DNA from: Nageia nagi
Lineage: Eukaryota; Plantae; Pinophyta
Direction of reading: 5' to 3'
Length of the DNA: 64,000 nucleotides
NCBI GenBank assembly: GCA_050084985.1
Contig: JBITNC010000001.1
Coordinates: forward strand, 49,414,001 to 49,478,000
Every line of letters starts with the position of its first letter. Positions within the stretch are counted from its first letter, which is position 1. The notes below the pieces were generated by a model, which saw nothing but the letters and a program-made list of their open reading frames with translations, had not been told where the DNA came from and ran no database searches. Of the stretch, positions 1 through 64,000 are shown in pieces. Position numbers and translations under genes: made by a program.

Positions 1-3000
1 CTCAGTGTCTAGAGCTCAAATTCTATTGGCAATAAAGGCTTTTTACCAAATACTAACTCATATGGAGTAAACCCATTGGTGGATTTCCACATAGTATTGT
101 ATGCCCAGAGTACTTTAGGAAGCCTAGATACCCAATCCCTTCTGTGTGAAGCTACTATCTTGGTCAATATATTTTCTAACTCTCTGTTAGTAACTTCAAC
201 TTGTCCATTCGTCTGTGGATGATAAGGCGAAGTCTTCTTATGTCGGATCTGGTACTGGTTCACAAAATGTTGAATTGTTTTTGACATGAACTATGGACCT
301 TGATCAGAAACTAGAAACCGAGGAGCTCCAAATCTTCGCATAATGTTATTATACAGAAAATCTGCCACATATTCTTCCTTGGCATGTGCCAAGGCTACTA
401 CTTCTACTCACTTAGTGGCATAATCAATGCAGACTGGTATGTGTTTCTTACCTTGAGATGGAAGATTAATAGGCCCAACAAAGTCAATGCCCCATTGCTC
501 AAATGGTTCAAGCATGCATTGTGGTTGTAATGGCATTTGAGTAGTAGCAGTAGGCCTACCCATTCATTGACACTGATCACATTGTCTCACATATTTTCTA
601 ATGTCTTTGTGTATAGAAGGCCAAAAATAACCAGCTCCTAGGACTTAATGGATGGTTTGTTTATCAGAATAATGACCTCCTGAAGGCTCATCATGGCATG
701 CACAGATGATATCAAATACCTCGTCTGTCCGAAGACACCTTCGAAGTGCATGATTAGGACCATATTTGAATAGCAACCCATCTAACCACTTATATGATGC
801 ACTCTTTCTAATCAATTGTTTCCTCTATTTTGGAGACAATTGTGGAGGAAATTTCCCAATGGCTAAATAATTGGCAATATCTGCAAACCAGGAAGACTGT
901 GCAGATATTGCAAAAAGTTGTTCATCTGGAAAGGTATCTTCCACCATCTCATCTTCCCGGACAATATTTAATTTGGATAAGAAATCTGCAACCACATTTG
1001 CTTTTCTAGGCTTATCAATGATAGTCACATGAAACTCCTATAACAGCAACAACCATCTCACAACTCTTCCACTTACCACAGGCTTGTTCATGAGATATTT
1101 AATGGCAGCATGGTCAGTATGAACAGACACTTGGTATCCTATGATATAATGTCTAAATTTATTGATGGCATATACTACTGCTAGGAATTCTTTCTCTGTA
1201 GTAGTATAATTTCTTTCAGCTCCCACCAAATTTTTACTTATGTAATAAATAGCATATGGGGACTTACTTGATTCCTCTTGTCCTAGGACTACTCCAATAG
1301 CATAATTTGAGGCATCCGTATGAATGTGGAATGGTAGTTCCCAATTGGGACCTCTCAACACAGGAGTTGTGATGAGTTTTTCCTTGATAGTATGAAAAGC
1401 TTCTTCACAATCAAGTGTCCATTCAAATTCGTTGTCCCTATGTAACAGGGTAAATAATGGACTTGCAATTTTACTAAAATTTCCTATAAATCTTCTATAG
1501 TATTCGACATGTCCCAAGAAGCTCCGGACATCTATTTGAGTCTCAAGTTGAGGGAGTTGCTTAGTGATTTCTATTTTCTTGGGATCCACTTGGATCCCTT
1601 GGGCTGAAATATGATGGCCCAAAACTATTCCTTCCTGTACAAGCATGAAGCATTTTTCATAGCTTAAGGATAGATTATGCATTTTACATCTCACCAAGAC
1701 TTTTTCTAAGTTCCTCAATGCATCTCCAAAAGTGTTGCCATACACTGTGAAGTCATCCATGTACACTTCCATGCAATCATTAATCAAATATGAAAAGATT
1801 GCTAGTACAACTCTTTGGAAAGTTGTTGGTGCATTGCACAAACCAAATGAAAGAACTTTATAAGCATATGTACCCCATGCACAAGTAAACATGGTCTTAC
1901 CCTAATCTTCCTCTACAATTTGTATTTGGTTATAGCCACTAAATCCATCTAGGAAGGAGAAATATTGCTTACCAGACAAAGTGTCTTATACTTGATCAAT
2001 GAAAGGTAATGAGAAGTGGTCCCTAAATGTAACTTTATTGAGAGCTCTATAGTCAACACATACCCTCCATTTGCCCTTTTTCTTAGGCACAATCACCAAT
2101 GGTGAGATCCATTGAATATCTGAGATAGGATAGATGAATTTAGCTTTCAATAGCTTTTCAATCTCAGTCTTAACAACTTCTTTAAGTGCAAGATTTATCC
2201 GCCTAGGAGGCTGTTGGATTGGTTTGGTTTCATCCGTATATATATGATAGGTACAGATCTCCGGATGAATACCTTTCATGTTTGAATATTCCCAGGCGAA
2301 AGCCTCAGTATGGGCCATCAAGACAATAAAAGCTTCTTTTCTTGTTCATCTGTCAACCAACTGTTGATATTGAGAGTCTTTCTTGGTAATACTTCAACAA
2401 TCTTGATCCCAGGTTTTGGTCAGATTACCTTGCTCTGGAAGCTGAACCAAGGAATTCAAAGGACAAGAATGTGGAAATATAGAATGGAATACCCTTTGTT
2501 CTTTCCCTAAAAGTATCCCCTTTTGGAACAATGTGAGTAAGGGGGCATTTGAACATTGCCAAAAATGTTGTCTGCTCTTCTGATGGAACATTGAAAATAA
2601 TGTTCTGTAATGGGTTAACCATTGTATTTCTCTTCTCTTCATCACTGCCTTCTGATTCTTCTTCCTGTGGCTTCGGACAATGGTACTGTATTTGTTCCAG
2701 ACTAGGATCTTCTTCCATCTCTTCAACATGATCCTTGATGGTAATGGTTGCTAATGTTGCAAAAGTCTCATGTGCATCCATGTCAAGCTCATCAACCCAT
2801 ATCTGGTTGTGATATTCCAACGTTGGTTGGGCAGATGGGTACAAAGAAAGTGTCTTTGTTTTTAGGCCGTTATAAATGATCATATCTCCAGACCTATAGT
2901 TGATTTGTGCAGCTGCAGTGGCTAACCAAGGTCTTCCCAGTATGACTGGATATCCGGAAGGTTGTGCTCTTGTCTTTAGAAGTAGAAAATCTACCAGACA

Positions 3001-5700
3001 GCTCTAGGAATCTACTATTATTTGGACATCTTCCATGATTCCTTTTGGCTTGGCCACTGCTCGGTCTGCCATCTGCAACATAATTGAAGTGGGTTGTATA
3101 TTTGACAGGAATAGCTTTTGAGACATCCAAAGTCATGACGTTTATTGCTGCTCCCAAGTCAATCAAAACATTGGGCACTTTAGTGACTCCTATGAAAATG
3201 GTACTAACAGGATTATCTAGATTGCAATACTTAGGAATTACCAAATTTTCGACCAAAAGATCAACTACTTTACCATCTACTTTAATAGTCTTTGGATAGA
3301 CCTTCTATCTTCTTCCTCCCTTTTGGATGCATAGTTCTTTAACCAACTTGTTTAGCTGAGGAACTTGTTTGATAGCTTGTAATACAGGTATCGAGATATT
3401 CAATTTCCTTATCTCTTGCAGTAGTTCCGATTCAATTTCTTGGGGTTTTTCAATTAGTCTTTCCGGATACGGAGTAACTTCTATCTGAAGCTCTTTGTTG
3501 TTTGTAGGTAGAATTGTTTCTATTGGTGGCTCCTGACTATCTTCCATGTGTTCTCCTGGAGATTCATTTGAGTTGTCCACCTCAATTTCTGTGATGACAG
3601 GAGGTAGAGGATCTAGCAATTTCTTACCATATCGAAGCTCAATTTCATTACATTGTATAGCATTTATTGATGCAATGTCTCCTTGATCAATTTGATAGGC
3701 AAGTGCCAGAGCTTACCTGTTATTATTTCGGTTTGGAACAAGTTGGGCTGGGAGCAAGTTGCTTTGGAGGTTGTTGTTGCTGATTCATTTGCTGTTGTTG
3801 ATTAAATGGTGGTGGTAGCAAACCTTGCCTTCTCTGTCCTTGTACTGGATGATTACTCTAGTTCTGCCGATTTTGTCATCCACAATGCTACCATTATGGA
3901 TTCCATTATGAAGGATCCCATCCATAACCTTGCCAATCTTGAGTTACCATCCATAGGGAATATGGTGGCATACCCCATCAATTCTGATTTGTTGGTCTAG
4001 AAAAATTGGGGTTTGGATTCCCTTAGAAATTACTATTTCCCCTAGGCCCCATTACTCCCATATAGTTCATATTCATGTTCGGAGCTGCTACAGACATTTG
4101 TGCTATTGTTAGATAGTCACAATCATCTGTTGGATGGTCATTATTGCATAGGCTACATAAATGGGTAGTGTTCAGAGGACATTCATGTAGAGCAGTTTCT
4201 TTCGGCACCTAGGACAATACCTTGTTGAAAACTCATCTGTGGTCTCCTTTTTCGAGTTTGTAGTTTGAAGAGAATCCTAAACCTCCTTCAATTTATTTGT
4301 TGTTCCCTTCAGTTGACTTAATTCAAATAGAACATTAGTCCTGAAGTTTGCAAATTCTTCCTTAATTTCACTTGCCAATCCAATCTCTACTCAACCATCA
4401 TTTTGAAACCTGTCACTTCTCTTATATGATTTGGTCCTTGAATAGTTTTTGTAGAGTTCCACAATTTTCTCAAGAGTTAACTTATTGATGTTACCTTTTC
4501 TCATCAAATTTAGAACTTCCAATGTGGAATCCAGAAGCCCTCTTAAAAAGATGGTTTTGGAGAATTCGGGATCCATGGTTGTGCCAACTCTTTTCTGAAC
4601 AAATAAGAATCTGTCAAGGTAATCTTCAAGGCTTTCTGATGCTGCCTGACTGAGTCAAAACAGTTCATCTTTCCTATCTTTGACTCCACAGTATTCTTGG
4701 TATTTTTCCAAAAAAGCTTTCTCCATTTCATCCCAAGTGGTGATGGAAGCTGGAGGAAGTCCCATGAACCAACTCATTGCATTATCCTTTAGAGTGGATG
4801 GAAAAAGTTTAAATTTTTGTTCATCCATCTCATAGTCATAAGTTCTGCACAATATTTTGAATTCAAACAAAAATTGATTTGGATCCTCACTAGAAAGACC
4901 TCGAAAGGTAGGTAAGACTAACGGTGAAATGTTTTTCATAGGAGCCTAAGTCCCTGCGGTGAACCTTATGGGATAAGTGAATGTTTGAGTAGAGGGATTA
5001 GTACCTACCACTCCAGAACCACCGCTTCCTCTAGACATATTGGTAAGTGGATTAGTATATATCTTCTTTATTTGCTCAAACTCTAGTAATCTCCCCTTGC
5101 TATGATAAATATGGAAGGGTATCTTGGCTGCTTATTTTTTTGCTTCAAAATCACTTTTGCTAGAAAGAGGATGAATATGAGTAACAGGTAATGGTAAAGA
5201 TGTATTGGAGAAATGGATGGATGGATGAGAAGTAGCAGTGACTATATCCGGAGCAGGCTCAACTATCTCTGTTTGGAGAGTTAAGTTTGCAAACTAAATA
5301 AGAAATGGAGGGGATTTATCAGTAAATCTCCTATATTGCTTAGATGAATCTGAGAATCTCAGAAATGATGGTGATGATGGACTAATGAAAGTTATCTCTT
5401 CTACAGCGACTGGATACTTAGATTCTGGAGTATAGTCTGCCTTCTCTTCTAAAATTGTTGGATCAATTTCTTCCACAGATGTAGGCTTTGGCCTAGTTTC
5501 TTCCGGTTGCTCCATCTGATATTCTTCGACAACTATACTGCTTCCCTTTCTTCCACAACCTTTTCTGAACTCAACTTTTTAGTTTTGAGGAGTTTTTGTT
5601 GTATTTTCTAGACTGATTTTCCCACAGCTACTTTCTTACTACCATCTCCTTTGACAAATCTTCCTTTATCATCCCTTGATCTATTCATACATTCACAAGC
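1..5700 (-). mobile_element. Ty3/gypsy (Athila-like) LTR retrotransposon internal region; decayed gag-pol running off the left edge
   Basis: Minus-strand order is gag (4655-4939 LPTFRGLSSEDPNQFL..LFPSTLKDNAMSWF), protease (~3100-3256 VLIDLGAAINVM), RT (1986-2321 WISPLVIVPKK..WRVCVDYR; YMDD in 1038-1892), RNase H (HTDASNYAIG, TTEKEFLAVV), integrase (9-800 SPYHPQTNGQVE). Several stops and frameshifts. Confidence 0.95.
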
Positions 5701-5878
5701 AAATAAGCACATCAATCTATCACAACTTAGACAATAGTTTGTTGCAATTTCTTAATGTAGGTTATTAGGGCTACTCATTCTATGAAGAATTGAGGAACCA
5801 GGATGGCACCCAATTGCTAATTGGCTCTGTGAAGTCCCCTATCCTTAAGAAGTGCAGCGATAGTTTAATTAACATCAT

Positions 5879-5896
5879 TCCCTCGCAACGTTGCCA
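5879..5896 (-). promoter_or_regulatory. Primer-binding site, degenerate Athila-type (tRNA-Asp-like)
   Basis: Minus strand reads TTTT-TGGCAACGTTGCGAGGGA, similar to the Athila PBS TGGCGCCGTTGCCGGGGA. Confidence 0.65.
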
Positions 5897-5900
5897 AAAA

Positions 5901-7600
5901 CGATGGGTAAAATAATGGTATTCCAAATTCCACCAAGGCTATCACTACCCTTCCCCTAGTGATCCTTTCACCTGTTATCGTGAAGGGACCAGTTAACTCA
6001 TAGAGCTGGTACTCCAACACTTAGGACAGATTTTAGTTCCCTCTCACTAGTCTTGGAAGACAATATCTGACTCCTCCATTTAGTTAATCAATCCGGGTGG
6101 TGTTCAAGGCTATATGCTATTGAACTTTGTTTTCTCAACTATATCTACTTCAAGTAAACATTGTAGAAAGCCAATATGCAAAATAGAAAGTTGCAGAATT
6201 GAAAGTACAAGAATCTTAAATACTGAAAAATATACACTTGAAATTATCACACTAAATGTAAACTCACATCTGAATTAGAAGAACAATAAAATAACAGAGT
6301 CTTCTACCATTTGGAGTGGCCCTTGCTCCTCTTGGTGGAAGACTTAGAAGAACTCAGAACTGGAAACTCTTAATAGATCACTCTATTACATACAATTTGT
6401 CTTGCACAGAATGTGCTTGACAAATCTAATACAAAGTTTTTACTCTCAAAAATCTACACAATACTTCCTTAATCTTCTAACTCCTACCGTCAACAACTAA
6501 GGTATAAATATCCTCCGTTGTTTAACAATAGGCTGGCCAAGAATAATAATAATCTAAATAATATTCTGTTATAGAAAACAGAATCACTTATTCTACAAGC
6601 TATCTAACACTAAAATTAACATGCTAATGGTGCCACATCTTATCTAAGGAGAGCTACAATCTCTTAAAAAAAAAGAGTGGCTCATCCCAACGAGTCAGCA
6701 CTATCCTAATTACATCATAAGTAGTTTATTATGCCTAATTTGGAGTCAAACATACTCCATAAAACAAGAATCATATCTGACTATCTAATGTGTTGGAGCC
6801 ATGGTTCTATAGATTATATTTGGAGTAGCTCACATTACGTGAATATCTGGATCATACAAGGCTGGAATAGAACTAGCAATATAGTCAATAATGATGGTCA
6901 ATTTCTCAATTTGAGTCTAAAATAGGAGCTCCGAACGTGTTTAAAATAGAAGTTCCAAACAAGTATGAAATAGAAGCTCCAGACAAGTTTGAAATAGAAG
7001 CTATGGACAAGTCTGGAATAGAAGCTCTAGACGAGTCTGAAATAGAAGCTTTGGGCGAGTTTGGAATAGAAGCTTTGGACAAGTTTGGAATAGGAGCTCC
7101 AAATGAGTCTGGAACAGAAGCTCTGGACAAGTCTAGAACAAGAGCTTCAGACAAGTCTAGAATAAAAACTCCAGACAACATAATTTTGCTTTACCAAATG
7201 AGGTGTCCAATGTGTCCGGAGTTGAGCTTCGGACAATGTATACAACTACAGAATCTGTTCGGAATACTTCCTCCAATACTTACAACTCATACAAATTATC
7301 AACCATCATTCCATGGAGAAAAGAGAAGCATTTTGGTTCAAACAAACACACAAAATAGAATCAGTATGCACAAAATACTAATATAAGGAAATTATGCATT
7401 TAACCATATATTAAGCAACTAAATAGTCTAACAGTCATAATTAATCCGTCCCATAATGTCCAAATATACAAAATGAACCATCGAATTGTGCCAAAAACCA
7501 GGTAATTACTGAGACTCATCATACTACAGGACCCAATGGTACTCAAAGTAATGAACAACTATGCCTATGTGGAGCTATCCCCATCTTCCATGTCAGCACT
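5901..7600 (-). repeat. Probable 5' LTR of the Athila-like element (distal boundary approximate)
   Basis: Non-coding block immediately upstream of the PBS. The partner LTR lies outside the window, so the boundary cannot be confirmed. Confidence 0.5.
6921..7180. repeat. 24-bp tandem repeat, ~11 units
   Basis: Units of consensus AATAGAAGCTCYAGACAAGTYTGG read directly from the sequence. Confidence 0.92.
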
Positions 7601-7835
7601 ATATACATTAATAATATTTTGAGTGTATATATTATTCTATACTGAAACTGATTTTGAAAATTTGATGACCCATTTTACATATCTCAGGTTTCCATAGTTG
7701 ACAATGTATATGTTCTGTACTATACAAATATTTGAGGGTGTGACACCCTTTTGTTGTTCTGCAATCTTATATCATTAAAATCGATGTGGTTATATGTTTC
7801 ATTGATGGGAGGTCACTCCTCTAGACTACCTTATT

Positions 7836-8768
7836 TGTAATGTCCCAAAATCTAACATTATACTTTTCTATCAATTGATTAGAAAGATGCATCCTTTGGA
7901 AGAAAGCTTAATTGCATTTAATGCATTCTTTGTAATAGTTAGGAGTGATTTAACATGATAGTTGTCTCTAGGTGTGAGATGTCCCTACTCTTGGGATGAT
8001 ACCTTATATTTAGTTACAATTATGTAATTAGAAGTCTTATTTGTTAATGATATTTTAGGATGAGAGACTTGTGGGTCCAAGAGACCAATTGTGAGCATGA
8101 TTTGGCACAACTCCCTCTTAGAGATATCTAGGAGTAGTTGTAATGATCTCAAGGTCAATTAATGAGCTTGAGGATGAGGCGCACTGTTTGTCATGATTCC
8201 TAGGTGAGATTTAGCACCCCCCATGGGACGTCCAAGCATAAAAGGAGGATTCACACCATGAGAGCATCCTCTATTTTTTGGCTAATTCAATCACCTTTAG
8301 TCTTCTCTCAAAGAGACATGGCACATCACCAAAATTACTCTTGTGTAGCACAAGGGAGGGTTTGGATGACTGAGATGCCTCTAAATCTAGACTGAGGTGT
8401 AGCATCTTAGTCCATCTGGTGGTATTTTGAGGTTACACTTTTTCCTTCATTCTGAGCATGGGAGAGCTCCTTCAATGGTGTGTCCAAGTCTGAGGGAGTG
8501 TGTATTCTATCCATTCATATCAGATATGGGGTTAGAGGCCCTATTGATGTGATGTCAGCCCTCTTAGTGCATTTGTAGTTCATAGTGCTTGGGATCTAGC
8601 CTTCTAAGATAGACGCCTAACCCTTTAGACCATTGTACTTGCATTTTGATATTATTATAATTCAGATCTGCATTTCATATATTTTCTTGTGGATGTTTCT
8701 TGTGTAGTTGGGGTTGGAATTGTCCTCTTTGGTGTGAAGAATTATTTTTACTAATTTGGGACATTACA
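7836..8768 (+). mobile_element. Solo LTR (933 bp) related to the LTRs at 56484 and 60576
   Basis: Ends TGTAATGTCCCAAA...TTTGGGACATTACA (14-bp inverted repeat). TSD TTATT at 7831-7835 and 8769-8773. Shares GAGACTT(G/A)TGGGTCCAA..GACCAATTGTGAGC with the 56484 LTR. Confidence 0.93.
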
Positions 8769-8899
8769 TTATTTTTTAACAAAAATAGAACAATAGTTAC
8801 AATACTTGATGATTCTCTCAATACCAAGTTACGGAACATACAAATGAAAACTAGATTCTAGAAGGAAAACTAATGATGAAAAACATGGCAGATAAAAAG

Positions 8900-9490
8900 G
8901 TCAAATAAGTAAGATCTTGACAGAATTATCCCTGAAATTTACCTCCTCATAAATACAGCTACAAGGGGTACGTCCTTGTTGGAGATATTAGAAATAGAGT
9001 AGAAGATTTACATAATCAAGTAGGACACTCATCTGTAATTGTGCAATGGATGAAAAAGCATTGGGGTTGAGTCACTGGAAAACATGTTTCCTGTCCATTC
9101 AGAAATCAATGTCTTTCTTTAAACACAAAATCTTGGTAGGGTTCATATTTCACCAAGGCTTGGTAGATAAGTATTCAAAAAGACTGGAATAACAGATTTT
9201 AGATCTAATAAATAGAGAACAAAGGAATAAATTTGATGTCCCTCTTTATGCATTCTTATAGACCAATTAATTACTTCATGATTGGCACTCTTTCTTGGAA
9301 ATGCCCTTGTCTTTGGTGACACTTGGATGTCAAGGATATCCATAAACCATTATGGTAAACAAACTCGTTTTCTGCATTTGGTTTTCTTTGGAAGGACATA
9401 TAACAAGTCTCTTAGCATGGTCATTCTGTATTTTACATCTATGCAACTGAACCCCTCCTATTTTTCCAATAGAAAGTTTGTTTCCATCTA
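8900..9490 (-). mobile_element. Possible highly degenerate LINE 3' remnant (zf-RVT-like)
   Basis: Translation VSPKTRAF..K...HE resembles plant L1 zf-RVT PPKIRAFLWK..HE, but the cysteines are lost. Confidence 0.3.
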
Positions 9491-11857
9491 AAGTGGATTT
9501 TTTGGTCTATTTTTTGAAAAAGATAGGGGGGTCCGAAATTTGGAAAATTTTTAAAAACTGGATTTGAGCTTATGGATGGATGGGAGATAGGATTATAAAG
9601 TACTTAGCAAATTTTGAAAGGTTTTGGGGCTTTTAGGAGGTTTTGGGAAAGATTTGAAGTTTTTGGCAAAATTTTCGATTTTCATGTCTATGGATTTTTT
9701 TAGTAGAAAAAGTGAAAATTTCCATAAGAATGAAAAATGCCTCCTAGATATTTGAACCCCCAAACTTGCTCAAAAATGAAAATTTACAAGTTTAAATGTG
9801 CTTGGAATGGTATCTTTTATTCATTCATGTCTTCAAATTTGGTTTTAGATCAAAAACCCATCTTCCTCCTTGACTTAGGCGCCAAAAAACACTCCATTGA
9901 AATTCCATTGGCATGGAAACATGCGCCTAACCTTTTGGGGCATTTCCCTTGCTCAAATTCAAAATTTTGTAGACCTAAACCCTCTTGAAATGCCCTTTTC
10001 CTTGCTCACAAACCTTCATACTTGAGTTTTGGACAAAATTTATCTTTTTTCCTCATGCTAGGCACCAAAATTCATCCCATTTGGATTTCCATAGCTTTGC
10101 AAACCTGCTCATAGCATTTTGAGCCTCAAAACTTGCTCAATTTCGAAAAATTGAATGTTTAAATGTGCTAAAAATCATCATTTTGACTTTATGAACACCT
10201 CAAACTTGATTTTTGATGAAATTTGCAAAACTACACCTAGCTTTTAGGTGCTCAAAAATAGCTCAAATTCAATTTTTTGAAGACCTAAATATGCTCAAAA
10301 TGACATTTTGCATGCATTTGACCCCTCAAACTTGAGTTTTGACCAAACTTTATCAATTTTTTCATTCTAGGCGCCATTTTTCACTCCATTGGAATTCCAT
10401 AGCCTTGAAAATCTGCGCCTAGCCTTTTGGGCCTCAAAACTTGATCAAATTTGAAAAATTGAAGACTTAAATGTGCTTGAAATCCCTTTTTCCATCAATC
10501 TATGGTTTTGGTTTGGTCTTTTGGTCAAAATCCATTTTTCTCCTTCAAGTTAGGTGCAAAATGCAAGTCTATGGATTTCCATTCACTTAAAAACTTGCGC
10601 CTAGGATTTTAGGGCACTTCCATTGGTCAAAAACAAAAATTTGTATACCTAAAGTGCCTTAGAATGGGATTTTACATGCAATCAAATCATCTCCCTTGAT
10701 TTTCGAAACAAATTTCATTTTTCCCTATGTAGCTAGGAGCCAAAATACACCTCAATGGATTTCCATTGGCTTGAAAAACTATGCCTTGGCTTGGAGGGCT
10801 TAAAACTTGGTCAAAAACAAAAATTTCAAGTCTTAATTGTGTTAGAAATAACCTTATTTCTCCAATGATGCCTCTTAGACTTGATTTTTGATACCATTTG
10901 CATTTGTCTCTTGAATTTTTTTCATATTTTGCCATTCCTTGGAGCTATGTGTCAAAACCCGGGCTCTGATATCACTGTAATCCTAAAATTGTGTTCTTAG
11001 GCACACCTTATGCATTTTGGATCCTTATCCACCATTTTCAAGCTTGAACTTAACCAAATCCACATTTTTCGCTATTTCCAGGCTCAAATTGTGCATTTCC
11101 GATCATTCCTGGCATTTTCGAGCTCAAAATCTAAAAAACGGTCATTTCCGATATTTATAGTCAAAACTGAGCTTAATCTTTGAAAAATGATCATTTTCGG
11201 CATTCTCGACACTTCGGGGCTCAAACTTTACATTTTCTGCTATTTCCAATTAAAATCGAACATTTCTATGCATTCCCAACCAAAACGCACTTTTCGGGCA
11301 TTCTAGGCTCAACTTTACATTTTTTACCATTTCCGAGCTTTTTGGATCCAAACTATGCAAAAACGCACATTCTTACCTTATTGACCACTTCCGAGCTCAA
11401 AATTGACAAAAACGCACATTTTCTATCATACTTGCTCTTTCCGGCTTTCCAGGGTCAAATTGACAAAAACACTTATTTTTGTCATCTTAGCCATATTCAC
11501 TGCACCCGGGCTCAAACTTGACAAAAACGCTCATTTTTGTCATCTAGGTACCTTTGTGCTTGAATCCTACAAAATGGACCCCATGTGCATTGATTGCACT
11601 CTAGACCCAAAAATCCATGCTCTGATGTTGTCTCTCAAATCCTAGCTCCGTGGCTCCAAAATTGGTGACTAGATACTCTGATACTCTTCAGGGCCTTCGT
11701 CGGAAGATCTCATTGAATCAACTGATATCATGTTTGCACTCTTCATAATGAACTATCCGTCGCCAAAAACCCATCTCAAGGCAATGTACGTCATTGCCTT
11801 TGCAAAAATAAGGTCCCCAAAATCTTGTATTTTGGGGTGTGTTGTGCGGGCACAACA
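9490..11857 (-). mobile_element. Giant-LTR family copy 3, truncated on the left
   Basis: Ends GGGGTGTGTTGTGCGGGCACAACA like the copies ending at 28259 and 45554. Contains the 183-bp array (9700-10850) and the AAAAGATAGGGG motif also seen at ~42885 and ~50610. Confidence 0.85.
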
Positions 11858-13815
11858 CAAGTGTGCTATGAAATTGTCCAAGTGTTCTTTAAAACTATCC
11901 CTTGTGGATACCAAGAGAATGCAACCATTGAGGCTGCTATCGAACGAAGTGTAGACAAAAGATGTTGTTGATGATGTGTGCCTTCTTAGCACCAAACCTT
12001 GTGCCTTGCTTTCAACTGGATCCCACTGTCTTGTTATCCCAAAAATGTAAAGAACTATAGCTGATAAGGTGCTAGCCTGAGCACTTCTACTGACTGTTTT
12101 GGCAACTGTAATGTTGGGAAAGCATTCCCCAAATATTTCCCCCTCATTAGGACTTGATGTTTGGCCTTTTATGCAAACTGTACTATTCTTTGAGGAGCTG
12201 ATCTCAACCAAAACTAAGCATAAATAAGTCATTAGTGGACTGATTTTTGAGTCCACAAACTCTGTCTTAAACGCAGCAGTCTTCACACCAAATCCTTCAA
12301 GGCTCTCCGAAACTGAACTGTGCTTGATTGTGCAAAAATCATAGAGTGATGAATATTTGGTGTCCATAAACTTTTGAGGAGATACTTGACAATACATACC
12401 TTGATTCTCAACATTGAAAGGCTGAAGTGGCATGGTCTCCTTGATCATGTTGTGAACCCTTTGAAACAACATACTTGACTGCCCTAAACTTGAGTGTATA
12501 TCAGTCACATGTGTCTCTTACTGTCAAGTAGAATGCTTTGTTGAGAGGGGTTAGATGACTGAGTTTGATCTTCAAGTTGTGCTCTTCATCTTTCATAAGA
12601 CTCTCACAAAAATCTGAGATGTTGCTTGGGCTGTCCATTGCTATTGATAATGGTTTTTGGCCTTTTCCATTTTGAAATCACTGCTGCAACCTTCAAACCT
12701 TCAAGAGTACTGTTGTTCCTAATATTTGTATGAAATAAGCTTTTAGCAAGATGCTTCACTTGCTTGTATCCAAAATTGAGGAGAGACCAAAACAATAAAA
12801 CCATACTCAATAGGCTGTTACAAAAACCAACTGTATTGCTTCCCCATGTGGTGTGGGTGTTAGGACTGTTTTTTTCCATCAAAGACTGCCCTTAAATGTT
12901 TTCCATACTGAGATCACTGCTGTTAAGACTGTTATTACTGTTTGGAGAAGTATCATGGCTGATCAAGGTGTTTTCTAGGAGGTCTTCCATACGGTCCTTG
13001 TAAGTGCTCTCCAATCTATTCACAGCTGTTAGAGGGTGTGTGGCATTGATGCCCTTCAATGTTATCTTCACTCCTTGTTCAAAGAAAGTCATCTCTAACT
13101 TCCGGCAATTGAAGGTGACGTCTCCCAAGATATGCCCTTCTAATTAGAGAGGGATGTATTTGATAGGCCTAATCAAGGGTCTTTTGATGTCAATGAAATG
13201 TCTAAGATCTCTTCACATTCTTTTGGTGGGTGGCTGATGGGTATCTTCTTCGGCCAATCTTTTCCCATATATATGAGTCCTAGTGGCCATTCTAGGTTTT
13301 CTAGGGAGTACTTGGTGGGGTTTCATCATATTTTGGTAAAGTGGAAAACTAACTTTATTTTGAAATTAGAAAAGTGAGTAGTCAAAAGAAATAGGATTCA
13401 TATGTGTACCTTCTTCTTGGATGCCCCCTTGTGTTAAACCCCATCTTTGTTCCATGGGATTCCTTAACGGTTTCCCTTTCTCTTCTTGCGGTTCCTTGCT
13501 TGAGGTCTCCTCTTCATTGGTACTTGATGCGACTACCTCCAATCTTTGAGCTTTTTCTTCCTCCATGAATGCTCTCCTTGATGCCTTTTCACCCCAATAG
13601 ATCTTGACTATTGTACTTCATCATATTGTTGCCATTTGTTGATTCTCAACCTACTTTTCTCCTCAGCAAGTTTCCTTTCTATGCAACCCCATACTTTCTT
13701 GATTTCAATAAGTAATTTCAAAGCAACAATAGGTGTCTGATCCATAAACCATAAGATTAAAATTTCAATTTAACCTCTTCAAATGAATCAATTCACACTT
13801 AAATAATTAAGTGCT

Positions 13816-14885
13816 TGTAAAGGGAAATCAGGAATAAACTTGTAAACACAGAGAAGAGAAAAGCATTCACCATAGAAGAGACAAGCAAAATTTATCCTGG
13901 TTCACCCAATGTGGGCTACATCCAGCTCAAAAGCTCTCTACTATCAATGGATGGAATCACTTTACAAGGCCTTCAAGGTCCTTCAAAACCTCCTCTCACA
14001 TTCACAACACAATCTCAGCTCTGAAAATCACAACAAAACTAAAACACTTCCCGAAATCCTCCTTCCTTCCCCTTCTATCCAATTTGCTCCCCTTTTATAC
14101 AATTTTTGGAGCTAAAATTGGAGAGAATTACAACTAAAAAATTCAACAAAAAAAACCTATTTTCAGATACCCATTAACCTCCTTGATCTTCCTGTCAAAT
14201 TTGGGCTCAATTGGTTGCAAAAATCTCCTAAAAACGAGCTCTGAAACTGAAAAACACACTCTCTGGACTGTTACAGGCTTAAAAATGAACTCAACCCAAA
14301 AATAGGACCTTAGGCGAATCGAAAATCATGAAAAAACCTTTGAAAAAAGCCAAAATACGTTAAAATACTCCAAAACTGGGCAGGTGCACTGTGGTGTTGA
14401 CACGTGGCACGTTCTGGGCAACGGTCAAACTTGGTTGACCGGCGACTAGCTGACTGGGCAGGCGATCTGTGTGGCAGTCTCACCTAGTGGACAGGTTGTG
14501 CGCGATCGCTGTCGCGCGGGCGGATGGTGGCAGCGGTCAAAGCGCGGTCAAACTCTCCACGCGGGCATCCACATGGTCCGACGTGGTCTCCACGATGGCG
14601 GGCGGGTCCTGCCATATATATTTTTTTTAATCTTTTTTTTTTTTCAAAAAAATACACAAATGGACTTAAGGCCATATCTTCTACATACGGACTCGGATTC
14701 TTAATCCGAAAGAAGCGTCGGAAAGCTGAAGACAAGACAATCCCACTGAACACACTGAAATGGAGATTACTGAATGTTGAAGGGATCCAAATTTTCGGAT
14801 CAGTGTCCATATTATCCTTGCACTTACTGTCTCAAAAAGCAAGGATTCAGTCTCCCAAATCAACAAACACTCAATCCCAAACACA
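13816..14885 (-). mobile_element. Probable solo LTR of a copia-type element with a CpG-rich core
   Basis: TGTAAAGGG...CCCAAACACA ends. LTR-typical TTTATCCTGGTTCACCCAA..GGGCTACATCCAG motif. Minus-strand TATA at ~14095. Flanks GTGCT/GTCTT are only an imperfect TSD. Confidence 0.5.
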
Positions 14886-17550
14886 GTCTTGAACGCCATG
14901 AAGAATGTAGTACATGAGGTTACCAATTCTATCCTTAAGGACAATGATGCAGTCTCTCCCATTATGTCCAAAAATGCAGCCTTATGTCTCAACAAGGTTG
15001 CAGCCCTAGATGACTTCAATGATGACTCCTTCCCTATGCTGTCCAAAAACAAAATACTATTGTCACGTTGCAAACAGAAATCAGAACTGATTCTATCCCC
15101 CATTGCAATGTTCCCACAGTTGTTTCGTTGCATCAAATAGCACAAATACCTCCAAGGCTTCACAAAAATGGGACGATCCCCTTGGGAGCTCAAAATTGGT
15201 TGTTGGAAAGTCTGTTGTCTTATTACAACAGTCCCATGTTGCCCTTTGCATGAAATCTTCATCCTTCTTCACAAAACATATGTCAATCTTCAAATGTATG
15301 TTTCCTATGAAGATCTTATAAAGGAAACTTTCAAGTGCCAACATTCACCTAACACGTTATCATGAACTGATGCGAAAATTTCAGTATGCTGACCTCTTTC
15401 ATGCTCCTTTTTCACAATCTTGTCATCCACAATAACTGAATCCTCATCCTGTGTAAGTGCATATGCTTCAAAATAAATATTTTGTAATTTAAAACATACC
15501 TCATGTGGCAAGATGTCATCCTCTTTGTCTTCATCACAAATCTCATGAATGAAATCAGTCCCATGTGGCAAAATTTATGTTTTGTTTTTGGAACATGTCA
15601 TAATGTTTCCATCTTCTTCTAAAAGGAATATTCTCAATCTGTTCTCCATAGGGTCTTCAATTTTCTCCTCAACATCCTCTTTTGATTTTCCTTCAGAGGA
15701 AACTTCTTATGTTTGAGCGGCATCTTCATGATCAAGTGTAGTGCCATTTATGTGTTCCTTTGTTGCATGAGAGTCTCCATGATCCCCTCTATAAGTGATA
15801 TCTCGTTCATTGGACATATCTTCTTGCGGTAAGATGTTATCCTTTCTTTCATCATATGGGTTTTTCGAAGGTATGATGATCTTGACCATGTTATCAATTC
15901 CACTAGTGAATCCAATAGAAATCTTATCAGGTTTGTCTATTAGAGCCATTGTTTTGTTCTTGTCCTCATGCTCAATATTATCAATAGTAGTATGCATATA
16001 TATGAAATCATTTTGGAATTCCATCATACATACCTAATGAGATAGGGTGTTTTCTTCATGTGATACCTTTGCTACAAGCTGCTTTTCTTTTCTAATCTCC
16101 GCATTCTTCTCAAATCGCTCATAGATTATCTCTTGGCTAACATCTTCAAACGTGGAGATGCTTCTATGGCCCAAAATGGTGAGGCTGTTGTGCCACCATT
16201 CATGTGCAATGTTTTCAAGGTGGAGCGAAGCATACTAAATTGCATCTTTCTCATTCATGGTACAGAGCGTGAAGTAAGTTCTCAACCTTTGTAGCCATAC
16301 TTTGATGGAGATGTTGCTTCCGTTCAACATGGGTACTGTTGGGATGCTTTTCTTTCCCGCACGGTACACTCTGAATATCGCAAGTGGAACTTAAGAGATC
16401 CCAAGCAACATAGTTGGGAATGCGTTACCAATTCCCCCGATTGAAAAGGATTGTGTACCTCCAGGGCTCTTGTCGAAACACCCTGCCCAACGACCCCAAC
16501 GTCGTGTTGTAAGGTTTTTTCACCTGGTGTGTTTTCTAAATAGGGATAGATAAGTAAAAAAGGTGTGGTATCCCTCTTTGGAATCAGCCTCAATGGAATG
16601 GAATGAGAGGTATGTAGTTTGTTAACCAACGATGTTTTATTCTTTGATGTATAGAGTTTGTTCGAAACTTTTGTGTGTGGATTTAACAATCATATTTGGT
16701 ATGAAAGCATAAAGAAAGTGTAAAGGCAATACTATAAAAGGTGAAGGATGACACCTTGGAGAAAGAAGGGATACTTGGTCAGGTATGAGGTTGAGATTCA
16801 TTGATAGGAAAGTGTCTACGAGTTGATCTCTTCCGAATTGGTTAAAGACTCTTCATCCAATTCATCCAACCTTGCAAGCAAACAACTTAACATTCGAATT
16901 GCTTCAAAGAGAAGCGAGAGGTACATCAAATGGATGGAACGGAAAGTTTCAATGTGGGTGGATCACGGTTTTGGATAAAGGACTTAAAAAGATGTCATAG
17001 AAGTAGAAATATGACATAGAATACCCAATCAACTTGCATGTTAAGAATCGAGCAACAAGCATAGGTAGGATTCAAGCACTTTTAAAGTTTTTCAAAGATA
17101 AATTCCCTAAAACTTGTGAGCTTTCAAAGGAATAAAATGAAAGTATGCATACCCACTATGAGTGCCCTCAAAGAATCAATCAATAACACCAATGTGAAAA
17201 TTTTCAAACTCAAGTCTTTGCTTTGACCACTTTGTATTAATTTGAAAAAGAGTTATGAAAGGATACATCAATTTGCTACTCTCTTACAAAAGTTCTCTCT
17301 TCAACCTTGAAATGTTTTGCTTCAGAATGAAGTCCTTACAAAAATGAGGCCTTTGGTCTCTTACTTATAGAGTTTGGAAACCCTAAAAATGACTTTTGAA
17401 ACCCTAAAAATGAGTTTCAAAACCCTAACCCTAATTGCAAAATTAAAAGCTAATTACAAGCTAATTAAAAATGCTAAATAGAGATTACAATTGAACTTAG
17501 TGGAAAATATTTGGCTTACATATCAAAAACTTGCCAAAATAGACCCCTTT

Positions 17551-20500
17551 CTATTCTAGCGATTGTGGAAGGATGACTTGCACATTTGCGGCAATTTTGG
17601 CTTCAAATTCATCTCCCATGAATGCCTCTACATTCCTAATGGCATGATGGATTGTTTGGAGATCTCCTTTGTTTGATAGCAAGTGCTCCAGGATGGCCTT
17701 ATTGGTTTTGACCATTTCCTTGCTCCAATCAGCTAATCTCATCCCTCCTGTTATTTGTTTGTCTGTTTTCAGGTTGAGTGGATCCTCAAAACATATTTGC
17801 TCTGCAATAGTGGCATGGATCATTGTCATCACTGTCATATACTCCTTAATGCTATCATTTTCCTCAAACAAGGGTACTTGGAATTCGTATTCCCTCGCCT
17901 GTTCACTGATGATAACTTTGAGTTGGGTTTTGGTGCATATGAAGTCGATGGATTTGGCTTTGATATAGAACAAGTAATTGTAAAGTTGGAACCAATCTAT
18001 GCAAAAATTCAGCATGAAAGGATGATGGGTTGCCCTTCTCTGTAGGGCTAGCATTGTAGGGTACCCATTCTTCCATCTGATGATCAATTGGTCTATTTTC
18101 TCTACCTGAGAATGCAACCCCTCAATATAAAAATTTACGATGCTTGAGTGGAGTGCTTTGATGGCCTCAATAAGGTTCTTGGTCCATCCTTGTTTCAGGG
18201 CAATGATTCCAGTATCTAAGTCAACCTGCTTTTTGATGTCTTCAACTGTCAAATTAGCAGCCCTGACTTCTTTGTCGATCATTTCCTGCCTTGCCACTAT
18301 CTTCTTCAGCTCCCGATTCTCTAACTTCAATAACGTACCAGATTCCCTCAATGCCCGAGCACTTGTGATGATGTTGTGCTCCATTTCCAATGGGCCAACA
18401 ATCTCTGCAGGGGCCTCTTCTGTCTCAAAGGTGAGGGCAAACTTTTTGGTACTAGCCTTGTTTTTCCTTGAGTAGAGCTTGTCATTGTAGGTGAATTTTC
18501 CTACAATGGTGATAAGAGTATCAATCTACTGAAGTTTCTCATTTTCATCTTCAAAATCTTCTCCTTTGCAAGGATGATTTGAACTCAAACTGGCCATCAC
18601 TGCAACCATGTCGAAGCGGGGTTCCATAGGCTGTTTTCCGTAGGGAACCATCTCTCCGTCTTCGATGATTTCGACATCATGCTCTACTTGTCTTCTTTTT
18701 CTCCTTTGTTCTTCATTTTCTCCCTCATCCTCCTGATTTCCATCATCTCTCCCTACAGATGATGCCATTGTCCTGGGTCTTGAAGTACCCTTCTGAGATG
18801 ATGTTGTTGTGGTCCTCTGAGATGGTGGCATTTGCGAAACCTATTTTCGAAGAGCGGATTTTGGGGTATCTGTTCCTGCTACTTGTTGTACAATCATATT
18901 GACTGAGGGATTGCCTTCGCTAAGGATCTCTGCTAAATGATCAGTGTTGACCCGCTCAAAGGTAGTATCTTGGTTTATCTCCATGTTGATGTTGATGATT
19001 GCCGCAAAATCCATCTCTTCATTGGTCTTTGACGAGTCACTCGATCCATATTTATCAGAACTGGATGATGATGTGCAGGGGTTTTGATTCAAGCATATAC
19101 CACTCCGATTCAAACCTTGTGGGAGATTTATCTTTTTCTGCAAGTGTTTGAATGGTTGAGAGATCAAGCCTGCTCTTCTAAGGTCCAGTATTTCATTCCT
19201 TGTACTAGTGCTAGCTGTTTCAATGGTTTGTCTAGAGATGCTATTGGTAGCATACTGCCCGTTCTGTCCTTGAGCCAGGTTTACTGAAGTGAATATTATG
19301 GGAATAACATACACATGGCTTGGGGGTATGGTGACCCATGCATTGGCTCTTAACCTGGCAGCTTCTTCGGCTTCATGTTGTTTTTGTTCTTTTTCAGCTC
19401 CCTGTGAATCCATTGAACCTGCAAGGCATCCTAAATGTTCTTGTACCTCTCAATGCGACCAAGGAACTTGTGTGGGTATGATGAGTTCTAAGTCTTCTGG
19501 AAGAATGCATCAATCACTCCATCGGGATCATAGTGATTTGCAGCTACTTCTTTCGGGAATTCATACAATGCCAGTTCTTGTTTGATCATTTCAATTTGTC
19601 GCCAGGTGGTGCATTCATAATTCTCGATGACAAAGGTAATTCGTAAGTAGTCGCTGCCTTCTTTACCCATACCTTGTCGTGTATGTTTAGCAAGTGTCTT
19701 GAAAATTTTATAAGGATGATATGATCACTTGCATAATGGGGTAGCCTGTAAGGGGCTTCTTTGGAGCCATAGACCCTAAGGTAGGTGAACTCTATGTCTT
19801 CTACAAAGAAGTCCGCATGTCCCTTGATAGCGGCAGCAGCCTCTTTGGATATTCTAAATACGTTGGCTTTGCCTAGGATCTCTTTGTAGATTTTGCCTTC
19901 AAAACCATTGGTCATCACCATCCGATTTCCAGTATTCCATTTATTATGATCATATAAATGGGGGTAATTTTCCCACATTGGATGTGTAGGGTTGTATAGA
20001 TACTGGGTATTGGCAATTGAATTTACCCTCTCCCTACCATGGAGTAGGAAAACTAGGTAGGAGTTCATGTAGAATTTCTTGCTCTTCTGAATGTGTTTCA
20101 ATTACTGAGCCAAGGAATCACTAATTACTCTGGTCCACCTAATGCCTTTACCACTACTGATTAGCTCTATAAACCCCATGAATTCTGATCGGAATTTGGT
20201 GTCATCTTTCTGTCCGGTCACTGTGGAAAGCATGGATATTAGTTTGGAGACTACTGGATAGAACTCTCTTTTGTTTGGCGTTGTTAAGGCTCTTCCTTTG
20301 AGATGCTTGCAGTCATCGACCAACCAATCTTTGATCAAATTAACTAGAGGTTTCAAACCCTTGTAGAACTTCAAGGAGTCTTGCATGCTGTATGATAGGC
20401 CTTCGCCCTTCCAAGCGAATGCCCTTTCTATTCCTTCCTTAGAGAAGTCCACAATTACCTCATTTCTTCTATCGAGGAGTCTTCACTCTCAGATGTCGCA

Positions 20501-20802
20501 ATGCTTTCCTAGCTCGTAGCATAGCTCAAAGAAGGGGATGGGAAATGGCACCATAGAAGCTAATAGTAGTAAGGAAGTTTTCAAGGTGTCCTTCACCATC
20601 GAAGTTGGATCCAATGTATGTATTTTCATTAGACTTTTAATTGGATTGAGGGAGTTACAATCTGTATCTCTAATCTCACTCAGTTGGTCAATGATTCTTG
20701 TCGTGGGCATCATGGGCTGGACGTATGTTCAAGAGTGATGGGATTGTCCATCGTGAGCCTTTTCTGCTTCCTGTCTTTGATATTCTAAGCAAATAACGCC
20801 AT
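17551..20802 (-). pseudogene. ~1080-codon LTR-borne ORF of unknown function (disrupted), copy 1
   Basis: Contiguous ORF pieces 20489-20713, 20102-20452, 19586-20101, 19488-19670, 18841-19413, 18526-18831 and 17551-18390, collinear with and homologous to 39082-42370. Confidence 0.85.
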
Positions 20803-21437
20803 CTTGTTCCTATCAAAGAGAACAACATAGTGTTAGGGGAGTCTTGGGAAGCTTGTGGCACTTTCTAGGCAAGCTAAGCGAATTTTTAAAAAAATTGGGA
20901 TTTTGGGCATTTTTTTCTCTAAGTGTGCCATCAACAAAAAATGTCAAGGTTTGCAATTTTGAAAGCCTTCTAGATGAGTTTAAGGTGACACAAAGGTAGC
21001 TGCCTCAAAGGGGAATGCCTTGGCAAAAATTTAGAATGCTTGGAGAATTTTCAAGTTTTTCTCAAAAAAAGTTGACTTTTTCAACAGGAAAAAGTGGTGA
21101 AATTTGGCAAAATTGGCGAATGGTGTCAGAATCAAGTTCTAACACCTTATATGGATGGGAAATGAATGGGGAAGATGTTTCAGACTTTGAAACGGCCAAA
21201 ACAGATTTCATAAACCATTTTTGGAGTTTTCTGAAATTGTTTTTGGATTTTTTTGAATTTTTTTCAAGAAATGAGGATTTTGAGCACTCAGATCTTGGAT
21301 CTTATGAATTTTTTTGTATTTTTTAGCTGAAAAGAAAAGTTGATCACATGGATAAAGGGTATCCAAAAAAGTGATCAAACTTGAAATATGAAAAAATAAA
21401 TTTTCAAGTGTTTGAGGGTTTGAAAATTGGGTTTTTG

Positions 21438-24400
21438 CAGTGTTCCACACGCCTGGGGAACGGGGATACGGGGGAACGCGGGAACGCGTATCCGGGAACG
21501 GCGGGGAAAAAATAGGGTCTTTTGGGGAACGGCAGGGAACGGCTAGGGAACGGCAAACATAATACTAGTAAAAATTATTAGATTTTTAAGAGTATCATTT
21601 CCAATTCATTTTTATTATGATGAATGATCATATTATCAAATTTAATTATGTATGATGTATACAAAATTACAAATTAAAAACACGGAATCGAAATTACTCA
21701 ATTAGAAATTCAACTTCATAGCCCATCAAATTAAAAAAGCCCAAGGGTAAACCACTAAACCGTAAATCTGATAACACAATCATAATGTCATAGGCCATAG
21801 CCCATAGGTCTGAAAGACTGAATGAAATACATAGATGGGACATCAGTATGTCGAATACGGAATACGAATAAGTGTTTGAATAACAAAATGAAAATGCCAA
21901 AATATTAAATAACCACTATAGTCTATGGATCTATAGGCTCATGTGCTAATGGTTGTGCATCCATATCCTCCTCATCTGTTGAGCTATCTGACGATATGCT
22001 CTCATCATCCAAATGAAGAGTATGCAATGGCAATCCAAACATCGACTCATCAGCCTCATCATCATCAGCCTCAAGCTGGCCTGCCTCCACTGGATCAATG
22101 TCCCAACGTGCAGCTGGACTAGCTCTATACTCTGGCGTAACTCTCTCACTAAGGCGAAGAGAGCTATGCACTGCAACTAACTTCTCTGCTCTACGAGAAG
22201 TAAGTCTATTCCTTCGCAGACTATGGATGAAGCCATAGGTAGACCAATTTCTCTCCGCAGCAGATGAACTACCCACCTACAAACAATCATTCAAATTAGA
22301 TTTTTCATTTTTGATTATGTGAGAAAGGAGCATAGTACAATACTTAATGGCATGGCAATGGCATCTACTAACCTGGGAAAGGAGCCTAATCGCAAGATGC
22401 TTCAAGTGTGGAGCATCATCTCCATATAGCTCCCACCATCCAATGGGATCAGTTTGGGCAATGGTAGCCCTATCCTCCTTGCACTCTTGCCTGCTAAAAC
22501 GAGGACCCTTAAGTCTCACAAATTTTACAAACTCCTCTCTAACTATACGACCATCCTCTCGTGAAAACATCTTGGCAAGGAAGTTCATGAACCCATCTTT
22601 CAACTCAACATCATCATTAGGTGCCATTTTCCCAATCTTTGGTGCATACCATTTTGGGTTCAACACATGGGCAGCCATATGGAGAGGGGTATTCATTTTA
22701 TTCCACCTACAAAAAGTTAAAAAAAATAATTTAATAAACTTAAAGACAAAAGTTAACAAACCAAATTGAAACTAAACTCTAAAGTTAACAATCAACATTT
22801 GTTTTTGTTACCTCTTCTCTATGATGGGTCTAATATGGCCTTCATAAAAAGAAGGATCTTTGGCATTAATTATTCTTTTCATTTCCCCAAGCATGCTATC
22901 GAAGGTCTCGTATATCTCTCCTAAATTAGGAGAATCCGTATCGGCATACCTTATCACTTCAAAAACTGGGGAAATAAAAGATACAATGTACCTACATTCA
23001 AAAAAAAAAAGAGTTAAAAAACTTAGAAAGTTAAATCTAATTGAACAATTACCTAATGACCAATCCAACTTGAAATTCAAACTACAATAGTGAAACTTTC
23101 AAACTTTGTTACCTGGCTTCAGTCCACCAATTCTCATCCAAGACTTTATCTCTAAGTCTTTTTCCCTCCTGTGTTTGAGATTCTGGCCACCTCTTCCATT
23201 CTACACAAACTACCATGGATTGTAGTGCCTCCTGCACCTCAATCATCCTTTGCAATAGGATGAAATAAGTGGCATATCTCGTATCTGCAGGTTTAAGAAA
23301 CTCCTTCTTTGAGAAGGAGCGAAAGAGGGCCAATGAGGTATGATGGTTGCAAATAAACATTTGCAAGTCTCTCGCTTCTGCAACAACATTCTTCACCCAA
23401 TCTATTTTCCCAATGTCCTTCAATGCATTATTCAATGCATGAACGCAACATGGGGTCCAAAAAATATGCCTGTAAGTGCCCTCTATCAATTTTCCTGCAC
23501 GCTTGCAAACAGGGGCTGCATCTGTAATTATCTGTACAAAAAAAATTAAAACGTTACAGTTTGCCGTTTGGCATTTTTACAACAAATGTCAAAAAATAAA
23601 TTAGAGAACTAAAAGTAAAGTTTAAAGTTTTAAAATTTAAACTTAGTAAAGTGATTACCTGGACAACATTGGAGGATCCAACCTCCTCAATAGCCTCCTT
23701 CAACAGGAGGAACTGGAACTCTGCATCCTTTTTTTTTCCCGAGCAATCAACAGCTCGAAGAAAATAAGGACCCTCTGAACATGACACCATTATATTGATG
23801 AGTGGACGTTGACGAATGTCAGTCCATCCATCCATAATAATGGAACATCCACTACGCACCCATGTAGCCTTCATCTCCGACATCATCAAACTGCATCTAC
23901 TATACTGCTTCTCCAAAATAGAAGTACGGAGTCTAGTCTCGCCAGGTAGTACATATGAAGGTCCAGCCAACCTTACTTCCTCAAATGCTGCCCTCAAGTA
24001 AGGTGAGCGTGCAAGATGAAAAGGCAAGGCATGTGCATAAAATAATCTTCCCACTGCATCATCAGCTCTCTCTTTCTGCTGCAAGTTTAATGCTTCAGCT
24101 ATATTTCCTCTTTTTTTGGAGGGGAATGTAGGACTTGGCAAGCTAGAAGAGAGTCCAATTTCTTTTTCTCTAACTGATGAGGAGGAGGAAACAATGGAGG
24201 CTTGGGTAGATTTAGGAATGGCCAGCCCATGATTCCTAAGGTAAGCCTCTTGTGCAAGCCTACTAGCTTCTGCAAACATAAATTTATTCATTTCTTTACA
24301 AACCCTCACCCCTGCCCCTTGTTTATCAGTCAAATGTGATTCAATCCTAGTATAACTCCCTTTAAATGTGGAGTTACAAATGTGACATTTATAAGTTCTT

Positions 24401-25320
24401 GCTCCCCCTTCAATCTTTTTCCCAGCATCTAGGTTTGTGACAAACTGTAACAGTGGTTTTTTAGGATTAAATGGGCCTTTAGCAAAATGTTTTAACATTG
24501 TGGATGGGCAATCAAAGATTGATGTGTTTTCTTGCTCATTTTCAACTCCCATTTGTGATGTTTCTACCTCATAGCTTTGATTTTCTTCCTCAATATCACT
24601 CATCTTGGACTGTTTTTTTTTTAAAAACTACAAGTAAAGTTTAAAATTTAAACTAAACAAGTAGAGAATGAGAAACAAAAAATTAAAAACCTTGGACTGT
24701 GCTAAGTAATTTTCTTCTCCTCCTTGGCTTTTCTCCACTACACTGCTGTGTTTCTCTTCCACCCTCCTTGCTCTTTCTCCTCACTGCTGTGTTTCTCTTC
24801 CTCCCTCCTTGCTCTTTCTCCTCACTGCTGTTTTTTTTCTTCTGTTTGCTGTCTTTCTCTTCCTCTTTGCTGTCTTTCTCCTCTACACAAAGACAAATGA
24901 TAACAAAATCACTTTTAGCCTTTTAGAGGAGCTTTTTAGGGTTAAGGGGGGTGCAAAGTTAGGTGGGACCCATGCTAGGAGGTTTAAAATTTTTTTTTTT
25001 TAAGTGAATCTTTTTTTTTTTTGAGCTTTAAGCTCTCAGCTGCGCGGGGAACGCCGGACGTCCCCGGGAACGGTCGGGGAACGGCGGCCGTTCCCTGGCC
25101 GTTCCCGGGGACGGCCAGCCGTTCCCTGGCCGTTCCCGATCAGGGGGACGGTCGGGGAACGTTCCCCCTTCCCCGGGAGCCGTCTCGGGAACGGCCCCCA
25201 GCCGTCCCCCAAAAGGGGAACGGCTAGGAAACGTTTCCCAAGGCGTTCCCGCGTTCCCAAAACGTGGGAACGTCGGGAACGGCTCCTCCAGGAGGGGGAA
25301 CGCGTCCCCGTGGAACACTG
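21438..25320 (-). mobile_element. hAT DNA transposon, full length (3883 bp)
   Basis: 11-bp TIR CAGTGTTCCAC. 8-bp TSD GGTTTTTG (21430-21437, 25321-25328). Subterminal GGGAACG repeats at both ends. Confidence 0.97.
21923..24603 (-). CDS. hAT transposase, 743 aa, 5 exons (BED finger, DUF659-type catalytic core, hAT dimerisation domain)
   Basis: Exons 24603-23659, 23531-23113, 22991-22812, 22706-22373 and 22276-21923. All introns are GT-AG, and the exons sum to 2232 nt in frame. Motifs CHIC..H, IMDGW, ITDAA, WTPCCVH, DTRYA, WWELYG, AERNWS. Confidence 0.93.
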
Positions 25321-25899
25321 GGTTTTTGTGAAAAAAATTTCAAAACTTGGAAAAAATGGAGTTCATGTGCATGGAGGATGCTTGGATTTCGAATTTTAAT
25401 GGAGTTTGGGTAAGTGGCCAAGATACTAAGTGTTTGAAAAATCCTCCAAGGCTGGAAAAATGGCTTCTTCTCTCACTTGGCTCTCAAATTCTCAAAAATT
25501 TGGGCAACATAAGGGTGCAAAAATGAGAGGTGAGCAAAATGGAGGGGGTATGGTCATATTTATAGACTCAAGGGGGTCAAAAGTGCCACATGTCACTTCC
25601 ATATCAACCCTAGATCAAAAAGCTTGCATTTTAGACTTATCATCCTCATAGCCAACATTGGAAAAGTGGAGGAAAATGGGGAAATAACCCAAAACCTGCG
25701 CCTAGGTGTGAAAGGAGCAGTTTTGGAGCAACATGGGGGGTCTTGGAAGCAAAGATGATGGCCTTGGAATGCTCTACAACCTCCATGCTTCAGATTTGGA
25801 TTTTGAATTTTGAAATTTTTTAAGGAAAATCCAAATTTTTTGAGTTTTCTCAGCCCTTAAATCCTTTTTTAATGCAAAAAGGTGGTTTTTGGGAGTTTG

Positions 25900-27250
25900 T
25901 GTGAGCCAAATTGCACAAATGATAAGTCAAAATGGTGTAGAATTACACCATCTACCTCATAGAAGTGAAAAATTGCAATCTTGAGCACTTTTAGGGACCA
26001 AGAAGGCTAGGTGCAGGTTTTAGGAAGTTTAGGCAAGTTTTGAAAAATGAAAAAATGGGGGATAACTTGCAAAACCAGCACCTACCTTTTTGGGCAGCAA
26101 AAATTAGTTTTTGAGCAAATTTGCAAGAGGCAAAGATGCTTGCATTTGGATTTTGAACCCTACCTTCCTTTCCAATTTTGCTTTTTTGGGATTTTTGAAA
26201 TTTCTTGGAAAATTTTGGTTGGTTGATCCAAATTTTGGGATTTTAAGGGAGTAGATCAACTTTTTTCCAAAAACTTAAAATATGAAAGAGATGCAAAATT
26301 GGATTTCCCATACTCCTAGGATCAAAAATTTTGATTTTTGAGCAAAAATGAGGGCTTGCAAGCTAGGTGCAAGTTTCAGGGGCTTTGGCATGTTTTTTGG
26401 AAATTTAGAAAATAGGGGAAACAAGTTAAAACTGCTGCCTAGCTTTTTGAGGAGGTAAACTTGATTTTTTTGCAACATTGCAAAAGGCAATGTTGATCTC
26501 CTTTGAATTTTGCATCCTACCTCACTTTCCTTTTTTGATTTGACAAATTTTGGAAAATTTTGAGAAAATTTGGAGCCCTCTCATTGGTCAATCAAAATTT
26601 GATAATTTGAGGAGGTAGATTTTATTTTTTTAGGAAAGTCAAATCATCAAACTTGTGTGGAATCCCATCCTATACCCCTTGAAGGTCAAAATTTTCAAAT
26701 TTTTTCAAATTTGGGGCACAAGAAAGGTAGGCGTAGGTTTTAGGATGTTTGGCGTGTTTTGAAAATTTTGAAAAATGACGAAAAACACCCAAAACCAGCA
26801 CCTAGCTCTAGGAGGGTCAAAATTTGCTCAATTTCGAAAATTCCAAGAGGAAAGGTGCCTAGTTTTTTATTTGCCACTCTACCTCACTCTTAAATTTTCA
26901 TGTTGACACTTTTGGGAATTTTGGAAATCTTGAAGCATTCTCATTGGATGCCTTTTTGCTCATTTTCCTATTTTTCTCACTTTCAATGGAGAAAAACTCA
27001 TCGAAATCACAAACTTAAAAGACAAATTTGATGTAGAATCGCGATGCCCAAACTCCTGAGCTCAAAAATTACCATTTCGGATCAATCTGAGCCTTCCAAT
27101 AGGTAGGGGCATGTTTTGAAGAGAATAGGCCATTTTTCAAAATTTATTGAGGGAAAACTTGCAAAACTCCCCTGACTTTTTAGAGGTCAAAAATCAAGTT
27201 TTTTTGAAATCTTCAAGAGTAGAGTGGCCTTAATTTGTCATTTGGCACCA
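25900..27250. repeat. Degenerate ~360-bp tandem units in giant-LTR copy 1
   Basis: TAGG(T/C)G..GTTT recurs at ~26008, 26363, 26728 and 27103. AAACCAGCACCTA-like motif recurs at ~26073, 26430, 26793 and 27164. Confidence 0.7.
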
Positions 27251-30200
27251 CACCTCTCTCTCGGATTTTCATTCCGAGCAATTTTGGAAAAAACTCAATT
27301 TTCGAACTCAAATCAAAGCTTTTCGGAGGTCAAAATGCTCATTTCTTGATCCTAGCCCACAAGGGATTTCAAACTTTTTTTCCTCATTCATCCTAGGCTA
27401 TATTGTACATTTCTAACCTTATCCATCTTTTATAAGCCCAAACGGTGCATTTCCAGCCATTTTCAGGCTCTAAGTATGAATTTCGACCATTTTTGGCTTT
27501 TACGAACATTTCCAAGCTCGAATGATAAAAAAATGATCTTTTCTAACATTTTTGATATTTTGAGCTCAAAGTCTATATTTTCGGACTCAAGATATGCAAA
27601 AATGCTCATTTCTAATCTTTCCGAGCATTTTTGAGCACTTTGAGCTCAAACTTGCATTTTTGGCCATTTTCAAGCTTTTCGAGTTCAAATCGTGCAAAAA
27701 CACACATTTTCAGCATAGTGACCACTTTCAGGCTCAAAATTGACCAAAAAGCACTTTTCCATGCTACTGACCATTTTCTAGCTCCCCGAGCTCAAAATTG
27801 ACAAAAATGCACTTTTTGGTTGTAGATGCCCTTTCTGAGCTCAATTTGTGCAAAAATGCACATTTTCTTCATCTTAACTATATCCACTACTCCCAAGCTC
27901 AAAGTCGATGAAAAATGCACTTTTTTCATCTTGGCGCCTTTGTTGCTCAACTTTGCCAAAACGACACCTTTTCTGCCCTGATGGCCATTCACTTAAAACT
28001 CCACTGTCTGGTTGTTGTTGCAATCCAAAACTCCATCCTTTGAGACACTGCTCGAAATCGAGCCTTGACTTGGCCACTAGCTGAGCTGAACTGTTTCCAT
28101 GACATTGAAGCATGCTTATGCATTGTTTGATCAATTCGCCATTCTAGGTGTCCATATCGGTCGTAAGTTGATCATGCCTAGGCAATGTTGCTCATTGTCG
28201 TTTGTAAAAATTAGGTCCCCAAAATGCTGCATCTTGGGGTGTGTTGTGCGGGCACAATAGGTACTTACAATTTCTTGTAGTACTTACTTTCTTTGTCAAT
28301 CTTTTTTCCAAAAGACTTCAAATAACTCTCAAATGAAATTGCTTGTCTAAATTCATTGCTCTTTGCTTGGTATTGTATGAAGTAGGCGTCCATCCCATCG
28401 CTTGGAATTGCATTCCTTTCTTGCTCTTGCAAAAACATAGGTGATGGCCAAGTGTCAACCTTCTTTATGACTTTATTCTCTTGTTCATGCATGATTGACT
28501 TTGATACTTCTTAATGGAGTTGACAAAACTCATCTATTTTGTTAACCATGTTAGAAAATTGACCATGGACTTTCAACTGTTCTTGTGGAATAGCCATATC
28601 TCCAAAACCCTCACAAGTTGGCAGGATTTAAAGCTCTGATACCACTATAATGTACCTTTCTAAAACATGCACAACTTCTTAACACGATTCTGCATTCGTT
28701 CACAAATTACGGCACAATAGTAAATGCTCATTAACCATTTGTTGGGAAAGAAATCTTTCCTCTTACTTGGCGATCACCAAAGACAATCAAGATCGAAAAG
28801 CAACCCAATATTTAGGTGAGAACGTGTTACTGAACACCTCTTGTAAGGAATCATACCCCAAGGTTTCTATCAGGAGCTCATCTCGTTAATACGAGCTTAA
28901 CTTGTGTAGGTCTTGTTTGGGAATCAGCTGAGTGGTGTAGTAGAGGTAATAACTATTAACTCACATTTTTTATAGGGACTGAGGTGTCTATCTTGCAATA
29001 GTTCGAAAGTTGTTAAAATTTTAAAGAAAGTGTAAAATAAAGAAAATAAAAGTAAGAATTGATGGATTGAACTTTCAAGAACTCAATTCTAGACTACCAA
29101 GATCTCTTGTAAGCTCACTCAAACAACAATTTACTCAAAGCATATCAATCTCAAAAATTGACACAAGATATAAAGTGGTTCCTCCAACTAGGAGTACATC
29201 CACTCTCTAAGATCTTTCTTCATTCACAAAGATAACTCTCTTACAAAACCTTTTTCTACATCTCCTAATCACTATCTTAGAGCATAACTTTGCTTTACAA
29301 TTTGGTGAGTGATCACAAAGAGAGGCCTTCTATTTATAGGCCAAAATCCCCTTTTAACCATTGTACAAAGGCATGACATGTTACACCTTTTTACTCAAGG
29401 GGCATGCTCATGAGATGGAATGTAAGAAAAGTTACATTATCATATTCACTTAAATACTTAAGGTATCTAGGGATATCTTTAAGTATTAGTGAATTTACAA
29501 AGAGGAACATTATAAAATCTTACAATAATGCATTATACATTCCAACACTCCCCCTTAATGCAATATTGGGATAAAGTGAAGAAGAGAAAAGAAAGAGAGA
29601 GAGAGTTCTCCTTCATACAAATACAACTAGAGATGGAAACTTTTACATATTTGTGAAGTAAGAAATATCTTAGTTTGAAACTCACTACTTAACCATTCTA
29701 ACAAAAGGTTTACAATACAATCATTAACCATAACTGGTTTCAATATAAATAAAGTAGTCATCCAACTAGAAGTTGACATGATCCCTTCATGAGCCTGCAC
29801 ACTTGAAGTAATCTGCAAGCTACAGGCAACTCCAACAATAAGACCAATTAAATGAAACATATACACATTCATATCAACAAGATAAATGAATCAAATAATG
29901 CCATCAGAAATTGATCAATGGTGCACTATAAGTCATCATGAAGATGCCAAGCCAATACTCATAGTTACTTGCTATATACAAAACATGTGTTGATTATCAT
30001 TACAAAATAGAGCATAAAATGTACATACAAGTTTCTCACACATAGATAACTGAACAGTGCCAAAAAATACATATGGGTTCCTCACATATGGATAACTCAA
30101 TAGTGCAAAAGATGGCCAATAAAATGCTCAAAACATTTGTACAATAAGTTTCTCATGCAAAGCGAACTTACCATGAAGGTGTACAACAAAATCAACATTA

Positions 30201-30264
30201 TACAACAAAACCAATCCTTCTTGGAGTGAAGTTGTCATCACAAACATGAATTCAACACAAAAAT

Positions 30265-33200
30265 TCAAACTTCACTACCCCTTGAGGGCAACTTCACCAA
30301 CCCGATAACATCCCTAAGCTTACTGAATTGAGTTTCAAGAAGGGGTTTGGTGAACAAATTAGCAAAGTTCAAGGTGGATGGACAATACTCCAAGTGAAAA
30401 ATGTCATTAAGAACTTTCTTTCTGATGAAATGAACTTGGATTTCCACATGTTTTGTTCTTTGATGAAACATAGAATTCTAAGCCAAAGAAATAGCCCACT
30501 GATTATCTGAAGAAATTAGAGAGGGTTGACTTGCTTGTATCCAATTTCTTTCAAAAGAAACTTAAGCCAAATAACTTCCTAGGCCACAACAAACATGGCT
30601 CGGTATTCGGCTTCTGTGATGGAAATAGAAACAATAGGCTACTTCTTGGAAGCCCAAGAGATAGCATTTGAACCAATGCTAAACACATATGCAGAGATTG
30701 ATTTTCTGTCATCTCTATCTCCCCCATAGTCAGAATTTGATAACCCTGAGAGAACAAACGAGAGCAGCTTGGAATACTTGAGAGCAAAATCCTTTGTCCT
30801 TGCAACATATCTCATAATTAGTTTAACAACATTGAGGTGTTCTACATAAATCGAGCCATCAGATTCACTGCAAAAGCAATATCTGCCTAGAAATAGTCAA
30901 ATAAAGAAGATTGCCAATTAATTACCTGTAAGTTGTAGCATCTACCAACTGAGAGTTAGAGCTAAGGGATAGTGATTCTAGGAGAGACTAGGATCGCAGC
31001 ATGTCTACACTCCATTCCAAACTTTTACAAGATGCCTAATATATACTTGAATTGACTAAGATAAGTACAATCTTTGTATTGGTATACTTGCATTCCAAGG
31101 TAGTAGTGAAAGAGACCAAGATCAGTCATTTCAAGCGTTGCCTTAAGTTTGAATATGCACTCTTGAATGATTTCATCATTGTTCCCAGTTATCATAAGAT
31201 CATCCACATAAAAGAGAATCAAGAACACATCTTTTCTCTGATTGAGTACATATAGATCAAAGTTGGAGAAATACTTGGCGAATACAATGTTTGCAAAGTA
31301 TCCTGAAATCTTCTTGTACCAGGCTCTAGGTGTTTGCTTTAGTCCATACAAAGACTTCTTTAGTTTGCATACAAATGACTCTTTTCCTTTCACAATAAAC
31401 CCTTCTGGTTGATTCATGTAAATTTCCACATCTAGATCACCATTGAGAAATGCACTTTTGACGTCAAGTTGAAAAACTTTCCATCTCTGAGCTGCTAAAA
31501 GAGCAAGGATTATTCTGACAGTAGGCATCTTTGCCAAAAGAGCAAATGTTTCCTCATAATCGACTCTGTATTTTTGAACAAAACCTTTGGCCACTAACCT
31601 TTCCTTGTATTTTTCAATATCTCCAACTGAATTGTACTTAACCTTATAGATCCACTTATTGCCAATCACATTCTTTTCATTGGGATAAGAAACTAAGTCC
31701 CAAGTTTCATTTTTCATAAACACTTCATATTCCACTTTCATGGCTTTCATCCAGCACTCGTGCTTTGAAGCTTTTTTGAATGATGAGGGCTCATTCTTGT
31801 TATCAATTTTGACAAATAAAGATTTATTCAAGGTCATACTCCTTGTTATCCTTTGTGTTGGAGAATTTTTCTCTTAGGGTGACTTATCTACATCAATATC
31901 CAACCAATTAGGTGCAACTAATGAGTCATCTAGATCATCAACATCCTCATTAGAAAGAGATTCTTCAAAAAGTTCATTGAACTTTACATCTCTTAATACA
32001 AACATTGCTCTGTAGGATGGAGAGTAGAGCCTGTATCCTCTATGCTGACTATCATAATTCATAAAGATGCATTTTTTAGCTCTTTTGTCCAATTTTTTCC
32101 TTTTCTTAGAGACAATATAGGAGAATGCTTCACAACTAAACACCCTAAAGTGAGAAATGTTAAGTTTTAGTCCTTTCCATGCCTCAAAAGGAGTTTTACC
32201 TGCAATGGCTTATGTGAGACACCTATTCAAGGTGTAAATTGCAATGCTTACAGCTTCACCCCATAAGAAACTAGGAAGATTTCCCAACATGCATCTAGAC
32301 ATCTCCATAATTGTTTTTGTTTTTCCTTTTGGCAACATCGTTTTGCTGAGGAGTGTAAGGAATTGTAAACTATAGTACAAAAAATATTGAACTCATTATT
32401 ATTATATTTTCCTCCATTATCTGATCTTAGCATCTTGATTTTAAGGTTAGTCTGGTTTTCAATTAAGGCCTTGAAATCTTTAAAACTCTCAAAGTTTTGA
32501 TCCTTGTGCTCAAGTAGATAGCCAAATGTCATCCTACTGAAGTCATCAATGAAGGTCAAGACATAAGATGCTCCCTCAAATGACTTAGTCTGAAATGGAC
32601 CCATCAAATCTAAATGCACAAGCTGAAAAGGATGAGATGCCCTTGTTGCCTTATCTTTTTCAAACCTTTGTCTATTCATCTTGCCTAGGATGCACTTCTC
32701 ACACAAACCAATTGAAGGTGAAATTGAAGGCAAACCTTCCACAAGTTCTTGGTCTTTCATGACTTGAATACTCTTACGGATAAGGTGCCTTAAACGTTAG
32801 TGCCAAAGATTATCTCTAAAGCACACATTCGTAGTAAGACACATCTTTGTTGGAACTTGATCCATAATGTAATGATCATCTTTCATTGATCCTTTAACCA
32901 ACATGGCAAGTCCCTTCTTAATGCACCAAGAATGTGAGTCGAACTCAAATGAGTACCCTTTTCTTGCAACTTGAATCATAGAGAGAAGGTTCATCTTGAT
33001 CTTAGGAAAATAGAACACATTATCAAAAACCTTCCCATGAATCAACACACTCTCAATTCTTTGGACTTCAAGGATTGAATTATCACCTACCACAACTGCA
33101 TTTTTTCTATACTTATGAAAATTTTCAAACTTATTATTTTCAAAGCATAGGTGATTAGTGCACCCAAAGTCAACAATCCAATCAGTAGAAAAAGTGTGAG

Positions 33201-34062
33201 TCATGGAGTAGAGTCTACCAACAACTCCAACTTTTATATTCTTCTTCCCTTTGAAGTTATTTACATTTTCATTACTCTTGTTCTTTTCTTTTCTTTTCTT
33301 TTTGTAGCAATCAAATTCTTTAACTATGGATGCCACAAAAGTTATATTTTCCATCAAACTTTTCCTTGGAATTTGATTTGTTTGCCTTGCCTTTTTCATC
33401 TCTTTGCTTGAAGTAGTTGTTGTTCTTGTTTTTGCCCCTTTTCTCAAACTTGTTGGAAGAGTGTCCTTTGGAGAAGAGATCAACACCTTTTTGTTAAGAG
33501 TTTCCTTGTGTTTCAGAAGAAGCCTAGAAAGATTCTCAAGAGAGAAAATTTCTTCATCAAGCCTAATCTCAATTACAGTCACAAAGTTCCTAAACTTTGA
33601 AGAAAGGCTTTGGAGAATGATGAAGACCATGAACTCATCATTGATCCAGTTGCACCCACAAACAACAAGTTGAGTTCTAAGGTCAATGATTTTGTTCAAG
33701 TAGATGGCAACATTTTCGTCTTCCCCTTGACGAGATTGAAGCAACTTTTGGAGAATAGTGAACCTTCTTGAAAATTTAGATCCAAGGTAAATTTTCTTGA
33801 CCCTATCCTAAGCTTTCTTTGTTGAGGTTGATGACAAAATCATAAGGAGCACTTCATCTGAGACTGCACGAAAAATCATGGAGGTTGCCAACTTTTCTTC
33901 GTGTTGTATGCCTCAAGTGCCTTCTCATCTGTAGGAACAACTAGGTTTTCATTAATTGTCTGTCAAAGCTTCCTTGCCTGGAATTCAGCTTTCATCCGAG
34001 GTTCTCAAATACCAAAGTTGGAACCATCAAGAATGTGCTTGGGTAAGAAGGTGTCTCCCATT
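30265..34062 (-). pseudogene. Copia gag-pol, degenerate
   Basis: gag (LDGSNFGIW), protease (WIVDFGCTNH), integrase (LVHLDLMGP, FIDDFSR, LRSDNGG), RT (QLDVKSAFLNG, LYGLKQ, YVDD), RNase H (RTKHVEIQVHFIR). Frameshifts and stops present. Confidence 0.95.
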
Positions 34063-37000
34063 TGCTACACAAGAATGAGAAAAGTAAGCATGTGGTTTAA
34101 AAAACATTACATGTTTAGTTTCAAACATTCATATATGTTTTAGATTTATTCAAATCAACCATAATAAGTTTTATTAAAGGGACATGCTTAACAAAATTCA
34201 CATGTGCAAATGTTTACAATAGAAACTCATAATACAACCCATGTATCCAACACTTTCTCATCATAAAGTACCATAGATGTAGAAGGATATTGTTGAGGCA
34301 TGTTTTCTTATCTAAAATTAAGCTTTCACCTGGATGCCCGCAAGGTGGAGCCCAGGTCCTACCCCTCGATCAGTTCGCCTTGGGCAGTAATTTACTCTCA
34401 CAAGGAATACTAACTATTTTCCAAGGTTGTGATGTATGTTGGATCGGCCAAATTATTAATTTTGATTAGGTTTCAAATTGTCCTCTAAGTTATCAGAATA
34501 ATCTCTGAATGGATGTGCGGGCATGTGGTATCACTACACACATGTATGTCCACCTATTGGAGTTATTTCCAAACCAACAGAGGAGTTAGGGGCAATAAAA
34601 AATACGAACTTTTCACCATTTACATCGTTGTACTAAAAGCTCCAGTATACCTTGTCCTCACCTTGTGGCTCCCCAAACAAGTCATGTTGGAGAATATACA
34701 TGCGGATGTGTTTATTTTAGAGGGTTGCACATTCAATATTTGCGATTTTTACATAAATAAATAAAGCAAATATGCAAAACATAAAGTAAAGTGTGTAAAA
34801 AATGAAAAACATCATCTATCAATAACTTGAAACCTAAGAGTCCAATGGGTTTTGTTTACTAACCCCTAAAGGACATCTTTACATAATTTCATATTTTCAA
34901 CAAGTTCATAACTTTGTATAAGGAATTTATCAAAAAAAATACTTGAAGAGGCATAAAAGATTCTAAGTAATAAACTGTAATGTCCCAAAAATAAATATTT
35001 TTGTAAATGTCTCCTATACTTAAATATAAAAGTGAAAAAAGGGGTTCATGCGACTAGGAGACATAACTTGAGTTGTGTTTATTTATGTTTTATGTTTTTA
35101 TGTTGGAATAGAGCACTTTAAGTGATTTTAGGGTTGGAAGATGTCAACTCCAAATTAGAACCTCATCATATAAAAGGAAGTGAGCATCCCATTTTAGGCA
35201 TGTTATGTTGATATCATAATCCCTAGAGTTTCCATGAGTTGAGATTGCAAGTCTTGCTCATTCCCATAGTGCATTGGAGGTGCATGGTTGGGGTCTTGGC
35301 AATATCATTGAAGGTGTTGTTGCCCTAAAATATCAAAAATACAAAAAAAGGCATATGTGAGTAGTTTGTGGCATTTTTGGTGAAGGGATTCACTCAGTTT
35401 GGGAAGTTCGTGGCATTTTTGGGAGTGTTTGTGACGTGTTTCAAACCTGTTGGCAGCCCCACACCCTATGCTTGTATTTGGGGTCAATTTTGGGTGTTTT
35501 TGCATCAGTTCAGCCTTGGGGTCATTTCGTCCAACTTGTTGGAGTTTACATCTGCATTTTTGAGTTCCTTGGAGACTCCATTTGTTCATTCCAGCTATTG
35601 TATTGGTTTGGCAATATTTAATATATGATACTGGCTGATTTCTCCTCATACTTGTGTTATTTTATAAGCAATTTCTAAGTTGTTTTATTGTTGTAATATA
35701 TCTCTACATTTTTATGTTGAGGGTTTGCTAGAGAAAAAAGGTCATGAATGCAAAGGAGGTATGAAAATCATTGAATTACATTCTAATTCTGATTCTGATA
35801 ATTCTAATTTTTATGAGGCAGATGAGACACCTTTGGAAGAGGAAGCACAAAGGGAGTATGAGGAAGTTCCTGAAGGTTCCCTAGCCACTTTGAGTGGGCT
35901 GAATCAGTTTCGCACTATTAAAGTACCGGGTAGATCTTTTGATGAATAGATTATTGTTTTAATAGATGGTGGTGCTACTTACAATTTTGTTGATAAGCAG
36001 TTTTCCAATAGAAAGTATCTTCCTACAGCTATCATTCCTGGTTTCAATGTTGCTATTGGCAATGGTGATCTTATCACATGCAACAAGGTGGTAAGAAACA
36101 TAAAAATTAATTTTAGCAACATGGAAGTAGATGAGCAATTCGTTGTTTTTCCCTTAGGAGGTATTCCACATATGGTTTTGGGTGTGTAATGGTTGTATTC
36201 ACTTGATGATTATGTTACTAATTATCAAAAATTAGAACTGAAATTTGTGCTTGAAGGGAAAGATGTGGTGTTGCAAGGAATCAAGAAAAATGGGACAAAA
36301 GATTCTTGCAAAATTGACTTATTGCATAGAGACATTGAGTGGGCAGTTGGAACTTTCAGTACAAAAGGAAAAAATCAGCCACCTATCATCCTCAAATTCA
36401 AGGTTTGCTACAAAAACATCTTAAGGTATTTTCCGACCTACCTAAAGGTTTGCCACCTAGTAGAGGTTTTCAGCATGTTATTGAATTGGAAGCAAGTAGT
36501 AAACCTGTTATATAATAAAACCTTATAGGCATCCAAAGATTTTTAAAGATGAAATTGAGAAAACAATAGCTGGATTGTTTGAGAGTGGACACATTAGACC
36601 TAGTTGTAGTCCTCTTGCTTCACCTATTGTTTTAAAGGAAAAGAAGGATAGAACTACGAGAATGTGCATTGATTATAGGGAATTGAATAAAAGACCATAA
36701 AAAATAGATATCTATTCCTAGAGTTGATGAATTGATAGATGACTTACATGGGACTATGTATTTTTTAAAAATTGATCTTAGATCAGGATATTATCAAATT
36801 TGTATAAGGGATGAGGATGTGTATAAAATAGCATTTAGATGCCATTGTGGACACTATGAGTTTATGGTTATGCCTTTTGGATTGACTAATGCACCTGCCA
36901 CTTTTCAATCAGCCATGAATCAAATTTTCAATCAGCATTTGAGGTGCTTTGTCTTGGTATTTTTTGATGACATTTTGGTATATAGCAAAAATTGGGATGA

Positions 37001-39081
37001 TAATCTAAATTGGGAATTGGGAAATTGGGATGATCATCCTAATTTTTCTGTTGCTTTTACTATTGCTTGTGATGCTTTAGGTGCGGGAGTTGGAGCTGTA
37101 CTTATGCAACAAGGATGCCCCATGGCCTATGAGAGTAGAAAGCTCTAAAATGTGGAGAAAACTTTCAGCATCTACAATTAAGAGATACTAGCTATCATGC
37201 ATGCCTTGACCAAATTCAAGCAATACTTGGTGTGTGGCAAGTTTGTGTTCAAAACTGATCATAATAGTTTGAAATATTTCTTGGGGAAAGCTGAACTAAA
37301 TGAAAGGCAGCAAAAATGGGTAACAAAGTTGAAATCATATGATTTTGAAATTGAATTTGTAAAGGGTAAGAAGAATTCAGCTGCTGATGCACTTTCTAGG
37401 CATCCTACTTTTCATTCTCTTTCCATTATTTTTATTGATTGGAAAGTGAAAATTATGGCTGAATATGTGAAGAATGATTTTTGTTCTAAACTAATAAATG
37501 GGCAAGTTGAAGATGATAGGTTCAGCCATAAAGGACTGATTTTTTGCAAAGGAAGAGTGTTTTTAGTACCTGAATCAAAGCTGAAATAAGCTTTAATTAC
37601 AGCCATGCATGATGCTACACTTGTATGCCATCCAGGTTTCTACAAGACTTACAAACAAGTTAGAGAAAGATTCTATTGGAAAGGTTTGAAAAGGATGTTT
37701 TCTTGCATGTTTAATAATGTGTTATTTGCCAAGAAAACAAGGGAGAACATAAATTTTCAGTTGGTTTACTTCAGCCACTTCCTATTCCCAATCAAAAATG
37801 GGAAAGTATATGTCGGGATGCTTTTCTTTCTCGAGCAGGACACTCTAAATATCTTGCACAAAACTTAGGAGATCCCAAGCAACATAGTTGGGAATGCGTT
37901 ACCAATTCCCCCAGTTGAAAAGGATTGTGTACCTCCAAGGCTCTTGTTGAAACACCCTACCCAGTGACCCCAAGTTGTGATGTTGTAAGGTATGTTCGCC
38001 AGGTGTATTTTCTGAATAGGGATAGATAAATAAAAGTGCAGTATCCCTCTTTGGAATCAGCCTCAATGGAATGGAATGAGAGGTATGTAATCTGTTAACC
38101 AATGATGTTTTATTCTTTGATGTATAGAGTTTATTCGGAATTTTTGTATGTGTACTTAATGATCATCTTTGGTATGAAAGCATAAATGCAATACTGTAAA
38201 AGATGGACAACACCTTGGAGAAAGAAAGAATACTTGGTTGGATATGAGGTTGAGGTTCACTAACGGGAAATTGTCTAAGAGTTAATCTCTTTCGAATCAA
38301 TTAAGGACTCTTCATCCAATTCATCCAACCTTGCAAGCAAACAACTTCACGTTCAAAATGCTTCAAAGAAGAGCGGGGAGGAATGCCAATTGTCGGTTCT
38401 CTACGAATAGGACCGATTCAATTGAATGAAAATGGAAGGTCTCAAAGTGAGTGGATCATGGTTTTGGATGAAAGACCTAACAAGATGTCATATAAGTAGA
38501 AACTGACATAAAATACCCAATCAACTTGCATGTTAAGGACCAAGCAACAAACATAAGTAGGCTTCAAGCACTTTTTAATGTTTTTCAAAGATAACTTCCC
38601 TAAAACTCGAGAGTTTTCAAAGGAATAAAATGAAAGTACACAAACCCACTATGAGTATCCTCAAAAAATCAATCCATAACATCAATATGAAAAGTGTCAA
38701 ACTCAAGTCTTTGCATTAACCACTTTGTATTTTCTTTGTAAAAGAGTTACATAAAAGTTTTCACAATTTTCTCCTTTTACAAAAAATTTGAACTTGCTCT
38801 CAAAATTTTAATTCCTTGAAAAGTTCCAAACTTGCAATCTCCATAAAAGTGACCCCATGGGGTCTATTTATAGAATTTCTAGGGTTCCCAAGTGTTGCTC
38901 TAATTCTATAAAAAAAATATTAAAATATTACATAGATGCCTCCTATGACTAAATCAGCTGCCTTTTGGTGCTGTACTTGCTAGGCTGACTAATCATGAGA
39001 GCAAGGTTAGTCGACTTTTGGTGCTCAACTTTCCTGGCTGACTAATTTATAAAATTTTTAAAATTTTTGAAAATAAAAAAA

Positions 39082-42000
39082 TTATGGTGGCTGATTTGCA
39101 GTTTGTACATGTGATGCGATGGTGGCCTCAAAGTTTGCGCCCATGAAGGTTTCTCTATTCTTGACTCCAATGTTGAGAATTTTCATTATCCCTTCATTGG
39201 CCAATAGATACGCAGTGATGGTTTTTGAAGTCTTCTTCATCTCGCTACACCATACTGCCATGTTGCTACCATATTTGAGCTGCTTGCCAGATTTGAGAAC
39301 ATTGATGTATTCAGTCTCGAGGTAAGTGGTAATCATCAAGTGGACCTCATCTATTACTATAGTGTAATCTTTGCTGCATCCATCTTCCTCAATCAATCTT
39401 AGATCAAACTGGTGTTCTGCTAGCTGTTTCCTCATGTCTACCTTAAAATTTGCTCGGACTTGGATGAAATCCTGACACTTTGAAATAGCATAGAATAGCC
39501 AATCATATTGGTAAAAGAATTGATGACAGTATTCTAGTAGTGATGGCATGCCAACAATCTTTCTTCTTAGCTCATGCATCACTTGATAATTATTGCCCCA
39601 CCTAGCAATTAGTTCATGGATCCTACCCTGTACGACGAACAATCCACTCTCTTCGATGAAAAAAATAGTTATTCCTAGGAATAACTCCTAAATGGATTCC
39701 TTGGTTTCTTTTATCCACTCTTGTTTGATCGCTTGAATCTCAGTATTCAAGGAAATTTGCTTCCTAATGTCTTCCACTATCAAGTTAGCAGCTTCGATAT
39801 CAACGGTCAACTTCTTCTTCTCGGCCTATTCTCTTTTCAGCTCCCTTAGCTCTACCTTCTATGATGTGTTCTCCTCTGTCAACGTTGCAACATTAGAAAC
39901 TATTGCATGTTGCCTGCCCAAAGTTTCGATTGCTTTACATAGCTCTTCTCGTGTTTCCACCACTAGTGCAAAGTCCCCAACAACATTTGTTTTTCTCTCT
40001 GCAGCAACAGTGTCAGTGACGATGGAGTTGTCCTTCATCAAGATGTAAGTGGCTATATGCTCAAATTCATTCTCTGAATCCTGATCGGTTTCAAGGTCAA
40101 CATGGGCTTCAGATGGGTGATATGCTCTTAAATTTTCAAGAGTGCCGCCATGTCGAAGTTGTAACCTGGTTTAGGACCAGCAACTATAGTCACTTGTCTC
40201 TCAGTGTTCCCTTGGTGTTCATCCTCTCTCCTTTTCTTCCTTTGGTCTTCATTTTCACCTTTATCCTCTTCATTTCCTCCATCCCCTCTTGATGAAGAAG
40301 TTATTCCCTTGGACATTGAAGTCCTTCTTGGAGCAAGTGGTGAGGTTTTCTTTGAGGTGGAGGTGTTTTTCTTGGTTTTCAAGGTGTAGAAGCCTGTGTA
40401 GAAGTGGGTTTTGTTGCTTGTGCAGGTTCTTCCATAGTAGGAGGATCTATGGTCGGTATCTCCTTGACTGATGAATCTAATTCATTTGATTCATCGCTTG
40501 AGATATAAGGTATTTTGGATATCTGATCATTTTCTAAATGCTCTCTCAAGAGGTCTCCTTCGTCAATCTCATATTCATCCTCGTTGTCACTAGAAGGAGG
40601 AGCAGGAGAACTAAGGCCAAAATGATATAATTGTCCATCTCGAGATGGACCTCTAGGAGGGACTTCCACTAGCTTCTTCAAGCATTTGTACAGGTGTGAA
40701 GTGCTACCAGTCTCTTTAGTTCTCTTTATCTCTTGTAATAATCTTTGTATGGTCTGATTAATAGTTTGCCCTAGTTGAACAATGAGTGTTGCATATTGAC
40801 CAGATTGCCCCTATGTCAAACTCATGGAAGGTGAAATTAGTGGTGGTTCATATGGAATCGGGGAATTCTTTTTAAGGAATATCGAAGGATGTATCTTGGC
40901 TACTGCATTCTCCTCTTGCAGATCTCTCTTCTTCTTGGTTATGGTCTACATGAGCTTCTCTTCTACTGCCAATTCCATGTTTATCTTGTTAATTTGCTTT
41001 GTATCATTTACATTTCTGTACCTTCCTAGCTTTCCTAAGGACTTGAGGGGGTAATCGGTTTGCCAGGTTTTCTTGAAAAATATGTTGATTACACTCTCGA
41101 GGTCATAGTACTCTACCGCCTATTCTACTGTGAAGCCGTAGTATGCCAATTCCGTCTTCATTGTTTTGACTTGATGCCAGGACGTGCATTTGTACTCCCC
41201 TATGCGGATGGGTAATTTGCAAGTGGTGGTACCTTTCTTACACTAGACTTTCTCTTGCAGGTATGACAAGTGTCTGCAAAGTTCCATCAGGATGAACTGG
41301 TCACTTGCGTAACGAGGAAGTCTATAAGGTGGTTAAATTGACCCATAGACCCTAATATATGTGGCATCTATTTCTTCAAGATAGAAATCTGCATGTCCTC
41401 GAAGAGCTTGGATTGTCTTTGATATTCTAGTCATATTAGCGATCCCCTTTATCTCTTCATATATTCAACATTCAAATCCATCATTCATCATTTTGAATTC
41501 ATCCCATCAGTTTTCTAATAGGAATCAAGGGTAACTCCGCCATACTGACATCTCTAGGTCAAATAGGTACTTGGTATCTGCAATGGTAGATCTTCTGTTC
41601 TTGCCATGTAAGAGCAGGAATACCAAATAAGAGCTTATGTAAAATCTTTTTGTTTCTACAAGTTTGGACAATTGTTGGGCCATGCAATCACTAATCACCT
41701 TACTCCATCTGATACCTTTGCCTCTGTTAATATGATGTATGAAGCCCACAAACTCCTTTCTGAATTGTTGGTCATTCTCTTGCCTTGTAATTCTACACAG
41801 CATGCTGATAATGGTAGAGATTGTAAGATAAAAGTCTATCCTCCTTGGTTGGCTTAAGGCCTTTGCCTTGTAATCTTTGCACTTGTCAACCGACCAATCT
41901 CTTATTAAGTTCCCTGATTTTGTCAGGTTGTTAAAGAATTTGACAGAATCCATCATACCAAATATGATTCCCTTATTGCTCCAAGCAAAAGCGCTCTCTA

Positions 42001-42370
42001 TTCCTTCCATAGTGAAGTCTAATATTTTTGTCCCTTCAATGTTGAGGAGGATTCTTTCCTTCTTGTCGTAGTATCTGGCTACCTCAAGGCACAATTATGG
42101 AAATGGAGTGGTATATGGGATCATGGAGGCCTCAACGATTCTGGACTGAGCAAATGTGTTGTTGAGCAATCATTCATATGGGATCTTGGCCATCTTTTCC
42201 AATGTCTTGACGGGGTCAGTGTGTGCCCAATTTGTATCTATGATTTGTCCAAGACCGTCTACTATCACAGTTGTAGGGAAGGTAGCCTTCCCTCTTTTAT
42301 CCAAGGTGATCTCGCTAGTCTTCATGAGCCTCTCCATCTGGAGCTCCTTGTTTTTCTTAGCAATACTCAT
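39082..42370 (-). pseudogene. ~1095-codon LTR-borne ORF of unknown function (disrupted), copy 2
   Basis: Pieces 42170-42370, 41525-42094, 40379-40681, 40128-40382, 39859-40041 and 39082-39642 are homologous to copy 1 (e.g. GKGIRW..VISD..AQ.L....K.FY..SYLVFLL). Confidence 0.85.
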
Positions 42371-43249
42371 CGTTTATGCCCTGTGGAACACAAAAAGGTG
42401 TTAGAAGTGATACTGGATATGTTTAGAGCAATTTTGGAGTGAAAAAGAGATAGACAAAATTTTGGCCTATTTTTGGGTTTTTGAGAGGCTGTGGATTTTC
42501 GAGAATTTTGAAGTTCCTTAGAAGTGGGAAACAAGTACATGGGGTGTTGGAAAATAAATCTAGGAGGCTTGTGAACAAGTCTTAAAGAAAAATATCAAGT
42601 TTTCGATGTCTGAATTAACTCGCTGTTTTTTTAGCTCATGTATTCATTTTTTGATAGGTTCTATCAACTTCGAAGTTTGGAAAGATGGGGATGCAAAGTG
42701 GGTTTTCAAGCTTCGTTCGGGGGAAGTGAATGATGAAAGCTTCTCTCCTATATGAGGTCTATCACTTTGGTATTCACTTCGAAGTTTGGATCTTTCAAAA
42801 TTTGGAAGTTTTTAGGTCTTGAAAAAGCATTTTTTGTGTTTTTTCACATTTTTTTTTGAAGGCTTGAAAATGGTGAAAATTGCCAAAAGATAGGGGTGGT
42901 CTGAAATTTGGAAAAAATTTAAAAAATGGATTTGATCTAATGGGTGGATAGAGGATGAGATTCTAAGATTCTTGAGAAATTTTGAAAAGGTTTGGAATTA
43001 TTTTGGATCTTGTGAGCAAATTCCAAGTTTTGAGCAAGTTTGTGAGGTTTTGTAAGGATTTTGCTCAAAAATGGGTGCATTGAAGCTCAAGGAGAGTGTT
43101 GTGGAGCAAATGAGAGGCTTAAGAGGGTATTTATAAAGTTTTTGTGCCTTTTGCATGCTCCTTAGTGGGTTTTTGATCTAAAAAGTGCTCTAAGGGTGCA
43201 TTTTGCATAGTTTTTAAGCTTTTAGAGCCTTCAAACACTCCATAGGGTT

Positions 43250-44500
43250 GAAATTCAGCGCCTAGCTTTTGGAGGCACTTCTTTTGGTCAAAATGAAAAA
43301 TTTCAAAGTTTAAATGTGATTCAAATCACTTCCTTCACCCACCTATGTGCCCAAAATCAAATTTTGATGAGTTTTGGGGCTTTTTCCTTGCATCTAGGCG
43401 CCATTTTTCACTTTTTTGGGTTCTCCAATAGCTTGCAAACCTGTGCTTGGTTTTTTGAGGCATTTCTAATGCTCAAATTCGAAAATTTGCTGACCTAAAC
43501 ATGCTTAGAATGCGCTTTTCCATGCAACCATGTGAAAAAATTTAAGTTTTTGAAAATTTTTTGATTTCTCCTCATGCTAGGTGCCATTTTTCATCTCATT
43601 GGAATTAGAAAATTTAGCAAACCAGCGCCTAGGTTTTTGGGCCACTTCCTTTTCTCAAAATCAAAAAATGCAAGCTTAAATGTGCTCAAAATCATGTTTT
43701 CCTTGTGTTTGACCCCTTAGACTTGGATTTTGAGCAAAATTTGTAAAATATTCTTATCTTAGGCGCTAGAAATCAACCCATTGGATTTCCAATGGCATGG
43801 AAACCTCCACCTAGCCTTTAGGTGCCTTAAAATTGCTCAAAATTTGAATTTTGTAGTTCTAAATGTCCTCAAAATGGTGTTTATGACCCAATGAACACCT
43901 TGGAATGGATTTTGATGCATTTTTCACTTATCCCTCCATGTTAGGTGCTGATTTTCAGCTCATTGAATTTAGAAAATTATGGAAAACTGCACCTGCCCTT
44001 TTAGGGTCAAAACTTGCCCAAATTTGAAATCTTCAAGACTTAAATGTGCTAGAAATCACATTTTACACCCAATGGACCCCTCAAACTTGAGTTTTGACCA
44101 AAATTTATCAAATGTTTTAATTATAGGTGCCATTTTTCATCCCATTGGGTTTCCATAGCTCTCAAAACCTACACCTAGCCTTTAGAGTGCTCAAATGTGC
44201 TCAAAATCAAAAAATTTGAGACCTAAATATGTTTACAATCATGTTGTCCTTGGTCCCAAGCACTTAACTTGATTTTTGGTAAAAAAACATTCCATCTTGT
44301 CATCTTAGGTGCCATTTTTCACTCCATTGGAATTGGAAAACTCATTCATGCATTTAGATTCCATTTACGATGTATTTTCATTTTTCCTCCACTTCATAGG
44401 CACCAAAATGCACTTCTATGGATTTCCCATAGGCTTGAAAAACTATGCCTAGCCTTAAAGTGCTTTGACTTGGTCAAAATAAAAAATTTTGAGTCTTAAG
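43250..44500. repeat. ~182-bp tandem array, ~7 units
   Basis: TAGG(C/T)GC anchor at ~43395, 43578, 43760, 43942, 44124 and 44306. Confidence 0.85.
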
Positions 44501-47500
44501 CATGATAGAATTCACCTTATCTCTTCGAATACGCTCTTAAACTCAAATTCCGATGCCATTTGCATTTATCTCTTAGAAACAAGCACCATTTTCTGCTTAC
44601 TTGGATCTTCATACCTTAGAAAAACGTATCTTAAGCTAAGGGTACTCAGTCTTGCACTTTCGATCCATTCTGGACTCAATCTATGCATTTCTGGCCACTC
44701 TTGGTGTTTTTGAGCTCAAACTCGATCAAAACGCCTTTTTCGGCACCTTTGAGCTCAAACTTTGCATTTTCGATGATTTTCGAGCTCAAATGGTGCAAAA
44801 ATGATCATTTTCACCTTTTCGAGCGTAAAGTTGTCATTTTCCATCATTTCCAAGCTCAAGCATTCAAGTCTACCCATTTTCGGCATTTTCGAGCCCTAAG
44901 TGTGAAAAAGCGACCTTTTCCAGCATTTCTGGCCATTCTAGGTTCAACTCATCACTTTTGGTCATTTCCAAGCTTTCCGAACTCAAATCATGCAAAAATG
45001 CACATTTTCACCATACTGACCATTTATGGGCTCAAATGTGACCAAAATGCGCCTTTCTACCTTGCCCTTTTCCAGCTTTCTGGGGTCAACTTTGACAAAA
45101 ACGTCAGTTTTTGCCATCCTTGTCATTTCAAGGCACCCGAACTCAAAACTGACAAAAATGCTCATTTTTGCCACCTTGGCACCTATGAGCTGAATTCCTA
45201 CAAAAACATGCTTTTTCTGTCAACTTGACACTCTTGCACTAAAATGCTGCAAAAATGCACCTTTTTCTTCTCTGTTGGCTGCTTGGTGAAAAACTCCCTT
45301 CCTGGTCACTGTCGTGATCCAAAACTACATCCTGCTTGATGTTACTTGAAACCGAGCCGTTAACGGTCGTTGGATGCGCTGAACTACCTTGGTGCCTCTG
45401 GGGGTGCTTATGTGCACTGCTTTATCACTTGGCCACTCTGACTCTGCATGCTGGCCGTCGTTTAGTCATCTTTAGGCAAAGTCATCCATTGCTTTCAAAA
45501 AAAATTTGGGTCACCAAAATGCTGCATTTGGGGGTGTGTTGTGCGGGCACAACAGTATCCACATGGATTTCATTACTGGTTTACCCAAGGTATACATGAA
45601 GGATTGCATATTTGTTGTTATTAATAGATTGACAACATTTGCTCATTTCTATGCCATTTCAACAACTTATACAGCCATACAAGTTGCTAATTTGTTTTTT
45701 AAAGAAGTTTTCAGATTGCATGGTTTGCCTAAATCCATTATGAGTGATCGGGACAGCAGATTTTTGAGCATTTTTGGTAGAAATTGTTTAAGCTATATGG
45801 TACTAAATTGACTCCTAGTACTAGCTACCATCCCCAAACTGATGGGCAAACTGAAATTGTTAACAAATGGCTTGAAGGATATTTGAGACATTATGTTTTA
45901 GGTCAACAAAATGCATGGGTTAAATGGCTGCACCTTGGTGAATATTGCTACAATTCTACTTATCATATTTCCATAAAAATGTCTCCATTCAAGGCACTTT
46001 ATGGTTATGATGCCTCACACTTTTCAGATTTGAATTTTGATGATTCAAGGGGTCAAAAAGCTAGAGACGTTGCATCAGAAAATCAAGATATTCTTAGTGC
46101 TTTGAAGGACAATATTCTTATGGCACAAAAGCAGCAAAAGAAGTATGCAGATCAATGGTGTAGCGAGCCCTCATTTGAGGTGGGTGACTTGGTTTATGTT
46201 AGGTTGTAACCCTACAAACAGTCCACATTGAAGAAGAGTGGAGCAGAGAAGCTAAAACCCAAGTTCTATGAGCCTTACAAGGTGATTAGTAAGGTTGGAC
46301 AGGTTGCATATGCTTTGGAACTTCCAAGTGAGTAAGATACACAATGTTTTTCATGTTTCTTGCTTGAAAAAGGCTCTAGGCCAACATATTCAGCCATCTT
46401 CAGATTTGCCACCCCTTGATGATGAAGGAAAGCTCATTCTTGAACTTGAATTGATCCTTGAGACAAGGGAGAGAAAGTTTAGGAGGAGGATTATCAAAGA
46501 ATATCTTGTGAAGTGAAAAGACTTGCCTATGGAGGATGCTACTTGGGAAGGTGCAAAAATTTTAGATGCTCTAGCTTTAACTTTGCTTGAGGACAAACAA
46601 TTTGAGGAGGGTGGACTTGTAATGTCCCAAAAATAAATATTTTTGTAAATGTCTCCTACACTTAATTATAAAAGTGAAAAAAGGGGTTCATGTGACTAGG
46701 AGACATAACTTGAGTTATGTTTTATGTTTTTATGTTGTAATAGGACATTTTAAGTGATTTTAGGGTTGGGAGATGTCAACTCCAAATTAGAACCTCATCA
46801 TATAAAAAGGAAGTGAGCATCCCATTTTGGGCATGTTATGTTGATATCATAATTGAATATTAAAACCCTAGAGTTTCCATGAGTTGAGATTGCAAGTCTT
46901 GCTCATTCCCATAGTGCATTGGAGGTGCATGGTTGGGGTCTTAGCAATATCATTGAAGGTGTTGTTGCCCTAAAATATCAAAAATACAAAAAGAGGCATA
47001 TGTGAGTGGTTCATGGCATTTTTGGTGAAGGGATTCACTCAGTTTGGAAAGTTCGTGGCATTTTTGGGAGCATTTGTGACATGTGTTTCAGACCTGTTGG
47101 CAGCCCCAAACCCTATGCTTGTATTTGGGGTCAATTTTGGGAGTTTTTGCATCAGTTCAGCCCTTGGGGTCAGTTCGTCCCACTTGTGGGAGTTTGTATC
47201 TACATTTTTGAGTTCCTTGGGGACTCCATTTGTCCATTCCAGCTGTTGTATTGGTTTGGCAATATTTAATATATGATACTAGCTGATTCACCTCGTACTT
47301 GTGTTATTTTATGAGCAATGTCTGAGTTGTTTTTATTGCTACAATGTATCTCTGCATTTTTATGTTGAGGGTTTGCTAGAGAAAAAAAAATATATAAAAG
47401 GAACATCACATAAACAATCATCATTTCCATAACTTGCAAAAAACATTTAAGTAAAACATTCATAAATTGTCCCCCCCTTTTTACTTAAAAGGTCTTAAGT

Positions 47501-48800
47501 AAGATGCTTTCCCTTCAATAGATACGTAAGCAGCATGCTAGTTCACCTTAGAAATTTAACTAAGGAAAAAAATGTCAAGTTTATACCATAAGGAATAATT
47601 GCTAAAGAATTACCATTTTTACCTAAGTAATTGAAGGTTCTTAAAAGTTGCAAAAAATATCTCCCACTTAATACCTAAGAGATTATTTAAAAAAAAAAAA
47701 TCCTCCTCCTCTTTTGCAATTTAAGCACCAAAAAATTCTCCCTTTCAATATTAAAGGGAACTTAAAAAAAGATGCAATTTGACCAAAATCTATATATATA
47801 TATATATTATATATTATACCCCTTTGTAAAAATTAAAAAACACTTTCCAAAAAAAATACTACTCTTAATTCACCATCATTAACCTCTGCAAAATTCTTGC
47901 AAAGAATTAAATAAGAAGAGGAAACCCTCACTCCATTCTTTGCAATTAATGTTTCGCAAGTGTGAGAGAAAGATGAGCTAAAAGTTATTTGCAAGCAACA
48001 AGCAATAGGGGTTAACAAAGAAAGTGCCACGCATAAAAGAAAGAGCAATTTTATGGCTACGAGGAAGAGTGATCCTAGTGGGAACAGGAGGAGAAAGGGT
48101 TGAGCGGCAAGAGAAAGGGTTGAGCAACCAAATGGAGGAGTTGTGAGGCTGGCGGAAGGGCGAGCCTGGTCGCGTTACGCTCTCTGTGTGGCAAAAGAAA
48201 CAATGGAAGGAGGGCATGTTTAATGGGCCACAAGGGCCTTTTTAACAGATGCGAGGACCTTAGAAGGTGGGGCGAGCGGAAGTTGGGGTGCGATGGAGAA
48301 AACGGAGGCTAAGCAATCAAAGTTTTCGATCTGAGCAGGAGCACCACAAGGGTAACATGGCTGGAATCTACAACGCCACAAAAAAATCAAGGGTCAGAAG
48401 CGACATAGAAACCGTTGCCATCGAAGCCAAAGAGCTGGAAACAGAGGCTTGACATTTGAACCGGACAAGCAAAAATGGCACCTCAAAAAAAATGTCGAGG
48501 GGTTTGCATTTGAACAGAGGCTTGGCAGAGGAGAGGGCTGATAGGCTGGGCGAAAGAGACATTCAAGAGGCTGGAGATTGATCGCAAGCCACCAAGTTGA
48601 CCACGTGAGGTGAGGCAGAGGAGTTGAGGTCGCCCTCAAGCCACCCAAGGAGGAGGCCAGCAACAAGTTGACCTCCCCTCCAAACAAAAAAAAAATTCCA
48701 AAGAAAAACAAAAAAAAATATATGTGCATTTGAATAATAAAACTTTATAAACATTACATGTTTTGATTTAAAGCATACCCCTCCTTTTTTTTACAAAAGG

Positions 48801-48802
<2 letters not shown>

Positions 48803-48850
<48 letters not shown>
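48803..48850. repeat. (AT)n microsatellite in the copia leader
   Basis: About 24 AT units read directly. Confidence 0.95.
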
Positions 48851-48854
<4 letters not shown>

Positions 48855-50849
48855 AAAAAATACAACTTTTTTTTTAACAAGCTTAAGAAAAAAAAGCCTT
48901 ATAAGGTGCAAAAAATACTAAGCAATTTTGTAAAAAAAATGCTACTAACATAAGAGGTTAGTATAAATAGGAAAAAAAATGCATTATATTGCTATTTTGA
49001 TCATATTTTGCAAAAAAACAAAAACTAACACATCTCACAAAATATCCTCAAAAATAGTCCAAAAAAAATAATAATAAAGAAAGGAAGGATGTTATACCTT
49101 AACAATTCTTTTACCTCAACAAGAATGTAGATGAACCTCCAAGATGAAGAGTCTCCAAGAATGTGAAAAGGATCCTCCAAGCTGCTTTGATACCAAATGA
49201 AGGGATTGAACCTTAAAGAACTCAATCCTAGACTACCAAGATCTCTTGTAAACTCATTCAAACAACAATTTACTCAAAGCATATCAACCTAACAAATTGA
49301 CACAAGATATAAAGTGGGTCCTCCAACTAGGAGTACATCCACTATCTAAGATCTTTCTTCATTCACAAAGATAACTTTGTTACAAAACCTCTTTCTACAT
49401 ATCTTAATCACTATCCTAGAGCATAACTTTGCTTTACAATTTGGTGAGTGATCACAAAGAGGGGGCCTTCTATTTATTGGCCAAAATCCTCCTTTGAATC
49501 ACCCTTTTAACCATTGTACAAAGGCATGACATGCTTCACCCTTTTACCCAAGGGGCATGCTTATGAGATGGAATGTAGGACAAGTTACATTATCATATTC
49601 ACTTAAATACTTAAGGTATCTAGGGATACCTTTAAGTATTAGTCAATTTATAAAGAGGAACATTGCAAAATCTTACAATAATGCATTATACATTTCAACA
49701 AGAATGAGGCCGGATACTAGATAGGCTTTTTCTTTCTCTCGGATAGGTTAAAAAATCTTGTTCAATTCAATCAAGTCTTTGAAACGAATGATTGTTGTCC
49801 AATCATTCCGAAGATGAGCGAAAAGCAAAGCTGATTGTCAATACTCTGCAAGCAGGACCAATGCAATCAAATGGACTAAGTGCGAGTGGGGGTGAATGGT
49901 TTTGAACAAGAGGTCTAGAAAGATGTCTTAAGAGAAAAGTCGATTCAAAATACAAGCATTTAACAAGCAAGCAATGGATTAGCAACAATTCAAGACAATT
50001 CAAACATTTTGAAAAATTTCCAACAAAGTCTCCTAAAATTCGAAAGTTTTCAAAGAGAAGGCACAAAAATATTTGAATTACAAAAATTGCTCTTAAGAGA
50101 TCAATCCACCACTGCAATAGATGAAACCACACTTTGAATCAATATGTAATCACTTGTATTATGTTTGCAAAAGAGTTATGCATGAGTACATCAATTTGCT
50201 CCTTGATTACAAAAATTTTCAGTTTTCATGAAAATTAGCCTTTTCTTGGATTAAAACATTTTAAGTAAAAATGAGACCCCCTATGGTCTATTTATAGACT
50301 TTTAGAGCTCACTTTTGGTATTTCTCTAACCCTAATCTAGGCTAATTAAAATGCAAATTGAAATGAAATTACATTTCAAGTGATAGGAGAATATGTTCTT
50401 CCTTTTAACCACTTTTAGTGTATATACATGAAAATTGATCCTTTTACAAAGGATCTTGTGGATCTAGAGCTGACTTTGGATCTTCTTCACCATCTTTGAG
50501 TACCCTTTTCACTGAAATATGGATTCCACCATTGATTACAGCGATCTTGGCAAGCTTGAGGATTTTAGTGAAGAGTTTTTTAAAAATGGATTTTTTTGGT
50601 CTAAAATCCAAAAAGATAGGGGGGTTTGAAATTTATAAAAATTTTAAAAAGTGCCCAGAAAAATCTTATATGGCCATGAATGGATTGGGCATGGATATTG
50701 GAGGTGTTTAAGAATGATTTGAAGGTTTTTGGAACTTGGAAGCAAGATTTGGGTTTCTGAGGTATTTTGGAAAGCTTAACTGACCAAAAAATGGTGTTCA
50801 AAGTGCTTTTGGTGCTCAAATATGCTTTGGTGCTCAAAAGTTCTCAAAG

Positions 50850-52200
50850 GCATGCAAATCCCCTCCTACACTTTTGAGCACTCAAACTTGCTCAAATCTG
50901 AAATTTCCAAGGTCTAAATGTGCTCAAAATGTGCCTTTCCATGCACCCATATGCTCAAAATCGAATTTTGCCCAAAATTTTGTCTTTCTCCATGACACTA
51001 GGCACCATTTTTTATCTCTATGGATCATCAAACAAACCCAAACCTGCGCCTAGGTTTTTGGGCCTCCAAACTTGCTCAAAAATGAAATTTTCAAGTTTAA
51101 ATGAGTTCAAAATGGGGTCCTTTGTTCATCCCCATGCTTGGAATTCAATTTTGACCAAAATTTGGTTTTTTTCCCATGAAGGTAGGTGCCAAAACTCACT
51201 TCTTTGGATGCCCCAATGGCATGGAAATCAGCGCCTACGAATTTGGGCCCTTTCCCTTGATCAAAATCAAAAATTTCAAAATTTAATCCTTCTTAAAATG
51301 GGCCCCTTCATGTATTGATGTGCTCAAACTTGAATTTGGATGAAAATTTAATTTTCCTTCTCGATTTAGGTGCTAATTTTCACCCCATTGGATTGTCTAT
51401 AGACATGAAAAGTGCACCCTAGCATTTGGCCCATTTCCCTTGCTCAAACCCAAAATTTTGAAGTGTTAAACCTTGTTAAAATGCCCTTTTCCCTCCAATG
51501 ATGTGCTTGGAATTGATTTTCTTGGGCTTTTTCATTTTCCTCTTGATATATGTGCCAAATTTCATCTCATTGGATCATCCATTAGCTTGGAAAAGTGCGC
51601 CCACTCTTTTGGGCATTAAATTTGCTTAAAATGCAAAAATTTGAAGTTTAATGTGTCTTGGAATGAGGTTTTCCATGCATCTATGCCTTCAAAATCAATT
51701 TTTGGGCCCATACCATTTTGTCTTTTGAATCTAGGTGCCAAAACAAACTTGTTTGGATTTCCATAGGCTTGGAAATGTGCGCCTAGCCTTTGGAGGTGGA
51801 AAATTTGACCAAAATAAAAAATTTGAAGTATTAATGTGGCTTAGAATGGTCCTTTCCATCAATCTATGAGCTCTAAGTTGATTTTTGACAAAAATCCATT
51901 TTTCCTCCTCATGTTAGGTGCTAGAAATTACCCCATTGGATTTCCATAAGCTTGGAAATGTGCGCCTAAACATTAGGAGCTCAAAACTTGTTCAAAATTG
52001 AAAATTTGAAGACCTAAAGTGCCTTAGAATGGGGCTTTTGATGTAAACAAATCATCACCTTCGAATTTTGAGACAAATCCCATTTCTTTCTTGGTAGCTA
52101 AGCACCAAAATTCACTCCATTGGATTTCCCAAAGGGGTGCAAAACCCCTCCTAGATGCCATTTATGCATGCTTGGTCGAAATCCAAAATTTCCAAGCCTA
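50850..52200. repeat. ~183-bp tandem array, ~7 units
   Basis: Anchor at ~50999, 51183, 51367, 51549, 51732, 51915 and 52099. Confidence 0.85.
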
Positions 52201-54245
52201 AACATGTCTAGAATGACATCCTCTATTGGCCTGTGCTCTTTGATTTCAACTCTGGCAAACTTTGAAAAACGCCCCATCTCCATTGGCCTCATTCTAAACC
52301 CAAAAATCCGTGCTCTGATGAAATCTCTCAGATCCTAGCTCCTTGGCTACAAAACAGGTGATTGGATACTCTGATACTCTTCAGGGTCTTCATCATATTA
52401 TCTCAAATTTCAATGAATTGCCCCCCCTAATATCATGTTTGCACTCCTCAAAATGAACTATCACCAAAAGACAATATCAAGAAAATGCACCTCATTGCCT
52501 TTGCAAAAATAGGGTCCCCAAAATCTTAACATGCGCTTAAGACTGAATCATGACAATAGTAACCAGATCTGATATAATGCTCATATAACATGTAAAAATG
52601 ATCAAACTAGTGCACAATTGCATATTTGTAACATAACATAAATATTTCTCCAAAATACCCTAATCCGCATACATTCCCATGCACAACAAGTGATAACAAT
52701 ACAACAGTAATAAAGGAGCATTCATTCACATTCGAAGAGCAATATGAGAGCCAAATATTATTAATAATAACCAAGAATAAGTAAAAGGTTGTAACAAGCC
52801 TATAACAAGTTCTTGGGCGATGCCCTAGACATCAAGAATACATAACAAGACTACCAATGGTTGGCGCAAGCTTCCAAGTAGCAAGAATGGTTGAAGCAAA
52901 TCTCAAGATGGCTCCCAAGGTCTAGCACTAGGGCTAGGATGGTCTCCAAGGTTGGTACAATCTCTACAAGTGTAGGTAAGTGTGAATATGCCACTTCTAG
53001 GCTAGGGAGAATCCCTAGTCCTTAGAAGAAAAAGAGGGGAGCATCCCCAACTCCAAGATGATCCAAGATCAAATGCCAAATTATGATGTCTTCAAATGAG
53101 GTGCTCACTTCCTTTTTATAGTGAGATAGGAGAAGTCCAATTCTTATTTGTGGTTGGCTAACCCAACCTAGAAATATAAATAACTCCTAATTGACAAATG
53201 ACTCTTCCTAAGCTAGACGACGGGCAATTAAGGAATAATATATTTACTTATTACAAAACATTGCCCACTTTTATTATAAAATAATCAAAGATTCATAATC
53301 TAAATAGAATTCACCCCTAATACCCCTCATAGGGCCAGACCATTAATTTTAAGTGTCACAAACAACACTAAATACAATATTAATAAAGTGGGTCCTGCGC
53401 ACACGATAGTAGAAACTGGTTCCAGGGGCGAATCTTCAAAAGTCCATATCTTCTCCGTTTCTTAATGGAACCATGTCATGTGACCTGTCAAAACGATTGG
53501 CACGAGATTCTCTATCCATTCCAAAAGACAAATCAGCGATCCATGGATTGTGATGAAAGTTATGCCTTCAACAAGGTTTCTCAAAATTGGGGACATTATA
53601 GAAGCATTCTAATGATTGGAAAGAAAAATATAAACTTTGGATCTTTATACATTGCATGATAAATGAAAGAAGCCCAGAACATCAATGAAGAAAACACATA
53701 AGACCTTTTGATGGCTTGTAGATGAGTTGGATGATAATTATGAAAAGCCTGGTTACTAACTGTTTTTAAAATTAACACCATCGCACATGACTGCTCCATG
53801 AGAAATTCATTGACTGATCAGTTGGGACTAACTTGGAAGAATGAACTAGCATTATAAGAATAGGACAGACTGGATCATCATAGATCATGTTAGCATATGA
53901 GCTCCTAAGTGTATCAACTGATTAAGTCTGTATGGTAACTAATCTGTAAAACTAATTGTATGAAATCTATTATATTATGCATAACACATGCCTAACACCA
54001 GGTATGGATTCTGATACTGTCCATAAACAACCAGCCGTTGATTCTTCTAAAATTGGCGCTCTATTTTAGATTTTTACAATAAATCAGAATTATTTAAAAC
54101 AAATTACAACTCCAACCTGCCCTCAAAGAATATGAAGATGACGCAGTTAATCAATAAACCTTACCATAATACAGTTACATAGGACGGAATCGTATTCTAA
54201 ACTGAATGCTAAATACAAGAATGGAGTTCAAGCTCATTAAGTTAC

Positions 54246-56057
54246 CACTGCTCAGACAACAGGGGTCTTATGAAAGCATAATAATGGCCTGCATTAACTC
54301 CTCCAGTATGAACCAAAACACTGCAAAAGAATTGGGAAACAATAGCTAACATGAGGAAAGTAAAACACGTCACTACTTCCAAGAATTCAAAACAAGTTTT
54401 GCAGCTAGTCACATGCAATACATGAATTGCTTACCTATAAAGAGAATAAAGGTTACGAACACTTCTATCTGCATCAGAGGAAAGATAACGGCCATTATCC
54501 CTATCCAAATCCAGTTGCAATGGATACTCATACCTGTCATTGATCTGCAAGCAATTATATGTCATATTTATGCTAGAAAGGAGAACAACAGAACTTCCAC
54601 GCCATTTACTGGTTGACACAAAAAATGTCACACTGTGGAATTCAGGTTACCTTCATCATTGAGCCATCATTACTATTATACTCAAAACGCTTCAGATGAA
54701 GTTGAAGTACTGGAGGGAAATCAACGAAAAGCATCCATTTCCGAGCCTCCTATGTTATAAGGTAAACATCAGTGCATGAATGTCCAATCTACAAGAAGAT
54801 GTTCAGAGGTACTTGTGCTGGGCACCAATTTGACATGGAAAAAACTCAGAAACTAAAATACAAGAGAAAATTCAAAAAATCAGCATGTTACTTTTTTATA
54901 TTCATTAATATCCCTGCTCTCATGAATTGACTCGTTTATAAACCTTGTCGAAGCCTAAAAATCTAACAAGATTTGTATTTGACTTGTAAGTCAAACAAAA
55001 AACTCGCAAACATGAGCAGGTTTGACAAAGTTATTTGCAAGTCATTAGTCATGTGAACTGGCAATCTTAGTAGAGTCCACTTGACTCATGTTGGGTGATA
55101 AGTCATTCATTCAGATCAGAAAAACAACAGTTGCACTGCATAGTTCGGCCCGAAACATCAGAAAAAACAACACTTTTGTTCACATAAGAAGCTAGAATCA
55201 TGTTTCCTAGCTTCAAAGTTTTGCTACCTGCAAGCCATGTGACCCTGCTTGATATTTATTTTCACCATCAAGTTTCCCAACGTGAACATATTTATCAAAT
55301 GAATCATAGACATCCTTGCAACCTTTAACATCAAGCTGAATATCTGTTCAAAAACAAGTAGTCAGAAAGTGATTAAAAAGAGTTAGACTCCAAGAGATAA
55401 AAATATAGAAGCAGAAGCAAACACAAACCATTAAAATTCTCCTTGCTAGAAGATTCATAAGCCACATTAATGCACTCTATATAATTCACTATGTGGCCTT
55501 CAAACAGCTTCTTAATGGTCCCTTCAGCTATGGTTCCCTGCAAATGATGAGAAAAGGTTCAAAGTCTTCTGAGATACATCATGGACTCAAATCATGATCA
55601 TATTACATTATACCATCATTTTTCCTTCCAGATTCAAACACAACCATTTGTTAAACTCCTCCACATCACGCTGCATAAAAGAATCAGTTATGGTCCAACC
55701 AAACGATTGTGTAAGGTATTCCGTGGATACACTATCTCTGCTCTTCTCCATGCTATAAAACAGGTGCTGCAAAGCCAGAAGAAGTGCAGGTGAAGATACT
55801 GGCATGCGATAGATTGCCTGCAATCAATTTGAGTTCAATAGCAACTATATCATGTGAACCAACCTATCGCTGGAGAAAATGACATGCTTCCAATATTCGG
55901 TTTCAAAAATATACGCACCCTTCTAAAATATGGAATGTGATAGAGTGTTTGCAGTAATGCATTTAAATAGCATGTTGCACCCTGATTTTTGAGGCCAGCA
56001 AAACCAGTTTCTCTCTTCAAATCGTAATCTGAGCAGTCCCAGGTATTTGAACCCATA
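54246..56057 (-). CDS. Ubiquitin-specific protease, UBP12/UBP13 (USP7-like) paralog: catalytic-domain exons
   Basis: Exons 56057-55919, 55817-55614, 55537-55429, 55343-55228, 54749-54651, 54544-54435 and 54320-54246 are GT-AG and in frame. Cys box [38 protein letters not shown], His box [19 protein letters not shown]. Confidence 0.92.
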
Positions 56058-56483
56058 CTACAAAAGTCAGAATTCTAATCCAACAAGAATTGAAAATTCT
56101 ATTTAACATCAAACTGATTGAAAACTAATAAATAGCATTCATGTTTGGCAACAAGAATGAAACCTAAATTCAAAGACTAGTCAACCTTAAAATTTAAATC
56201 CAGCTAGATTAAAAGAATCTTTTTAACATCATTGCAGGACTAAAAACCATGATAACATTCACGTTCCAAAACTGCAACCAAAATTCAGATACCTGTGAAC
56301 CTCGAAAGCATATCAAAATCTTTTTAAAATCTCATCAAAATTAAAAACCACAATAATACTAATTTTCTGCAAACAGAATACTGTAAATTCCAAACTACTT
56401 AGTATGAACTATGAAGCTTGATCAGGACCACAGTATCATTGTTTTATTAAATAAATGATTTGACATTTCTTGGTCAGAAAAAG

Positions 56484-59400
56484 TATGATGTTCCCTTTTA
56501 TTAGCTGCTCCTTTTTAGGTGTGATTTGGTAGTTAGTAGTGTTTAATGTATTGTAGGCATGATTGTAACCTCGGGATAGGAGACTTATGGGTCCAATGGA
56601 CCAATTGTGAGCCTCAAAGTGGGACGTATCCCTCTTTGAGATAGATTAGAGCATTTAAGTGTAATTATGGGGATCCCAAGGCCCAACGCATGATAGAAGG
56701 TGAGTGCATGGTTTGTTGTGATCCCAAGGCATAAGGTGGGATGCCCAAGCATGAAATCTTTGAGGTGGATGTGTAGGCACCCAACCTTTGGGAATCCTTA
56801 TATATATGGCTGACACAGGAGTGGAAAGGCATCATTGAGCATATTTGACATCTTCTATCTTTGGAGTGGCAACCCCATCTCTTCGGCCTCTCATTGGACA
56901 TAAACCCAACATGGAGAAGGGTTTAGTGGGACATAGCCCTCACTAGATCTTGGTTAAGGACGAAAACCCTTAGTCAATGCAGTCTTGCATCTCAGATCTG
57001 AGAATTGAAGGCCCTAGCAGTGTGATGTCAAAATTCGAAGAGTGTTGTGCCCTAGATTTGATCCCTTGAGTCATACGTCAGCCCTCTTGGGCCATATTGG
57101 TTGTACCATGCTTCATCATTGTCTAATATTGATACGTTGGCATTATTCCCCCATTTTGGCTTGTGCATTGAATGTTTTGTGGTATTATTTCTTTGTTCTT
57201 GCTCATTTCTTGAATTATTGCTTGCTTTAATAATAATTTGAAATAAGAATAATTTGGGAACATCTCAATGGTATTAGAGCTATAATCCTACCATCTTGTG
57301 GGAGGAGTGTTGAATGGGATCAACTAAGAAGGTTTACCAACGATAGAATGGGAAGAAGTCTCCCATGGCACCATAGACTAGATCCAAGGAGAACATAGGG
57401 AGGCATCAAGGAGATCTAGCACGGTAGAGTTGGATGAATGAGCCAAAGCATGTGCATGAAAAAGAAGAGGCACATGAGGAAAGGGAGATTCCACCTAAGG
57501 ATGTAGCCGAATAGAGATTTGATGTTCTGTTGAACATGATGAAGACAATTGTGGAGCAAATGCAACAACAAAATGAGCGTACGCCTAGGAGAGGACATTG
57601 GGACTGATGGAAGCCCTAGAATGCCACATATTCAAAGATCCACTTCTACTCGTGAGAGAGAGCCAGAAGGAGAAGAAGCATCCCTATATAAATCTAGAGG
57701 CCTAGGGTTTGACCATGGAGATCCGGTGTTTCAAAGATCTAGGTTTGCCAGAATGGTGGATGATGGGGAATATTCACTGTTTAGGATGGGATCTACCAGA
57801 GCTTCACTATCCAGAGAGCAAATGATGAAGAGTTTTTTTGATATGGAAAAATGTGAAGATGACTGCAACACCTCCACCTCTACTGTGTCCTGGCGAAACC
57901 CATGTTTTTACCTAGGTAGGAGAGTGGGAGGAGCCTCATCTCACTCCTTGAGCTCAATCAGTTGTATCGAGATTACTCCCTGAATTCACTATAATTCAAG
58001 AGTGATGTGATTTTTTCCATGTATTTGGAATTATTAGGCAAGAGAGCCAATGGGATTCATTCTCGTAGTGGACCACAGGAGGATAGGAGAGATCTACAAC
58101 AGAGGTTGAGCATAATGCAGGTGCCCTTGTTCGATGAAAGCAATAATGATTGCAAAGGCATGGCTACAAAAGTCACAAACATACTTCACACTTAGTCCCA
58201 TGATGGAGGAGGATGCCATACGATTTGCCACACTACACTTGGATGGCCTAGCGTATGATTGGTGGTAGCATGGCATGACTACGCAAGGTTATGGAGATAT
58301 CACTTCTTTTGATGTGTTCAACAGAAGGATGATAGACTGCTTCAACCGAAAAGATGAGGATGATTACTTCAAGGATCCGATGACAGTAAAGCAAGTAGAA
58401 TTCCAACAGATTGCTATAATGGTTCCTAGCATCTCGAAGAAGAGGGTTACCTTCCTCTTCACAAAGGGATTGGCAAAACCATTGAGTGGTTTGGTGAAGG
58501 CCTTCTCCCCAACACAACTACAAGATGACATCGAGAGGGCGTTAGATCTAGAACCTCACATGATGAGGATCAAGCCCACTATTCCACCCAGGATAGGGAC
58601 ATCTAAGACAGGGACTTTGGAGATGGGACCTCCAACGATCAAGAGGAGTCAACCTCTAGGAGAAAGCAAGTCGAACCAAGAGAAAAGGAATGAGTTGAAG
58701 AAGAGTAACTTGTGCTTCAGTTGCAAGCAACCTTGGAAGCGTGGCCATAGGTTCTTGGGCAAGGGACAAGTCCACTACATTAAGGTGCTTTCAGAGGATG
58801 ATGATTCCTATTTGGAGTTGGATTTGTGAAGGATGGACTTAGAGCAAGAATGCCCTACTCACGATAGCAAGGATGCCATAGGAGAGATGATTGCATCACT
58901 ATGTGGAATACCCAAATACTTCACGCTTAAGGTTAAAGGGATGGATGCAAACCAAGAGATGGTGGTGTTGATAGATCTAGGAGCCACACACAACTTCATT
59001 GATGAAGAATTTGTGCACAAGAAGGGACTCAAGACCAAGGAGTTTGAAGGATTCTATGTCACAAATGCCAACGGGAAACTCATGTTGGTTGATAGGACAA
59101 TGGAGAAGTTTGGCGTGAGGGTCCAGGACTATGTGGTTAGGGAAAACTACTATGTCTACCCCTTAGATGGTATTCCGCATATGATATTGGGAGTGCAATG
59201 GTTGTACAACTTGGGAGACATCCGCTCAAATTATCAAAAGTTGGTGATGAATTTTAAGGTAGATAGGAAGGAGTATACATTGCAAGGCATCAAAGATTAC
59301 TTCCCGCAAGCTTCATCTAGTTGCTTGGAGAGAGTATGTGAAGGTAAACTACTTGGCCAGGAGGACATCACACTTGCCATCAAGGATAATGCCTTGGAGG

Positions 59401-61359
59401 AGTTTTGTAGGGGTGTAGAGTTAACTTCACAATTTGTAGAAAGGAGCTTGGTGAGACTGGAATAGCCAATCCTTGCCTTGGCACAATTCATCCACTTTTT
59501 TTTGCCCCTTTTGGATGTTGCAAGAGATGATCATGAGAGTTTTGATCGGAGGTTTGTCTTGCATGGTAATCTTACTTTATTGATTTTTTATTGTATTTTG
59601 AATTTGGTTCATAGTGAAGCTTGGGAAAGGCTGGTAGCATTGAGGAGATCTAGCACTCTCAATGGCTACACTTGGAGGGCTAGTGAACACATGCTTGGAC
59701 GTTGAGGCTCTTCCTCATTTTAAGGAGACTTTGGGGATTGTTGTTGATATACCCCCAACTCAACCATTTGATGGTGTTGACACAGGTATGCATGCATGGA
59801 AGATTGCATTGAGGGTTGAGGATATGCATAGTGCTTTGGCGTCATTCAAAGAAGGCTTCAAAACTGATGTCCATGCTTCAAGGACAACACACATTCATGA
59901 ATAACGAGATGTTACAGAAAAGGCATTAATGATCTTCTTCAAGATCATTTGGAAGAATTCTCACTACAGGTTTGAAGGTATCAAGGATCGAGCAAATTCA
60001 TTGACCACATTTGATGACTTGTTGGCTGTAGTTAGAGCTCAATTGGAGACCTTTTGGATAAGACTCCTTGGGTTCTTGGTGGGTATTGGTGAAGACCCAA
60101 TGTTGGCAATTTTCTTGCCAAACGTTGACACATGCTTGAGGCTTATGTGCGATTCAGTGATTGACATGGAGAAAAGAAGAAAGGATGCTACATCACTTGC
60201 ATCCTTAGTTTATGATCAATCGTGCATCAGACCTATGTTTGGAAAACATGAGTTAGTAGATTTCATATATGCTTATTTGCAAGACATTAAAGCTAAGGTT
60301 GGGAAGCATGAGTTAGTAGATTTCATATATGCTCATTTGCAAGTCACAACAGCTAAGGCTAGGAAGCATGAGTTAGAAGATTTCATATATGCTTGTATGT
60401 AAAGATATGAAAGATAAGGCTGGCATGATGAAGATAGTACTTCAAAAATCATCCACAACATGTATGGATCTTGATGTTTCCAATACATTGAAGATAAAAA
60501 TCCACTACTTTGAAGAATTTATGGTTAGCAAAGACCTTGCATTCCTTGGGGTCAAACAATTCGGGAAGGGAGGACTGTGATGTTTCCTTTTATTAACTAT
60601 TTTTTTTTAGGTGTGATTTGGTAGTTAGTAGTGTTTAATATATTGTAGGCATGATTGTAACCTCTAGATAGGTGACTTATGGGTCCAATGGACCAATTGT
60701 GAGCCCTAGAGTGATACGTCTCCCTCCTTAAGATAAATTAGAGCATTTAAGTGCAATTGTGGGGATCCCAAGGCACAACGTATGATTAGAGGGTGAGTGC
60801 ATGGTTTGGTGTGATCCTGAGGCATGAGGTGGGACGCCCAAGCATGACATCTCCTAGGTGGGTGTGTAGGTGCCTAACCTTGGGGAATCCTTATATATAT
60901 AGCTGACGTAGGAGTGGAGAGGTATCATTGAGCATATTTGACATCTTCTATCTTCGAAGTGGTAGCGCCATCTCTGGTGCCTCTTGTTGGATGAAAATCC
61001 AACATGGATAAGGGTTTAGTGGGATGTAGCCCTCACTAGATCTTGGCTAAGGATGGAAACCCTTAGTCAATGCAATCTTGCATCTTAGATCTGGGGTTGA
61101 AGGCCCTAGTAGTGTGACATCAGCATTTGGAGAGTGTTGTGCCCCTGATCTGGTCCCTTGAACCAAATGTCAGCCCTCTTGGGCCATATTGGTTGTATCT
61201 TGCTCCATCATTGACTAATATTGAGACGTTGGCATTATTCTCCCATTTTGGCTTGTGCGTAGGATGTTTTGTGACATTATTTCATTGTTCTTGCTCATTT
61301 CCTGAATTATTGCTTGCTTTACTAATAATTTAGAATAAGAATAATTTGGGAACATCACA
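56484..61359 (+). mobile_element. Non-autonomous LTR retrotransposon with gag+protease only (TR-GAG-like), in an intron or upstream region of the UBP gene
   Basis: LTRs 56484-57267 and 60576-61359. Flanking duplication AAAAAG. PBS TGGTATTAGAGC at 57269-57280. PPT GGGAAGGGAGG. Gag with CFSCKQPW..GH knuckle and protease LIDLGATHNF. No RT, RNase H or integrase. Confidence 0.93.
60241..60400 (+). repeat. 60-bp tandem repeat, ~2.7 units, in frame (KHELVDFIYA)
   Basis: Units start at 60241, 60301 and 60361. Confidence 0.9.
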
Positions 61360-61394
61360 AAAAAGTCAGGACAGTAGCAAAGTTAAGAGAAGCA

Positions 61395-62145
61395 TAGTAA
61401 AATGGATCCCTTCTCTTGCTTGTTGGTTAAAAGTCTAAACTTTGAAGGAACCTTTAGGGTTAATCCAGAGAAAGCATGTTGTGGATGTGTTTTTAGATGC
61501 CGTTGAGGTAAGATGGTTTATGCCCTTTCCATGGTTTTCCAATTGGAGAGTTTGAATTGGGCAGAACCCATGACCCTAGTCAAAGGTATGCATATTGCTC
61601 AGGAAGAAGGCTTCTCCAATTTGATTATTGAGAGAGATCTCAGGTCATTGTTAATGGATTTGGTTTTGGAAAATATTAATTGACGATTGACATCCTTGAA
61701 GGAGGAATTTGAGCCATTAAATTAAGATCGTTATCCTACCTCTTATGTGGTAGCTGAGGGAAATAAAGTGGCAGATCTGCAAGCTAACTTAGGAGGATTT
61801 GAGGATCTCTTATAGAATAGTCAGAGAGTTAAAATGCTCTAATTGGGATGGTTTATCGAAGATTTGGTAGTGGATTGTAGTGCCATAATGATTCAATAGA
61901 ATGAAATATTTAACTGGTCTAATTCACTGATGTTGAGGACAAAAATTTACAGTATTAGAACTTCACAAGCTCAGTTTAAACTATTCTTTTCTTATATGGG
62001 GCATACTAATATTCAATATCGATATAAGGTGTAGAAATTTTTTTGTATTGGACTTTATGTATGTAATTAGAGTCATAATTTCTTTTGTGTTGGGAACCCC
62101 TATAGATGTACCCTTTGAAAGAACAAAATAAAATCTACAAAAAAA
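61395..62145 (+). mobile_element. 5'-truncated LINE remnant (RNase H domain plus A-rich tail)
   Basis: Translates as KWIP...WLKV/NFEG...NP..A.CG.VFR, N.AE..L..G...A...GFSNLIIE.D and EGNKVADL.AN. A-rich end at ~62120-62145. Confidence 0.75.
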
Positions 62146-62857
62146 TGCAATCTGAATTCAACTAAGACACAACCTCGTAACACAGACTCCCATCAAGTAT
62201 TGCAGAATCTTTTTAACATCAAACCAAAATTGAAACACAAATATCACTCATTTTCTGCAACAAGAATGGAACTTAAATTATATTCCTGCATAGAAATTCA
62301 AATCCATAATGAATAGAAGAATCTTTTTAACATCGCATCAAAATTGAGAATTATTCTTGTTCTGTAGCAAGAATGCAACCAAAACAAAATTCAAAAAGTT
62401 CCTTTATGCCAGATGAATGAATTCACTCAAACTACCATAATAAACCAAAAGATAAACATCCAAACTATACTAAATTTCGGAATGCTTCAAATATCAACCC
62501 AGATTTAGAATGTGTCTACAATCCGTTTCAAATTGCAGGAAAAACACCCACATTCAACTTCTCCATCCACTAAAGCAGCTGATTTCAAATCCCTCCAATG
62601 GAAAGCCGTGAATGCATAAATCTTTATTGAATTACATATAAAAAACATTCATCCACTAAAATAATTCTGCAAACTTACTAATAAAGATAAAACCATTCAA
62701 ATTGAAGCAAAATCTTGAAACCCTTGTGAAAATCTTCAAATCTTTTTTGGAAATCAAGACAAATAAACTCCAAACGTCCAAAATTTCATAGATGAACACA
62801 AATGCATAAAAAAGATTCAAAACGGAATAAGTAAAGAACATTAAAAGATTAACATAC

Positions 62858-63451
62858 CAATCTCCATGGGTGCACTTGTAGTGTCATCGTTAAGGTCCTG
62901 AAATTACACAAAAGCATACACTAAATTCATGGAGTTCTGCATATATATTTTCTTTTCTACGTTCGATTGACTATTCACCTCTCGAAGTTGGTCAGAACAC
63001 TTCTCCGTCAGTGCACTACTAGCATCATCGTCAAGGTCCTGCAACTGCATAAGAACATGTATGTTCACTAAATTCATAGAATTCCTACATATATACATTA
63101 TATATATTCCAGTCTTTGGCACATAATTCACTAAATTCATGGAATTCCTACATATATACATTCTGTGTATTCCAATCTTTGGCACATAATTCACTTATGG
63201 AATTCCTGCATATATACATTGTGTATATTCCATTCTTTGGCACATAATTTACTAAATTCATGGAATTCCTACATATATGCATCGTGTATATTCCGATCAT
63301 TGGCACATAATTCACTAAATTCATGTAATTCCTACATACATACATTGTGTATATTCCAATCTTTAGTACATAATCCACTAAAGTCATGGAATTCCTGCAT
63401 ATATACATTGTGTATATTACTACTCACCCCTGGAAGTCCTGGAATTGACAT
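62858..63451 (-). CDS. Probable 5' exons of the UBP gene
   Basis: 63451-63428 (MSIPGLPG|GTGAGT), 63038-62979 (DLDDDASSALTEKCSDQLRE|GTGAAT) and 62897-62858 (DLNDDTTSAPMEI|GTATGT). This resembles the short first exon and acidic ..PMEV exon of UBP12/13. Confidence 0.55.
63055..63420. repeat. ~63-bp minisatellite, ~6 units, in the putative first intron
   Basis: GGCACATAATTCACTAAATTCATGGAATTCC recurs at ~63118, 63181, 63239, 63302 and 63365. Confidence 0.92.
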
Positions 63452-64000
63452 TCTTGGAGCTTGAATTTACAGACGAAGTTTTGCAGACGACGAAAAGGAG
63501 GGAAAACCAGCATACGTTACTAATTAGCTGGTGAAGGGGAGTCTTTATTTTTAAATAAGGGTCTTGATTTTTCAATTTAACTAGTTAATTACAAAATTAG
63601 TGTTAATTTAGTTTTAATATTAGTTACCTAGTTTTTATGGACATTGGTTTATTATTATATTAATTTAAGAAGTGTTTGATTCAAGAATGCTATCTTAGTT
63701 TGATGGAAGAATCTCATTACTTAATATTCCATATTTTTATTATTGTCTTCACATATTCAATAATGTTTGATTTGTTTATATTTTAGGAGTACTTATTATT
63801 TAAAATTTTAGCTTCAATCATATTATCAATAATAAAATTTCATTCTTTTTGTTTATTGATAAGTTAAGTTAGTTTTTATTATTTCTTTTTTTAAACATTA
63901 TCATTAAGCGAAACTTAAAGCAGACAAACAAAATTATAAGAGCATGATTTGTACCATTGTACTTAATAGTTAGTATCATCACTTCAAAAAAGAATGATCC

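Follow-up and report, generated by a model that had tools for sequence, protein, structure and literature searches.

What kind of element leaves behind a unit of about 8 kb that ends like an integrated retroelement, carries a long protein gene and repeats nothing at its two ends? The window, by which we mean the whole 64,000-nucleotide stretch of Nageia nagi DNA that was analysed, holds two such units, both on the minus strand. Unit A (37811..45554; 7744 bp) is a putative giant solo LTR in the integrase of a gypsy element, and unit B (16337..28259) lies inside a gag-like ORF.

Two 8-kb units bounded by integration signals

Unit B is 11.9 kb long because of a nested hAT transposon (21438-25320, minus strand), which sits between TATA1 and the ATG of B and is not part of the unit; without it, B measures ~8.03 kb and is collinear with A. 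The transposon gives a DUF659 match (E 1.4e-32) and weak hAT dimerisation matches, with 11-bp TIRs and an 8-bp TSD, so the initial annotation's statement that neither unit contains a transposase fails for B. The hAT is multi-exon with long open exons, its CpG loss is smaller than that of its surroundings (0.54 vs 0.31), and it looks younger than unit B.

On the plus strand, unit A starts with TGTCGGGATG and ends with GGCACAACA, giving TG..CA, and its flanks GTATA and GTATC match at four of five positions (chance 0.02). Unit B starts with TGTTGGGATG and ends with GGCACAATA, giving TG..TA rather than CA, and is flanked by a perfect 5/5 TSD, GGTAC (chance 0.0013). Both units had been described as having TG..CA-type ends and 5-bp TSDs; the coordinates, the termini of A and the TSD of B stand, whereas B ends in TA and the TSD of A is imperfect. 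Each unit does interrupt the ORF of another element, as proposed. An Integrase_H2C2 match (E 1.4e-9) lies directly before A and the integrase frame resumes past it, within a gypsy element whose LTRs (34976-35739 and 46618-47387) differ by a K2P of 0.056; the gag-like ORF split by B (Ty3_capsid E 0.002, below the cut-off) likewise resumes on the far side. Self-comparison found no terminal direct repeats or long inverted repeats in A or B, in agreement with the initial annotation, and we found no MuDR transposase in either unit and no matching Rfam family in A.

A shared order of parts with an LTR-like 3' end

Read on the minus strand, A and B share the order that had been described for them: terminus, array, TATA1, pyrimidine tract with AG, gene, TATA2 and an end of ~1.05 kb. 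Measured from the 5' end of A and B, respectively, TATA1 lies at 2.4 and 2.7 kb, the ATG at 3.2 and 3.6 kb, the stop at 6.5 and 6.8 kb and TATA2 at 6.7 and 7.0 kb, leaving 1062 and 1033 bp to the end of the unit.

The 5' terminus of A (45537..45554, minus strand) is an 18-bp palindrome, able to form a hairpin, with TGTTG at its start and CAACA at its end; this terminus recurs at 11840-11857 in a third window copy, C, and at 2582-2599 of a metagenomic locus, L002, and its counterpart in B has TA. Upstream of TATA1, A carries a decayed 182-183-bp tandem array (43151..44620, minus strand; about 8 units of ~182 bp) that is also present in C and in a fourth window copy, D, and is more diverged in B (25601..27300, minus strand), where the period is ~357-364 bp. 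The word TAGGYGY occurs in the arrays at 4.1-6.8 per kb (6.8 in A) vs 0.27 per kb elsewhere in the window, a word chosen post hoc from repeats, which enrich their own words. TATA1 (43128..43135, minus strand), the putative promoter of the accessory gene, has an equivalent place in B (25564) and in L002. It is followed by a putative splice acceptor, a pyrimidine tract and AG (42381..42400, minus strand) 10 nt before the ATG of A, with a similar candidate 7 nt before that of B.

TATA2 of A (CTATAAATAG; 38865..38872, minus strand), a putative LTR promoter at the U3/R border, is also found in B (17369) and D (50296). Behind it comes the R/U5-like end, at 37811..38864 in A and, together with TATA2, at 16337..17369 in B (both minus strand). 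This is the best-conserved block between A and B, with a K2P of 0.13-0.14 vs 0.30 at the 5' end. It has an A-rich signal behind TATA2 and a T-rich end, and the candidate promoter and poly(A) motifs, as judged from sequence, keep their positions in A, B and D. With R/U5 marked out by TATA2, the A-rich signal and the T-rich end as putative landmarks, U3 would contain the array, TATA1 and the gene. Purine-rich stretches were noted by eye between the stop codon and TATA2 (17540-17552 in B and 38930-38945 in A, minus strand); these could be relics of an older PPT that predates growth of the LTR.

A gene under purifying selection before its decay

The gene occupies 39082..42370 in A (~1096 codons) and 17551..20802 in B (~1083 codons), on the minus strand in both. 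Although first described as an ORF of ~3.25 kb, it is open in neither copy: the 1019 codons read in A include 14 stops, alongside 2 frameshifts, and the 1060 read in B include 9, alongside 3 frameshifts. Differences between the window and other copies are mostly transitions, with A/T in the window where the others have G/C, which is the pattern expected from methylation-driven decay.

The amino-acid identity of A and B in three blocks is 48%, 47% and 37%, and identity by codon position in the N-terminal block is 0.65/0.71/0.38. Over 738 aligned codon pairs, taken from local protein alignments and therefore biased toward conserved parts, pS is 0.79 (saturated) and pN 0.36, with a bootstrap upper bound of 0.15 on dN/dS; a shifted-frame control gave pS 0.43/0.37 vs pN 0.46/0.48. 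The bound lies below the value of about 1 that the initial annotation had named as counting against its proposal, and the gene was under strong purifying selection before it decayed.

A predicted VANC21/PMD-like fold

The product of the A gene consists of a globular N-terminal domain of ~450 aa, a low-complexity middle with a basic patch, and a coiled-coil-like and helical C-terminus. HMMER found 194 relatives at E <= 0.001; two of the 20 relative clusters examined bear a species name, and both are Taxus chinensis hypothetical proteins, in keeping with a gymnosperm host. One relative is an unbroken 1010-aa protein of equal layout (globular N-domain, low-complexity middle, coiled coil), the C-terminal part of which does not align with that of B. 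A weak search among longer proteins found no relatives, and a deep-profile word search returned 3 matches only.

As modelled from a relative, the N-terminal domain is predicted to adopt a VANC21/PMD-like fold, the sole structural match of the prediction being VANC21 (PDB 9LNK), at 6% identity in the structural alignment. Foldseek against PDB and BFVD gave nothing at E <= 0.001, a VIA re-examination of Foldseek's 144 chains and a sequence-profile search of PDB gave no match, and ESM Atlas gave no usable match for P0002 1-270 or the C-terminal ORF of B. We found no match to PF10536, Transposase_32, Athila ORF1, Transposase_28 or other Pfam families across five gene segments, 12 alignment members, 25 of the 150 listed relatives and P0160; DUF7405 reached a best E of 1.6e-4, in 3 of the 12 alignment members. 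The suspected kinship with VANC and PMD proteins surfaces in the predicted structure, but not in matches to PF10536, Transposase_32 or Athila ORF1. A conserved transmembrane helix, as in an env-like ORF, was not found either: the top 19-residue hydropathy was 0.95-1.71, at positions not common to A, B, P0029 and P0070.

Partial copies and a high-copy family

Beyond the two units first described, the window holds two additional partial relatives. Copy C (9518..11857, minus strand) comprises the 5' 2.3 kb, with an intact 5' terminus, the array and part of the leader; we found neither the gene nor a 3' end in it. Copy D (49706..52527, minus strand) has a damaged 5' end, the array, a short leader, TATA2 and an R/U5 homologous to that of A (score 235, shuffle maximum 38), and no gene. 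It is split by a copia element (29060-49700; TSD AGAAT, LTR K2P 0.069), and its probable 3' remainder, a segment of weak homology and uncertain end (28740..29054, minus strand; scores 39 and 49 vs shuffle maxima 36 and 43), stops 82 bp before the tRNA-Met PBS of another element. Because D keeps the array, TATA2 and a homologous R/U5 without the gene, a short ORF-less form exists, represented by this copy, whose own ends and TSD are uncertain.

We also weighed whether the intervening gag-like element has C and D as its two LTRs, and set this pairing aside as unproven: no PPT precedes C, which lacks TATA2 and U5, and D seemingly lies inside that element's own LTR.

The surroundings are rich in other repeats. 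The region 28640-53400 is nested to four levels (an LTR with the tRNA-Met PBS, then D, copia, gypsy and A). An Athila-like gypsy element (gag, RT, RNase H) occupies 1-6900 on the minus strand, with a tRNA-Asp-like motif near 5890 that we take to be its PBS, and a 24-bp repeat lies in its region at 6914-7178. Decayed gag/protease-like and other reading frames at 11858-13700 and 14484-16336 (minus strand) belong to a non-autonomous gypsy-like element, with a GC-rich patch at 14430-14620. Elsewhere we noted (AT)24 at 48803-48850, a 60-bp coding repeat at 60239-60393, a 63-bp array at 63064-63418 and, by eye, possible host-gene exons at 54200-55900 (minus strand).

Searching metagenomes with the terminus pattern yielded two loci, L001 and L002, both holding one rearranged copy (L002 2582-4241), which matches A at 78-87% by block, has lost the array and carries the gene's C-terminal part in inverted orientation behind TATA1. 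Viral contigs gave no match to three DNA patterns or three protein queries, and the single match among genome contigs, in a bacterial contig of 60% GC, was rejected as a chance match. Contigs from four public runs span all 30 bins of A, and those of three of the four runs contain empty-site joints across its site. At the U5-like end, 16, 5, 9 and 10 contigs (40 of 439) depart exactly at 37811 into unlike flanks (agreement 0.40-0.52). With so many contigs departing at this position, the U5-like end is the true boundary of many insertions, and A and B belong to a high-copy family.

The units as solo LTRs and the alternatives

We read A and B as solo LTRs of a gymnosperm non-chromovirus (Tat/Athila-type) gypsy element whose U3 absorbed a gene with a predicted VANC21/PMD fold and an anti-silencing role, and assign this reading a probability of roughly 60%. 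Its architectural part, in which the units are LTRs with a U3 of ~6.7 kb and R/U5 in the last ~1.05 kb, we regard as probable. Since integration signals stand at both ends with one TSD and nothing is repeated inside, recombination between two identical long repeats is the simplest source of such units. The initial proposal of an LTR with an accessory gene is consistent with the termini, the TSDs, the succession of TATA, poly(A) and U5-like parts and the 3' position of the most conserved block, but a shared PBS or PPT was not seen.

With this architecture, plus-strand synthesis would start upstream of the array, producing the long U3, and genomic RNA would start at TATA2. Both LTRs would contain the gene, which would be copied to either end in each round and would outlast LTR-LTR recombination, an event that repeats of such length would favour. 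The spliced mRNA driven by TATA1 would use the poly(A) site of the LTR itself, downstream of TATA2. The protein, oligomerising via its coiled coil, would recognise a short word that recurs in the 182-bp array next to TATA1 and would shield the LTR promoters from methylation, and ORF-less copies, D among them, could draw on it in trans. That the protein binds the array and keeps the LTR promoters unmethylated is a tentative suggestion from the modelled fold, to which we give slightly less than an even chance. In its fullest form, the proposal is that, in a conifer family, a VANC-like anti-silencing gene and the array it targets came to be enclosed in an ~8-kb LTR, the longest known to us, so that each provirus would hold two modules and solo LTRs would be complete cassettes able to shield the family, ORF-less members included, from methylation in trans; as a whole, we consider this rather unlikely.

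The same architecture could house an ordinary PMD-coiled-coil accessory factor, acting in transcription read-through, nuclear import or particle function, with the array as a by-product. The packing of gene, promoter and motif-rich array in one duplicated module speaks against this, as does the predicted match to a single solved structure, that of a DNA-bound anti-silencing factor. Nevertheless, PMD, Transposase_28 and Athila ORF1 eORFs beside tandem arrays are common in Tat/Athila elements without proven function, MAIN, which shares the fold, has been assigned to silencing rather than to its suppression, and the array is retained in ORF-less copies. Such another function is plausible, at distinctly less than even odds.

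The solo-LTR reading itself has to account for missing internal sequence. The upstream flanks of A, B, C and L002 contain no PPT, neither A nor B is followed by a canonical PBS, and no common PBS was found among the 40 junction contigs, a comparison blind to collapsed PBS junctions; nor was there an attached pol or a direct-repeat pair around PBS-gag-pol-PPT among the four window copies, L001/L002 and the 40 junction contigs. Absence of PBS and PPT is expected of solo LTRs. However, conifers keep few solo LTRs, according to the available part of PMC13477047, which makes a unit lacking any internal region conceivable. The 8-kb unit would then be the whole mobile element, either a non-autonomous giant of TRIM/LARD type (two repeats with a tiny internal part, of which a single repeat soon remains) or a unit that lacks gag-pol and is mobilised in trans. 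All four window copies and the metagenome locus do sit in other elements without an attached internal region, the 40 junction contigs have unlike flanks, and the 18-bp palindrome at the 5' end is unusual. Against this, LTR-type cDNA cannot be made without terminal repeats, very long repeats would be expected to recombine frequently, and the junction comparison would miss collapsed PBS contigs; we judge a whole-unit element improbable.

Less probable still is an origin of the units by deletion or recombination from a TatIII-like element, read on the plus strand, with ordinary LTRs, an internal antisense eORF and a tandem array. Antisense 3' PMD eORFs do occur in TatIII gymnosperm elements (18% of 39 elements), and in Retand the stretch from pol to the 3' LTR holds arrays and antisense ORFs. 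For this origin, A and B, which are saturated at synonymous sites, would both need a matching pair of deletions; TATA2 and the poly(A)/T-rich end are oriented as the gene is, and D lacks the gene yet keeps both outer parts in unchanged order. A non-autonomous VANDAL-like (non-TIR Mutator) DNA transposon with a VANC-like gene would suit the predicted fold match to VANC21, the tandem array and the lack of long TIRs, but is very improbable given TG..CA ends, 5-bp TSDs where Mutator elements make ~9-bp ones, no MuDR transposase and an LTR-like 3' kilobase.

Implications for extra ORFs and solo LTRs

What the extra ORFs of plant LTR retrotransposons do is named as an open question in the available text of PMC7264820; here it becomes directly testable, because a fold-based link to DNA-bound VANC21 and a candidate target array lie in one unit. 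Elements of this kind would escape pipelines that limit the LTR-LTR distance to 15 kb (PMC13477047, available part), biasing counts of intact elements and solo LTRs in conifer genomes. A 3.3-kb gene in an 8-kb LTR would also recast the solo LTR as a gene-bearing remnant, not an inert scar. If true, the full reading would place a VANC-type system, with structural support, in a retrotransposon and beyond the eudicots, and would give the orphan gymnosperm eORF family a function; its architecture is likely, and its functional lead comes from a predicted fold.

Comparison with known systems

Coding sequence inside an LTR, copied to both ends as proposed for A and B, is known from the retroviral U3 genes MMTV sag and HIV nef. 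These are far shorter and are expressed from the 5' LTR promoter by splicing, whereas the gene of A and B has ~1090 codons and a second TATA lies inside U3. Cassandra TRIMs are likewise plant retroelements with a captured gene-derived module inside their LTRs, but the module is a short non-coding piece of 5S rDNA rather than a protein gene (bioRxiv 10.1101/2023.07.14.548913, available part). The literature surveyed, a coverage outside which Repbase, subscription journals, the VANC21 structure paper and the REXdb element table lie, contained no plant LTR with an internal protein gene, and the accessible portions of PMC11728184, PMC13468544 and PMC11539532 hold nothing on this architecture. In the parts available of other papers, plant LTRs reach about 5 kb (PMC6317226) and Ogre LTRs 6.5 kb (PMC6431247), LTRs >3 kb are uncommon (PMC3485330), and plant eORFs are classed as 5' or 3' within the element (PMC6317226) and described in the internal region (PMC7264820, PMC11963269).

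Extracts of PMC4408406 and PMC6317226 describe Tat-clade gypsy elements with PMD and coiled-coil eORFs (TatIII gymnosperm elements, Ogre), which resemble the units in their 5-bp TSDs, very long LTRs and tandem arrays, and whose accessory protein also has a globular domain followed by a coiled coil. Their eORFs are placed either 5' of gag or in the interval from pol to the 3' LTR, whereas the gene of A and B lies inside an 8-kb unit bounded by both integration ends, and its product, unlike theirs, has no PF10536 match. The antisense aORF of Retand/Grande is similarly an accessory gene with its own promoter and adjoining tandem arrays (PMC7264820, PMC11963269, available parts); unlike the gene of A and B, it is internal and antisense, and Retand LTRs measure 315-1194 bp (PMC11963269).

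Finally, VANC21 of Arabidopsis VANDAL21 (PDB 9LNK; PMC5735166, PMC10398659) is carried by a Mutator-like DNA transposon, unlike the gene of A and B, and VANC is called dicot-specific, a range outside which our gene lies. The two proteins have no detectable sequence similarity, and the likeness is one of predicted fold. As far as the available parts of PMC5735166 and PMC10398659 describe them, VANC proteins strip methylation and bind to short motifs that cluster in non-coding tandem repeats.
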